The notes below the pieces were generated by a model. It was given only the letters and a program-made list of their open reading frames with translations, ran no database searches and was not told where the DNA came from. A DNA stretch of 52,893 bases from a virus (lineage: Duplodnaviria; Caudoviricetes): positions 1 to 52,893 of IMG/VR virus record IMGVR_UViG_3300032328_000405; one strand, 5' to 3'. The position numbers were made by a program, and so were the translations under genes. The stretch's first letter is position 1, and every line of letters begins with the position of its first letter. Below are positions 1-52,893 of the stretch, piece after piece.

Positions 1-123
1 CACCAAACTCGCATACGTCATCTCAACGGCCATGACAATTCCTTACTTTGCGGCTACGCCCTTGTGCTTCTCAAAACTGCGCATCCCGCCAAACCCAAGT
101 AGTCCAGCAAGTAAAGTCATGAG
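1..123 (+). repeat. Terminal direct repeat, copy 1 (circular contig overlap)
   Basis: Bases 1-123 are identical to 52771-52893; the holin and adaptor ORFs read through the junction. Confidence 0.97.
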
Positions 124-480
124 CTGCTCAACTTGAAGATCCGGTGGCGGAGCCAAACCTGCAGGAATCCATTCTACTCCCTGCCCGAACGCCCAAACCC
201 ATTGCATTAAGGGGTACCCGAGGAATTGGTAAGCGAGGCCAAGCACCCCAATCCAACCGACAGCAGGGCGCCAGCCAGAGACAAATAGGCTACTACTCGC
301 CGCTTCAATCTTATTGACATCAACTTGCGCGAGGTCTGTAGTCTGGTCAATGCGCTTTTCCTCAAGGTCCAGTTTCCGGTCTTCCAGCGCCATCTGGAGG
401 CGTTCTTTATCCGTTGTATATAACGAGTCCGCAACCTTGCCAACGCCTTCAATGATGCTTCCTATACCAATAAGATCCAT
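43..480 (-). CDS. Holin, 3TM/GTA-holin type
   Basis: 145 aa; N-terminal coiled segment, 'FVSGWRPAVGW' motif, hydrophobic helices, 'LLGFGGMRSFEK' C-terminus; lies in the lysis cluster. Confidence 0.85.
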   Translation of the reverse strand: MDLIGIGSIIEGVGKVADSLYTTDKERLQMALEDRKLDLEEKRIDQTTDLAQVDVNKIEAASSSLFVSGWRPAVGWIGVLGLAYQFLGYPLMQWVWAFGQGVEWIPAGLAPPPDLQVEQLMTLLAGLLGFGGMRSFEKHKGVAAK

Positions 481-998
481 CAGACGTTCTCCGTTCTCGC
501 AAGTTCAGCCTGCGCTCTTGCTGATACTGCGTCTTTAATCGAATCAAATAGACCAACATGAGTAGGCTTGCCTTGTTTACTAATCTGCACAACCCATTTG
601 TTTGAGGCTTTGTGCCAAGACACGCCTTGAACACCACTTGTGTTATCGCTACGAACTGAAGCATTCTGGGCGTTTAGTTCCGCTGACGCCAACCTAGGAT
701 TACAAATTCTGTTGTCCGACCGATTTCGGTTGATGTGGTCAAGCCATTCAGTTGGCAGAAACCCGTGAACGTACAGCCACGCTAGCCTGTGTGCTTTGTA
801 TAAAAAACCGTTGAGCCTAATAACCAAGTAGCCTTCTTCGCTCAAATGACCGCACGCTTTTCCCGGATACATACTATTAAACACTCTTTGACGCCGTTCG
901 CTCTTAAAATGCTCTAGGGGTCTCACTTTCCAAAAAAACGCTCCCGTTTTTGGGTTGTAGTCCAGACAATCTTTAATGTACGTTTGCGTCAAATCCAT
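480..998 (-). CDS. HNH homing endonuclease with C-terminal AP2-like domain
   Basis: 'YKAHRLAWLY..LDHINRNRSDNRICN' HNH motif and 'NTSGVQGVSW..WVVQI..HVGLF' AP2-like motif. Confidence 0.9.
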   Translation of the reverse strand: MDLTQTYIKDCLDYNPKTGAFFWKVRPLEHFKSERRQRVFNSMYPGKACGHLSEEGYLVIRLNGFLYKAHRLAWLYVHGFLPTEWLDHINRNRSDNRICNPRLASAELNAQNASVRSDNTSGVQGVSWHKASNKWVVQISKQGKPTHVGLFDSIKDAVSARAQAELARTENV

Positions 999-1513
999 TA
1001 TTTCAAACCTTTAAGAGTGCGGTTGACCCAGCCTAATAAGAATTTGGACTGATTGCGGTTCTTGTTGCAGATGTCAGCGTAACGGGTGATCTTAGCTAGG
1101 GCATAGGATTTCTTGAACGATTCGGGTTCAGCATTGTTGAACTTCTGTAACGTAACAGGCCCAACCGCGCCGTCTGGGGTGGCACCAACAATCAACTGTG
1201 CCAACTTAACCGCAACCCCCATGCCAGTGTTTACGCCGAAGTTGAAAACCGATTCTGCAACAACTTGGTTCGTAATCTCATCCCCTCTAAGACGATCCCA
1301 AAACTCAGTCTTATAAAATCCACGCACCATTCCAGTAAGGAGCGGATTGTTGATTTCTTTGTGGTCGATGAGGTTCCATCCGCCCCACTGAGGGTTTTTG
1401 TTTCGTGCAATCCCAGCATAGGTCATCCCACCCGTATCACCGGGGACTGTGTGTAAAACGTAGCCGCCCTCGTCGCGGATCATTTGCTCAAAGGCGGCGT
1501 TGAAGTCAGCCAT
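998..1513 (-). CDS. Endolysin, glycoside hydrolase family 108 with peptidoglycan-binding domain
   Basis: 'EGGYV..DTGGMTYAGI' catalytic motif, 'FNFGVNTG', 'DGAVGPVT', 'KFLLGWVNR'. Confidence 0.92.
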   Translation of the reverse strand: MADFNAAFEQMIRDEGGYVLHTVPGDTGGMTYAGIARNKNPQWGGWNLIDHKEINNPLLTGMVRGFYKTEFWDRLRGDEITNQVVAESVFNFGVNTGMGVAVKLAQLIVGATPDGAVGPVTLQKFNNAEPESFKKSYALAKITRYADICNKNRNQSKFLLGWVNRTLKGLK

Positions 1514-1670
1514 TTTGCTTGTCCTTCATCTTGTTGATGATCTCAAAGGCGCTCTTTACCTTTTCCTCAAGCACGGCAACCCTCAGATCAAGCTTTGACA
1601 GCACGACGATGAGCGTGACAAGTCCCAGCAATACCGGCCAGGCTTTAAGGAAAAGTTCAGCAATTTCCAT
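1506..1670 (-). CDS. Small membrane protein (54 aa, lysis-associated), absent from the ORF track
   Basis: MEIAELFLKAWPVLLGLVTLIVVLSKLDLRVAVLEEKVKSAFEIINKMKDKQNG; one TM helix plus coiled coil; overlaps the endolysin start. Confidence 0.75.
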   Translation of the reverse strand: MEIAELFLKAWPVLLGLVTLIVVLSKLDLRVAVLEEKVKSAFEIINKMKDKQNG

Positions 1671-1718
1671 GTCCGCCCTTTAATTTGGCCCCGGCAGATC
1701 ACCACCAGGGCCCTGTTC

Positions 1719-1931
1719 TTACTCGTCGTCTTCTTCGCCGTCCTCGCCCTCTTCTTCTTCAGCCTTGTCTGCAATCTCAAAATGAGCAGACACCTGAGCA
1801 TCAAACAAACGGGTCAAGGTGAACTCACTGATGCCATTCTCAGCGGCAACCGCAAAAGCAACAGAAAACAGAGAATTCAAGGCCTCGAGCGGCGTTGAAC
1901 CATCAATAACCTCAATGATCAAATCGTCCAT
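1719..1931 (-). CDS. Small acidic hypothetical protein
   Basis: 70 aa, very acidic C-terminal tail, AGGGGG RBS, TAAAAT -10-like box upstream. Confidence 0.7.
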   Translation of the reverse strand: MDDLIIEVIDGSTPLEALNSLFSVAFAVAAENGISEFTLTRLFDAQVSAHFEIADKAEEEEGEDGEEDDE

Positions 1932-1989
1932 GAAAACCCCCTAGAATTGATTGGGCAAGCGCCCGAGGGAATTTTACACCAAGGAAAAC

Positions 1990-2181
1990 TCACCCCTGGA
2001 ACTTTAATATGATCGTCACAAGCAGGCCAATAATAGCCCCGGCGCCTGTAATAAATACCTGCTCAAGCCGCTTGATTCGTGCGTGAACGCCTCGCATCTC
2101 TTTCTCAATACCCTCGTACCTGACGGCGCACACATCAACGTGGGCATCAATTTTGTGATCAATGTCTGATACGGTAACCAT
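1990..2181 (-). CDS. Small membrane protein (coiled coil plus C-terminal TM, XhlA/holin-accessory-like)
   Basis: 63 aa; 'HVDVCAVRYEGI..RIKRLE' followed by a hydrophobic helix. Confidence 0.7.
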   Translation of the reverse strand: MVTVSDIDHKIDAHVDVCAVRYEGIEKEMRGVHARIKRLEQVFITGAGAIIGLLVTIILKFQG

Positions 2182-2191
2182 ATTAGTCAGC

Positions 2192-3424
2192 TCACGGGAT
2201 TGTGGTTAAGGTATAAGTAGCTGATGCGTTAGATACTGACGCAGCGAAATTAGTTTCTGCGGCAGTTGTTGAAGCAAACGAAATCGGCGTAGAGGTAAAT
2301 GTATATGTCACAGAGGAAAACGTTTTTGAAATATTTGCATAAGTAACAGTTGACGCGCCCGCGGTGTAGGTCCCAGTCAACGAACCATTATTTGGAACGG
2401 AAAACAAAACCGAATGGGTGCCGAAGGTCGAAGAGCGTAACTGTACGCAAATAGAGTTGTTCAAATTGTTTACAGTTATGGAGGCCACGGCAGCAGTACC
2501 CATACCACTATTAAAAAAACTTCTTTGCCAAATAATGTTGCCGCTATTGCTAACTTTTAATAGAACGCCAACATTATTAGTTGAGTCATACCCCCCCGCA
2601 TAAATGTTGTCTGCGCTATCTACTGCAAGGCAAGTAAAAAGCGAAGATGACAGGGTTCTAGCCCATACAAACGTTCCGGTGGTGGCATTTAATTTAACGA
2701 CAGCAGAGGTTGAGCCGACCGCATAAACGGCACCGTTGGATTCAACAGCTTGGGAAACTCTTGTAAGACTAGAGCTTGCGGACCTCCACAAGAATGAAAT
2801 GTTTGAGTCGACCTTTGTTAATCCAGTGATGTTTCCGTTAAAGGTATCACCCATGTATGCTGTGTCGCCGCTTCCCCCTCCGACAAAACGCGGGACCCCA
2901 CTAGTGTTATTGTATCTTTTTTTTGCAGCTATTGTGGTTCCGGATAGCTTAAAATAATACGCATTTCCAGTTGAAAGTGTGCCAGAAAAAAATATACTAC
3001 CAATTTCCGACGATACTATGCTGTTAAAAAAAACTCCGGTGGAAAAAGAAACGAAAGCGGAGGAATAATAAATGTTTCCGTCGCTGTCTAACAATTCAAT
3101 TGACGGAGGGGCAGTGACAGGGCCACCTCTATCGCCAACTAACCCAATCAAATTTGAGCTTGACGCAATAGTTCTCTCAACGTCTACATTAGCTCCTGAT
3201 TGGTTGAGGACGTTCTTTTGCCAAATAAGTGTGCCGTCTGGTCCGATCTTCATAATCAAACCATCATCATCACCGGCATAAATGTTGTTGTTTGAGTCGC
3301 TCGACATTGGCTCAGTGAAAACACCAATCCGCGACATCCATCCGGTACCAGAGATGCCAGTTATGTTATAAAAGTCACCAAATCCTCGAGCGGACGCGGC
3401 ACCTAGTGTTGCAAGTACAGGCAT
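2192..3424 (-). CDS. Tail-fibre-associated beta-propeller protein (putative receptor binding)
   Basis: Repeated 'DSxxNIYAG..K..GxxIWQ' blade motifs; N-terminal 'MPVLATLGAASARGFG'; within the fibre cluster. Confidence 0.65.
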   Translation of the reverse strand: MPVLATLGAASARGFGDFYNITGISGTGWMSRIGVFTEPMSSDSNNNIYAGDDDGLIMKIGPDGTLIWQKNVLNQSGANVDVERTIASSSNLIGLVGDRGGPVTAPPSIELLDSDGNIYYSSAFVSFSTGVFFNSIVSSEIGSIFFSGTLSTGNAYYFKLSGTTIAAKKRYNNTSGVPRFVGGGSGDTAYMGDTFNGNITGLTKVDSNISFLWRSASSSLTRVSQAVESNGAVYAVGSTSAVVKLNATTGTFVWARTLSSSLFTCLAVDSADNIYAGGYDSTNNVGVLLKVSNSGNIIWQRSFFNSGMGTAAVASITVNNLNNSICVQLRSSTFGTHSVLFSVPNNGSLTGTYTAGASTVTYANISKTFSSVTYTFTSTPISFASTTAAETNFAASVSNASATYTLTTIP

Positions 3425-3426
3425 GA

Positions 3427-5031
3427 TTAGGCAAACCTAATCTGGGCAGCCAATACCGTATACGAGGACGGCCCTGTACGGATAATGGTGTAAGTGTATA
3501 CGTCGATGCTGTTTGCATTACCCGATGTAGGCGCCGTTCCACCCTGCCACCTTAATGCAGCAGGAGCCGCTCCATCAATTGTCACCGCTGACCCGCCAAC
3601 CGACAATGCGCTGTTATAGGCGCTAGTTACCGCGCCAATCTGGGCAAGAACGGCAACAGTTACCGATTGCCCCTGGCTCATGAAGGAACTTAGGGGGGTC
3701 CCGCTGCTCGCACGGAAGTTAAGCGACCAAGGATTTGTTGTGGCGGTGTTATAGAAGATTACCGACTGAGTAGCAATGTCAATGTTGATTGCGCCAGATA
3801 TTGCTGAACCCGTAACCGTGCAGGCCTCGAGTGCATTGTCCAAGATCATGGACGGGACGCTGCTTGACCCGGCAAATGTCTGTGTAGCGGTGAAGGTTCC
3901 CGCATTCGAAAACCGAGGGACCACTGTGGTGTCAATCGCCACGCTGCCCGTTCCGGTGATCGTCGTGAAGCTCATCCCGGTGCCGGCGGAGACGCCCGTG
4001 ACGGGGTTATCCCATGTAAAGGCGCTGCCGTTGTATTTGAGGTAGCTCGATCCCGTAGGGGCGTCAATGAAGGTGGTGCTGCCAACGTTGCTCTGGTAGG
4101 GGATCTTGTTTGTTGCGCCGCCCGATAGATTGGCAACTGAACTAACAGATCCTGGGGTCGTCCATGCCGGGATCTGTGCCGACGTTAATGTCAGAACTTG
4201 TCCACTAGTGCCGGCAGCCAAGAATGTTGTTGTGCTTGAGGCTGATTGATACGGCAAAGACCCCGCAGCTCCGCCCGTAATATTGGCAACGGACGACGGG
4301 AAGCTCAATGTACTCCAAGCAGGAATCTGGCTTGAATTCAACGTCAGAATCTGGCCACTAGTCCCCGGCGCCAAGAATGCGGTTGCGTTAACGGCAGACT
4401 GATACGCAAGAGCCCCAGCCGTGCCGCCAGCCAGGTTTGACGCTAGGGTTGATGTGCCGGCCGTGGTCCATGTAGGAACGCCGCCTGAGGACATTGTGAG
4501 GACAGTGCCACTAGCCCCCGCGGCAAGGAAAGTAGTAGCTCCAACGCCTGATTGGTAGGGGATAGAGCCGGCCGCGCCGCTTGCTAGGTTGGTCGCGGTG
4601 CTAGCAGTCCCAGCAAGCGAGGCGGTGATGGTTCCGGCCGCAAAGTTGCCCGATGCATCGCGCTTGACGATTGTTGAGGGAGTATTGGCGTTCGTCGGGG
4701 TAATCCAGGTAGGGGCCCCTGTGCCATTAGAACTCAATAGATCGCCCGTGGTGCCTACCGCAGTAAAGAGATAGGTCGTAGCTCCACCATAAGCAATCCC
4801 GCCCTGTGTGAGCGTTTGTATGCCTGTCCCGCCCGTGTTTACCGGAAGAGGGTTGGTTGCGGCCGCCTTCGTTGCGATCGTCTGCAGGCTTCCGGAGTTA
4901 TCCTTATAGAAAAGCTTCCCGTCGGTGATGTTGATGGCAAGTTCACCCGCCGCCAGGTTTGTAGTAGACGGTGTGGCTCCGCCGTTAGCACTGTAATAGA
5001 GCTGGATCGGGGTGAAGGTTGCCTGTGCCAT
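3427..5031 (-). CDS. Tail fibre protein
   Basis: 534 aa, G/T/S/A-rich; 'LAAGELAINITDGKLFYKD' N-terminal motif; four ~51-aa internal repeats. Confidence 0.8.
   Translation of the reverse strand: MAQATFTPIQLYYSANGGATPSTTNLAAGELAINITDGKLFYKDNSGSLQTIATKAAATNPLPVNTGGTGIQTLTQGGIAYGGATTYLFTAVGTTGDLLSSNGTGAPTWITPTNANTPSTIVKRDASGNFAAGTITASLAGTASTATNLASGAAGSIPYQSGVGATTFLAAGASGTVLTMSSGGVPTWTTAGTSTLASNLAGGTAGALAYQSAVNATAFLAPGTSGQILTLNSSQIPAWSTLSFPSSVANITGGAAGSLPYQSASSTTTFLAAGTSGQVLTLTSAQIPAWTTPGSVSSVANLSGGATNKIPYQSNVGSTTFIDAPTGSSYLKYNGSAFTWDNPVTGVSAGTGMSFTTITGTGSVAIDTTVVPRFSNAGTFTATQTFAGSSSVPSMILDNALEACTVTGSAISGAINIDIATQSVIFYNTATTNPWSLNFRASSGTPLSSFMSQGQSVTVAVLAQIGAVTSAYNSALSVGGSAVTIDGAAPAALRWQGGTAPTSGNANSIDVYTYTIIRTGPSSYTVLAAQIRFA
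4009..4596 (-). repeat. Four tandem ~51-aa repeats within the tail fibre
   Basis: Consensus 'ANLxGGxAGxxPYQSxxxxTTFLAxGxSGQVLTLxSxxxPxWTT' seen four times in the translation. Confidence 0.85.
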
Positions 5032-5085
5032 GTTTACACCACCGGGCAGACAACGTTGAGCAAAAATCGACTTTGAATATATTTT

Positions 5086-5424
5086 TTACTCATCGTTAGC
5101 CACCCAAGATAGTGTTGGTTCATCCCAGTAGTAACGCTGACCATCAACAGGCATCGCAACGGGGGCATCCCACTGGCAGGTTTCTTCGTTCAAAACCCAT
5201 GACGGGAACGGCTGCGGAGGAATAAACGCATTACGCATTGAATCGTATGTGTAGCCGATGCCAGCGTAATTTTTGCGGAATCCGTCCGTGCGTGAACGCT
5301 TGCAGACTTGCCCACGAAACTCACCGTACCATTGTTCCCAATCGGTGTTATCTGAGCCTTGTTCTTTACCGGGTATGACTTGAGTTACAACATTATTTTC
5401 ATCAAGGTAAGCGTAGTAATCCAT
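5086..5424 (-). CDS. Tail-fibre-associated small protein (assembly/chaperone-like)
   Basis: 'YAYLDENNVVTQVI..FRKNYAGIGYTYD..FIPPQPFPSWVLNE..W' family pattern; follows the Gly-rich fibre gene. Confidence 0.75.
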   Translation of the reverse strand: MDYYAYLDENNVVTQVIPGKEQGSDNTDWEQWYGEFRGQVCKRSRTDGFRKNYAGIGYTYDSMRNAFIPPQPFPSWVLNEETCQWDAPVAMPVDGQRYYWDEPTLSWVANDE

Positions 5425-5429
5425 GATTA

Positions 5430-6326
5430 TTACCAAGTGATAGTGCCGTTACCGGCTGTAAATTTGTAAACTTTATAGCCAGATCTGCTTGTGGTGTCTA
5501 AAGTGAAAGTAAGACCACTAATAGTCGTTATATTTGCAAATGTATTTGGATAAGCGATAATTACTACACCAGCAGAACCATTTCCGCCATTATTGTTCTC
5601 AAGGCCTCCACCGCCGCCGCTTCCTCTATTAGCTGGTGATGCTGCTGACCCCGCCCCTGATGATGACCCGTTTCCTCCAATGGAAGATCCACCAGTTCCA
5701 GCAGTTGGGTTGTTGGCATTTGTTCCACCGCCGCCGCCACCACCATAGAAATAATTGTTGCCGTCTATGTTGTTTTGAGTACCAGCACCGCCGTTACCGC
5801 CTACAGACGCTCCTATACCTGTTCCATTAGCACCCACCTCTGCACTACCGCCACCACCGCCACCAGCAGCATAGGTTGGAATTGAAGCTGTTGCTACGCC
5901 ACCATTGTTACCTTGAGACGGGGATGTGCTTGGTGTATTTCCTTGACCCGGTAATGTGTTTGCTGTGTGCGCGTTACCACCCCCAGAACCTCCATTGGCT
6001 CCACCTGAAGATCCGGGCGCTCCAGTGAAACCGCCGCCACCTCCGCCGCCAGTCGATGTAATGGTGCTAAATACAGAATCAGAACCTGAATTTCCTGTTT
6101 TTGACCCAGACGTTCCACCAGCACCAAACGAGCCAACAGTTACTGTGTAACCAGTGCCTGCCGAAACAGCAAACGATGCAGATGTTCTATAACCACCGGC
6201 AGCGCCGCCGCCACCAATGCCATAACCGCCACCTCCACCACCAGCAAGCACCAAGTATTCAACAGAAGTTGGGGCTGTTGGTGCAGCAGGTTTCCCGCCC
6301 AACACAGCAAGCATAATCCCACTCAT
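5430..6326 (-). CDS. Glycine-rich tail fibre/tip protein
   Basis: 'VEYLVLAGGGGGG', many Gly runs, 'GSAGVVIIAYP', 'YKFTAGNGTITW'. Confidence 0.8.
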   Translation of the reverse strand: MSGIMLAVLGGKPAAPTAPTSVEYLVLAGGGGGGYGIGGGGAAGGYRTSASFAVSAGTGYTVTVGSFGAGGTSGSKTGNSGSDSVFSTITSTGGGGGGGFTGAPGSSGGANGGSGGGNAHTANTLPGQGNTPSTSPSQGNNGGVATASIPTYAAGGGGGGSAEVGANGTGIGASVGGNGGAGTQNNIDGNNYFYGGGGGGGTNANNPTAGTGGSSIGGNGSSSGAGSAASPANRGSGGGGGLENNNGGNGSAGVVIIAYPNTFANITTISGLTFTLDTTSRSGYKVYKFTAGNGTITW

Positions 6327-6736
6327 GACACGTTGCCCGTTAGCACACAGTTGGTTGCGTCAATAAACAGAACGGTGCAAACGCCGCGAGTTGCCAGCGT
6401 TGCAGAAGTCACCGTTGTGTTACTTCCAGCAATTTTGGTTGTTACCGCAGAACAAGTAATTGTCAAGTTACCAGTCGTGTTGTTGTACAAAGAAACGGCA
6501 TCACCCGCAGCAAAAATAGATGCAGGGACAGTTACGCCAGCAGCAAGCGGTAAAAATTTACCAACGTCTGCCGCTACAAGTGTCCCAGTTGTTGCGCTAG
6601 AAGGAATGTTCAAATACCCAAGAGTCACCGCGTCCGTAGCCGGTAGCGTCTGGGTAAGTGTGCTTCCAGTATTAGCCGATTGCAACACCGAGGTTCCAGC
6701 CCCACTAGCATTGCCTTGAAGTTTGATTGCGCTCAT
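6323..6736 (-). CDS. Tail fibre component
   Basis: 137 aa, T/A-rich, translationally coupled within the fibre cluster. Confidence 0.7.
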   Translation of the reverse strand: MSAIKLQGNASGAGTSVLQSANTGSTLTQTLPATDAVTLGYLNIPSSATTGTLVAADVGKFLPLAAGVTVPASIFAAGDAVSLYNNTTGNLTITCSAVTTKIAGSNTTVTSATLATRGVCTVLFIDATNCVLTGNVS

Positions 6737-6748
6737 GATTAAAATCCT

Positions 6749-7288
6749 TTAATAAACAGTTACAACCCAAGCCTGTCCTGTACCTACGGTTACTGCGTAT
6801 CCGGTAGCTACTGACACCGGCCCAACACTAAATCCATTAGTGTTGCTAGTCAGCGTGTAGTTTTGACTTATAACAATTTGCGATTCAAGAATTGGACCGC
6901 CCCCACTAGCAGGAGTAGCCCAAGTACCGTCGCCTCTCCAAAACGTCGTGCTAGATGCTGACGTTCCGCTATTGAGGTTTGTAACTGGCAAATTGCCGGT
7001 AACTTGGCTTGCAAGGTTGACGTTAGCTAACGTGCCGCCGAGTGTTAAATTGCCTGTGCTAGTAACAGTTCCGGTAAGTGTAATGCCGTTTACTGTTCCC
7101 GTGCCGACAACAGAAGCTACTGTGCCGGAGTTGCCCGCATAAGCAAGACTGTTCCAAGCAGTTGTGCCGTCACCAAACTTTTGTTTTCTGGTGTCGGTTT
7201 CAATTCCAACCTCGCCAGCAGCAAGCGTTGGGTTGGCACTAGCCCATTGCGCGGCAGTTCCGTTTCTGGTTTGAATTTGCACCGGCAT
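6749..7288 (-). CDS. Tail fibre protein with Mtd-N/hyaluronidase-N-like domain
   Basis: '[44 protein letters not shown]'. Confidence 0.8.
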
Positions 7289-9291
7289 TATGGTGCCCCC
7301 CCATCAATTGGCGATATAGCATTATAACTAGAAGATGGTGTTCCGCCATCAAGATTGGGACTTCCACCGCTTTGGGGTACCCAAGACAATGTGCCAGATC
7401 CATTGGTAGACAGCACTTGAGATGACGCGCCATCCACGCCCGGCAACGTCCAGGTCAAATTGGTCCCCACAACCGAAGGCGCCCTAAATGCCACCCAGTT
7501 ACTATTGTCAAGGTCCCCGAATCTAACTGATCCCTGGCCACCAACCTGGAAATTGCTACCGTTCCAGGTCAGATTAGAAGAGCCGCCAAACGCATTTTTG
7601 TTGTTAAATTGGATTTGAGTATCTGAGCCACCAGGAGACCCACCAGTTGCATAGTTGGGAATATTTAGGGTGGTCCCATTAAAAGTAGCCGCGCCGCTCG
7701 TCCCGGTTGTGGTCAAAGTAACCGGAGACTGGTAATCTGTATTTGCAGTCGCAGCGCTAATCGCAGTCCCGTCGCCCTTTAAGATCCCCGTTACAGTAGT
7801 AGACAGGGTAATCGCAGGCGTTGATGAAGAGGTTGCTACAGAGCCAGCCAGCCCATTAGCAGGGACAACAGAAACCGAGGTCACACTTCCAGCCGAACCC
7901 CAAGATGCACTCGTGCCATTAGTAGTTAAAAATTTTCCATTGTTTGACGTTTGGGACGGCAATAGAGCGTTAATAGCATCGGCGGCGTTAGCCTTACCCG
8001 TCCCTCCTTGAGAGATTGCTACGGTGCCGGTGGTGACTTGGCTGCCACTAATTGCAATCGCGGTATTGATTGCCCCAGTGATTTGACCTTGAGCGTTTAC
8101 AGCAATCTGAGGTACTTGAGTTCCAGAGCCGTATGTACCAGAAGATACGCCCGTATTCGTAATGCTAAATTGGTTTGTCCCAGACAGGCTCAGCCCGGTG
8201 CCATTTGAATAGGTAGCAATCCCCGACCCAAACTGGACAAATACAAGGCTGGTGGTGCCGATCGTGATTGGCTGCAGGGTCGTCTGAACCCATGAAGTGT
8301 TTGCGTTTGTGGCGCCACTCAGAACAAGGGTAAAGTCGCCAGAGTCAACGTTAAGGTAAGTTGATCCAGGCGTGTTGTAGTCCGTCGCTCGAGTCAAAAT
8401 GAACGGAGTCGAGACAGAGCCGACCTGGGTGACTGTGTAAATCCCGTTTTGCAGCTGAAAGGACTGGTTCTTTACGAGGACTCGATTCCCAGCAACAATC
8501 GTCGCCGAGTCAATTAAAAGTTCGCCATTTGAGATAGCGGTCAGGGTTGCGCCGACCCCAGAAGAGCCATTGTTATATGTGCAATCTGGTAGAAAATCGG
8601 CAGTTGCAAAATCGCAACTCTGATGGAAAGTTAGCCCAGCAGCAGTGGCATCAGCGTAGGCCTTGTTAACAATATCGTTATTACCAACTGGAGTGGCAAT
8701 AATTGTTCCTGTTGAAGAATTTACTGCTGAAAACCTACCAACCGCGGGGGTTGTGGCCCCGATAGCCATATTGTCAATGGTGCCGCCAGAAAACGCTCCA
8801 CCGGCAATGGTTTTCCCTGTAAAGACAAGAGACCCCGACAACGAAAGAACAGGGGTGATGCCGCCGGTTGAATTGATCTCGTTCGCAGTTCCAGTTACGC
8901 TGACAACCCCACCGCCACTCCCAGCAGCAGACCACTCAACATCTGTAGCAGTAGGGTTTACCCGCAGCACATACGATTCATTCCCCGCATAGCTGGGTAG
9001 GATATTTGCTCGAGCAGTCGCCGCAGTAGTTCCGCCGGTGCCGCCACTCCCAACCGCAAGCTTCCCACCTAGTGTGATGACCCCAGACGTAGTAATTGGG
9101 CCGCCAGAAGTCGTTAGGCCAGTATCCCCACCTGAGACATCGACAGACTTAACAGACCCGCTACCACCGCCACCGCCACCGATAGCCCCGGTAGTCGTGC
9201 GGACCGTCTGCCCGTTCTGAACAACAGGAACAAGCTCCGTTCCGGTTAGAGCCTGGGCCGCTGGAAGTTGGGTAATCGTTACATTAGCCAT
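7288..9291 (-). CDS. Long tail fibre protein
   Basis: 667 aa, G/T/S-rich; '[15 protein letters not shown]', 'RVLVKNQ..NGIY..LTRATD' phage fibre motifs. Confidence 0.8.
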
Positions 9292-9627
9292 TTATATCTC
9301 AATACTATCCAGGTTGCCGTTATTCTCTGGCGTCTGCGTATTCTGCTCCGGCGACAATACAAAGGTACCGTATTCGCCAGTCGTGAGGTTGTTATCCTCA
9401 ACCGCAATGCTTTCGTCAGGGCGTGGAAAGCGTATTGTAATCTTTTCTGTCTTTGCTGCCGGCAATCTATACGGATCAAAGTTATCCGCGCAACCCTGAT
9501 CACATACCTGCAGGCCAGGAAAGTTAGGATCGGACCTCATAACAGCATGGGCCCTCTTCATCTTGCAACGGTCACAGATTGCGATCGCAAGATCCGACAA
9601 GCCCCTTGTATCAAGATATAGAGGCAT
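9292..9627 (-). CDS. Hypothetical virion-cluster protein with Cys motif
   Basis: 'AICDRC..LQVC..C.D.FDP..RPD'. Confidence 0.7.
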   Translation of the reverse strand: MPLYLDTRGLSDLAIAICDRCKMKRAHAVMRSDPNFPGLQVCDQGCADNFDPYRLPAAKTEKITIRFPRPDESIAVEDNNLTTGEYGTFVLSPEQNTQTPENNGNLDSIEI

Positions 9628-9629
9628 TA

Positions 9630-10145
9630 TTAAACACCTTTCCGTGCCAACAAGGTTGCTTTGCGAGACGCCATCCGTTTAGCGATTTGTTCTGGTGTCT
9701 GCTTGCGACCTTTGGCTTTTTTCCCGCCGGCGATACAGGCCTCCAAAGATGGGAAATTGGTTTTATTCCCAACAAGCCACGGAGTTGGGCGAGGGACCCC
9801 TTTCAGCGGACTAACATAATTCGGACCGCGAGGTTTGTTTATGGGAGGTCTGTTGCCGCCGATCGAAATATTCCAGCCAACATTTTCAGAAGAACGAATT
9901 TTTGATTCAACATCATAACAATAGCTTTCCGGGGCAACGATTAAAATTTCTTTTATTAAATTGTCCCAGCCATGTTTTGCGATTGCATTTGATAGTTTTT
10001 GGTTCTCATGCCGGTTATTTTTTTGGGACCAGAAATGCCCATATTTCCACCGTTTGCTAGCGTCACGAGCAACACCAACGTACCCCTCTGTCATAAAATC
10101 AGAGTGATGCGCGGCCCTAATCCAATAAACAGAACAAGGGGTCAT
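9630..10145 (-). CDS. Putative GIY-YIG-like homing endonuclease with NUMOD3-like tail
   Basis: 'SVYWI..GYVG..RW..H..L.NAI.KHG..E..GWNI..GG' and 'KGRKQTPEQIAKR'. Confidence 0.75.
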   Translation of the reverse strand: MTPCSVYWIRAAHHSDFMTEGYVGVARDASKRWKYGHFWSQKNNRHENQKLSNAIAKHGWDNLIKEILIVAPESYCYDVESKIRSSENVGWNISIGGNRPPINKPRGPNYVSPLKGVPRPTPWLVGNKTNFPSLEACIAGGKKAKGRKQTPEQIAKRMASRKATLLARKGV

Positions 10146-11194
10146 CTTGTGTATACCGCAATCGCTGGCGCAAAATATATCGGTGACTTGTCGCGCTCCT
10201 CTTGCTCGGCCAGATTGAACGATTTCTCTGCTAGCGCAGCCAAATACTGGATACGAGTGGGGTCAATACCAGGCAACTCTAGCGCCATCTGATGCGCCAG
10301 CATATTCAAAATGGCCATATACCAGCGCTGCGGAATCTCTAGCTCATCCGTAAGCGCTCCAACGTCCATTACCTGACGCGAATACCAGACAACAACCTGC
10401 ACGAACGAGTCGCTAGGTACCGGCCACAGATTCATTTGAGAAAGCGGCAGCGTCCTAGTCAACCAAAACTGAAATGGCTGGTTTGCAGTGAAGTTTTTAT
10501 TGGGCAGGTTCGTATAATCATCACGATTAAGCCTGGCCATCGTGATTTCGGTCGAATTATTGCCAAAAAACAGCTCTCTAACGACTAAAGTCCCACCGTT
10601 AGTTGCTCGCATTCTGTAATATTGGCAATTTTGCCCGGTTTCAATGTCGTACCAGAGCCATTCGTTGTTGACCCAAGTCTGCTGGCCCGGCGAGTAGAGC
10701 GTCTGCCAGGTAATTCCGTCGGTGGAATACTCAAATACAACCGTGAGGCTTCCAGAAACGCCCGGCAATACTCCGATTGAGCCGACGTAGACCGGTGAAC
10801 TGTAATAAATTGATATGTTTCCATTAGCAGATGTCTGTGTGCATACAGTGTCTACGTTGCCATCAAATGCGTTGATTGCAATGCCAGAACTTGAGGAATA
10901 AGCGCCACTAGGACGGTTCATCTTCCGATATAGCGCGTTGAGGACGTCATTGAACCCCACCGGCATATCGTAAACTTGCTTGTTCGCCTGCAGCCCGATG
11001 ACCTTCTTGTCAACGCACCAGTAGTTGATGCCGGTGTTGACAAGCTCCGACAGAACAAAATACAGCGACTCTTGAGCGGCGTTAACCTGTTCAACCGTCA
11101 ACTCTTCAGCAAGCTTCCCCGCACGGCGAGCGCCATGATCAATTAGCTTCTGAACGTTTACGACCGTATTACTAACTGTACCGCTGTACGCCAT
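10142..11194 (-). CDS. Head-tail connector/tail tubular-type structural protein with inserted discoidin-like domain
   Basis: 350 aa; 'NAFDG..EYSTDGITW..YYRMR' insert; 'LWPVP..Y..P..W..LA..MALE' adaptor-like pattern. Confidence 0.55.
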   Translation of the reverse strand: MAYSGTVSNTVVNVQKLIDHGARRAGKLAEELTVEQVNAAQESLYFVLSELVNTGINYWCVDKKVIGLQANKQVYDMPVGFNDVLNALYRKMNRPSGAYSSSSGIAINAFDGNVDTVCTQTSANGNISIYYSSPVYVGSIGVLPGVSGSLTVVFEYSTDGITWQTLYSPGQQTWVNNEWLWYDIETGQNCQYYRMRATNGGTLVVRELFFGNNSTEITMARLNRDDYTNLPNKNFTANQPFQFWLTRTLPLSQMNLWPVPSDSFVQVVVWYSRQVMDVGALTDELEIPQRWYMAILNMLAHQMALELPGIDPTRIQYLAALAEKSFNLAEQEERDKSPIYFAPAIAVYTR

Positions 11195-11197
11195 ACA

Positions 11198-11863
11198 TCA
11201 CCATCCCGGACAGTTCCACCGTTTCATAGAGGCTCGAGCACGACTCCCCTTCTCACTCTTTTCTGCTGTAGGACCCATGCGGGCACAGAACGAGTCACGC
11301 CTTGCCCCTCCGCCCGGCTGGGGAGCCTTCAGATCGCTTCCAGTCTCGCGGTTGTACTTAGCCCTACCCTTGGCCGTCAAACCCGCTCCTTGGTCCGCTG
11401 GGAGCTTTTCTCCGCGACCTATAGCCAGGCTAGGACCGCCCTTCTTGAGCTTTACAGTCTTGGCTGAGTCTTTAAAGGCTTGGGCAGTCGGGGCGCCAGG
11501 AGAGCCTGGTTTACGCATCCTCTCATCGCTACCCTCGGCTATTCTTTTTCTCTTGGCTGCGATGTTGGCATACAGGCCGCCGCCCTTCATTTTTTTTTCC
11601 AAGAACAATTTATCAACCATCTCCAGCCTCTCTGGTTTAGTTGTTTCTTTGTTGATAATGCTCAAGCGCTCGGATTTGCTTTTTCCTGCGTCATAAAAAC
11701 CTTCTTTTTTTAAAGATTTCATTACGCCGCCATCGTTCATTTTTTTATCAGCCGCTGCAAAGTCTTTTCCAACCGAAGTCGGAATGCCAACCTTCTTGGC
11801 AAAGTCGGGATTGTGCGCCACCGCTGCCATCAATCGGTGTTGGGCTGGGGATTTGCTAGGCAT
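11198..11863 (-). CDS. Basic modular head-associated protein
   Basis: Modules 'MPSKSPAQHRLMAAVAH', 'GLYANIAAKRKR', 'RRDSFCARM..RWNC' separated by xxGG motifs. Confidence 0.7.
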   Translation of the reverse strand: MPSKSPAQHRLMAAVAHNPDFAKKVGIPTSVGKDFAAADKKMNDGGVMKSLKKEGFYDAGKSKSERLSIINKETTKPERLEMVDKLFLEKKMKGGGLYANIAAKRKRIAEGSDERMRKPGSPGAPTAQAFKDSAKTVKLKKGGPSLAIGRGEKLPADQGAGLTAKGRAKYNRETGSDLKAPQPGGGARRDSFCARMGPTAEKSEKGSRARASMKRWNCPGW

Positions 11864-11865
11864 GA

Positions 11866-12618
11866 TCAGTCAGGGTTTTTGATCAAGATGCCGCCTGCAT
11901 ACATGCTGCAAATCAACGGTCCACCTGCACTTGCTTTCACGCAAAACTGCATGTCCGTTTTCTCGGTATGCGGCACCGGGAAGGTGTATGGCGTTTCTTG
12001 CTTTTGCACAAAAACGGTTTGATGGGTTACGGTAATTTGACCAGATACATTATCTTTGTTGTACTCTTGAGCAGTCATGTACGCGCTGGAAGTGAATCCA
12101 ATTGCGGCATCGTACTGAACATACGACAAGTGAAATGTGTAACCAGCAGGCACAGTGTAAATCGACATCTGCGTCTGGCCAACGCCGGGATTGATTTGCG
12201 CGTAAGTCGTTGAACTGATCTTTGCTGTAATGGTTCCGACGTTTGTGCCGTTAGTCACATACATCGCGTTGATACGCAAAAAAGAACCAGTAGTAGTTAC
12301 GTTGGTTACACCATTGAGGGCAATTGTTTCAACCAACGGCACAAACCCAGCGCCCAGCCCTTCAATACGCACACTCAGTGCTGTAGTGTCTGATGCAGAA
12401 CTACTTACCAAAACCAAAGGTGCCGCCGCTGACGGAGGCGTGTACAAACCCCCGGACTGGGTTTGGCCTTCCCACATTGGCCCCTGTGCCGTAGCGCCAA
12501 TCGCAGCGCTGTAGCCAAAAATTTCTACAGGAGTGTGCCCGTCAACCTGCCCTCGAGAAACTTGCAAATCAAATGGCTCATACGCACCCTGACGAGTGGC
12601 TGAAGAATAAACGCCCAT
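11866..12618 (-). CDS. Hypothetical structural protein
   Basis: ~250 aa beta-rich protein; GGAG RBS before MGVYSS; late operon. Confidence 0.7.
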   Translation of the reverse strand: MGVYSSATRQGAYEPFDLQVSRGQVDGHTPVEIFGYSAAIGATAQGPMWEGQTQSGGLYTPPSAAAPLVLVSSSASDTTALSVRIEGLGAGFVPLVETIALNGVTNVTTTGSFLRINAMYVTNGTNVGTITAKISSTTYAQINPGVGQTQMSIYTVPAGYTFHLSYVQYDAAIGFTSSAYMTAQEYNKDNVSGQITVTHQTVFVQKQETPYTFPVPHTEKTDMQFCVKASAGGPLICSMYAGGILIKNPD

Positions 12619-12637
12619 TTCTTTCTCCAATGAAGAC

Positions 12638-12654
12638 AGGGGCCGCAGCCCCCA
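12638..12654 (-). terminator. GC-rich hairpin between genes (possible weak terminator or processing site)
   Basis: GGGGC-cgca-GCCCC inverted repeat; only a short T tail on the minus strand. Confidence 0.4.
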
Positions 12655-12657
12655 TCC

Positions 12658-13581
12658 TTAACAGACTACGCCGCCGCGCTTCTTGCCAGGCACAACCGTC
12701 CGACTGATTTCGCGCTCAGTATCCGTCACCGAACCCTTACCGGGGCTGATTGCATCAACCACAGCCTTACCAGCCTTGCGAACCTTGCGAGGGATATACA
12801 AAAGGGCATCCCTCACGGCCTTTGCATCGGCCTCGTTCTCTTCCGTCTTGCGACGATAGAAGTCCGCGTTAGGATCACCGCCCTCGGCCATCATCACCGC
12901 ACCGCCCTTTTTATAGGTACCGGAGAGTTGATTGATGGACACTGGACCTGCAGGCTTCTTCTTGCCCTGCGGCATCTGCTCCGGACCACCGTCGTGCTGT
13001 ACGCGGCCGCCCTCAGCAAACTTTTTTGCAGCACCGCCTTTGCGGAAACCGCCAGCGTTAGCCATTGCAACACCGCCAGTCTTGTAACCGCAACTGCCGC
13101 TCACAGAACCGCCAGTCTTGAAACCGCCATTGCCGTTCACAACACCACCAGTCTTCAGGCCGCGATGACCCTTGCTAGCAGGCATATCCTCGTGCTTGGT
13201 CAGCTCCTTCTTGATGCCGGAAATCTCCTTCATCTCGGCCTTATGGACCTTGGAAGACTCCATCTCGCCGCCCTTCTTCATGGCAGGAGGCTTAGGAGGA
13301 AGGCTAGGGGGCATAGAAGGGGGCATAGCGGCCATCATCGCCTCAGCACGACCCGATGGAGCACCGGCAGCACCAGTGGCCATCATTGCACGACGACGAG
13401 AGGCCAGAGAGGGCTTCTTAGGCTTTGCACCAGCCATCATCCCGCCCTTAGGAGCACCGATCATTGCACCCATCGGAGCGCCGCCACCAGCCATCTTCTT
13501 GACCGCGCCGCCCTTCTTGAGTTTTAGCTCAACCGTAGGCTCGGTCGTCTCCATCTTTACCATTGGCTTGAATTCACGCAT
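12658..13581 (-). CDS. K/G/M-rich low-complexity internal head protein with many xxGG motifs
   Basis: About 10 [LMFY]xxGG motifs in 307 aa; AAGGAG RBS. Confidence 0.7.
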   Translation of the reverse strand: MREFKPMVKMETTEPTVELKLKKGGAVKKMAGGGAPMGAMIGAPKGGMMAGAKPKKPSLASRRRAMMATGAAGAPSGRAEAMMAAMPPSMPPSLPPKPPAMKKGGEMESSKVHKAEMKEISGIKKELTKHEDMPASKGHRGLKTGGVVNGNGGFKTGGSVSGSCGYKTGGVAMANAGGFRKGGAAKKFAEGGRVQHDGGPEQMPQGKKKPAGPVSINQLSGTYKKGGAVMMAEGGDPNADFYRRKTEENEADAKAVRDALLYIPRKVRKAGKAVVDAISPGKGSVTDTEREISRTVVPGKKRGGVVC

Positions 13582-13593
13582 GATTCTTACTCC

Positions 13594-14592
13594 TTATGCC
13601 TGAGTGACGCCCAGAGCGCCGACACGGGTTGCATTGGGGCCGACTGCGATACCAGGCAACAGGACCCCCATCACCGTGCGGACGATGCCGTTCGATGCAG
13701 TTGCGGGAGCGTAGGTGCCACGAACGTCGCCAGTGGTGGTCGTAGCAGTTGCAGTGTCCGCCGCAACAAACGTCCCAGCATCCTGGGCCAGCGTGTTGTT
13801 GGACTTGACGCTAGCAACATAAGCCACGTTGGCCACCCGAACTGGGATACCCAATACGTCGGTAGTACCAACAGTGATTGCTACCGGCAACGCGCCACTG
13901 ATTGTGATACCAGAGATTTGGTAAAACGCTTTTTTGCCAGCAACGTTAGCCACAGCAGAGGAGGTTGTCCCCGTTGCAATTGCTTCACTCATTGCCTGAC
14001 CGTAAACGTCAAAACCAGATACCGTGATGGTGCGGGAAGTTGTAATTGTTCCTGATGCTGTGGTCAACTGAACTGCGCGGGGTAAGTCAAATTGCAACAC
14101 GGTTACACCGCTTGCAGTAGTGACCGACTTCACACTGGTTCCAGCAGTCAGTGTCAAAGAACCAGCGGCGGCAGGGGTCTGTGATGCGGCAACGTTATTG
14201 GTAACCAATGCCTGAGGAACCACATCCCAAACATAGACGCGACCTAATGGGCCAACGCCAATGCTCATTGGAGATGGATTGTCAAGTGGCTCCAAGTCAT
14301 GCAACGTCAATGCAGTACTGTTTGCAATGTTGATTGCCTGGTTCAGCGTGTAAGTGCCAACGCCGCCAGTGCCGGTGCCAAACGCCGTGATGAAGGTGCC
14401 GTCGGTGACAGAGGTCCCATCAACGTACATCCCAACAACAATCGGAGCACCAAACCCAACTGCCGTAACAGTCAGGGTAGAAGAAGACGAGCCACCGGTG
14501 CCGCCAGTTACGGTGGTGGAATAATTGCGAAGACCCGTGCCCATATACGTTTGGGCAGGACCTAGAAACAAATCATCTGAAAATGCAGGCAT
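13594..14592 (-). CDS. Capsid decoration/head fibre-like protein
   Basis: 332 aa, T/G-rich, immediately after the major capsid gene; GGAG RBS. Confidence 0.6.
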   Translation of the reverse strand: MPAFSDDLFLGPAQTYMGTGLRNYSTTVTGGTGGSSSSTLTVTAVGFGAPIVVGMYVDGTSVTDGTFITAFGTGTGGVGTYTLNQAINIANSTALTLHDLEPLDNPSPMSIGVGPLGRVYVWDVVPQALVTNNVAASQTPAAAGSLTLTAGTSVKSVTTASGVTVLQFDLPRAVQLTTASGTITTSRTITVSGFDVYGQAMSEAIATGTTSSAVANVAGKKAFYQISGITISGALPVAITVGTTDVLGIPVRVANVAYVASVKSNNTLAQDAGTFVAADTATATTTTGDVRGTYAPATASNGIVRTVMGVLLPGIAVGPNATRVGALGVTQA

Positions 14593-14625
14593 GGTCTTCT
14601 CCTTGAAAAGCTTGACCAGTTAAAC

Positions 14626-14659
14626 AAAAAAGGGGGAGGCCTTTTGAACCACCCCCTTG
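14626..14659 (-). terminator. Rho-independent terminator after the major capsid gene
   Basis: Minus strand AAGGGGGTGG..CCTCCCCCTTTTT: hairpin followed by a T run. Confidence 0.75.
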
Positions 14660-14670
14660 CCAGGCGCTAC

Positions 14671-15585
14671 TTAAACGCCCGGAGTCCCGTACATTGCGCG
14701 AGGATCGGTGAAGCCAAGGTCGTAACGCTCAGTTGCCTTGTAGCGCATCGAATCGGTTTCAAAGTCCCCTTCCATCGTCTTCTCGAGCTTACGACGCATC
14801 AGAAGCTTCATGCCCTCTGGAGCGTCGGTCTGCACCCACCATGCGGAGGGGTTGGTCAGACGGGAAAGAACAGCGGCACCCTCGTCAAGCAAGCCAATCG
14901 ACTTGATCGGGTTGATGTCGTTGTTGGCGTTGCCCGAGCGCAAAGCACTCTTGAGCAGAACTTCAGCCTGGAAGACGTTGCCAGGAGCGACCACCAGCTG
15001 GCGGGGCACCAAACGAATCTTCTTCTGGTTGTTGTCCACAGCCTGACGGATCTGGATCAACATCTGCTCGAGCGAGGTCTGGCTAAGGTTAGCGGCCGTC
15101 GTCAACAGGTTGCTAAACGTACCAGTGGCGATTGGGTGGGATGCCGAGTTAAGGGCAACACCGTCACCGCCAGCGTAGGACGAGTTAAACGCACGGTTGA
15201 GAACGTTCGCGGCCAACGTCTCCTTCGTCTCAATCAAAGACTGAGCAAGGTGACGCGAGTAAACCTGGCCGATGCGGATATGGTCGCCGTCTTCAACAAG
15301 CACCTTCGTCAGTGCAAACGCCAAGCCATAGACGTTGTACACATAGCGCTTGAGGAAGAGCACGCCGCCCTGCTGGTACGAAACCGGAGTCCCGTCTGGC
15401 AGTTGCGGAGCTGCGCCAAATCCATAAAGGACTGGCTCCTCGTGATAGTTGCGGGGGATACCGGTCTGCTCACGGAAAACCCGTGACCATTCATCGGTAC
15501 GCTGATCGTAGACTCCGTCGAAGCATTCATTGAGGATTGGCTCAACGATGCTCCTAAAGTCCGTATTACGCATTGGAGCTGCCAT
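14671..15585 (-). CDS. Major capsid protein (HK97 fold, Mu gpT-like)
   Basis: 304 aa; 'YGLAFALT..EDG', 'GDGVAL.SASHP', 'PRQLVVAP', 'YKATERY..GFTDPR'; GGAGG RBS; downstream of the scaffold. Confidence 0.9.
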   Translation of the reverse strand: MAAPMRNTDFRSIVEPILNECFDGVYDQRTDEWSRVFREQTGIPRNYHEEPVLYGFGAAPQLPDGTPVSYQQGGVLFLKRYVYNVYGLAFALTKVLVEDGDHIRIGQVYSRHLAQSLIETKETLAANVLNRAFNSSYAGGDGVALNSASHPIATGTFSNLLTTAANLSQTSLEQMLIQIRQAVDNNQKKIRLVPRQLVVAPGNVFQAEVLLKSALRSGNANNDINPIKSIGLLDEGAAVLSRLTNPSAWWVQTDAPEGMKLLMRRKLEKTMEGDFETDSMRYKATERYDLGFTDPRAMYGTPGV

Positions 15586-15601
15586 GATTCAGTTCCTCCT
15601 T

Positions 15602-16228
15602 TTACAGTGCAACCGGGTAGGCCGCAGTGGACGCCGCATTCGACGACACGTTAATAGCAGCGTACTGGTGCTTGGAGATCTGAACCCGCACCACAACGAA
15701 TGGGTCGCCCCATGCATTGTCAGTACCAGGGAAAATATCAACAACACGCATTACGCCAGTTCCGGCAGCGCCAGCAGCGGTAGAGACACCTAGGCCGGTG
15801 GTTGACAGGCCAGTGACGTTAGAGCCGCTGGAGACCGTGAAACCGGTATTGGCCGAGAAGTTGAACTCGTCGCCGATGGAGGCCTGAGTGATCGTTGCAT
15901 CAGACTGGATTTCATAAACGATGTTGGGATCGCTATAGAAATAGGCAATACAAGATCCGGTTTGGTAGGCGGTGTTCGCTGGCCAGTAGTTGCTAACACG
16001 ACGGCGACCCGTTGTATCAGTAAACTCTACACCCGCGAAGGCACCAAGAATTGCATCCGAAGCAGCAGCAAGAACAATGTTCCCGCTCGTGTTCTGCTTG
16101 ACCGGAGCCCCTTTGAGAATGTCGGTATCGTAAGCCGACGCAATACCGTTTGCCAACGCTTGAGCGCGATCCAGACCAGAAGGATGGAACGCCGGGCGCA
16201 GGCCGAACGGAGCACTAGTTGCTGACAT
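15602..16228 (-). CDS. Capsid cement/decoration protein
   Basis: 'APFGLRP..I..G..V..GAF.G.EF..Y.DPNIVYEIQ'; directly upstream of the capsid gene. Confidence 0.7.
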   Translation of the reverse strand: MSATSAPFGLRPAFHPSGLDRAQALANGIASAYDTDILKGAPVKQNTSGNIVLAAASDAILGAFAGVEFTDTTGRRRVSNYWPANTAYQTGSCIAYFYSDPNIVYEIQSDATITQASIGDEFNFSANTGFTVSSGSNVTGLSTTGLGVSTAAGAAGTGVMRVVDIFPGTDNAWGDPFVVVRVQISKHQYAAINVSSNAASTAAYPVAL

Positions 16229-16247
16229 AGCACACTCCTAATAAAAG

Positions 16248-16790
16248 TTACCCTTGGAATACGGGCGTTTTTACGTTTCGGTCAAATTCACCAAAGCCTT
16301 CGCCTTCTACCCGACCCAGACTCCTACCAGAACTGTCCCTTGCACCCTGAAGATTCTCAACTTGGACCCGGATCTTATCCGCCTCGTCGTTGGGTAATTC
16401 ATGATGCATATGCAACATCAAGTCCTGATAAACGTCCATTGGAAGCTTATACAAAACCATCTCATTGCAAGCAATGTGACCGATCTGTTCGCCAGCTTTT
16501 ACACGGTAATTCTCAAACCCAGGAAACTCATCCGCTGTCACGGGAACGTACCCAAGCCGCATCCGCTTATCAATACTGTCGTAGCTGTTCGTCGTCGAGA
16601 GCCAGCAAAGATGCCATCCCGGTAAAGGCGGCACTTTTGGTAGCGCGGTCTGTGTCCACTCATCGCTCCACATCTTCCGACGTTCTTGCGCTGACATGAA
16701 CTTCTCCTCTACAGGAGCCCTTGATGCGTCCTCGCTAGAACGAGTTTCGCGTCCGCCAAGAGATAACGGTTTCTTAATTCTAGCATCCAT
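16248..16790 (-). CDS. Conserved head-module hypothetical protein
   Basis: 'LP.VP..PGWH.CW..GYVPV..L.K.P'; between scaffold and decoration genes. Confidence 0.7.
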   Translation of the reverse strand: MDARIKKPLSLGGRETRSSEDASRAPVEEKFMSAQERRKMWSDEWTQTALPKVPPLPGWHLCWLSTTNSYDSIDKRMRLGYVPVTADEFPGFENYRVKAGEQIGHIACNEMVLYKLPMDVYQDLMLHMHHELPNDEADKIRVQVENLQGARDSSGRSLGRVEGEGFGEFDRNVKTPVFQG

Positions 16791-17657
16791 TTACGCAGTT
16801 TCCCGGTTATTGCGATTCCAATTCGCATATTGCTTAATCATCTTGGCTCGCATCTTAGGATCATCCCAAAAACCGGCCTCCTTTAATGCCCTAACTCGCT
16901 CTGGGCTTACATAAAAAGAATCCCCGCTTGCTTGAGGCGCAGACTCCCTTTCAGACCCAGTGACAACGCTACGGGGACGCTTCTGTTTGTTTGGCAATCG
17001 TTCCCTCAGCCTAGAATCAAGCTCCTCCCAATACTCGGAGGATGCGGGGTCATAGTTCTCTCGAGCCAGCTGCGCGTCAATCACCCGTGCAATGTCGCTG
17101 TCAGTATCACCACCATTAGGATTGAACCACTTGTTGCGCTCCATCCATCTGTTGGTCTGGTCAATAACTCGAGGGTCTGCCTTGGGTGGCGCCTCAGCCT
17201 GCTCAATCATCGACTGCTTCTTCCAGCGCCAATACTCGAGCTTTTTCTCGGCGTCAGACTGAACCTGCTGCGCTGAGGCAAAAGTGTCACCGTCAACCTC
17301 GCTCACGGCCTTCTTAACCTGGCCCAGAGCCCACTCATAGCGCTCCTGCTCCTCGCGGATCTTCTTCTCCACGTTCTCAATCTCGGACTGAACACCGCGG
17401 CGCTCAACGGCAGACAGTCGCTCCTGCAGCTCACGGTTCTGGCGCTGCAGTAGCGTTAGCTGTGTGTCCTTCTCCTCATTGATCCGCTTGAACCGCTCCT
17501 TCTTCTCGCGGCGTCGATTGCGGTTCTGCTCCGCCGTCTCAGAAGATCCAGCCTCCTGATCCCCACCCTCGTCCGGGAGATCAACTAGCGCAACCGCGGA
17601 ACCGTCCTGCTCCTCAACAACTTCACCAATTTCTTGGTCTTGAGTGTCATCGGTCAT
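16791..17657 (-). CDS. Capsid scaffolding protein
   Basis: Acidic N-terminus, long coiled coil, 'W..RN.WF', basic C-terminal helix; typical position. Confidence 0.75.
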   Translation of the reverse strand: MTDDTQDQEIGEVVEEQDGSAVALVDLPDEGGDQEAGSSETAEQNRNRRREKKERFKRINEEKDTQLTLLQRQNRELQERLSAVERRGVQSEIENVEKKIREEQERYEWALGQVKKAVSEVDGDTFASAQQVQSDAEKKLEYWRWKKQSMIEQAEAPPKADPRVIDQTNRWMERNKWFNPNGGDTDSDIARVIDAQLARENYDPASSEYWEELDSRLRERLPNKQKRPRSVVTGSERESAPQASGDSFYVSPERVRALKEAGFWDDPKMRAKMIKQYANWNRNNRETA

Positions 17658-18064
17658 ACATACACCTTCATGTCAAGAGGGTTGCCAGTTACGATCGCAA
17701 TAACCTCGTGATCGTTGAAAATGGCAAAAAGGGCTGGGTCTTCCTTGTCTTCACTGGGAACCGGAACCTCCCAGCGATCTCCGCCCCACTTGGGAACGCG
17801 GATGTAATCTCCCACCTTGCACCATGCGCCTTCCGGCCAGGGCTGCTGAGAGTCACGGTGACAGAAAGCCAGAGGACCCAACGCAATGACCTTGGCCACC
17901 ATGTTGTTCCACTTCTCCTGCTCCTTCGTCTCCTCCACGAGAATGATTCCCGAGCCTGCCGTCTTACGCTTGGTCCGCTTCAGTTGGACAAGAATTCGTC
18001 CTCCTGCCGGCCGCGCCCCCGGTTCCACCGATGGGAAAGCCCATTCAAGTTCATCTGTTTGCAT
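17654..18064 (-). CDS. groES: GroES-like co-chaperonin
   Basis: 'PAGGRILVQ..KTAGSGIIL..AKVIALGP..CKVGDY..IFNDHEVIAIV'. Confidence 0.88.
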   Translation of the reverse strand: MQTDELEWAFPSVEPGARPAGGRILVQLKRTKRKTAGSGIILVEETKEQEKWNNMVAKVIALGPLAFCHRDSQQPWPEGAWCKVGDYIRVPKWGGDRWEVPVPSEDKEDPALFAIFNDHEVIAIVTGNPLDMKVYV

Positions 18065-18233
18065 CACCGTCCTCAAGTAAATTGTTGATAAAGTCCAAAG
18101 TCATCTGCAGGCCAATATGCTGACCCACCAGTCGCTGGTAACCCTCCCAGCTGTTTGTGCCGGCTAACATTGAGTCGGCGACAAATCCCTTTTGCTCTTC
18201 AATCAAGCCAATAAGATCGGAAATGAGCCTCAT
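18051..18233 (-). CDS. Small head-module protein
   Basis: 60 aa; '..WEGYQRLVG..GL' pattern; located between portal and GroES. Confidence 0.7.
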   Translation of the reverse strand: MRLISDLIGLIEEQKGFVADSMLAGTNSWEGYQRLVGQHIGLQMTLDFINNLLEDGDANR

Positions 18234-18373
18234 TTCTTTTCCTTGGCCTGCTGGAGAGCCCCCTTCTTCTCGGTACTACCCTTTAGTGATTGGCCATCAA
18301 GCTTCTCACCCATTGCAATGCGCTTATGCTGGTTAACATTAACGCCCTTCTGTTCCTGATCATTGGTTTTCAT
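18230..18373 (-). CDS. Small basic protein (47 aa), absent from the ORF track
   Basis: MKTNDQEQKGVNVNQHKRIAMGEKLDGQSLKGSTEKKGALQQAKEKK; fills the gap with overlapping start and stop codons. Confidence 0.65.
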   Translation of the reverse strand: MKTNDQEQKGVNVNQHKRIAMGEKLDGQSLKGSTEKKGALQQAKEKK

Positions 18374-20954
18374 AACCGTCCCCTTGTTGAACTAAACCGC
18401 CTTCAGACATGCCAGTCGAATTATCCCTAACAAGCCCGCCTTTTGCCATTTCAATAGCAATCTTGTCTTGGTCATTTTTCAAACCAACCGCATCACGCTC
18501 AATCTTTGCAGCCTCAATCTGTTCCTTGAGTTGCATTTCAAGTTCTTTTGAGCCATAACGCAGTTCAAGGTCCTTCTCAGCCAATTCTTGCTCGGCCTGC
18601 ATCTTCTGAGTACGCAAAGAGGCATCCGCCTGCAGTTCAGCCTGCTTGAGTTGCATCTCCTGCTGATCCCTTTGCGCCCTACGCTGCGTTTCTGCCATGC
18701 TGGTCTGCAAAAGAACCTGCGCATCCGGCGGCATATCCGGCTGAGGCTTGCTTTGCTGCGACTGCTGCATGATTTGCTGAATAATTGGCATGATTCCAGC
18801 CAAAGTATCCTTCGTATCTAGCATAACGTGTTGAGATACGGCACCAAATATCTTATCCATCGGCTTGGGATCGGCCATTGATCCATAATCTTCAACTGTT
18901 TGCCCTGTTGTTTTCTTAACATAGCCATTCATTCTGCTTAAATACCACAGAACAATGTGTTGTTTCAAGTGTTCAATGACTTTTGGAGAGAAAGTCGGGG
19001 CAATTAGGGGATTTCCGCCATATACAGGGTCCTTTGCATAGTCTAAATGGACCTGAATATGACCCAAATGATCCTGTTCTGGGTAAGCACTAGCCGATTG
19101 ACCAATAGACATCGCCACATTCTCAGTGGCGGCATCAGCCTTTTCAGGTCCGGCGGTGTTAACCATTAACTCAGTGATATTCGGGACCTTAATCTGCTTT
19201 AAAAAGCGCTGAACAACAGCCTGCCGATTAAATAAATCAGGGTTTTTCTCCATCAGGGCCATCACGGCCTGCGTCTGCGCCATCCTCTGCGTCTCAGAGA
19301 AGATGTGCGGGTCACTAACCGGGATTACATCGGCCGATTTGAAGAAGTCCTCGCGGTTGATGTCCAGCCCCTCAACCATCTCATCACGCTGCATATCCTC
19401 CAGGTACCACTTGTTGATGCGGCCCAGGATCTTGAGCACCCGAGCCTGGCTTGCATGGAGCCTGGCATGGATCGCAGAGAACACAGCGGCGCCCTGCTCA
19501 ATCAAAGCCTGCGTCGTCCCAACAGGTGCATTGGCCTGGACGTCAGCAATCTTCTCCTCGCTAGTGGTCACAACCCCCTTAGCGGCGTCCGTCAGCCACG
19601 ACAGCAGGCTAAACAGGACAGGGGAGGGGGGGTTGAACGGCATCGGCATCGCAAGCTTCTTGATGTCGTCAATGCCCGGCGCCGCCTCAATCTCGGCAAC
19701 CTGCGTTACCTCAACCTGTACAGACTGCCCAGACAACTTCGCACCCTTGAGCTTCAGGAGGGTCGCGGCGTTGTTGATGTGGGCCGAGTCTAGAAGGGCG
19801 CGAAGAGAACCGGTGAGAGCAGCAGACAGACCGCCAATAAGATGAGGAAGGCCGATAGCGTAAGCACCGCGCCAAGGAATGAACTTAAACTCAACGATCC
19901 AGTCAAGCTTCGCCATCGTCTCATCGCCTTCCTCCCAGTTCCTGTACAGCCCAATCGCCTCAGAGTTGTAGTCGTCAATCATCAGGATATAAGGCGCAGA
20001 CTCACCCTTCGTGTACTCGTCGCCCTTAATCTCAAGCCAGGTATATATGTGGTATATACGGCGCAACCCGTCCTCGTTCTCGCTGTGGTTGCGGCCCTCA
20101 ATCTTGTCGTTAGCCTTCTGCGACTTGGTCGGCTCAAGCTCAAGCGCGGACGACATCCAGCTAATGTCTTTGTAGAGCCCAGACGCTACCCGGCGGTCGA
20201 ACTCGTACTGGGTAATGTCGTGGACCTCAGTCACCCGCTGAGCCGTATAGAAGTTGGCCGCGGCAAAAGGTAGCAGGACATTGTCAATCGGCAGGAACTC
20301 AGCACAGGGCCGGCGCTTCTTCTCGTCGTACCAGAGCTTCATGTACTGCGAGCCACCTAGCGGCAGCTGCGTCATCATCTGCTCCTGCTCGTCCCGGAAC
20401 TCCTCAATCTGGTTGGTCAACTGCCAGTTCATGAAGTCCCGCTTGCGCTCGGCCGCGGCTAGCTTGTTCTCGTCAACGTCGCCGATGATGTTTGTACGCA
20501 CAGGGCCATCGGGCGGGAACAGCTCCTTGATAGCTCGAGAGGCGAAGTCGATACAGGCCTCAGCCATCACCGGGTGAACGACCTTGCTGGCGCCGCTGAA
20601 GTTGGCCCCGCCTGGCGCATCGTTACCTAAACCAGTGCGGCGGATGCCCTCCTCGTACTGCTCATCGCGCTTCTCTCGAGCCCGCCGATCCTTCTCAACC
20701 AGCTCGATGTAACGCAGCGCCATCCCGCCAAAGTCCTCGTCCATCTCAAGGTCAAGGTCGTCGGCTAGGTTGCGGTAGAAGTCCTCATTCTCTCGAGGGC
20801 CCTCTGACTTGGTCGTGACCATCGCCCCGCCGTCGGGCAACTCCTCAATGTCCGTATCATCAAACAGTGAGCCAATGTCTTCTGCCGGCGCCGTGTCTGG
20901 CTGGCCCTCTACGAAGCGATCGGCCTCGGCGTCAACTGGGAACTGGGTTGGCAT
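18360..20954 (-). CDS. Portal protein
   Basis: 864 aa, long Q/E-rich C-terminal coiled coil (P22-like barrel), position between terL and scaffold. Confidence 0.88.
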   Translation of the reverse strand: MPTQFPVDAEADRFVEGQPDTAPAEDIGSLFDDTDIEELPDGGAMVTTKSEGPRENEDFYRNLADDLDLEMDEDFGGMALRYIELVEKDRRAREKRDEQYEEGIRRTGLGNDAPGGANFSGASKVVHPVMAEACIDFASRAIKELFPPDGPVRTNIIGDVDENKLAAAERKRDFMNWQLTNQIEEFRDEQEQMMTQLPLGGSQYMKLWYDEKKRRPCAEFLPIDNVLLPFAAANFYTAQRVTEVHDITQYEFDRRVASGLYKDISWMSSALELEPTKSQKANDKIEGRNHSENEDGLRRIYHIYTWLEIKGDEYTKGESAPYILMIDDYNSEAIGLYRNWEEGDETMAKLDWIVEFKFIPWRGAYAIGLPHLIGGLSAALTGSLRALLDSAHINNAATLLKLKGAKLSGQSVQVEVTQVAEIEAAPGIDDIKKLAMPMPFNPPSPVLFSLLSWLTDAAKGVVTTSEEKIADVQANAPVGTTQALIEQGAAVFSAIHARLHASQARVLKILGRINKWYLEDMQRDEMVEGLDINREDFFKSADVIPVSDPHIFSETQRMAQTQAVMALMEKNPDLFNRQAVVQRFLKQIKVPNITELMVNTAGPEKADAATENVAMSIGQSASAYPEQDHLGHIQVHLDYAKDPVYGGNPLIAPTFSPKVIEHLKQHIVLWYLSRMNGYVKKTTGQTVEDYGSMADPKPMDKIFGAVSQHVMLDTKDTLAGIMPIIQQIMQQSQQSKPQPDMPPDAQVLLQTSMAETQRRAQRDQQEMQLKQAELQADASLRTQKMQAEQELAEKDLELRYGSKELEMQLKEQIEAAKIERDAVGLKNDQDKIAIEMAKGGLVRDNSTGMSEGGLVQQGDGYENQ

Positions 20955-20976
20955 TTGTTTGCCCCTTTGCTACGAT
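20948..20976 (+). promoter_or_regulatory. Sigma70-type promoter for the antisense gene
   Basis: TTGGCA, 17 nt, TACGAT with an extended TG; the -35 overlaps the portal start codon. Confidence 0.65.
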
Positions 20977-21006
20977 ATATGTTGGTTAAAAAAAGAGGAA
21001 TCGAAA

Positions 21007-21213
21007 GTGGAACCTGAAGTCATCATCATCACCGGCGACAAAATGCTGCGCGTCCCGTATCCAATCTGGTCAGCATTCCTGCAGGCCGCGGCGCTCATGA
21101 TCGACACCGGAGATATGTACCCTCATCTCAAGCGAGATCTGGGCAAGCCGGTGCTTGATCAAGTCAAAGAAGTTAAGTACGCTTTGGACGATCACATTTC
21201 ATCGCCTCTTTGA
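21007..21213 (+). CDS. Small antisense gene (68 aa), immunity/moron-like
   Basis: GAGGA RBS and GTG start, own promoter; fills the gap between portal and the 493-aa gene. Confidence 0.65.
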   Translation: MEPEVIIITGDKMLRVPYPIWSAFLQAAALMIDTGDMYPHLKRDLGKPVLDQVKEVKYALDDHISSPL

Positions 21214-22673
21214 TCCCTCGCCGCGGCTGCCAGGGCCCCCGCAGTCAATCCGGTGCCGGCAACCCCATAAAGAGGATGGGTACGGCGCACTAGGCTGTCT
21301 CGAACCACCTCCTCGGGCGTCTTGCCGGTGACCCTGGCGGTTCGCTCAATAGCCTCGTTGACGTGCTGGATCATCGGCTTGCCCTTTGTGCCCTTGAGGC
21401 CCGCCCAAGTCACATCCTGAAAATTCGCCGGCTCAACGCCCTCTTTCCTTGCTAGGTCATGAACAACATCTTCAATTATTCCGTATGAATCCCCCGGAGG
21501 CGCTTTGTAGCGAGGATCGAACGCGGTCATCATCTGCTCATCAATTGTTGCGCGGTCACGGTGGCCAAGGAAGTTCCCGGAGAAATCAAATCGTTTAGGA
21601 GTTTCTGTAGCCGAGAGGCCTACGCCTTGATTGATTGCCTTGTCATACATGGCCATGTTGCCGGAAGCGAAGCGGCCGCCGATCGGGTATGGGAACTCAT
21701 AGGCAGCCTTGGGTTGAGGGACCCCCTGTTGACGCAAGAAGTTGCCGTAGTAGCCCATCAACAGATTGGCCGTCGGATCGGCGCCTCCGGTTGTCGCTGC
21801 CATCGAATCGGCAAACGCTTCCTTGAATAGATTCCTGCCTTTCTCTGGCCCGTACTCTTTGATGAACTCAGCCTCAAGTTGGCCCATCGCATACCAATCT
21901 TTGGTCAGCGCGTCTTCTGATCCTTTTTTAAAAGCATCCTTTAACCTTTTGCGAATTTCGGGGGTGTCAAAAGTCTTTTTCCATTTGTCAATTGTCGGTT
22001 GCTTCTTCGGGATAGCATCCGTAACCGTGCGCCCCTGCAATGGATATTTGCTTGCGTCAGCGTAATACCGTTGCTCAACGTCAAAATAGGGAGAGTATCG
22101 CCCTGCGTCAATGTCCTTCTGCGCCGCCTTTCTAGCCTTGCCAACAGCCAGAGCCTCATCGGACAATTGCTTTTCCAAGAACTCCTTGCCAGTCGTTTTG
22201 TCAACAGCCGGCAAAGGAGGAGCCAGGTCAGGGTACTGCTTCGCGATCTTGGCCTGGTCGTATCCCAAGCCACCCTTGACCGCCTTAGCGAGACCGGGAG
22301 CAACCTTGACCGCCCCAGCAGCACCAGGCAGAACCCCAAGAACCGCGGATCCATAGTTGCGAAGGGCGTCACCGTATCTGCCAGACTCGAGGTCGTAGTT
22401 GCCCTGGCTGATGTCTCGGCCACCCTCCTCGAGCCCCTTGGCGGCACCTAGGAACGGCACGACATCAATCGCACCCATACCGCCAGGGATACCGCTATCG
22501 GATCCACCGAACGCTGTCATGGAGAGCTTGCGGGCCCTAGCTGGGGTGGTGACCTTACGCAACTGCTCCTCGAGGAAAGCCTGCGCCTTCTCCGCCTGGG
22601 TTAGCTCTCGGCTGCGGGCTTCAGGTTCAACACCACGAAGCAGGCGCTCCATCGTCGGGTACGTTGCTGGCAT
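21192..22673 (-). CDS. Putative head cargo protein: pre-toxin-like N-region plus HhH glycosylase-like C-domain
   Basis: 'IDVVPFLGAAKG..AVLGVLPGAAGAVK' N-region; 'DWY..AATT..N..PK..F..N..G..TID..Y..Q..W' C-domain. Confidence 0.5.
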   Translation of the reverse strand: MPATYPTMERLLRGVEPEARSRELTQAEKAQAFLEEQLRKVTTPARARKLSMTAFGGSDSGIPGGMGAIDVVPFLGAAKGLEEGGRDISQGNYDLESGRYGDALRNYGSAVLGVLPGAAGAVKVAPGLAKAVKGGLGYDQAKIAKQYPDLAPPLPAVDKTTGKEFLEKQLSDEALAVGKARKAAQKDIDAGRYSPYFDVEQRYYADASKYPLQGRTVTDAIPKKQPTIDKWKKTFDTPEIRKRLKDAFKKGSEDALTKDWYAMGQLEAEFIKEYGPEKGRNLFKEAFADSMAATTGGADPTANLLMGYYGNFLRQQGVPQPKAAYEFPYPIGGRFASGNMAMYDKAINQGVGLSATETPKRFDFSGNFLGHRDRATIDEQMMTAFDPRYKAPPGDSYGIIEDVVHDLARKEGVEPANFQDVTWAGLKGTKGKPMIQHVNEAIERTARVTGKTPEEVVRDSLVRRTHPLYGVAGTGLTAGALAAAARDQRGDEM

Positions 22674-22687
22674 ATGTCACCTGTCTC

Positions 22688-23122
22688 TTATTGGGTTACT
22701 TTAGGTAAGGCGCCTTCGGACTTCTTCTTTTTGTTTGGTGCCTCTGTTGAGGTTGGTTTGTCGCCCATTCGTTGTTTTAAATAAATGGTTGCGTCTTCTG
22801 GTGTTTTTAATCCCAAAGCGTCAGGGTTTACACCCGTGTCCCTCATAAAGTATTCTTTCCACGCCGTAGGGTGCTCTGCCGATTTGAGCATTTCCCCTGT
22901 GGGCAGTGATGAAGGCCAGTGAAAACGATTGTTGTCATATGGGTCGCGCTCAGGTTGCAGGCCAGCTTTCCACGCAGCCCTGTAATCATAGTCTTTAGTG
23001 TCTAAGTCAGGTTCCTCATTGTACTCAGACTTGAACTCTTTAAACCAATCTGTACCGCGAATCCAATTTTGAAATGCCGATTCATCGTTTGGCTCACCCT
23101 TTGCATATCTCAGGCCACTCAT
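22688..23122 (-). CDS. Hypothetical cargo protein
   Basis: 144 aa; 'DYDYRAAWKAG..HWPS..K..HPT'; AT-richer than flanks; AGGTGA RBS. Confidence 0.7.
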   Translation of the reverse strand: MSGLRYAKGEPNDESAFQNWIRGTDWFKEFKSEYNEEPDLDTKDYDYRAAWKAGLQPERDPYDNNRFHWPSSLPTGEMLKSAEHPTAWKEYFMRDTGVNPDALGLKTPEDATIYLKQRMGDKPTSTEAPNKKKKSEGALPKVTQ

Positions 23123-23129
23123 ATGTCAC

Positions 23130-24557
23130 CTATGCGGCGTAGGGGTTAACGCGCTTCCTGCTGGCGCCGGAGTCCGCGTAGTCGTCATCGTCGTAGTCGT
23201 CTCGAGGCGGTGGGTCAATCTCAATCCAGCCGGAGTCACGGAGGAACCTCAGGCCCTGGCTGGTGCAATCAACGAAGTCGTCGTGGGTCGTCTCAGGGAA
23301 TGCGCAGAGCTGGCTGACCATACCCTCGGCCCAGTCGCGAACGTAGCCAGGCCTGGTACTGCTCTCAGGTATCCAGACCCTGCCGCGGGCGATCACGTTG
23401 CTGACGATGTTGAGTCGCTGCATCTTGTCTGCTTTGCCGGGGTTATATGAGCGAACGGGAAGATGCGCCCTTTGAAGGTCCTGAATGAGGCTGATACCGG
23501 CTGACTTATCCTCAACCAGAATGAGGTCAACGCGCTTACGATCCTTTCCCTCGCCATACACATTGTCGTATTCCTCAATTACCTTAGGCCGTAAATCGGG
23601 GTATTGTAATCTATCCTGCCAGCAATCAATGACCATCACAGCCATTGGATCGTCAGTCGGTTTAAAGACGCCATAGGTAATACAGGCAGTCGGATCGTTT
23701 TGCGTCTTCTCTGTATAGGCGCAATCGTAACTCTGGATAATGTATTCAAACCGCGGGAATGGCTTATCTGCCGGCCATAACTTGAACATATCCCTTTTGA
23801 CAATGCCGCTCTCTTCAGGATCAATGATCTCGGCGAAAATCTCCTGGCGCCCAAGCTTGGTCCCCTCATACTGCAGGATTTGTCTTTGAAAGTTGGGCGA
23901 TAGGTTGGCCAGGTTGGTGTACGTCGATGCCGTAGTCACCACAACATCATCACCGTCCCTGCCGATCAGGTCGATGATCAGGTCTTTAGGTCTGGGCGTT
24001 GTGGTGCAGATCATGATCGTCCGCTTACCCAGCCGCAGACCGAACTGGATCTGATCCCAGGCCTGTTGCAAATAATCCCAGGCCGCGAGCTCATCAGCCC
24101 AACAAAAATGGAACTGTGGACCCCGAAAGCGCTCTGGTTCGCTAGCTGGGATGCCCTTAATGAGCGAGCCGTTCTTTAGGCGCAATTCGAGTAGGCTTTT
24201 GTTGTAGTCCTCAATCAGAACCGGCGGGATAACACTGAGGAGGCCGCTGTCGCCTTCAAAACAAACTGAGCGAACATCTGAGGCCGTTGGAGCGGCAACA
24301 AGGGCTCGAGTGTTTGGGTTAGACCAAGTAAGCCATCCTATCTGTTCAGCGGCCAGTCTCGTTTTTCCGGCTCCCCTGCCTGCACAGAGTAACCAAATAC
24401 TCCACCAGTCACCTGGAGGCATTATCTGGTGATCATGGGCCGCTGTAAGCCACTTCATCCGCCAGAAGAATGCGGCCCTATCAACGTCGGAGAGTGTTGC
24501 AGCCTGCGCCTGTACCTTAGGATCGGAGAGCGCCTGAATCAGCGCATCATCATTCAT
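23130..24557 (-). CDS. terL: Terminase large subunit
   Basis: Walker A 'GRGAGKT', Walker B 'WADE', 'TTTP' coupling motif, RNase H-like 'SYDCA..D' and 'HDDFVD'. Confidence 0.96.
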   Translation of the reverse strand: MNDDALIQALSDPKVQAQAATLSDVDRAAFFWRMKWLTAAHDHQIMPPGDWWSIWLLCAGRGAGKTRLAAEQIGWLTWSNPNTRALVAAPTASDVRSVCFEGDSGLLSVIPPVLIEDYNKSLLELRLKNGSLIKGIPASEPERFRGPQFHFCWADELAAWDYLQQAWDQIQFGLRLGKRTIMICTTTPRPKDLIIDLIGRDGDDVVVTTASTYTNLANLSPNFQRQILQYEGTKLGRQEIFAEIIDPEESGIVKRDMFKLWPADKPFPRFEYIIQSYDCAYTEKTQNDPTACITYGVFKPTDDPMAVMVIDCWQDRLQYPDLRPKVIEEYDNVYGEGKDRKRVDLILVEDKSAGISLIQDLQRAHLPVRSYNPGKADKMQRLNIVSNVIARGRVWIPESSTRPGYVRDWAEGMVSQLCAFPETTHDDFVDCTSQGLRFLRDSGWIEIDPPPRDDYDDDDYADSGASRKRVNPYAA

Positions 24558-24915
24558 TGGCCCTGAGCTGTCGCCTGGTCTCGAGGTTAGTGATCAGTTC
24601 ATTGAACACAGTAGTATCAACCTTGATGGGGCCACCGTTCTCACCGGTCAACTCAATCTGGGAGCGATCGGACCATCCTGCACGGGACTTTAGCCAGAAG
24701 ATGGCCGCGGGGATATTCCCGTTCTTCCCTGCATTAAAGAGCGACGTAGCCATCTCCGAGGTGGCATCAATACGTCCATCATCAAGCTCTCTGCGGTACT
24801 TACGGACCAGGGTATCTTGAGATATACCGATCTTAGTGGCGATATCCTCATGACGAATGCCAGCAGCCGCTAGTGTACGGACTATCGTTTGATTGGCCTC
24901 CGTTACATGGTGCAT
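24550..24915 (-). CDS. terS: Terminase small subunit
   Basis: HTH 'EDIATKIGISQDTL', 'AAIFWLKSRAGW', 'ELTGENGGPI'; directly upstream of terL. Confidence 0.85.
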   Translation of the reverse strand: MHHVTEANQTIVRTLAAAGIRHEDIATKIGISQDTLVRKYRRELDDGRIDATSEMATSLFNAGKNGNIPAAIFWLKSRAGWSDRSQIELTGENGGPIKVDTTVFNELITNLETRRQLRANE

Positions 24916-24999
24916 TTTAAAATCTCCGAAAAAAACAAATAGCGACAGCGGCGTCACTTTATATTTATCTTTTCTTTTCTTGTCTTTCTTATCTTTCTG

Positions 25000-25185
25000 G
25001 CAATGCTAGCCCTTACCGTACCTATAGAGAAGATACAGGACCGCTTTACGCTGCTCTGGCAACGCTTCCCAGACTTATTTCAACCGCCCGGCTCTGGGAT
25101 TCGCCCACCGCCCCCGCTCTGGCTTGCTCGTGTAACGGGGTTTGCAAGCTCCCACCACCGACGGACCGCATGGGAGCGAGCGACC
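25000..25185 (-). ncRNA. Candidate structured RNA or leader upstream of terS
   Basis: Five consecutive stem-loops, with G-U pairs forming only on the minus strand; extended -10 TGtCATAAT at about 25186-25194. Confidence 0.45.
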
Positions 25186-25201
25186 ATTATGACATAAAAA
25201 A

Positions 25202-25399
25202 TTAGTCAAACTTCGGCCATAGCATGAGCATACCCTTCTTTGCCCCGCGGCGGACCAGCTCCTTCTCACTGGCTATCAATCCTCCTGGTAGGGCGTAGTA
25301 GCCAAAAATGTGGAAGTGTGGGACGAGGTTGATGCCGTTGAGTACCAGGCACTTGGTGGCCACTTTGGCTGATGCGATTGTCATTTTATTGTCCTTCAA
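25202..25399 (-). CDS. Hypothetical protein
   Basis: 65 aa, co-oriented with neighbours, 'VPHF..Y.LPGG'. Confidence 0.6.
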   Translation of the reverse strand: MKDNKMTIASAKVATKCLVLNGINLVPHFHIFGYYALPGGLIASEKELVRRGAKKGMLMLWPKFD

Positions 25400-25625
25400 G
25401 TTGTGCGAGTTCCTCGGCCACCCACTGGATTGCCCAGGAGTGTGATGGTTCGTTGATCAGGTTCTGGACCCACTCAAAGTTCTCAAAGCCTGCGACCTTG
25501 AAAGCCTCAAAGTTGGCGAAGGTCACGAACTGCTCTACCAAATACTGTTTTGCCCACTCGGCATCCTCGATGGCTGGATGTGCCTGGTCTTCGAGGAACC
25601 GCTTGATTTCTTGCTTGATGTTCAT
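25386..25625 (-). CDS. Hypothetical early protein (79 aa)
   Basis: Start reassigned to MNIKQ after the RBS AAAGGACAGTGAAATG. Confidence 0.7.
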   Translation of the reverse strand: MNIKQEIKRFLEDQAHPAIEDAEWAKQYLVEQFVTFANFEAFKVAGFENFEWVQNLINEPSHSWAIQWVAEELAQLEGQ

Positions 25626-25743
25626 TTCACTGTCCTTTCTCTTGGTTGCGCCGAGACGTTCAGCGCATGAGTTGAACTGTACACAGATTTTTTGGTCTTG
25701 TGTGAACTTTTTTGAACTTTTTTTACTAGGGGAAACCCTAGGT
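25623..25743 (-). promoter_or_regulatory. Early promoter cassette, copy 1
   Basis: A-tracts, ACACA..TGTGT dyad, TACAGT -10, shared RBS; CTAGGGGAAACCCTAG palindrome upstream. Confidence 0.7.
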
Positions 25744-25956
25744 AACACGGCCGTTTTTTTTCTCAAACGAGTCTAAAACCTTCTGGAATCCTTCGATCAA
25801 GAGCCTGGTTTCATCAGGGGTCATAGTAATTACTATGTGTCCGTTGTTGAAATCCAGCTCAAACCAAACTGAACTAACTGAATCGTCCTCCCACTCACCT
25901 GTGGTAATCCTCATCCCATCTTCTATAACAATAATCGTGGATAAAGGGTTGTGCAT
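25738..25956 (-). CDS. Hypothetical early protein (72 aa)
   Basis: RBS AGAAAGGACAGAAAATG before MHNPL. Confidence 0.65.
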   Translation of the reverse strand: MHNPLSTIIVIEDGMRITTGEWEDDSVSSVWFELDFNNGHIVITMTPDETRLLIEGFQKVLDSFEKKNGRVT

Positions 25957-26012
25957 TTTCTGTCCTTTCTTGAGGTGGGGGCCGAGACCCCCGGTTGGTT
26001 GACTCAAGCCGA

Positions 26013-26279
26013 TCAAATCTTTTCGTACTTGGCGATGAGAACTTTCAACTTACGAACGTCCTGCATTGCAAGGCGCTCCTCTGCCGCACCGTACTCACCG
26101 TTGAGTTCATCGTTGTTGATATGTCCGCTTTCGAAATACGTTGACAGAACGTACTTGGCTTCATTGACGATCTCGGAATCTGTGTAGTCTTCGATCTCTT
26201 TGCCATCGTCATCGCTGATGTTCAAGAGTGTCTGGTGAAGCTGACGAATCTTGAATGCTGCTTTTAGGATTGCTCTCAT
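26013..26279 (-). CDS. Hypothetical early protein (88 aa)
   Basis: RBS AAAGGTAGTGAAATG before MRAILK. Confidence 0.7.
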   Translation of the reverse strand: MRAILKAAFKIRQLHQTLLNISDDDGKEIEDYTDSEIVNEAKYVLSTYFESGHINNDELNGEYGAAEERLAMQDVRKLKVLIAKYEKI

Positions 26280-26389
26280 TTCACTACCTTTCACTGTTAC
26301 CGGTCGGAAGTGACCGTAGACAAATACTCTCACAAACAAACCCGTCTGTGTGAACTTTTTTGAAAATATTTTCTAGGGACAAACCCTAA
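26277..26389 (-). promoter_or_regulatory. Early promoter cassette, copy 2
   Basis: AAAAAAGTTCACACA shared with copy 1; TAGGGACAAACCCTA palindrome. Confidence 0.65.
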
Positions 26390-26670
26390 CGTCTCCACCA
26401 GTGATACTTGTGCTGGTCCGCATGAGGTAGGACGCACTCCAAAGTCTTGACAACACCCGCCGTGCCCGCGGTTGGACAGGAGTAGGTCGTGACCCTTACG
26501 AACGGACGGCTACGGCCCCACAGCAGGCTAAAGCGCACACCCCACTGCCATTTAGCCCGCCTCCAATAGGTTATGGCCAGACCATACTGTCCGTCAGCCT
26601 TCTCGGCCCAGCACCAGTGCTCAGGAATGACGAGGATCGTGAACCGGCGTATTTTTGCTTCGATTCTCAT
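26386..26670 (-). CDS. Hypothetical Trp-rich protein
   Basis: 94-aa ORF co-oriented in the early cluster. Confidence 0.5.
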   Translation of the reverse strand: MRIEAKIRRFTILVIPEHWCWAEKADGQYGLAITYWRRAKWQWGVRFSLLWGRSRPFVRVTTYSCPTAGTAGVVKTLECVLPHADQHKYHWWRR

Positions 26671-26755
26671 TCTGTTTCCGTTTGTCTTTGTGCTTTCCCG
26701 ACCCTCGAGGAGGCCGCTGGATCAGGTCGCGGATTACGGGATTGCGTTTTTTCAC
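26621..26755 (-). CDS. Small basic protein (44 aa), absent from the ORF track
   Basis: MKKRNPVIRDLIQRPPRGSGKHKDKRK...; the 'NPV..GKHKDK' pattern recurs in small phage proteins. Confidence 0.5.
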   Translation of the reverse strand: MKKRNPVIRDLIQRPPRGSGKHKDKRKQNENRSKNTPVHDPRHS

Positions 26756-26768
26756 TTCACCGCGGATG

Positions 26769-27002
26769 TTAGCCGGATCGTTCACTCTCGAGCTCCCCGA
26801 TCAGTCGGTTGATGTACCAGGCGGCTTTTTTCAAGTCCACCACCGCATCGCCCTTCAGGCCGGCCCTGGAGAGATACTTGAGTGCGTTGAGCCTCAGGTA
26901 TCCCCGGAACTCCTCAGGGCTCGCCTTGGCCCGCATATAGTCGATCGTCTCGATTCCGCCCGCGGTGTAGTGTCCTGGGCTGTTGACCTCATCATTCATC
27001 AA
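26769..27002 (-). CDS. DUF3310 protein (T7 gp1.7/SaV-like)
   Basis: 'VNSPGHYTAGGIETIDY..NALKYLSRAG.KG..DLKKAAWYI'. Confidence 0.88.
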   Translation of the reverse strand: MMNDEVNSPGHYTAGGIETIDYMRAKASPEEFRGYLRLNALKYLSRAGLKGDAVVDLKKAAWYINRLIGELESERSG

Positions 27003-27240
27003 TCTGGATCTCCCTAGGCAGGTTTCTCAGGATGACGGAGTAGTCTGGCTCTACCGGCTTCGGCTTGATGCTGTAGAGCGTATGCCGGCCGCCAACCTCG
27101 TTCTTACTAACGTGATCGGCGTCCACGAGCCGGAGCAGGACGTTGGATATTGCCTTGTGTGTCATGCCCTCAATCTTGATGTCACGCACCCTCGTCTCAC
27201 CGTTCAATTCCAGGTAATCAAGCACCTTCTGCTGGCTCAT
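26992..27240 (-). CDS. Winged-helix DNA-binding protein
   Basis: 'KVLDYL..G..RDI..AISNVLLRLV..V..Y'. Confidence 0.6.
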   Translation of the reverse strand: MSQQKVLDYLELNGETRVRDIKIEGMTHKAISNVLLRLVDADHVSKNEVGGRHTLYSIKPKPVEPDYSVILRNLPREIQIDE

Positions 27241-27415
27241 TCTGTTCCTTCAATGGCCACTGTCGGACCGTAAAAAATTCACCGTAACTTTCCCGGACGT
27301 TTGGCGGATAGCCGCGGTCATCTAGCCAATGATAGATGTTGGAATGCAGATCGGAGTCCCAGACCTTCGGGAAACCATACCTCCACCCCTCAGGCGGATC
27401 AATCCACACCTTCAC
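27218..27415 (-). CDS. Hypothetical protein
   Basis: 'IDPPEGWRYGFPK..WL..GYP' phage motif. Confidence 0.7.
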   Translation of the reverse strand: MKVWIDPPEGWRYGFPKVWDSDLHSNIYHWLDDRGYPPNVRESYGEFFTVRQWPLKEQNEPAEGA

Positions 27416-27425
27416 TTTCCTCTCC

Positions 27426-27569
27426 TTAAAATGGTGCGTCCGGAACTTTGGACAAATCTAACTTCGGTTTGCGTTTGCGCTTGATACGCTCAACGATGTG
27501 CGGATAGGGCGGCAGATTCCAGACCCACCGAACCACCCTGCCCTCGTCGTCAAGGATTCCGTATCTCAT
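27426..27569 (-). CDS. Hypothetical protein (47 aa)
   Basis: Likely start MRYGILDDEG; ends 'DAPF'. Confidence 0.55.
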   Translation of the reverse strand: MRYGILDDEGRVVRWVWNLPPYPHIVERIKRKRKPKLDLSKVPDAPF

Positions 27570-27792
27570 TTTTTCTAGCTTCCAACATCGCGTCTGCGTA
27601 TCGATAAGCGTCTCTACCGCAAGCAGGAACGCAGCCCGGCATAGCGTCTGGCTCGTAAATCTCAATCAATGCTTGCAATGCCTTAGCCGCGAAGTAATCA
27701 CGGAGGGTCATATGTAGCGCAGGGGTCGCGGTCCAATTGGCCGAAGCCTGGTCGGAAAAGTTATATCGTGGGTCGTGTTCAGTCATGACCAA
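27550..27792 (-). CDS. Hypothetical phage protein
   Basis: 'MTLRDYFAAKALQ..AY.YADAMLEAR' common phage family pattern. Confidence 0.8.
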   Translation of the reverse strand: MVMTEHDPRYNFSDQASANWTATPALHMTLRDYFAAKALQALIEIYEPDAMPGCVPACGRDAYRYADAMLEARKNEIRNP

Positions 27793-27929
27793 TCCTCATA
27801 GAATTCGTGGTATCCAATCGGCAGCACTACGCCGCACCGCTCGCATCTATCCTGCGTATGACGGTAATGGGCATCAACGCAGCTTATGGTGTTATTGTGG
27901 CCGAGCAGCCAGCACAGAAATTTAGCCAC
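27783..27929 (-). CDS. Small Zn-ribbon protein (48 aa, DUF1660-like), absent from the ORF track
   Basis: MAKFLCWLLGH..CERCG; overlaps both neighbours. Confidence 0.6.
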   Translation of the reverse strand: MAKFLCWLLGHNNTISCVDAHYRHTQDRCERCGVVLPIGYHEFYEDWS

Positions 27930-28251
27930 CGTTCTTCTCCCGCAGCTTGGCTTCTACATCTTTAACTAATTCAATCAAAGCCGGGGCGTCCTCGTAACTA
28001 GGCCACCAACTTGGCAGGGATTTAATTTCCTCATTCGTCAGCCCGACCCACTGTGGACAGCAATGACCGCACCGGGGGCAGTCAATCACATGGGGAGTGA
28101 CATCGGGGGTAACATCGGGGGTAGAAAAAAGGGGCTCTGGTTGTGACATTCTATCGCGCAGGGCTACTGCTGATCGTAGTTGTATATCGGGGTTGTTGCT
28201 ATCCAAAGCATCCAGCGCCTGTTGCATTAGTTCTCGGTCAGTCATCATCAC
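27922..28251 (-). CDS. Hypothetical protein
   Basis: 'DRELMQQALDAL..WVGLTNEEI..EAKLREKN' phage pattern with CPRCG. Confidence 0.75.
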   Translation of the reverse strand: MMMTDRELMQQALDALDSNNPDIQLRSAVALRDRMSQPEPLFSTPDVTPDVTPHVIDCPRCGHCCPQWVGLTNEEIKSLPSWWPSYEDAPALIELVKDVEAKLREKNGG

Positions 28252-28471
28252 CCCATGTTCCGTCTAGCCAGTGATCCAGCATCGCGTGGAGTTCTGCTCG
28301 CTGACGTTCTCCGACTGTTCGGCCATCATCGGTCACAAGGTCATTCCGGACGATCATCTGAAAATCGCCAGAACCAGTAAACTCGATGAAGTGGCCAGAT
28401 GTCCGAATGCCGATTGACTTCTGTGGCTTTTCAATCCCGCCCCAAAGGACTGTGTTTGTCTCTCGAATCAT
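28238..28471 (-). CDS. Hypothetical protein
   Basis: 77 aa, overlapping start and stop codons with neighbours. Confidence 0.6.
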   Translation of the reverse strand: MIRETNTVLWGGIEKPQKSIGIRTSGHFIEFTGSGDFQMIVRNDLVTDDGRTVGERQRAELHAMLDHWLDGTWGDDD

Positions 28472-28986
28472 TTCTCGCCCCTTTGTCGGAAGGCTTCAAG
28501 CACATCATCAGTGCAGCAAATCCCTTCAGCGTCGCTGTTGTCTAGCACTATCAAGCGACACGCCTCCCGTTCCCGCTCCGCAGCTTGCCAATTTATTTCT
28601 GTCAGAAGGTCTTCAATCGTGTCGCCATGCCCTGTCGCATAGCTGCGTTCGACCATCCACTTAGCTACCTTCTCCCGCTCATGCGCGGAGACAATAGCGG
28701 CAAAGCGTTTAAGAAAACCTTCAAACCCTTTGATGTCAACTTCTTCGTAGTACGGCAGACAACAATTGCATTTCAACTCTCCAGCCTCCCGCGCCATGCG
28801 GATGATGTCATCGCGTGTCATGGTTTTCCCGATCGGTAATTTTGATTCGCGATTACTAGGCTTCCCTGCGGATTCTTCCCGTTCGGGGTTACAGGTGCAT
28901 CTTCGGCCCTGTCCGCAGTCTCCTGTGCAGCCACTGCCTCCGCTAAAAATTTCGCGAAGATACAGTCGCCTGGCCAATTTGAACAT
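28468..28986 (-). CDS. Hypothetical protein (possibly two fused modules, internal start MTRDDII at 28821)
   Basis: 'CTGDCGQGRRCTC' module followed by 'MTRDDIIRMAREAG..YATGHGDTIEDLL..EREAC'. Confidence 0.65.
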   Translation of the reverse strand: MFKLARRLYLREIFSGGSGCTGDCGQGRRCTCNPEREESAGKPSNRESKLPIGKTMTRDDIIRMAREAGELKCNCCLPYYEEVDIKGFEGFLKRFAAIVSAHEREKVAKWMVERSYATGHGDTIEDLLTEINWQAAEREREACRLIVLDNSDAEGICCTDDVLEAFRQRGEK

Positions 28987-29010
28987 CTATCCAACTCCTT
29001 TTGACGGCGG

Positions 29011-29307
29011 TTAGATGTTGTGTGCATCCTCCACCAAACGGGCAAAATCGACAACTTCATCCAGGTCACCCTTGACGTAATATTCCTTGGCATTCTCGTG
29101 CTTGTCAATAAGGCCTGCTGCTAGTGCGAGCTTCACGAGCTGACGCTGCCCCAGACCCATCGGAGGCTTGTTCTCTTCAAAGCTGAAGCAGGCGCTGTCC
29201 CAAGCGGCACACCAGCACTTGTACAGCGGCTCCTCGAGAGGGTGGTAGTTACCATTTCCGACCATGATGCTGTCTCGCCATTTACGCCACGCAATATCGC
29301 GCTCCAT
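29011..29307 (-). CDS. Hypothetical protein
   Basis: 98 aa with GGAG RBS. Confidence 0.65.
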   Translation of the reverse strand: MERDIAWRKWRDSIMVGNGNYHPLEEPLYKCWCAAWDSACFSFEENKPPMGLGQRQLVKLALAAGLIDKHENAKEYYVKGDLDEVVDFARLVEDAHNI

Positions 29308-29310
29308 ACT

Positions 29311-29595
29311 CTACTCCACAATGATTCGATCGCCGACGCCATCTTTCCGGGCGGCCGACTCCCATCCAATGTTGAAGTCCCAACTGCCATCTTTCTGGCG
29401 CTTTGCCTCAATGAACTGGATCTTGCACGGGAAATTGTAAGACTTGGTGACAAAGCCATAATTGGAATAAACCTTAACGCGCTTGTTCTCTGGCTTTAAA
29501 TGGCCAAGCAACTCAACCAGCTCCTCTTCCTCTACCGCTCGGGCGCTTGAGTTACCGCGTTTCCCGAAGTGCTTCTTCAATTCGATTACTTTCAT
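29311..29595 (-). CDS. Hypothetical protein
   Basis: Likely start MKVIELK; the upstream part of the ORF overlaps 29552-29749. Confidence 0.6.
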   Translation of the reverse strand: MKVIELKKHFGKRGNSSARAVEEEELVELLGHLKPENKRVKVYSNYGFVTKSYNFPCKIQFIEAKRQKDGSWDFNIGWESAARKDGVGDRIIVE

Positions 29596-29749
29596 TGTTA
29601 CCAACATAAAGGCGTGAACAATGAAAGAGTAAATCACTGACCAATGAATTGACAAGTGTTCTGTCCGGTGATGAAGAGGCCATAATCTCTTGAAGCTTGC
29701 GAGCATGGATTAAGAGGATTGTGGTCGATTCTGCGATTTCAATTTGCAT
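29552..29749 (-). CDS. Hypothetical protein
   Basis: 65 aa, starts just after the terminator. Confidence 0.5.
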   Translation of the reverse strand: MQIEIAESTTILLIHARKLQEIMASSSPDRTLVNSLVSDLLFHCSRLYVGNNESNRIEEALRETR

Positions 29750-29778
29750 AAAAAAAGCCCCCGGTTTAGAGGGGGCCG
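29750..29778 (-). terminator. Rho-independent terminator
   Basis: Minus strand GCCCCC-tctaaacc-GGGGGC-TTTTTTT. Confidence 0.8.
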
Positions 29779-29784
29779 GTTAGA

Positions 29785-30099
29785 TTAGCGGGAGGTGACC
29801 TTGATCGAGAACACCGCGGTCGTCTTCGTGAACTCGGCCACCTTGTCAGCGCTGATGCCGCAGGACTTGACCAGTGCCTTCCAGTCAACGACAGAGCGGT
29901 TGGACTCGGAGTGGGTTGCCTTGAAGAGAGCACCCTCAAATACTTTGGCGCCGCCTGGAAGAGTCGCCTCGTCCTTCATTGCGTCTTTGATCGCGTCAGC
30001 CCGTGCAGTCAACTCTGCGATCTGGGCAAGTAAGGCACCCAGCTCGTCAACTTCGTTGGTCTGGAGTGCGAGGGCTTCGATGTTGGTTACTGCGTTCAT
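29785..30099 (-). CDS. Hypothetical early protein (104 aa)
   Basis: 'VDELGALLAQIAEL..IK..FEG..F.A..R..VDWK' phage pattern; shared RBS. Confidence 0.75.
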   Translation of the reverse strand: MNAVTNIEALALQTNEVDELGALLAQIAELTARADAIKDAMKDEATLPGGAKVFEGALFKATHSESNRSVVDWKALVKSCGISADKVAEFTKTTAVFSIKVTSR

Positions 30100-30200
30100 T
30101 TCACTGTCCTTTTTAACCTGGGCCACACCGTGCAGCCCATGAGTTGAATACTACACAGAATTTTTGGTCCTGTGTAGATTTTTTTCACTTTTTTTCAAAT
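30097..30200 (-). promoter_or_regulatory. Early promoter cassette, copy 3
   Basis: Perfect CTACACAG-N11-CTGTGTAG dyad, TAGTAT -10, A-tracts; TTCAACTCATG and RBS shared with copy 1. Confidence 0.72.
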
Positions 30201-30356
30201 TTTTTTTGGCTCCGGTTCTTCCTCACGTTTGAGGTGCTCCAGCAGGGGCTCGAGGACCGATTCCTGCTCAGGACGCAGCTTCATCCACGCCTCTACCTCT
30301 TGGATGATGATCGCAACGCCAGCGTCAAACCCTTGAATCCATTCGTTAATTTGCAC
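30195..30356 (-). CDS. Small hypothetical protein (53 aa), absent from the ORF track
   Basis: MQINEWIQGFDAGVAIIIQEVE..; overlaps the rusA stop. Confidence 0.55.
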   Translation of the reverse strand: MQINEWIQGFDAGVAIIIQEVEAWMKLRPEQESVLEPLLEHLKREEEPEPKKI

Positions 30357-30702
30357 TTTCAGCCTCTTTGATAGTTACCTTGAGCATCCCTGCGACTATA
30401 TCGCCCCAATAGACACGCAAGTCTACAATCTGCGAGTCGTCCTTGTAAATACCTGCGTGAGCCAGCGCATCGAGCGGCGCCTTCAAAAGATTATCGAGGT
30501 CCCGCTTACGCTTGTCAGGACGGAACGCCTCTACCTCAACGACGATCGGACCCTCGAAATGTGCGGTCGGATTAGTGTTCATAATCTGATGCATCACCGC
30601 CTCACGGTACAGGCGGCCTGCTTCAGAGATGACCATTCGGTTGCGCCATTTACGCCAGTAGGTATTGACACTGGGCGGCCAGGGCAGGGTGATCTCCATC
30701 AT
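30346..30702 (-). CDS. rusA: RusA Holliday junction resolvase
   Basis: 'LPWPPSVNTYWR', 'PDKRKRDLDNLLK..DAL..DDSQI'. Confidence 0.93.
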   Translation of the reverse strand: MMEITLPWPPSVNTYWRKWRNRMVISEAGRLYREAVMHQIMNTNPTAHFEGPIVVEVEAFRPDKRKRDLDNLLKAPLDALAHAGIYKDDSQIVDLRVYWGDIVAGMLKVTIKEAESAN

Positions 30703-31685
30703 CTGTACCTCATTAGGTTCATCTGCTCGTTTTCACAAAATGATTGACTCTCGCGGTGATACCAGAGCTTGTACCACTCCTCGATGTCGCCGTTACGCTG
30801 CTTCTCACACATCAGCGTCAGGTCGTGCTCAAAAGGCATATACCCGCCGCCGGACTTCTGCGCGGCCTCCTTCTTTTTGTTTCTCCAGACCACAAACACA
30901 TTATCAACCTGGTCGGTGATCGCGCCTGAGCCCTTGAGGTCGAACTTGTTAGGCTGCGCCTCCTCCGACAAAAGCTTGCGAATGTGATGGACTAGGTGAA
31001 TATGGACGTCATGGTCTCGAGCCAGCGCCGTCAGCTCGTCAATAAAGTTTTTCTGGGCGTTGTAGTCATCCTCGCCTGAGATACATTTCATGAGGCTGTC
31101 AATGAAAATGTGCCGGATGCCCAGCTCCATCGCGCAGTACCTGGCCATCGCCACAACCGATCGTGCGTCAGTAGTCCCTTGCTGATCGTACAGCCAGAGC
31201 TTCGATTGCGAGAAAGTATCGAACTCAACGACAGTTTTTGCCAGCGCATCCTGGGGGTAGGTCATCCCCTCAACGTTCTCACCAGAGAATTGACGCAGCA
31301 TTCGGGTCAGCGTTCGGACTGGCTTCATTTCGAAACTGGCGATGCAGACGCGCTCACCCTGGCCGACAAGGCTTAGTGCTATCTGCCCCGTTAAAAGGCT
31401 CTTGCCGCCCCCGTTAGAGCCTGCGTAGACCGTTACCTCGCCCAAGCGGAACTCGAACTCGCCCCAGGTTTTGGTCCAGGGCATCTGCAGCGGCTTGGGT
31501 GGTGCCGGCTGGTTGCGGCTGTCAAGGATCTCGAGGAGGTAGGCGCTGGCCTCTCGGACCTTGAGCTTGATCTCGGTTAACTTTTCATATTTTGCGACGT
31601 CTATGTCGGATTGTCGGACTTTACGGTGTTGGTCGAGCGCCTTCGCCCGTTCTTCGATGCCGTCAGGCGAATTTGAGAGCTTCAT
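30699..31685 (-). CDS. DnaB/T7 gp4-like replicative helicase
   Basis: Walker A 'GSNGGGKS', 'SFEM', 'IFIDSL', 'HLVHH', 'KGSGAI', 'KQRNG'. Confidence 0.9.
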   Translation of the reverse strand: MKLSNSPDGIEERAKALDQHRKVRQSDIDVAKYEKLTEIKLKVREASAYLLEILDSRNQPAPPKPLQMPWTKTWGEFEFRLGEVTVYAGSNGGGKSLLTGQIALSLVGQGERVCIASFEMKPVRTLTRMLRQFSGENVEGMTYPQDALAKTVVEFDTFSQSKLWLYDQQGTTDARSVVAMARYCAMELGIRHIFIDSLMKCISGEDDYNAQKNFIDELTALARDHDVHIHLVHHIRKLLSEEAQPNKFDLKGSGAITDQVDNVFVVWRNKKKEAAQKSGGGYMPFEHDLTLMCEKQRNGDIEEWYKLWYHRESQSFCENEQMNLMRYR

Positions 31686-32058
31686 CGATCCTCTCGTAGG
31701 CTAGCCAGGCACGGTCGATGTCGGCCTGGGTAAGGGTTTTTCCACGCGAAACGTCAAGGGCCAGGGTCATTGCGACGACGGCCTCGAAGTGAATGATTTT
31801 CAACAGGTCCTTAGAGTAGAACTTAGGCTTTGGACCCTTGCGCTCCCGTTTGTCGGGAAACAGGTTGGAGATGTCAATGCCGATTGCGCCACAGATTTCA
31901 TGGGCGGTGCATCCTGCGAAGCAGTGTAAAAGGATCACCCCATCGCGGTCTGCAATGGCCAGTGACGGGGATTTGTCTTGATGCGACGGGCACTTGGCAG
32001 TCCACGAGCCATTCCGACCCGAGACCTTGTCCAACCGCGAGAGGAGATTATCAATCAT
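31663..32058 (-). CDS. Primase-type zinc-finger protein
   Basis: 'CPSHQDKSPSL..HCFAGC'; no TOPRIM domain seen. Confidence 0.85.
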   Translation of the reverse strand: MIDNLLSRLDKVSGRNGSWTAKCPSHQDKSPSLAIADRDGVILLHCFAGCTAHEICGAIGIDISNLFPDKRERKGPKPKFYSKDLLKIIHFEAVVAMTLALDVSRGKTLTQADIDRAWLAYERIDEALKFA

Positions 32059-32699
32059 TTTCCCTGCCTCGGCGGGACAAACGGTTCATGGCTATCCCAC
32101 CTCCTCTGGTTAAGGTAGGTCGAAGGAGCCGGAACGTAGCCTGCTATCCACGACTCAGAGGTTACCGATTTCTGGACGTGAGCGATGATCGCGTCAGCTT
32201 CACCGTCGAGGGCCTGCTTCGCCCAGGAGTTCATCGCGAGCTCCTTTCCGTACTTTCTCATCCCTGCAGGCCACACTTTCCAAAATTCACCGAAGCGATT
32301 AGCGAGAGCGGCCGTAGGTATTGGTTTTATCTTTTCTTCTCTAATCTTCTCTTCTCTACTCTTCTCTTTAGTATTACGCTCAGGATACGAACGTATCGCC
32401 CACCTAGCGTTGACTGCGTCCCTCGCCTTCTGGGACTTGACCTCAAAGTCAGAGAGGTCGTCGTCCGCCTGCTGGTAGGAGTAGCCCTCTTCGCCAAACC
32501 TGAAGAACTCTTTTAGAACAGAATCAACGACTTGGACGTCAGAGATCTGGATTCTCTTGGCGACCCACTCTGCGTTCGGGAATGGTTGTTTGTGGCCGTA
32601 GTAGAGGTCGATGCAGCGCCTCAGCACCAGGTCCTCGAGTTCGGTTAGGTGGCGGGTCTGCATCGCGTATTCAGCGTATCGAAATTTGTACCAGTTCAC
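32055..32699 (-). CDS. Replication initiator, DUF1376/YdaU-like
   Basis: 'MNWYKF..Y..T.HL..E..RR..D.YY', 'F.EFWK.WP..K', 'P.PSTYLNQRRW'. Confidence 0.82.
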   Translation of the reverse strand: MNWYKFRYAEYAMQTRHLTELEDLVLRRCIDLYYGHKQPFPNAEWVAKRIQISDVQVVDSVLKEFFRFGEEGYSYQQADDDLSDFEVKSQKARDAVNARWAIRSYPERNTKEKSREEKIREEKIKPIPTAALANRFGEFWKVWPAGMRKYGKELAMNSWAKQALDGEADAIIAHVQKSVTSESWIAGYVPAPSTYLNQRRWDSHEPFVPPRQGK

Positions 32700-32724
32700 T
32701 GTTGTACCTCCTTAAGGTGTGCGA

Positions 32725-32786
32725 ACGATGACCGATCAAAAGACAGTCGTCAAGGGGGTTGACAAGATTTTTTTTGTGTGTAGAGT
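32725..32786. promoter_or_regulatory. Divergent sigma70 promoters
   Basis: Plus strand TTGACA-16-TAGAGT (32759-32786); minus strand TTGACG-17-CATCGT. Confidence 0.65.
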
Positions 32787-32825
32787 CCGCTTTGCCAACG
32801 TTTGGCGTCAACACAAGAGGAAAAA

Positions 32826-33443
32826 ATGATCCTATCGAAGCAAGTAGAAGGCAACTATAAGCAGATCCCGGCAGGCACCTACCTGGCCCGCTGCTACCGT
32901 TTTGTAGACATGGGAACGCAGACGGCTGTGTACGACGGTGAGACGAAAAGCCGCCACGTCGTCATGATCCAGTGGGAAGTTCACGGAAGCGATGAGAACG
33001 GAGAGGATCTTGTCACGAACAAGGGTGAGCCGCTTACGATCACCAAGAACTACACCGCGAGCATGAACGAGGCCTCCACCCTGCGTAAGCACCTCCGAGC
33101 CTGGCGCGGTCGTGACTTTACACCAGAGGAGGAGAAGGGCTTCAAGATGGAGAACATCCTCGGCCAGTGGTGTATGTTGACCGTAGAAGAAAATCCCGGC
33201 TCAAACGGTCGGATGTACACGAACGTCAGCTCGGTGAGTCCTGTTCACGCCACGCTCAAGAAGAACCTCCCGCAGGGCTATAACCAGCCCGACTTCTTTA
33301 GTTTGGCCGATCGCAACATGTCTGTCTTTGAGCGGTTATCTGATCGCATCAAGGAGAAGATTCAGGCGGCCCCGGAGTGGTCTGCGAAGAAGGCTGCGCC
33401 GGCAAGCGTCAGCGTTGACGTCGACGAAGACATCCCCTTCTGA
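32826..33443 (+). CDS. Putative single-stranded DNA-binding protein
   Basis: 'PAGTYLARC..D.GTQ', acidic 'DEDIPF' SSB-type C-terminus. Confidence 0.75.
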   Translation: MILSKQVEGNYKQIPAGTYLARCYRFVDMGTQTAVYDGETKSRHVVMIQWEVHGSDENGEDLVTNKGEPLTITKNYTASMNEASTLRKHLRAWRGRDFTPEEEKGFKMENILGQWCMLTVEENPGSNGRMYTNVSSVSPVHATLKKNLPQGYNQPDFFSLADRNMSVFERLSDRIKEKIQAAPEWSAKKAAPASVSVDVDEDIPF

Positions 33444-33592
33444 TGATCATGTTAAGCGCCATCCTATTTGGTGTTGGGGTGGCCTGTGCGCTGGCGGGTG
33501 AAAACCTGCTGGCCATAGGTTTCCTGGGTGCCTGTTTAGTTACGACAGTAATCGCTAAAAAAATTGAGGAAAAGCATGGATTTTACAGATGA
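33443..33592 (+). CDS. Small 2-TM membrane protein (49 aa), absent from the ORF track
   Basis: MIMLSAILFGVGVACALAGENLLAIGFLGACLVTTVIAKKIEEKHGFYR; TGATG coupling. Confidence 0.55.
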   Translation: MIMLSAILFGVGVACALAGENLLAIGFLGACLVTTVIAKKIEEKHGFYR

Positions 33593-33857
33593 GCAAGCCG
33601 CGATCCTTGAACTCGAGGCCGCGAAGACAGACCAAGTGAAAGCCAAAACCAGCAAGTTCTTTGATCGGGTCATAGACAGGTCTGGCCTAACAGGGACCGC
33701 CCGACAGGTAATGCTGCTGAGTGAGCCGATCTCGGTTGACATTTCGATTCGGGTTCCGATTCAGGCGTTCACAGATCACAAGGCCCTTAACGCGATTGAG
33801 CGGAAGCTTACTGAGGAGTGGGGCGTTCAGGTTTACTTGATCACGAGAACGAAATGA
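33576..33857 (+). CDS. Hypothetical protein
   Basis: GAGG RBS before MDFTDE. Confidence 0.65.
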   Translation: MDFTDEQAAILELEAAKTDQVKAKTSKFFDRVIDRSGLTGTARQVMLLSEPISVDISIRVPIQAFTDHKALNAIERKLTEEWGVQVYLITRTK

Positions 33858-34621
33858 GCAAAATATCAGGCATTGAGGCTAAGGACGGGAAGTTTTTGTA
33901 TCCCACAAATGACACATACATCGGCAGGTGCATGGCCGAGTACGGGGAGTGGGAGTCGGACCTAGTGAGCAAGTGCCTGCGGATCATTCCAGAGGGCGGA
34001 GTCGTTGTAGAGGTGGGATCTAACATTGGCACTCACACGGTACCAATTGCAAGAAACTTGGGGCCCAACGGAAAAGTTTACGCTTTTGAGCCTCAGCGCC
34101 TGATATTTCAATTGTTGTGTGCTAATTTAATATGCAATGAGGTTTATAACGTTTTTGCTTATAATGCCGCGGTCGGAGACAGGCCGGGCGAGGTATTGGT
34201 TCCTGACTTAGATATTGGCCTTGAGGAGAACTTTGGAGCTGTGCGGGTTGCGGGCAATGAAGGGATAAAAGTTGACCTAATGACCATCGACCAATTAAAG
34301 CTTGATCGGTGTGACTTTATTAAGGTTGACGCTGAGGACTTTGAGCCGCAAGTAATGCTAGGCGCCTTTGAGACGATCAACAAATTATCTCCCGTTATCT
34401 ATCTTGAGTACAATTATCACGTTAGAAGCACAATCAATTTTTACATAAAACAGTTCCTGAAGGGCTACACTGCTTGGGAACACAACGAGCCTATATTTAA
34501 GGAAAACAATTACTTTGAAAACAAAACCAACCACTACGACTCAATATGTTCGTTGGGCTTGATCTTGTCAAAGAATGACATTCCTGGTGTCACTGATTCA
34601 TTGCAGATAGTTTCAATATAA
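33854..34621 (+). CDS. FkbM-family SAM-dependent methyltransferase
   Basis: 'VVEVGSNIGTHT', 'VYAFEP', 'DFIKVDAEDFE..G..I..P.IYLE'. Confidence 0.9.
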   Translation: MSKISGIEAKDGKFLYPTNDTYIGRCMAEYGEWESDLVSKCLRIIPEGGVVVEVGSNIGTHTVPIARNLGPNGKVYAFEPQRLIFQLLCANLICNEVYNVFAYNAAVGDRPGEVLVPDLDIGLEENFGAVRVAGNEGIKVDLMTIDQLKLDRCDFIKVDAEDFEPQVMLGAFETINKLSPVIYLEYNYHVRSTINFYIKQFLKGYTAWEHNEPIFKENNYFENKTNHYDSICSLGLILSKNDIPGVTDSLQIVSI

Positions 34622-34905
34622 TGGAGGCCTTAATGCAGTCATCTGCCGTATTCAAAATTTTTAAACTTAACCCCGCTGTTTTCCAAGCCAATCCTCAGTT
34701 ACCGGACGACGAAGAAGGCGGAAACGCATTTTGTGGGAACTGTGTTTTTTGGGACAAAGACGAAGATGAAGATTCAATCGGTGAATGTCGCCGCAACCCG
34801 CCCCAGGTCATTACATTGGCTGACGAAGACGGAACCATGACCCCGGTATCTGTTTTCCCGGCCTCTGAAGTTGACCAGTGGTGCGGGGAACACCAGGAAG
34901 AGTAA
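34621..34905 (+). CDS. Small Cys-rich (metal-binding) protein
   Basis: 'CGNCVFW..GECRRNPP..FP..WCGEH'. Confidence 0.75.
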   Translation: MEALMQSSAVFKIFKLNPAVFQANPQLPDDEEGGNAFCGNCVFWDKDEDEDSIGECRRNPPQVITLADEDGTMTPVSVFPASEVDQWCGEHQEE

Positions 34906-34907
34906 AA

Positions 34908-35837
34908 ATGACGGGCCAGTTTTGTACGGACGAAGAGATTGCCGCTGCCTGTAGACAGTACAGTAGCACAACAGAGGCAGCCCAATCTCTAGGAATGAGC
35001 GACCGTAATTTTCGCAGGAGGAAATCTAAGCTAAACCTCCACACGAAGGCACACGTTCAGAAAGCCGAACATAGGGGCGGTGTCACAGACGGCACCGTCC
35101 TTGTTTTTTCCGACGCACATTTCTGGCCTAACGTCAGGACGACCGCTCTCAAGGGCCTCTTATGGGCGATAAAAGAGCTTAAACCGGTGATGGTCATCGC
35201 GAACGGAGACATATTTGACGGGGCCGGGATCAGCAGGCACCCCAGGTCGCAATGGCAAACGAGGCCAAACGTCCGGCAGGAACTCGAGGCTTGCAAGGAG
35301 TACATGACCGAGATTGAGGAGGCCTGCCACAAAGCCCGCCACCATACTCAGTTGATCTGGCCACTAGGCAACCACGACACCCGGTTTGAATCTCGCCTGA
35401 GCGCCTTCGTGCCTGAATTTGAGGGTGTTCAGGGGCTGACGCTACAGGAGCATTTCCCGAAGTGGCACCCCTGCTGGAGCTGCTGGCCGACGGACGATGT
35501 AATCGTTAAACACCGTTTTAAAAGTGGCGTCCACGCTACGCATCAGAACACGGTCTCGGCAGGGGTTACGATCGTTACAGGGCACCTGCACAGTCTCAAG
35601 GTCACGCCGTTCTCGGATCTTCGTGGAAACCGTTTCGGGGTTGATACCGGTACGTTGGCTGAGATTGACGGGCCTCAGTTTCTTGATTATTTAGAGATGA
35701 ACCCAACAAACTGGCGGTCTGGGTTTGCTGTTTTGACCTTTAAGGATTCAAAATTGCTTTGGCCGGAGCTTGTCCACAAGTGGGATGAGGGCGTGATTGA
35801 ATTTAGAGGGCAACTTATTGACGTAGGTGCGTTATGA
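34908..35837 (+). CDS. Calcineurin-like metallophosphoesterase with N-terminal HTH
   Basis: 'SDAH', 'NGDIFD', 'GNHD', 'GHLH' motifs. Confidence 0.88.
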   Translation: MTGQFCTDEEIAAACRQYSSTTEAAQSLGMSDRNFRRRKSKLNLHTKAHVQKAEHRGGVTDGTVLVFSDAHFWPNVRTTALKGLLWAIKELKPVMVIANGDIFDGAGISRHPRSQWQTRPNVRQELEACKEYMTEIEEACHKARHHTQLIWPLGNHDTRFESRLSAFVPEFEGVQGLTLQEHFPKWHPCWSCWPTDDVIVKHRFKSGVHATHQNTVSAGVTIVTGHLHSLKVTPFSDLRGNRFGVDTGTLAEIDGPQFLDYLEMNPTNWRSGFAVLTFKDSKLLWPELVHKWDEGVIEFRGQLIDVGAL

Positions 35838-36016
35838 CTAACTTTATTCAAAAACAGATTGAGGTCTCTGAGCGTCTTTTCTACGCGATGAAGAAGGACC
35901 ACGAGGAGCGGGTAAATCGGATTGAGGTCTGGCAGAAGACTAGCGATAGTTTGATGGCAAAGCTTGAAGAAAGAGACCGAGAAATTGAACAACTAAGGGC
36001 AAAGATAAATGGCTGA
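35834..36016 (+). CDS. Small coiled-coil protein
   Basis: 60 aa, ATGA coupling. Confidence 0.65.
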   Translation: MTNFIQKQIEVSERLFYAMKKDHEERVNRIEVWQKTSDSLMAKLEERDREIEQLRAKING

Positions 36017-36284
36017 ATATCCAAAGTGTTTTGGAGATAGAAAGCAATATACGGAGTGGGTGAAGTTTGCAAGACACTCCCACCCGCATCCAAATCACGG
36101 TTATTGCGAAGACTGCACCTTAGAATACAAGACAGAAATGTTGAAGCAGAACCGGTGTGAGTTCCCTGAGGTCAAGTTTAAAAAATCTCGCGATGGCGGT
36201 CTTGAGGGTTACCGATCGGCGTCCGAGATCAAGGTACTAAAAGACGTCAGATTCCAAAAATACTTAAAGGAAATCACCGCATGA
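36009..36284 (+). CDS. Hypothetical Cys-containing protein
   Basis: 'PKCF..W..YCEDC..RC..P'. Confidence 0.7.
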   Translation: MAEYPKCFGDRKQYTEWVKFARHSHPHPNHGYCEDCTLEYKTEMLKQNRCEFPEVKFKKSRDGGLEGYRSASEIKVLKDVRFQKYLKEITA

Positions 36285-37033
36285 TCATCAGCAACACGAA
36301 CACCGGCGGGCACTGGTATACCAGGGACGGCGATCCTCAATATACCCAAATGGGACTAAACGGGAAGGAGCGCCCGACGACTCTGCGGGATGCAAGAAAA
36401 AAGGATTTGGTCCCTAGCGTCACTACAATCCTGGGAGTCGTAGCCAAGCCAGCGTTAAACCTTTGGATTCAGAAGCAGGTAATTCTGTCGGCCCTGAAGC
36501 TTCCGAAGGAGCCCGATGAGGCGGTTGATGATTATGTATCTAGGATTATCAAGGATGGGCAGGAGACGTCGCGACAGGCGGCCGCAGAGGGCACTAGAAT
36601 CCACTCAGCGATCGACCACTTCTACGACGAGAAGGAGCCCGTTGAGGCATACGCAGAGCACGTTCAGGGGACCACCTCGACGATCAAGCTTGCTTATGGT
36701 GAGAAGAAATGGATTGCAGAGCGGGCGTTCGCTCATGAGATTGGCTTTGGCGGACGGGTTGACCTTCACGCTGACGGGATTGTCCTTGACGTTAAGACCA
36801 AAGAATTTGAGTCAGAGTCAGAGATCACTAACTTCGACGAGAACCTGATGCAGCTCGCCGCCTACCGGGTTGGCCTGGGTATGCCTCAAGCAGTCTGCGC
36901 TAACGTGTTTGTATCCCGGACTCGGCCAGGACTTGTTAGCATTCAGGAGTGGACGCCGGTTGAACTGGACCGCGGATGGGAGATGTTCTGTCACCTGCTG
37001 CAGTTCTGGCAGATTCGGAACAATTACCTATAG
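36281..37033 (+). CDS. PD-(D/E)XK exonuclease
   Basis: 'PSVTTIL', 'GTRIH', 'E..GRVDL..LDVKT', 'QLAAY'. Confidence 0.88.
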   Translation: MIISNTNTGGHWYTRDGDPQYTQMGLNGKERPTTLRDARKKDLVPSVTTILGVVAKPALNLWIQKQVILSALKLPKEPDEAVDDYVSRIIKDGQETSRQAAAEGTRIHSAIDHFYDEKEPVEAYAEHVQGTTSTIKLAYGEKKWIAERAFAHEIGFGGRVDLHADGIVLDVKTKEFESESEITNFDENLMQLAAYRVGLGMPQAVCANVFVSRTRPGLVSIQEWTPVELDRGWEMFCHLLQFWQIRNNYL

Positions 37034-38463
37034 CGTTCTCGAGCCTGCTTAACGGCCTCGAGCCCAAAAGCTGCAGGAACAGCGATAGGCGCAAGTGGAG
37101 GATACATTGATGCCCCGGTGGCCGCCAATTGAGATGCGGCTATAAGGGCGTCGAGATATTCCTGCCTCTGCAGCGCTTCGTCTATTTCTGCGACGTTCAT
37201 GCCCATTGAAGCACTTGCGGCGCCGTACCCAACTACCGGGAAACGTTTGAATGCTGTTTCTGCAACTCGAGCACCAATCTGGCCTAAAGGGGTTTCTCTA
37301 ACTGACGTCAAAGCCGCTCGAGCACGATTGATTGGACGTTCAGCCTCTAGCCTGGCTGCCCTGGCCCTATTAGTGTCTTCTTCAATTTGAATGAGGCGCT
37401 GCTGATTTGCCTGCTCCTCTACCAGTCTCTGCTGCATCGCCTGCTCTCTTGCAGCGGCGGCCCTTTCGTCGGTTTGTTTACTCAAGCGTTCCCAGATTGC
37501 ATTAGGATCATCGGGGCTAAGTTTTGGGTAAAGCTTGTTGATCCGTTGCGACACTTTAGAGCCGCCCTGCACCTTGCCACGTTGGTACATTGACGCAGAC
37601 TCAGGAACCGATCTAGAGCCCGGCGTCTCAACACCTCGCCAGTTCCTCGACCACTTCTCTCCGCTAGTTCCTCCGGTAGCAGGGGCCTCAGGAAGGGCAC
37701 CGGATGGAAGTCGTAGCTGAGGCTCTCGCCTTTCGAGAGTAGATCTCCGCTGTGATTCCATTTGAGCGTACTGAGCCCGAGCCCTTTCACGAGCCATCTC
37801 CTCGCGCATAGCACGAGTATCCGCCCTGTTCAATCTGGACTCTGCAAAGCCATACCCGGCACCTAAAACGGCCCCGGTAGCCGCAGCCATCTCCTTGTTC
37901 TTCTGAGCCTCTACAGCAGGATCGGCCGCCTCCTGTGTATAGATAGTGGCCTCTGGGGTCGGCTCATTAGGCTCTGGCTCAACTTCAACCGGCTGCTTAG
38001 GCTCGTTTGGTGTCGGCTCCCCCTCTCCGAACCCACCATAGCCATTTATCTTGGCGATGTAATTCTGAGTCTCTTCCGGCAGGTCACCCTTTCCAGTCTT
38101 AAAGAAGGAATGATTCGGGCCGGCGTTATACATTCCCGCGGCCATCATCGAGTCACCATTACTGCGAGACAGGAAGTCCTTTAGAACCGAGACCCCGGCC
38201 TCAATGTTCTTCTCCGGGTCTGTCAGGTCTTGACGACTGAACCCGTACTCTTTCCCTGTCCCAGGCATGACCTGCATGATCCCAACGGCGCCTTTAGGGC
38301 TCAGGATGACCTTACCATTCTGGTCGTACTGACGGAACCCGTTCTCTGCAAAGGCCAACGAAAGCGCGAGGTTTACAGGGACCCCCTGAGCCTGGGCCTG
38401 TTCCCGGATCATCTCTACTACGCGCTTCTGACCTTCGTCTAAGTTATCTAAGTAGTTTGCCAT
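37024..38463 (-). CDS. Internal virion protein with N-terminal lytic transglycosylase (SLT) domain
   Basis: 'AENGF', 'SPKGAVGIMQVMPGT', 'NIEAG', 'YNAGP', 'ETQNY'. Confidence 0.88.
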   Translation of the reverse strand: MANYLDNLDEGQKRVVEMIREQAQAQGVPVNLALSLAFAENGFRQYDQNGKVILSPKGAVGIMQVMPGTGKEYGFSRQDLTDPEKNIEAGVSVLKDFLSRSNGDSMMAAGMYNAGPNHSFFKTGKGDLPEETQNYIAKINGYGGFGEGEPTPNEPKQPVEVEPEPNEPTPEATIYTQEAADPAVEAQKNKEMAAATGAVLGAGYGFAESRLNRADTRAMREEMARERARAQYAQMESQRRSTLERREPQLRLPSGALPEAPATGGTSGEKWSRNWRGVETPGSRSVPESASMYQRGKVQGGSKVSQRINKLYPKLSPDDPNAIWERLSKQTDERAAAAREQAMQQRLVEEQANQQRLIQIEEDTNRARAARLEAERPINRARAALTSVRETPLGQIGARVAETAFKRFPVVGYGAASASMGMNVAEIDEALQRQEYLDALIAASQLAATGASMYPPLAPIAVPAAFGLEAVKQARERYR

Positions 38464-40325
38464 TACTGAACCGCCTTGTTTGCATAGTCCTTCAGCTTGC
38501 TGCGAACGGTCGTCAACACCGCCTCATCCTTAGGCTTTTCGGTTGGCATAGGTCCGAGTCCGATCGACTTCTTAATCTTCTTCAAATCCTCTGAGTAGTC
38601 GTTCTCAATCGTGTCGTAGGCTTTGCTGCGGTTGAACTGCTCGATGGTCCCTTCAGGATTCTTGTCGCGCCAGGACTGGAACGTCTTGATATAACGCTCG
38701 TTCATGTTCGCCTGGGCGTAGGCCAGCTGAGACTTAAACAGCAAAGCGTTCGGTGGATCTTTGTACACTAGGCCGTTGATGTCCTGGACGATCGCCCGCT
38801 CCATGTTCGTAACGGTACCCTGCCCCTTAAGGTAAGTTTGAGAGTTTAAAAGTTCCGCTCTGCGCAGGAGGCTGCCGGCTACGTTCAATTGATCGATAAC
38901 CTCTTTCGGGGCGTCTACCTGAACGATCGCCTTATCGAAGTTTGTAATCGCAACCTGGTACCCGCCTACGTTCAGGCCGCCGCTGACAAGCTCTCCGATT
39001 GCAGCCCTGACGCCAGGCTTCGCAGTCGGCCCCAGAACCTTCTGAACGTCCTTCTTGTTGAAGATGTCAATAAGCGTTTTGGTGTCGTTCTTCTGTTCTC
39101 TGAGCGCAGGGATCTTAGAAACAAGGTCCTCTTGGCGCTTCTGCTCGGCTTTTTGTTTGTCAATGTTGACTTGTTTTTTGGCCTCTATATCAGCCAGCTC
39201 TTGTGCTTTCTGTACGTCTCGCTCTCCTTGCGAAAGAACCTTAGGCGCTCCAGGCTTGCCGGTTGCGTTGGTAATGTTTGCAAATATTTCACCAACTTTT
39301 TGAGAGTTTTTATTCAAGACTGCGTTGTTAAATTCACTTGCGGTCGCAGGATCGGTGTCGTAAGTTTTTCCGTTGAAAACAATACTATTCCCGCCCCTAG
39401 CAAGGACCAGCCTTGGCGTACCAGACGAGATGTCAACGATGCCATCCTCAGTCTTAACCAGGTTGCCTTGTTTGGTTTTGTTGACTGCGTCGTCAAGCTG
39501 CCCTTGGTCAACCTTCAGCTTTGCCTCTTTAACGGCAATGTCTCGAGCATCAATCTGTCGCTTCTGAACAGCGGCGTCAAACTTTTGCCCTTTTTCAATC
39601 GCGTCTTGAATTGAAACACCCTGACGGAATGCATATTCGGCCATATTCCGACCTTCTTCCGTCATCCCCAAAATAAGCTGCTCTTGAGCAGGCGAGACTT
39701 TCGCTTGGGGAGGGGCTGAGAGTGGCGCAGGAGATGGTGCTTGAGGGGGCGCAGCAAGAGGAGGAGGCTGGTAAGGTTTAAAGACTAGCTCTGGCGTTGG
39801 GGTGCCAGTGGTCTTGATTGGTTGCATTGGAGGTAATTCGCCCTGTGTGGCCACTTCCAATGGACGCTGAACAATCCCTGGAGCAGGCGCCGCACCGATC
39901 GCAGACGTTAAGGCGCCACCCTCTGCAGGCGGTGGTACCGGTAGAGCGCCGGCGGGTGGCTGTCCTGGTAAAGCAGCGGCAGGCGGCTGGTTACCACGGA
40001 GAAGTGCAAGGCCCTCTGCTTGGTTTTTACGCTGCTGCTCAATGGTAAGCAGCTCTTTGTTGATGTCGAATCGAGCTTTGTTCTCTTCGATGTTCCGCTT
40101 GAATTCTTCTTCTTGCGACTTGCCGACAGCCCCAGCAACATTACCTAATGCCTCAAATGCGCTACCTGTTTTTGTTGGAGTCAAAAAAGCTTGGGCAGCG
40201 GCCAGATAGGAAGGATCAAAGAAGCGATTCTTCCTTTGGTCCAGAGATTCAACAAGCTTTTGATACGCCTCCTCTAGGCGAGCCTGGTAATCTGGATCGG
40301 TAAGCTGGGTGCCTTTATTAGCCAT
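38463..40325 (-). CDS. Putative DNA ejection protein
   Basis: Helical, Pro-rich linker, 'GQGTVTNMER' pattern; located in the ejection cluster. Confidence 0.65.
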   Translation of the reverse strand: MANKGTQLTDPDYQARLEEAYQKLVESLDQRKNRFFDPSYLAAAQAFLTPTKTGSAFEALGNVAGAVGKSQEEEFKRNIEENKARFDINKELLTIEQQRKNQAEGLALLRGNQPPAAALPGQPPAGALPVPPPAEGGALTSAIGAAPAPGIVQRPLEVATQGELPPMQPIKTTGTPTPELVFKPYQPPPLAAPPQAPSPAPLSAPPQAKVSPAQEQLILGMTEEGRNMAEYAFRQGVSIQDAIEKGQKFDAAVQKRQIDARDIAVKEAKLKVDQGQLDDAVNKTKQGNLVKTEDGIVDISSGTPRLVLARGGNSIVFNGKTYDTDPATASEFNNAVLNKNSQKVGEIFANITNATGKPGAPKVLSQGERDVQKAQELADIEAKKQVNIDKQKAEQKRQEDLVSKIPALREQKNDTKTLIDIFNKKDVQKVLGPTAKPGVRAAIGELVSGGLNVGGYQVAITNFDKAIVQVDAPKEVIDQLNVAGSLLRRAELLNSQTYLKGQGTVTNMERAIVQDINGLVYKDPPNALLFKSQLAYAQANMNERYIKTFQSWRDKNPEGTIEQFNRSKAYDTIENDYSEDLKKIKKSIGLGPMPTEKPKDEAVLTTVRSKLKDYANKAVQ

Positions 40326-40336
40326 AAACAACTCTC

Positions 40337-41314
40337 TTAAAGAGCGCCTTCTTCGTTTTCGTAATTAGCGGTATAGAACGGGCTTCTTGTATCACTTGAA
40401 TTGAAATATGGCAAAAGTTTATCAACGCCAACATTCCATAAACTTCCAAGAGATGATAGTTGCGATGAAGAAAGTCCAAATGCATCAGTGTTACCCCCTC
40501 CAATAATTGAAGCGAGGCCACCAATTTTCTGAAGGTCACTCAATCCAAACTGCCCTTGAGTGCCAGGCTTGACTGTGGTCTGAGTTTTTTCCGTTGGGAC
40601 TTGATAGCCACGCAGCAATCCAGCAACGTTACTCGCCGTAGCAAGAGGCGCCTCAAGCTTTTGTTGCTCATATTTCTGCTTTTCTGCGCCGGCTTTTCTT
40701 AATGCCTCAGATTCGTTCAATCCTAAGGTCTGGGCCTGGGTAGCAAGATCACTCTGAAGCTTGCCTGCCTGCGTTTGGTTCTGCTGCTCTTTCAAAAGGG
40801 CTTGTACGGCGTTTTCATAGCCGCTTGAGAGTAGCTTGCCTTGTTCCCCGGCTAGGTTTGCAGATACGTCCGTCATCGCCTGACCAAGGGCGCCAGCGTA
40901 ACGTGAAGACCCAAGAGCGCCGGAGCCGACAAAGCCACCAGTAATCTGCGGCAGGATATTGCGCTGGAGGGCGTTCCCAGACTGCCTGGCAAGCTCTTGA
41001 ACAACGTTAGCTGTGTAGGGGTTCATCAGCTGCTGCAGGCGCTCTGGAGTGATTCCAGCGGCTGCTGCGTTTGCTGTTGTAGTGGCGCTCGCAAGTCCAG
41101 GCTGATAAGCACCGGCCGCACCCGCTACCTTTTCATAACCCTGCGTTTGCATCGGGTCATAGCCTGCGACCAGCTGATCAGCAGTCTTCTTTAAATAGTC
41201 TTGCCCAGTAGTGGATAGACCAGTAACCGTCTTGTTGTACCAGTCCGGCGCAGTCTCTTTGGCTGTCTGCGTCTCAGTTACGTTTGGCAGCGCACCACCT
41301 TGAAAAAATGACAT
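40337..41314 (-). CDS. Putative DNA ejection (pilot) protein
   Basis: Q/A/G-rich; 'MNPY..V', 'GALGSSR'; G-rich hydrophobic C-terminus. Confidence 0.7.
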   Translation of the reverse strand: MSFFQGGALPNVTETQTAKETAPDWYNKTVTGLSTTGQDYLKKTADQLVAGYDPMQTQGYEKVAGAAGAYQPGLASATTTANAAAAGITPERLQQLMNPYTANVVQELARQSGNALQRNILPQITGGFVGSGALGSSRYAGALGQAMTDVSANLAGEQGKLLSSGYENAVQALLKEQQNQTQAGKLQSDLATQAQTLGLNESEALRKAGAEKQKYEQQKLEAPLATASNVAGLLRGYQVPTEKTQTTVKPGTQGQFGLSDLQKIGGLASIIGGGNTDAFGLSSSQLSSLGSLWNVGVDKLLPYFNSSDTRSPFYTANYENEEGAL

Positions 41315-44300
41315 TACTTTCTCCGCTTCATATATTCGAGTGGTGACAGGGCTTTAGGCGGCAAATCCTTCGGGGCTGCCTTCCTAGCTCGAGCGCGGAT
41401 GTTGTGCATCATTTTATACAACTGCTCGCTCCCGGCCTTAGTGGAACCATTCCCTAGCGCAGCCACAACGTCAGCAGGGAAAACAAACTCCCCGTCTGCA
41501 AGCATGGCCGGAATATCGTCGGATTGGCCATCGCCAGGGCCAGAAACGGCATCTCCGCGACGGTAATCTGTTCTCATTTTACCCGATTTATAGAGCTTTT
41601 TAAACGGGTCTGCTAATCCGCCCTTTGCAAAGGCCATCTCTTCAACTTCAGGCTCTTCGGTCCCTAGAATCTCGTCAATCGAAGGGGCCTCGCCGTATTC
41701 GTAATATTGCTGTTTGGGCATTGGAGCCTCCGGTTGGGTAACTTCTGGTGCAGTGTTCTGCTCGACTTTAGCAAAAAATTGATCAAGTATGCCCCGGTAT
41801 CCCGGTTTTCCGCCAATAACCATCGGGCTAATTTCTAAAAATGGCGTTGCTGCCGCGACACCAGCTGCAATTTTCGGCATAGAAAACTGAAAGCCAGCTC
41901 TTCGTCGAGGAATACTTATCGTCAGGCTTGGTTTAGTAGACGTAACCGAAGCAGTGGTAGTAATCGAAGCAGTAGGCGTAACAGAAACAGTAGGCGTAAC
42001 CGAAACAGTAGGCGTAACCGAAACAGTTGTTGTAATTGAGGCAGTGGGGGTAATTGTTGAGGTAATCGTTGAGGTAAGGGTCGGTGTAATGGTTACGCTA
42101 GAGGTCAGTGTAGAAGTTGGCGTAGGGACCGTCGGCAATACATCAACGGAAACATCTGTGCTGGTTTTAACGGAAACGTCTGTGCTGGTTGTGACCGAAA
42201 CTTCTGGACTAGTAGTAACCGAAACTTCTGGGCTAGTAGTAACCGAAACTTCTGGGCTAGTAGTAACCGAAACCTTTTGACTGGTGGTAACTGAAACTTC
42301 TGGACTAGTGGTAACTGAAACTTCCGGCCTGGTAGTAACAGTAACTTCTGGACTAGTAGTAACTGAAACTTCTGGGCTAGTGGTAGCCGTAACTTCTGGG
42401 GTAACCGAAACTTCTTGACTAGTGGTAACTGAAACTTCTGGACTGGTAGTAGCAGTAACTTCTGGGGTCACTGAAACTTCTGGAGTAACCGTGACTTCTG
42501 GGCTAGTGGTAACAGTAACTTCCGGGGTAACCGTAACTTCTGGGCTAGTGGTAACTGAAACTTGTTTACTAGTTGTGACCGTAACTTCTGGGTTAACCGT
42601 AACTTCTTTGCTAGTTGTAACCGTAATTTCTGGACTAGTGGTAACTGAAACTTGTTTGCTAGTTGTAACAGTAACTTTTGTCTCTGGAATGACACTAACT
42701 TTATCTGCAGAAGCTTTTTCTATAGAAGCCTTGGTTTTAGATACTTTGTCAGCAGAAACTTTTTCTACAGAGGCTCTGTAGGTGGAAGCTTTATCTATTG
42801 AAGCTTTTTTCACAGAAAGCTTTACAGACTCAGAAACCGATGCCTTGCTAGCAGAAACTTTTTCTACAGATTCCCTGTAAACAGACGCCCTGTCGATTGA
42901 AGCCTTTTCTGCGGAAAGCTTTACAGACCGGGAAATAGACGCCTTATCAGCGGAGGCCTTACTTACAGATGCTTTGTAAATAGAATTTTTTTCTGCTGAC
43001 GCTTTTTCTGTTGAGGCCTTTTCTAACGAAACCTTTTCTGCAGAAACACTTCTTAGTGATGCCTTTTCTTTTTGTGTTTTATCAACCATTTCTTTGTCAA
43101 AAGATGACTTATCCCTGGATGCCTTTTCAACAGAAAGTTTATCAGCAGATTTTTTTTCTGCGGACAATTTTGCTATAGAAGCTTTATCTTCAGATGCCTT
43201 TGCCAAAGAGTTGCTAACGGAAGCCTTTGCCACGGAAGCTTTTTCGGCGGAAACTTTATCTATAGAAGCTTTATCTTCAGATGCCTTTATCAAAGAAGCA
43301 CTGACAGAGGCTTTTGCCATAGAAGTCTTTTCTGCAGACGCTTTGCTTGTAGAAGCTTTTTCTTCAGAGACTTTCGCCAAAGAAGCGCTAACAGAAGCTT
43401 TGGCCACAGAGGCTTTTTCTGTAGAAACTTTATTAACAGAGGCCTTTTCTATGGAGGCCTTGTCTATAGAGGCTTTTGTTATAGAAGCTTTTTCTGTAGA
43501 CGCCTTGTCTATAGAAGCTTTTGTTATAGAAGCCTTTTCTGTAGACGCCTTGGAAACAGATAAGTCAACAGAAGCTTTGTCCACAGAGGCTTTTTCTGTA
43601 GAAACTTTATCAACAGAGGCCTTTTCTGTGGAAGCCTTGCTAGTGGAAGCCTCCGCTAAAGCCTTAAATTCAACCGCAGCTTGTTTTAAAACATCTTCCT
43701 CTTTCCCCGATCCTGCATATTTGGCGGCCACCTCTTCGGGCACCACAAAGTTGTTGAACTGCTTTGCAATGTTCTGCAACTCATCTCGAGATACATACGT
43801 TGGATCTATTGCAGCCCTAGCATTTTCTAGCGCTCGCTCTTGGGTTTCGCCCGCCCCAACTAAAGACTTGTAAACTTGTTCAGTTGGATTTCCTGCTCCT
43901 TCCGCCTGATACATCTCATCAACTTCTTCAGGCGTAATGGCAAATTTTGAATTGGCACTGTTTGCAATGTAAGCAATCAGACTTGGATCGGTAACTCCAC
44001 TTGCCTTTGCCGCATCCGAAATAGAAGAAATTGCTTTGGCTGAACTGACAGCGTCATTAGGGTCAACTTTCTGACCTTGAGCGACAGCTATTGCAACATC
44101 AGGGTTTGTGAAAATAGCAAGGTTTCCCTTCAACCCAGCCACAGAAGCTATTGTGCCTCCGGTAAGACCCCCGACTAAACCAGCAAAAGCTGCCTGTGCT
44201 AAATTTTTTCCTGGGTCAACTTCAAGACCGTTCGTTGCTTTATAAATGTCTGCAACCAAAGCGGGAACTGCGTCTTCAACTGCCTCTTCCCTTGCCTCCC

Positions 44301-47300
44301 CAGTCGTTGTTTTTCTGACTGTAGATACATATCTGTTTAAAGCGTCTTGAGCGTTTTGTCCAGCGGGCGTATCTCCGTTTTTAACCAAAATCTTTGATAA
44401 TAAATTTGAAGAATCCTTGTTGCCTTTTGCTTGCAAGGCTGTAGAGGTAACAAGTGTTGCCGCAGCAACTGACATTCCTGCAGTCATGGCCATTTCTGCC
44501 GCTTCAGCCGGGCTTTTCCCGCTTTTTATTGCCGCAGAATAGACATCTTTATAAGTAGTATCAAATCCCCCGACTGCGCCAGCAAAGGTTTCGGAGCCCT
44601 CTGCAACCACTACCCCAGCCCGACGGCCAATAAAAGAAGCAAGCTCCTTTGTTGCACCGTATGACCTAGCGGCAGAGGTTGCGTACTTCGCAGCTGCAAT
44701 ACCAAGCCCGCCGGTAAGCGCCTCACTTACAACTTCTTGTCCAACAAAGTGGAATAAAATAGCTTTCGGATTTTCAAAAAGATTTTCTGCAATTGCGGCC
44801 GCGGTGCCGGAAAACCCCTTTGCCCCAGCGACGTCTCCGGTTATTTTATCTAAAGCTGCCTGTGATTCCGGAGTCCTTACCTTATCACTAAGTTTTGATA
44901 GAGAGTCTGATAACTTTCCAGCGGCTGTGTTTTTAGCATCAACCCCCAAAGCCGAAGAAATTAAAGCAAAAGTCTTCGCGGCATCAGCTCCGCCGCTTAA
45001 AAGTACTGATACGGCATCCCTGACAACGCTAGGAGTCTTATCTTTTAAACTGTCAACAATTCCGGCTGCAGATTTAAAAATTTCAGATTCTTGTTTATCC
45101 AGAGAGGCGGGCCGAAGGTTTGCTGGGATACTTTTTATAGTTGAAAGATAAGCAGTTGGGTCAATTTTTTTTATTTCGTCAGGGTCGGATATTCCGTACT
45201 TCTGGTCCCGAACTCGAGCGCTCTGAATTTGAACCCATACATAACTGCCGTCCGGGTTGCGGAGCATTGTGGCAGTTCTCTCCTTGTAAATCTGATCCGG
45301 CGTAGCAAACTTTGCCCCAGTTGGAAGTTCAAAAACACTAAGAGGAGGTGGGTCCCAGGAGCCATAGACCTTTGATAGAGCAGGCGCCTTGTCCTTGACA
45401 ATGGTTGTCTTTGCTAACGCTTCAGGCGGCGTGTTAACCGTATAAACCGCGCCATCTTCTCCGGTCACCTGGAATGTCTTTTGTCCTTTTTTTCCAGCTT
45501 CATACGCTGCGGTAGCCCACTCCCTAGCTGCAGATGGCTTGACCGTAAAACTAGAAGGGGTCTGGTCGCCGTAGTCGCTATAGGCATCAGCAAGGTCATT
45601 AACGACGTCCTGGTTAAGCATCGAAGCAGGCACATTTGCAGCCTTCGATAAACCATCAGCAATCCCCTGATTATCAGACAGGTCCTTTAGCTTTTGCTCC
45701 GACTTGTTGATCGGCTGCGACATTCCAGAAGATAGCCAATGGTCGTAACTGTCCTCTGGTGGATTTCCATGCAAGTCTGAATATTGTTTTGCATCAAATT
45801 CTGGAGCTAAAGACTTTACAAAAGAAATTTTAGTTTGGTCGTTTAGCTTGTCGTTGTACTCTTTAAGGTTTGACCCCGCCGCAGCAAGGTCAGATTTGAG
45901 TGCGTTAAATTGTTCTACACTCTTTGGGATCGAAGCCTTTAAAGTGTCAAGTTCTCTATTTAGTTCGCCAGTTTCGTCTTTGAACTTGTTCCATCTGTTT
46001 TGTAGCGAGGAAGATGCAATTGAATATCTTTCGTTCGCCTTGTTAAGGGTGTCGATTTGATTATTTATTTCTCCAAGACCGGCCCCAGACTCAATCAAGC
46101 TATAGTAGTCACTGGTAGCCTTTTCTTGCGCTTTTTGAGCATCATTAAACTCAGTCATTGCTGGGTCTAGTTGGCTCTTGATTGTCGAAAGCCTTTCCTG
46201 AAGTACAGACTGCCTGTTCTGACTTGCGGTAATAGTATCTACAAGACCATCTAAATCCGCCGCAGACTTTTCAACAAAAGAAGACAGATCCCCAGATGTT
46301 TTTATTTTTTGTTGAGCGCCTGTGCTTAGATTTTTTTTAAGACTCTCAACTCCGGACCTTGCGAGTTGATTGAAGGAATCCTGCCCGGCCTTAACCATTG
46401 TTTTTATTAGGGCCTGATCAATCGGTTTATTTTGAATTAAAGCCGTTGCAGTATTTGAAATCCCGGAAACCAACAACCTTTCTTGCTGTGGCGTTAACCC
46501 GAGCCCCTTGACAGAATCCGTAATAATTCCCGAGGCTGTAATCGCAGACTGAATTACAGCGGCGGTTACTGGTTGCTTGCTTAGTTTTGCCTCTACCGCA
46601 TCCGCAATTATTTGTTGAGATCCGGGAGACAACTTGCCAAAATCAGAAACCTGACCCAGAACGTAAGGGATGGCTGCGCCAACACCTGCCTCTGCAAAAG
46701 TCTTTAAAACATCTCCAGCGTCTCCGGTCCTGACAATTGACTGGATTGTGTTTTTTGTGCCACTGACAACCGTCTGTTTGATTACATTTGCAACATCCCC
46801 TTTGCCAAAGGTAGAATCAATAACGCCGCCAATCTCCTTGCCTACCAAGTTTCCTAAATAATCGCCGGCGAATCCCTTTGCAAAAGACTCAAAAATGTCA
46901 CCAACGTCTCCAATTTTGTTGGCGGCGGCCTGAATTGCTGTAGAGATAACGGCAGTTCCAAATGCACCAGCCGCGGCTCCACTAAGGCCAGCAGCGGCCC
47001 CTATCAGTCCCCCAACACCAGTAAGTGAAACCCCAAGGAAAAGGATTGGGGCAATTTTGTTCCAATCGCTTGAATCAGACCACTGCGGAGACGGGGCAAA
47101 TAGAGTTGTTCCGTTGGCCTGCTTTACTGGCTGGAGGCTGTAGTCGGTCCACCCCTCCCCCTCTCCAGTCGAACCAAACTTGGCAGGAATCTCCTTCCCG
47201 TTTAGTTTGTTTATTGTTACTTCATAAGCCGGCTTTGTAGGAATCAGTTTTGATGTATATACCGGCTCATATTTGTATTTGGTAACGTAACCTGTGCCGT

Positions 47301-47550
47301 AAGGAGCCTTTTCGCTATACGCTACTTTAACCGTCTTCCCCGTATCTACTTTTTCATAGTGTTGAGGGACTGCCGGAATGGTTTTTGTTCCAATGTCGTT
47401 AAGGCTAGTGACTCCGTATTGGTTATACAGGATGTCAGACATTATCTGAACGTGTCGATCTGCCTGCAAAGCCTTATTAGAGTACGCGCCATTAGCCGCA
47501 TTATTTATTAAAAATAATTCCCCTTTTAGCTTTGTGAGCGCATCATCCAT
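41314..47550 (-). CDS. Giant (2078 aa) internal virion protein with mucin-like Ser/Thr repeats
   Basis: Hydrophobic G/A segment, coiled coil, KAS and VSVTTSPE repeat arrays, C-terminal 'GPGDGQSDDIPAMLADGEFV' domain. Confidence 0.75.
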   Translation of the reverse strand: MDDALTKLKGELFLINNAANGAYSNKALQADRHVQIMSDILYNQYGVTSLNDIGTKTIPAVPQHYEKVDTGKTVKVAYSEKAPYGTGYVTKYKYEPVYTSKLIPTKPAYEVTINKLNGKEIPAKFGSTGEGEGWTDYSLQPVKQANGTTLFAPSPQWSDSSDWNKIAPILFLGVSLTGVGGLIGAAAGLSGAAAGAFGTAVISTAIQAAANKIGDVGDIFESFAKGFAGDYLGNLVGKEIGGVIDSTFGKGDVANVIKQTVVSGTKNTIQSIVRTGDAGDVLKTFAEAGVGAAIPYVLGQVSDFGKLSPGSQQIIADAVEAKLSKQPVTAAVIQSAITASGIITDSVKGLGLTPQQERLLVSGISNTATALIQNKPIDQALIKTMVKAGQDSFNQLARSGVESLKKNLSTGAQQKIKTSGDLSSFVEKSAADLDGLVDTITASQNRQSVLQERLSTIKSQLDPAMTEFNDAQKAQEKATSDYYSLIESGAGLGEINNQIDTLNKANERYSIASSSLQNRWNKFKDETGELNRELDTLKASIPKSVEQFNALKSDLAAAGSNLKEYNDKLNDQTKISFVKSLAPEFDAKQYSDLHGNPPEDSYDHWLSSGMSQPINKSEQKLKDLSDNQGIADGLSKAANVPASMLNQDVVNDLADAYSDYGDQTPSSFTVKPSAAREWATAAYEAGKKGQKTFQVTGEDGAVYTVNTPPEALAKTTIVKDKAPALSKVYGSWDPPPLSVFELPTGAKFATPDQIYKERTATMLRNPDGSYVWVQIQSARVRDQKYGISDPDEIKKIDPTAYLSTIKSIPANLRPASLDKQESEIFKSAAGIVDSLKDKTPSVVRDAVSVLLSGGADAAKTFALISSALGVDAKNTAAGKLSDSLSKLSDKVRTPESQAALDKITGDVAGAKGFSGTAAAIAENLFENPKAILFHFVGQEVVSEALTGGLGIAAAKYATSAARSYGATKELASFIGRRAGVVVAEGSETFAGAVGGFDTTYKDVYSAAIKSGKSPAEAAEMAMTAGMSVAAATLVTSTALQAKGNKDSSNLLSKILVKNGDTPAGQNAQDALNRYVSTVRKTTTGEAREEAVEDAVPALVADIYKATNGLEVDPGKNLAQAAFAGLVGGLTGGTIASVAGLKGNLAIFTNPDVAIAVAQGQKVDPNDAVSSAKAISSISDAAKASGVTDPSLIAYIANSANSKFAITPEEVDEMYQAEGAGNPTEQVYKSLVGAGETQERALENARAAIDPTYVSRDELQNIAKQFNNFVVPEEVAAKYAGSGKEEDVLKQAAVEFKALAEASTSKASTEKASVDKVSTEKASVDKASVDLSVSKASTEKASITKASIDKASTEKASITKASIDKASIEKASVNKVSTEKASVAKASVSASLAKVSEEKASTSKASAEKTSMAKASVSASLIKASEDKASIDKVSAEKASVAKASVSNSLAKASEDKASIAKLSAEKKSADKLSVEKASRDKSSFDKEMVDKTQKEKASLRSVSAEKVSLEKASTEKASAEKNSIYKASVSKASADKASISRSVKLSAEKASIDRASVYRESVEKVSASKASVSESVKLSVKKASIDKASTYRASVEKVSADKVSKTKASIEKASADKVSVIPETKVTVTTSKQVSVTTSPEITVTTSKEVTVNPEVTVTTSKQVSVTTSPEVTVTPEVTVTTSPEVTVTPEVSVTPEVTATTSPEVSVTTSQEVSVTPEVTATTSPEVSVTTSPEVTVTTRPEVSVTTSPEVSVTTSQKVSVTTSPEVSVTTSPEVSVTTSPEVSVTTSTDVSVKTSTDVSVDVLPTVPTPTSTLTSSVTITPTLTSTITSTITPTASITTTVSVTPTVSVTPTVSVTPTASITTTASVTSTKPSLTISIPRRRAGFQFSMPKIAAGVAAATPFLEISPMVIGGKPGYRGILDQFFAKVEQNTAPEVTQPEAPMPKQQYYEYGEAPSIDEILGTEEPEVEEMAFAKGGLADPFKKLYKSGKMRTDYRRGDAVSGPGDGQSDDIPAMLADGEFVFPADVVAALGNGSTKAGSEQLYKMMHNIRARARKAAPKDLPPKALSPLEYMKRRK
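41930..42690 (-). repeat. Thr/Ser/Val/Pro mucin-like repeats (VSVTTSPE 24-bp and TVSVTP 18-bp units)
   Basis: Directly visible tandem units, e.g. gtaaccgaaacttctgggctagta. Confidence 0.95.
42697..43656 (-). repeat. Pentapeptide [ED]KAS[TVIA] array (15-bp units, roughly 60)
   Basis: Directly visible in translation and DNA (agaagccttttctgt variants). Confidence 0.95.
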
Positions 47551-47553
47551 ATA

Positions 47554-48507
47554 TCACCATGTCCCTGTTCGAGCTTTTTCGTGAATTATTTTGTTTTTAT
47601 AGTCAATCCCGGAAAACTCTGCAAATTGCTCTAGAGTTCTAACGTTACCCAAGCCAAACCGCCCAACATCTTCGCTGCGAAACAACATTGCAGAAAGGCG
47701 CATTTTGGCTCTCACATCAAGATTCCCCCATTTTAACTTACGATCTTCGTCTTCATCTTCCGACCAATGTTTTTTTCTGTAGCTGTCTCCGTCACCCTTT
47801 TCAAATAAGTGATAAATCGGCATCGCAGGGGCATGATACACATCCCATCCATGAGTAAAAGCCCTGACAGCTAAAGAGTGCTCCTCTCCATTAAAGTAAA
47901 GGTAGGGGTCATATGGGACGTCGTACACAAACTTCCCTGGCGCAAAAATACACCCAGCGCCAATATAAAAACCTCTCACTGGAATCAAAGAGTCAACCCC
48001 AACTGGATGTACAGGTATCACCACACCGTTTTCTTCAAAGGACGCATCTTTTGTACAAACGTGCCCGATCACCTTCTCATCATCAATAACCGGCGTTGAC
48101 TTCCCGTTCTTAAACGTAAACCCTCGAGGATAGCTAGAGATCAGGCACTTCTTGTTGCTCATGCGTAGAATTTTGCTCATCTCAACAAAATACTCGTCCC
48201 AGTCATCCCCAAAAATGGTGTGAGAGTCGCACTGCAGCAGCCAGTCCTCATCGTTGTACAGCGACATCTGAATGGACCGAGCCCAGCAGGCGCCCCTTGA
48301 GGCCGTCGGGTCTATGGCTATGTAGGTGATGTCTGCGCCGAAGAAGGCATTCTGGTTTATGCGGTGCTCCAGGACCTCCTGTTCAACAATCCCAAACCTA
48401 AGCCTCTCTGGGTACTTGGCATGGTCTAGGGCGCTTTTGATTGTGTGTGCTAGTAACGGGTCGCGATATGATGAGATACCAACAAAAATAGTGTCAGACA
48501 TTTCCAT
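47554..48507 (-). CDS. GT60-type glycosyltransferase (Skp1 Gnt1/OGNT-like polypeptide GlcNAc transferase)
   Basis: 'IFVGISSYRDP', 'RGACWAR', 'QCDSHTIF..WD', 'ISSYP', 'AGCIF', 'VPYDP..F.GEE..R.FTHGWD.Y'. Confidence 0.85.
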   Translation of the reverse strand: MEMSDTIFVGISSYRDPLLAHTIKSALDHAKYPERLRFGIVEQEVLEHRINQNAFFGADITYIAIDPTASRGACWARSIQMSLYNDEDWLLQCDSHTIFGDDWDEYFVEMSKILRMSNKKCLISSYPRGFTFKNGKSTPVIDDEKVIGHVCTKDASFEENGVVIPVHPVGVDSLIPVRGFYIGAGCIFAPGKFVYDVPYDPYLYFNGEEHSLAVRAFTHGWDVYHAPAMPIYHLFEKGDGDSYRKKHWSEDEDEDRKLKWGNLDVRAKMRLSAMLFRSEDVGRFGLGNVRTLEQFAEFSGIDYKNKIIHEKARTGTW

Positions 48508-48736
48508 TCATCGTGTTAATAAGGGCAGAGGCCCAGTCCGACCAGTCTCCGTAATGATCAGGATCGGGGATGGCTTCGTTCGCAAAGACTCCGATAGCCT
48601 TGAGGCCTCGACCCCACTGCCGCCAATCAGTCTTCTGGTTTGGTATCTCAAGCTGATTACTGGCAAATTGCTCCACCATCAAGTCAGCCCAAGAGACAAA
48701 AGTATGATAGCGCGGGTCATATAAAACAGCCATCAA
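48494..48736 (-). CDS. Small tail-module protein
   Basis: 80 aa; 'DPR..W..W..W..PDP..W.DWA'. Confidence 0.7.
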   Translation of the reverse strand: MMAVLYDPRYHTFVSWADLMVEQFASNQLEIPNQKTDWRQWGRGLKAIGVFANEAIPDPDHYGDWSDWASALINTMNGNV

Positions 48737-50946
48737 TACCCCCGAACGTCGCCGACATCTCCACTTAGCAACACCTTCCCGAGCTGGTAATTGCCGTTCA
48801 CCACGTTGCTAACAAAACGCAACCTCATCTCCCGCCTCTGCTCCTTCATATCAATTTTCCCCGTATCAGGCCCAAATACATAGGGCCCAGACGTTGCATC
48901 AGCAGACTGTGCGTAAGGTCTTCCCGTGATTACCAGGCTCATGTCCCCGGTCTGTACAAAATCAGGCTCTACGCGCTCTAGACGCAGCCATTTGTTGTCC
49001 CCCGCTACCCCAGCCTGCCCAGGGATAGGAGCCGGTGCTGCAGGGCCTCCTGACACCCACCCCAGGTCGTTTGTCTCAAAGTAGGACTCAATTGCCGAGG
49101 CGTCCTGGCCAGTTACATCGTTAACGCCGTACTCATGCTGATAAATGCGAATCCGGTTCGATGGAGAACTGAACGTTAGCGTCTGGGTACCTGATCCAGT
49201 TGCCGCAATTGACATCTGAATGCTCTGAACATAAACCTCACTAACAGGAACAGAGAATCCAGCTCCACCAGGAATAGTCGCCGTCAGGACTGCCCCAATA
49301 ACGTACCCAGAGCCCCTGTTGACGATCGTCACCGAGGTAACAGAACCTCCGCCACCTACGACTATGTTTGCCGTCGCACCGAAGCCCCCGCCACCAGATA
49401 ATGCAGTCGCATTGTACGTCCCTGGCGTATAGCTAGAGCCACCCGTCAACGCACCGAGCGTCTTTAGGCTATTTGAAACAACCGAGACAACGGTAGTATT
49501 GGCCGCGACGTTGGTGCCGGTAATGACCTGAAGCGGATCTGCTAGGGGGCTTGCAAAGTCTGCGTTTAACCAGACGCTCCCGCTCACTGTTGTGAAGCTA
49601 TTCACAAATACCTGTGTGCTTGGGATTGTGGTTGACTGCGCCATAATCGGGTACGGGAAAACCATCGAGAAGTACCCAGCACTCCTGCGGGCCCCTAAAG
49701 CCTGGCCAGCGTCATACCATACCCCAGAGCGGACATTAAAAATCACCGCATCGTTACATTCAGTTGACGTGCCTCGAGGATAAAACCACCAGATTTCACC
49801 GAACCTTGGCACCTTTGTTGCCCAGACCTTCTGCCTCTGCGAATAGTTAAGGTTGTCAAAGAAGTAGTTCTGGTTAAAGTCGTTAGGGATCTCCTTGACC
49901 GTTCCGCCGTAGAGCAGGAATCTGTCAACGCCACACCAATAATAAATCCCGTCGTACTCAATCGCAGACTGGCTAGACATGATAGAAGTCTGCCCTGAGA
50001 CCGTCTCATAACGCCAAAACTGAGGTGGGGTACCAGAACCGCCAATATAAGAGACGCGGATTAGACTATCCAGACTCCAGAACAGGCCAGACGGGGAATT
50101 GCTACCGCCTCGAACGGCCAGCCCCTGCACAATCTTCCCGGTGGCGACGTTAACCTCGTTTGCATCCAATCCAACCCAATTTAAAGGGTTACCGGCCGAG
50201 CAGTTTTTAAGAAATCCGTTGTTGCCGTAGACGAAAACGTAAGGATGCAGCGAGACCACGCCACCAGAGACGTCTACGTTGTTGTCAAACGTGGCGGTAA
50301 TGGTTCCAGACGGGACAACATTGCTAACGGTCACCGATGTAGTGTTAACACCTACGACAACCGTATTAGCCGGGACATTGGTGCCGGTCATTGTCTGGCC
50401 CACCCCAACCAACGGGTTCGCTGCTGCCAGGGTTACTACGTTCGTATTGTTGCCAGTAATAGAGGCAGTAAAAACGCCGATCTTGGACATCGTGGTGCCG
50501 TTAATGTCGCCAATCAGCACAGGCGTATTAACCGAACCATCAACCGCGGCAAGGTTCTGACCAGGGTGAGCAACGATTGAGCCTACGCCGCTCCCGCCTA
50601 CGTCATAGAACCCATCAAACTGCCAGAGGTTGTTGGCGCTAACGGTAAAGTTAGACAGCGTAAAATTCTGAATACCCTGGCCGTTTCCGTTGTTGTCGAT
50701 CACCAGCTCCTGCAGGCCACCGCTGTAGCCCGAGAAAATCTGGTTGATACCGTTCGTGGCGTTGGACCACATCCCTCGAGAGGGCCCAGTAAGCTGATCA
50801 GAGAGCATTCGGTATCCGCCGATCTTACGGGGTCTGCCGCGCTGAAACCTTACCCAACGTCCATCAGTGTAGAAGTTTTTGTCAAATAGCGTCCCGTCGC
50901 GCTGTACTCCCGGCTGAGTATCTAGAGAAAAAACCTTTTTAGTCAT
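48733..50946 (-). CDS. Tail nozzle/stabilisation protein (podovirus tail tubular B-like)
   Basis: 737 aa; 'PGVQRDGT..WVRF.RGRPRKIGG', propeller-like core, 'EIWWFYP', 'RVEPDF'. Confidence 0.7.
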   Translation of the reverse strand: MTKKVFSLDTQPGVQRDGTLFDKNFYTDGRWVRFQRGRPRKIGGYRMLSDQLTGPSRGMWSNATNGINQIFSGYSGGLQELVIDNNGNGQGIQNFTLSNFTVSANNLWQFDGFYDVGGSGVGSIVAHPGQNLAAVDGSVNTPVLIGDINGTTMSKIGVFTASITGNNTNVVTLAAANPLVGVGQTMTGTNVPANTVVVGVNTTSVTVSNVVPSGTITATFDNNVDVSGGVVSLHPYVFVYGNNGFLKNCSAGNPLNWVGLDANEVNVATGKIVQGLAVRGGSNSPSGLFWSLDSLIRVSYIGGSGTPPQFWRYETVSGQTSIMSSQSAIEYDGIYYWCGVDRFLLYGGTVKEIPNDFNQNYFFDNLNYSQRQKVWATKVPRFGEIWWFYPRGTSTECNDAVIFNVRSGVWYDAGQALGARRSAGYFSMVFPYPIMAQSTTIPSTQVFVNSFTTVSGSVWLNADFASPLADPLQVITGTNVAANTTVVSVVSNSLKTLGALTGGSSYTPGTYNATALSGGGGFGATANIVVGGGGSVTSVTIVNRGSGYVIGAVLTATIPGGAGFSVPVSEVYVQSIQMSIAATGSGTQTLTFSSPSNRIRIYQHEYGVNDVTGQDASAIESYFETNDLGWVSGGPAAPAPIPGQAGVAGDNKWLRLERVEPDFVQTGDMSLVITGRPYAQSADATSGPYVFGPDTGKIDMKEQRREMRLRFVSNVVNGNYQLGKVLLSGDVGDVRGY

Positions 50947-50947
50947 C

Positions 50948-52174
50948 TCAGAATACCCCGCCAGATACCCCGCCAGTGAATGTGCCGGAGCCGCTAATTG
51001 TTAGCCCAGTTGCAGCAAGAGCAAGCCGCTTAATCCCAAGTATGGAAAAGCCAATCTCCCCAGTACCGATGTAGTACATTCCGGTTGCGGCCTCCGACAA
51101 GAAGGACAAAGAAGGCGAACCAACCGAGCCATTCACAAGCGCAAGCGACGACCCCCCAACGTTAATCGTGGAGGCGTTGAAAAGGTTCACTGAGTCGCAG
51201 AGCAAAATAATCTGCTGGCTGCCAGGAACCGAAACAGTTGCAGCGCCAGCGACTCCAGTCGTGAAGGTGATTGAGCCACTTGACTGATTCGTAACGTAAT
51301 AAACCTGGATTGTCTGCGGCAGCACCACCGTCACAGGGTTAACGATCGTCCCGGTGTATTTCTGAATGACGTTAGCGGCCTCGGTGGCGGTCAGGGTATA
51401 CGACCCCTCAGAAACCGCCTTCGTCAACTGCGTAAAGTTAAACTGAGCGCTCCTGCCCAGTCCAACAGTAAAAAAAGCGGCCCCAGAGCAGCAAATCATG
51501 CACGAATCACTGGGAGCCAAAGAAATTGAATTTGAGCCGTCAATTAACTGGCCAGAACTCGGTGCAATAGCAAGGTTGCCGCTGCCACCGTTACGCACCA
51601 AGATAAACCAGTCATTACCAAGCGTGACGGCCGAGGTAAGCGTCAGGGTACCCGAGCCGCCCGTCCAGACAAAAGTATCCGCCCTGTCTGCCGAGACCGC
51701 CGTATAAGCATTAGAGAACGTGTTGACCTGATGCGCAGTATTAAGCGTGGACGAGATCGCCTTGAGACCGTACCCAGCGAGCGTGGCGGCATCGGCATTA
51801 GAAGACCCCACACCAAAGGCAATAGAGCCCCAGGTCCCGGCAGCGGTCGTGTTAGTGGTGATGTATATGTAACGCGCCTGCCCAGCGGCGATCGTAGCCA
51901 CCGCCCCGCCCGCATTGTCTAGTACATTAAAGGAGTTCGCGCCAGTGTTGCGGATTAGGCTGTCTTGACCAACAGAGGCCTGGTTCGCAGCGGGGAGGGT
52001 GATCGCTAGCCCCGCAGTGGTCGCAGAAACGTCCATGATGCGGGCAATTACATCCCCCGCGGCGTTACCACTAACCGGCCATGAAAGCGTCGTGTTAGCC
52101 GTTAGAGAGATGCTGCGGTAGGAGACGTCGGTAGGCTGAATGACGTCGCCGGTGAACGGGCTAATAAAACTCAT
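50948..52174 (-). CDS. Tail structural protein
   Basis: 408 aa, three similar beta modules ('ITLPAA..IRN.G'). Confidence 0.65.
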   Translation of the reverse strand: MSFISPFTGDVIQPTDVSYRSISLTANTTLSWPVSGNAAGDVIARIMDVSATTAGLAITLPAANQASVGQDSLIRNTGANSFNVLDNAGGAVATIAAGQARYIYITTNTTAAGTWGSIAFGVGSSNADAATLAGYGLKAISSTLNTAHQVNTFSNAYTAVSADRADTFVWTGGSGTLTLTSAVTLGNDWFILVRNGGSGNLAIAPSSGQLIDGSNSISLAPSDSCMICCSGAAFFTVGLGRSAQFNFTQLTKAVSEGSYTLTATEAANVIQKYTGTIVNPVTVVLPQTIQVYYVTNQSSGSITFTTGVAGAATVSVPGSQQIILLCDSVNLFNASTINVGGSSLALVNGSVGSPSLSFLSEAATGMYYIGTGEIGFSILGIKRLALAATGLTISGSGTFTGGVSGGVF

Positions 52175-52803
52175 TATGAATCCCTCACGACTGTTTGACG
52201 GTCACCGATCCTGGCAACATCCTCTGTTTTGAGTGTGGCAATTACCCGATCGTACTGCGCCTGCCACATCGGCATCCGTTCGTCATTCTTCAAAAACGGC
52301 ATCGCCTGCAGCAAACTGCCATACAGCATCGCCTGAGGAGCGTACTGAGTAAACCAGTTCGTTTGATTCGTGACGTCCAGGGGCTGCACCCGCTCGTAAT
52401 ACAGAATCTCGTAGTTATAAGCCAAATCAGGTGTCGGCGCCACTAGCCAATGAGTGTAGTCGTAGTCACAATAATATATGGGCGTATCCGTCTGAGTGGC
52501 GTTAGGCCAGTAATTCCTCAAATACTCGTACTTACGCAAGAACACCGGCTGACGCTGGTTGTTATCAATAAGGTTGACGGAGACAGTCTTACGCCACCTT
52601 GCCGGCTTGACAATAACGGGCTGGCCGACGTTCATCGTGCTAGTCACAACCGTCAAGTTGCCCAGGAATTGGATTTCCGTAGAAATAACCTGCTCCGCCA
52701 GCATGATAAAGGTCGGGATCTTCTCAAGCGTGGCCGTGTCCGTGCGCTCCAAATAAGAGGAGATGTCGGTCACCAAACTCGCATACGTCATCTCAACGGC
52801 CAT
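52174..52803 (-). CDS. Head-tail adaptor protein
   Basis: 'MTYASL..I..YLER..IPTFI.LAE', 'APTPD..Y', 'LYGSL..A.PFLKND'. Confidence 0.75.
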   Translation of the reverse strand: MAVEMTYASLVTDISSYLERTDTATLEKIPTFIMLAEQVISTEIQFLGNLTVVTSTMNVGQPVIVKPARWRKTVSVNLIDNNQRQPVFLRKYEYLRNYWPNATQTDTPIYYCDYDYTHWLVAPTPDLAYNYEILYYERVQPLDVTNQTNWFTQYAPQAMLYGSLLQAMPFLKNDERMPMWQAQYDRVIATLKTEDVARIGDRQTVVRDS

Positions 52804-52893
52804 GACAATTCCTTACTTTGCGGCTACGCCCTTGTGCTTCTCAAAACTGCGCATCCCGCCAAACCCAAGTAGTCCAGCAAGTAAAGTCATGAG
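52771..52893 (+). repeat. Terminal direct repeat, copy 2
   Basis: Identical to 1-123. Confidence 0.97.

What the first reader, a model, noticed from the sequence alone, without database searches (positions are those of the whole stretch)
41314..48507. Candidate phage mucin-type O-glycosylation system: GT60-like transferase coupled to a giant Ser/Thr-repeat virion protein
Seen in sequence: the glycosyltransferase gene (47554-48507) ends 3 nt before the start of a 2078-aa gene, inside the tail/ejection operon. That protein carries about 320 aa of [ED]KAS[TVI] pentapeptides followed by about 250 aa of VSVTTSPE/TPT repeats. Established knowledge: the motif set SYRD, DSH, PYDP and GEE is characteristic of GT60 enzymes. 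These include Dictyostelium Skp1 Gnt1 and trypanosome OGNTs, which add alpha-GlcNAc to hydroxyproline or mucin Thr and are related to animal ppGalNAc-Ts. Streptococcal serine-rich repeat proteins are likewise encoded beside their own transferases. Virion glycosylation is described for mycobacteriophage capsid and tail-tube subunits. Inference: this is a dedicated enzyme-substrate pair producing a densely glycosylated mucin-like domain on an ejection-type protein. Possible roles are an extended stalk, a protease or defence shield, or a receptor mimic. I do not recall such an arrangement being described.
Basis: partly seen in the sequence, partly recalled or inferred. Interest (0 to 1): 0.9.

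Follow-up and report, generated by a model that had tools for sequence, protein, structure and literature searches.

The report
Phage glycosyltransferase beside threonine-rich giant protein
An uncultured phage encodes an enzyme resembling those that start mucin-type sugar coating, right next to a giant virion-module protein with long threonine/serine/proline repeats, and the same enzyme family travels with such repeats in many unrelated phages, which suggests an undescribed kind of phage protein glycosylation.

Summary
The window is a complete 52.9-kb podophage. A 317-aa PF11397 (GT60-type) glycosyltransferase ends 3 nt before a 2078-aa gene in the adaptor-to-transglycosylase operon. That protein carries about 320 aa of KAS-type pentapeptides, then about 260 aa of Pro/Thr/Ser/Val (PTS) repeats. 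The enzyme model (pLDDT 92) is closest to mucin-type polypeptide GalNAc-transferases.

Comparative tests support an enzyme-substrate link.
- Viral records picked only by a (TPTV)n DNA pattern carry PF11397 in 28 of 111 cases, against 0 of 143 for two control patterns.
- In a second, unrelated phage lineage the enzyme lies within four ORFs of PTS-array genes in 12 of 12 loci.
- Distant relatives of this phage keep the enzyme beside the portal gene and still carry (TPTV)n arrays in the ejection module.
- None of 20 enzyme-less relatives searched has the family. The 12 of them fetched whole have no PTS array over 65 aa.

There are exceptions. One complete enzyme-less relative has a T/G/N-rich array, and one enzyme-bearing relative has no PTS array. 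The KAS zone is replaced by Ala/Lys repeats in a near relative, so it is probably a spacer. Nothing is shown biochemically. I rate it a new variant of phage or viral protein glycosylation.

The parts
47554..48507 (-). 317-aa glycosyltransferase, PF11397 (GT60-type), GT-A fold, DxH motif at D94-S-H96
   Evidence: Pfam E 9.2e-56, 190 bits against a cut-off of 21; phrog_24687; AF2 pLDDT 92; Foldseek top hits are ppGalNAc-Ts; invariant motif residues
41314..47550 (-). 2078-aa giant protein of the ejection/internal-protein module
   Evidence: ORF; translation; no Pfam family above cut-off and no PHROG; syntenic slot conserved in relatives
46906..47058 (-). Gly/Ala-rich hydrophobic stretch (about residues 165-215), possible membrane-inserting segment
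   Evidence: Read directly from the translation; conserved within the close clade
42694..43653 (-). Repeat zone 1, residues 1300-1619: K-A-S-x-x pentapeptides with no Pro; probably a spacer
   Evidence: replaced by Ala/Lys repeats in L006; AF2 gives no confident fold
41911..42693 (-). Repeat zone 2, residues 1620-1880: PEV[ST]VTTS and TPT-type Pro/Thr/Ser/Val arrays; the proposed acceptor
   Evidence: 237 aa by the PTS metric; the same kind of array ends the variable zone in every relative read far enough
41317..41886 (-). Conserved C-terminal 190 aa with the motif GDGQSDDIPAMLADGEFV
   Evidence: 65-98% identical in the clade; found in 18 of 20 relatives; matches genes annotated as tape measure proteins in cultured phages
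48494..48736 (-). 80-aa ORF between the 737-aa gene and the GT; relatives carry an ORF of similar size (82-98 aa) at the same position
   Evidence: relatives have 82-98 aa ORFs there; homology between them was not tested
48733..50946 (-). 737-aa virion structural protein (nozzle-like position)
   Evidence: phrog_3287; homologues in all 14 relatives compared
50948..52174 (-). 408-aa structural-module protein
52174..52803 (-). SU10-type adaptor protein
   Evidence: PF24175 E 3.4e-24
40337..41314 (-). 325-aa protein, 'DNA ejection protein' PHROG
   Evidence: phrog_4287 E 8.3e-8
38463..40331 (-). 622-aa ejection-module protein, no family assigned
37024..38463 (-). 479-aa protein with an N-terminal SLT lytic transglycosylase domain
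   Evidence: PF01464 E 9.9e-20; 'internal virion protein with endolysin domain' PHROGs
33818..34621 (+). FkbM-family methyltransferase; a possible accessory (sugar O-methylation), and the link is weak
   Evidence: PF05050; TIGR01444; an FkbM gene lies two ORFs after the GT60-like gene in another lineage and 1.3 kb from it in G039

Best explanation
Shown:
- The 317-aa protein is a soluble GT-A glycosyltransferase of Pfam PF11397, the family built on CAZy GT60.
- It has a DxH metal motif, and its predicted fold is nearest to the catalytic domain of mucin-type polypeptide GalNAc-transferases.

Inferred:
- In the infected cell it uses a UDP-sugar, most likely UDP-GlcNAc or another UDP-HexNAc.
- It O-glycosylates Thr/Ser in the Pro/Thr/Ser/Val tandem array (about residues 1620-1880) of the 2078-aa protein translated right after it.
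- This happens before that protein is built into the virion.
- The giant protein belongs to the internal/ejection, tape-measure-like module: hydrophobic Gly/Ala segment, long variable spacer, conserved C-terminal motif.
- The sugar coat would keep the spacer extended and stiff and protect it from envelope proteases during genome delivery.
- The KAS pentapeptide zone is a separate, interchangeable spacer rather than the main acceptor.
- The same enzyme family serves PTS arrays in other phages, sometimes with glycan-extending and methylating enzymes.
For: Enzyme type:
- PF11397 at 190 bits.
- AF2 model with pLDDT 92 and pTM 0.91.
- Foldseek hits ranked 1-48 are all ppGalNAc-T chains, best E 3.5e-11, TMq 0.55-0.64.
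- D94/H96 and G207-E-E209 are invariant in 30 homologues.
- In a weak phmmer alignment (E 0.3), GEE and YHLF line up with the corresponding stretch of T. gondii GalNAc-T3.

Adjacency:
- The gap is 3 nt, and no terminator-like site lies between the genes.
- Of 16 close loci (GT 71-97% identical), 15 have a long ORF downstream. It follows directly in 13 and after two inserted genes in 2. One contig ends at the GT.
- All 6 complete giant ORFs carry 310-918 aa of low-complexity S/T arrays. Two of the 6 are near-identical.

Same family, different gene order:
- G001 and G002 (GT 46% and 41% identical) have the GT after the portal gene, about 20 kb and 36 kb from the array gene.
- Each has a 1249/1221-aa protein with 440/306 aa of (TPTV)n in the slot just before the C-terminal-motif protein.
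- G044 and G061 show the same layout.

Absence:
- 0 of 20 MCP relatives carry PF11397, 14 of them at least 90% complete.
- The 12 fetched whole have PTS arrays of at most 65 aa.

Reverse test:
- 111 distinct viral records chosen only by a (TPTV)3.5 DNA pattern include 28 with PF11397.
- Controls: 0 of 112 with a collagen-like pattern and 0 of 31 with an (APAV)3.5 pattern.
- Fisher p = 4.6e-10 against the first control.
- The GTs in the first 19 positives fall into 4 clusters at 50% identity and 14 at 90%.

Second lineage (GT of 414-423 aa):
- A PTS-array ORF lies within four ORFs of the GT in 12 of 12 loci and directly next to it in 5.
- Next come FkbM, TylF+HtrL_YibB, GT25 and DegT genes.
Against: - No biochemical or proteomic data exist. 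The phage is uncultured.
- The GT family is common in viral contigs (591 of 600 pattern matches confirmed). Of 74 distant GT loci, only 5 have a PTS array of at least 60 aa within 10 kb.
- G026 (complete, GT-bearing) has no PTS array by my metric, only about 100 aa of T/E-rich sequence. In G026 and G027 the GT lies outside the structural genes.
- G007 (complete, GT-less, MCP 91% identical) has a 232-aa T/G/N/A-rich array in its giant protein. None of its 9 specific ORFs shows a Pfam glycosyltransferase.
- 83 of the 111 TPTV records lack the GT, including complete ones such as G075 and G195.
- The positives are phylogenetically clustered, and the controls are not matched for habitat.
- The GT sits in a slot that holds other genes in relatives, so adjacency in this clade could come from a single insertion event.
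- In jumbo phage XacN1 a homologue lies near replication genes.
Confidence: 0.55

Rival explanations
1. The GT acts on something else: another virion protein (capsid or fibres), or a host envelope protein or polysaccharide late in infection. On this reading the repeat zones are unmodified flexible spacers, and the GT simply landed in a gene slot that tolerates insertions.
For: The slot upstream of the giant gene holds different genes in relatives: none in G007, 235- and 155-aa ORFs in G016, and 373- and 164-aa ORFs after the GT in L017/L018. The GT sits after the portal gene in G001, G002 and G044, and outside the structural genes in G026 and G027. Most distant GT loci have no array nearby. 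Spacers of quite different composition fill the same place (Ala/Lys repeats, 58-aa helical repeats). GT-less G007 has a T-rich array.
Against: The rival does not explain 28 of 111 against 0 of 143 (79, 80, 110, 114). It also does not explain the repeated adjacency to PTS-array genes in an unrelated lineage. The nearest folds are peptide O-glycosyltransferases, not polysaccharide or lipid-linked GTs. No N-terminal hydrophobic stretch (signal peptide or membrane anchor) is visible by eye in the translation; no predictor was run.
Confidence: 0.28
2. The GT does modify the PTS array, but the giant protein is an external fibre, whisker or decoration rather than an ejected internal protein. The sugar coat would then serve adhesion, shielding or colloidal stability outside the cell.
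For: No homology to a characterised ejection protein was found for the giant protein itself. In the second lineage the array proteins carry RCC1 propeller domains and look like multi-domain surface proteins.
Against: The gene order adaptor, nozzle-like protein, giant, 'ejection' PHROG, SLT protein mirrors the internal-protein modules of podoviruses. That comparison with T7 gp14-16 is recalled. The C-terminal motif recurs in genes annotated as tape measure proteins. A Gly/Ala hydrophobic segment is present.
Confidence: 0.15
3. The GT glycosylates phage DNA (hypermodified bases) as an anti-restriction measure.
For: Phage GT-A enzymes that glycosylate DNA are known (passages read in bioRxiv 10.1101/2023.12.21.572611). 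The XacN1 homologue lies near DNA polymerase and a carbamoyltransferase.
Against: Those DNA GT-A enzymes carry R...DDD...EDY/F motifs and resemble JGT and TarP. This GT has DxH and resembles ppGalNAc-Ts. Neither PF11397 nor GT60 is mentioned in the two DNA-GT papers searched; their supplements were not available. No hydroxymethylase, TET or C5-methyltransferase turned up among the window ORFs scanned: 19 by Pfam and 29 by PHROGs; the small ORFs were not scanned. The only methyltransferase found is FkbM-type.
Confidence: 0.03

Closest known systems
CAZy GT60 polypeptide alpha-GlcNAc-transferases (Dictyostelium Skp1 Gnt1, Trypanosoma cruzi OGNT); names and activities are recalled, not from a call
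   Same: Strong match to the Pfam family built on them (PF11397). Catalytic domain only, with no lectin domain. No signal sequence is evident in the translation, as for the cytoplasmic Gnt1. DxH motif present.
   Different: Phage-encoded and acting in a bacterial cytoplasm. The proposed acceptor is a viral PTS tandem array. Sugar and anomeric linkage are unknown. CAZy assignment itself was not run.
GT27 polypeptide GalNAc-transferases (mucin-type O-glycosylation)
   Same: Nearest solved folds, E 3.5e-11, TMq 0.55-0.64. DxH plus a Gly-Glu motif in the equivalent place. Acceptors rich in Thr/Ser/Pro.
   Different: No sequence-level membership: no PDB hit at E below 0.1. No ricin-type lectin domain and no membrane anchor, at 317 aa against about 500-560 aa.
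Serine-rich repeat glycoproteins of streptococci with their own GtfA/B transferases (PMC5207161 seen in a search listing only; details recalled)
   Same: A giant repeat protein encoded beside the enzyme thought to glycosylate it in the cytoplasm. Extra glycan-extending enzymes appear in some loci.
   Different: Different enzyme class: a GT-A PF11397 enzyme here against GT-B GtfA/B (recalled). No accessory Sec system was seen. The carrier is a phage virion-module protein, not a bacterial adhesin.
Mycobacteriophage virion glycosylation (Freeman et al. 2023, Cell Host Microbe; paper not held; cited in PMC12582341, passages read)
   Same: Phage-encoded glycosyltransferases modifying the phage's own structural proteins.
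   Different: As recalled, the targets there are capsid and tail-tube subunits of actinobacteriophages. Here the target is a tandem PTS array in an ejection-module protein, with a GT60-type enzyme, in podophages related to Caulobacter and Pelagibacter phages and in large phages.
Internal/ejection proteins of podoviruses (T7 gp14-16) and tape measure proteins (recalled)
   Same: Gene position, a neighbouring SLT-domain protein, a hydrophobic segment, and a C-terminal motif shared with annotated tape measure proteins.
   Different: No detectable homology of the giant protein to characterised ejection proteins. It has a hypervariable low-complexity centre.

Membership tests
Pfam PF11397 / CAZy GT60 | Sequence match to the family model above the curated cut-off | tested here: met
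   E 9.2e-56, 190.2 bits, cut-off 21. The whole-genome scan also finds it. CAZy/dbCAN itself was not run.
Pfam PF11397 / CAZy GT60 | GT-A fold with a DxH metal-binding motif | tested here: met
   AF2 pLDDT 92. Foldseek hits are GT-A enzymes. D94 and H96 are invariant in 30 sequences.
Pfam PF11397 / CAZy GT60 | Transfers alpha-GlcNAc from UDP-GlcNAc to a polypeptide hydroxyl | not testable with these tools
   Needs an enzyme assay and MS.
GT27 ppGalNAc-T | Catalytic-domain fold similarity | tested here: met
   Foldseek hits ranked 1-48 are ppGalNAc-T chains.
GT27 ppGalNAc-T | Sequence-level membership and a C-terminal ricin-type lectin domain | tested here: not met
   Only PF11397 is reported by Pfam. 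phmmer best E 0.3. The profile search finds no PDB chain. The protein ends at 317 aa.
Mucin-like (PTS) domain | Tandem repeats rich in Thr/Ser with Pro | tested here: met
   Residues 1620-1880 have S+T 38-49% and P 8-11%. This is not met for residues 1300-1619, which have S+T 25-32% and no Pro.
Mucin-like (PTS) domain | Dense O-glycosylation | not testable with these tools
   Needs MS or a lectin blot.
Streptococcal SRRP / GtfAB system | GT-B GtfA/GtfB pair and accessory SecA2/Y2 | tested here: not met
   The enzyme is a GT-A of PF11397. No such domains appear among the operon neighbours scanned.
Podovirus internal/ejection protein module | Gene position between the adaptor/nozzle genes and an SLT-domain protein | tested here: met
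   The synteny is kept in relatives.
Podovirus internal/ejection protein module | Homology of the giant protein to a characterised ejection or tape measure protein | tested here: inconclusive
   No PHROG or Pfam family. The C-terminal motif matches genes that are only annotated as tape measure proteins, at 31-54% identity over 24-85% of the query. The Atlas gives viral hypothetical proteins only.
Podovirus internal/ejection protein module | Presence in the virion and release on infection | not testable with these tools
   No isolate exists.
Phage DNA glycosyltransferases (GT-A, JGT-like) | R...DDD...EDY/F active-site motifs, next to 5mYOX/C5-MT or ThyS-type genes | tested here: not met
   This GT has DxH instead. 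No such neighbours appear in the window ORFs scanned. The motif description comes from passages.

The most novel reading that the evidence does not exclude
GT60/GT27-like enzymes that start O-glycosylation on Pro/Thr/Ser tandem arrays form a widespread, so far unrecognised protein-glycosylation system of bacteriophages. It runs from about 50-kb podophages to phages of 200-300 kb. In some it includes glycan-extending, amino-sugar and O-methylating enzymes. In this phage it coats the spacer of an ejected, tape-measure-like protein. Prokaryotic viruses and their hosts would then be a reservoir, and perhaps the source, of the enzyme type that eukaryotes use for mucin-type and Skp1 glycosylation.
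Probability: 0.4. Interest if true: 0.85.

Novelty: new variant of a known kind. Interest (0 to 1): 0.72.

Why it matters
Self-encoded glycosylation of phage proteins is documented for few phages. As I recall, these are mycobacteriophage capsids and tail tubes. If this reading is right, three things follow.
- A different enzyme family does mucin-type O-glycosylation on viral repeat arrays in many environmental phages.
- The hypervariable 'low-complexity' zones of giant phage proteins get a function: glycosylated spacers.
- A small soluble peptide O-glycosyltransferase with simple repeat acceptors becomes available for glyco-engineering in bacteria.

It also bears on where the eukaryotic GT60/GT27 enzymes came from.

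In the held library I found no paper describing the arrangement. The searches were 'GT60'+'phage', 'PF11397', bacteriophage/mucin-like/threonine-rich/glycosyltransferase, phage/O-glycosylation/serine-rich and bacteriophage/virion/glycosylated.

Tried and rejected
- **Near-identical DNA in cultured phages:** none found.
- **Distant relatives of the giant protein:** searches with its N-terminal 850 aa and its C-terminal 190 aa returned only the same clade. I switched to the capsid protein.
- **Apparent BLAST match between the giant protein and the G001/G002 array proteins:** it disappeared with composition correction, so only the position is equivalent.
- **Crude S+T content:** it does not separate GT-bearing from GT-less genomes, because beta-helix and collagen-like fibres score high. 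I replaced it with a PTS metric, applied to 40-aa windows: S+T at least 30%, P at least 8%, G at most 8%, entropy at most 2.6 bits.
- **Fold of residues 1280-1900:** mean pLDDT 39.7, no usable model.
- **Profile search of PDB sequences:** no hit.
- **NCBIfam:** no family for the GT.
- **Protein Atlas on residues 1-1290:** viral hypothetical proteins only, scores at or below 0.86.
- **Bacterial neighbourhoods of the GT:** my ORF caller fails on high-GC DNA, so no conclusion.
- **FkbM co-occurrence by tblastn:** too few hits to judge.
- **Complex prediction:** not used, because an enzyme-substrate pair is a poor case for it.
- **Closed or not held:** The Freeman 2023 paper is not held. Supplements of the DNA-GT papers, which may list GT families, could not be seen.

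Full report
**What is there.** The window is a complete viral record of 52,893 bp with direct terminal repeats. On the minus strand one tight operon runs as follows:
- an SU10-type adaptor (52174-52803);
- a 408-aa protein;
- a 737-aa virion protein;
- an 80-aa ORF;
- the 317-aa glycosyltransferase (47554-48507);
- the 2078-aa giant gene (41314-47550);
- a 325-aa protein matching a 'DNA ejection protein' PHROG;
- a 622-aa protein;
- a 479-aa protein with an SLT transglycosylase domain.

Three nt separate the GT stop from the giant ATG. Promoter-like and terminator-like sites are not in excess over shuffles, and no terminator-like site lies between the two genes. The giant protein has a Gly/Ala-rich hydrophobic stretch near residues 165-215 and K-A-S-x-x pentapeptides at 1300-1619. 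Its PEV[ST]VTTS and TPT repeats lie at 1620-1880, and the C-terminal 190 aa are conserved.

**The enzyme.**
- Pfam gives PF11397 'Glycosyltransferase (GlcNAc)' at E 9.2e-56. As I recall, this is the family built on CAZy GT60.
- A word-indexed search found 426 homologues at E up to 1e-5 among 954 candidates. All 120 listed carry PF11397, and the few named ones are called GlcNAc-transferase family proteins.
- The AlphaFold2 model is confident, with pLDDT 92 and pTM 0.91.
- Foldseek hits ranked 1-48 against the PDB are all polypeptide GalNAc-transferases (GT27), best E 3.5e-11, TMq 0.55-0.64.
- There is no sequence-level hit to any solved chain, so this is fold resemblance and not GT27 membership.
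- No N-terminal hydrophobic stretch is visible by eye in the translation; I ran no signal-peptide or membrane predictor. There is no lectin domain.

**The phage and its relatives.** The capsid protein is 77% identical to those of Caulobacter phages RW, RLK, KcrB and GB2A. It is about 40% identical to those of Pelagibacter (HTVC023P), Roseobacter (CRP-901) and Planktothrix podophages. None of these cultured phages has the GT: tblastn of the GT against 50,697 phage records hits only four Xanthomonas/Stenotrophomonas jumbo phages at 27-30% identity.
- Sixteen IMG/VR contigs form a close clade, with GT 71-97% identical. Fifteen have a long ORF downstream of the GT. It follows directly in 13 and after two inserted genes in L017/L018. 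One contig ends at the GT.
- The centre of the giant protein is hypervariable in this clade. The KAS zone is replaced by S/T-free Ala/Lys repeats in L006, by SQSVANSV repeats in L011 and by other units in L005, L007 and L008.
- Every copy read far enough still ends the variable zone with a Thr/Ser/Pro/Val array.
- This argues that the KAS zone is an exchangeable spacer and that the PTS zone is the constant feature.

**Does the GT go with the arrays?** Four tests bear on this.

1. Within the wider family, 0 of 20 capsid relatives carry PF11397, and 14 of them are at least 90% complete. Eighteen of the 20 carry the C-terminal motif, in ORFs of 292-2472 aa.
   - I fetched 12 of them whole. By a PTS metric their longest array is 65 aa.
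   - Their spacers are of other kinds, such as 58-aa helical repeats in G016 and an Arg/Glu/Gln/Ala zone in G010.
2. GT-bearing distant relatives G001 and G002 have the GT after the portal gene, about 20 kb and 36 kb from the ejection module. They still carry 440 and 306 aa of (TPTV)n, in a 1249/1221-aa protein just upstream of a separate protein with the C-terminal motif.
   - Among the five GT-selected genomes at least 90% complete (G000, G002, G026, G027, G031), three have at least 100 aa of PTS array, against 0 of 12 GT-less genomes. Fisher p = 0.015.
3. The reverse test is free of my choice of relatives.
   - I sent 118 loci. Two others lie on a contig already sent. Three were not held.
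   - These map to 111 distinct records, and 28 of them encode PF11397.
   - Of 112 records found with a collagen-like (Gly-Pro-X)6 pattern, none does (8 loci not held).
   - Of 31 records found with the Thr-to-Ala twin pattern (APAV)3.5, none does (14 of 45 not held).
   - Fisher p = 4.6e-10 for 28/111 against 0/112.
   - The positives are clustered. 18 GT sequences from the first 19 positives form 14 groups at 90% identity, 7 at 70% and 4 at 50%. The number of independent events is therefore well below 28.
4. Neighbourhood in a second lineage. In contigs of 10-217 kb (CheckV completeness mostly 3-50%) that carry a 414-423-aa GT about 30-34% identical to ours, a PTS-array ORF lies within four ORFs of the GT in 12 of 12 loci.
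   - It is directly adjacent in 5 of them, for example a 2848-aa ORF (open at the locus start) with 812 aa of arrays.
   - The GT is followed there by an FkbM methyltransferase, a TylF methyltransferase fused to HtrL_YibB, GT25 enzymes and a DegT aminotransferase fragment. That is a glycan-building island.
   - Two other positives (G059, G078) have no array within the 18-19 kb fetched.

**Results against the link.**
- Only 5 of 74 distant GT loci have a PTS array of at least 60 aa within 10 kb, although this still exceeds 0 of 160 control loci.
- G026 (complete) has the GT but only about 100 aa of T/E-rich sequence, which fails the PTS metric. G027 has 117 aa. In both, the GT lies outside the structural genes.
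- G007 is complete, GT-less and among the closest relatives (capsid 91% identical). Its giant protein has 232 aa of GGTTTP/NAATN-type low complexity. Pfam finds no other glycosyltransferase among its nine specific ORFs of at least 150 aa.
- 83 of the 111 TPTV records lack the GT, though most are fragments.
- The controls are not matched for habitat.
- The slot upstream of the giant gene is variable.

**Rivals.**
- DNA glycosylation is unlikely. The phage DNA GT-A enzymes described in bioRxiv 10.1101/2023.12.21.572611 (passages read) have R...DDD...EDY/F motifs and resemble JGT and TarP.
  - Neither that paper nor PMC13326640 mentions PF11397 or GT60 in the main text. Their supplements were not available.
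  - The window ORFs scanned show no hydroxymethylase, TET or C5-methyltransferase.
- A host-envelope or other-virion-protein target remains possible. It would explain the many GT loci without arrays. It does not explain the reverse test or the second lineage.

**Mechanism proposed.** The enzyme family, fold, motifs, gene order and co-occurrence are shown. The rest is inferred. Late in infection the soluble GT would use a cytoplasmic UDP-sugar. UDP-GlcNAc is the obvious candidate, given the family's name and its abundance in bacteria (recalled). It would O-glycosylate Thr/Ser of the PTS array of the giant protein before assembly. The giant protein, by its position and C-terminal motif, would be an internal, tape-measure-like protein released during genome delivery. 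The glycosylated array would act as an extended, protease-resistant spacer. The fold of the repeat zones could not be predicted (pLDDT 39.7).

**Comparison and novelty.** The system works like mucin-type O-glycosylation, and like the SRRP loci in which a repeat protein is encoded beside its transferase. It is a member of PF11397 (GT60-type), not of GT27 or GtfA/B. Phage self-glycosylation of virion proteins is known from mycobacteriophages (Freeman 2023, recalled; paper not held). This would therefore be a new variant: another enzyme family, a tandem-array acceptor, another virion module and other phage groups. My searches of the held library found no description of it.

**Verdict.**
- Observation: confirmed.
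- Interpretation: partly supported, and strengthened by independent comparative tests.
- Confidence that the GT glycosylates the PTS array: about 0.55.
- Interest: 0.72.

Noticed in passing
window 33818-34621 (+): An FkbM-family methyltransferase (PF05050, TIGR01444) is present. None of the 14 relatives compared has it. FkbM-type genes also lie 1.3 kb from the GT60-like gene in G039, two ORFs after it in G057 (L504:10314-10970), and within about 5 kb in L083, L087 and L092. It could be a sugar O-methylase working with the GT.
   Followed up: partly
window 41911-43653; L005, L006, L007, L008, L011 giant ORFs: The centre of the giant protein is hypervariable between close relatives. KAS pentapeptides, S/T-free Ala/Lys repeats, SQSVANSV, TKPEITVT and VSPDTS units all occur where the flanks are 69-98% identical. 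GC content drops to 0.43-0.47 across the gene.
   Followed up: partly
window 41317-41886 (-): The C-terminal motif (GDGQSDDIPAMLADGEFV...) is shared with proteins of very different length (292-2472 aa) in relatives. It also occurs in genes annotated as tape measure proteins in Arthrobacter siphophages, Caulobacter phage GB2A and phage DSL-LC04.
   Followed up: partly
L504:8245-17462 and L512:8601-17256: A second viral lineage carries a glycosylation island next to PTS-array proteins, one of which has RCC1 propeller repeats. The island holds a GT60-like GT, FkbM, TylF+HtrL_YibB fusions, GT25 enzymes and a DegT aminotransferase fragment.
   Followed up: partly
L032 (G001), L053 (G002), G044, G061; also L021, L022, L028, L038, L039, L042: In distant relatives the GT sits between the portal gene and the head genes rather than beside the giant gene. 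There the giant protein is split into an array protein of about 1220-1250 aa plus a C-terminal-motif protein of 264-368 aa.
   Followed up: yes
L513-L592 (genome contigs): The 80 closest bacterial homologues of the GT (37-46% identical) are mostly in Burkholderiales (Roseateles, Ramlibacter, Rubrivivax, Pelomonas, Massilia), with some Thiomicrospira and Francisella-like MAGs. This is a hint at the host range or at the source of the gene. Five of the 80 loci have a PTS array within 10 kb.
   Followed up: partly
G078:C1:22242-24563; G197 and G198: Some large phages encode two PF11397 domains, either in one 896-aa protein or as two tandem GT genes.
   Followed up: no
window 17654-18076 (-): A 140-aa head-module protein matches a GroES co-chaperonin PHROG (phrog_3188, E 1.3e-8). 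Most relatives conserve it, next to the portal gene.
   Followed up: no
L020 (Xanthomonas phage XacN1 222135-223508): The jumbo-phage homologue of the GT is longer (457 aa). It lies beside a carbamoyltransferase and near DNA polymerase and RNase H, so its target there may differ.
   Followed up: no
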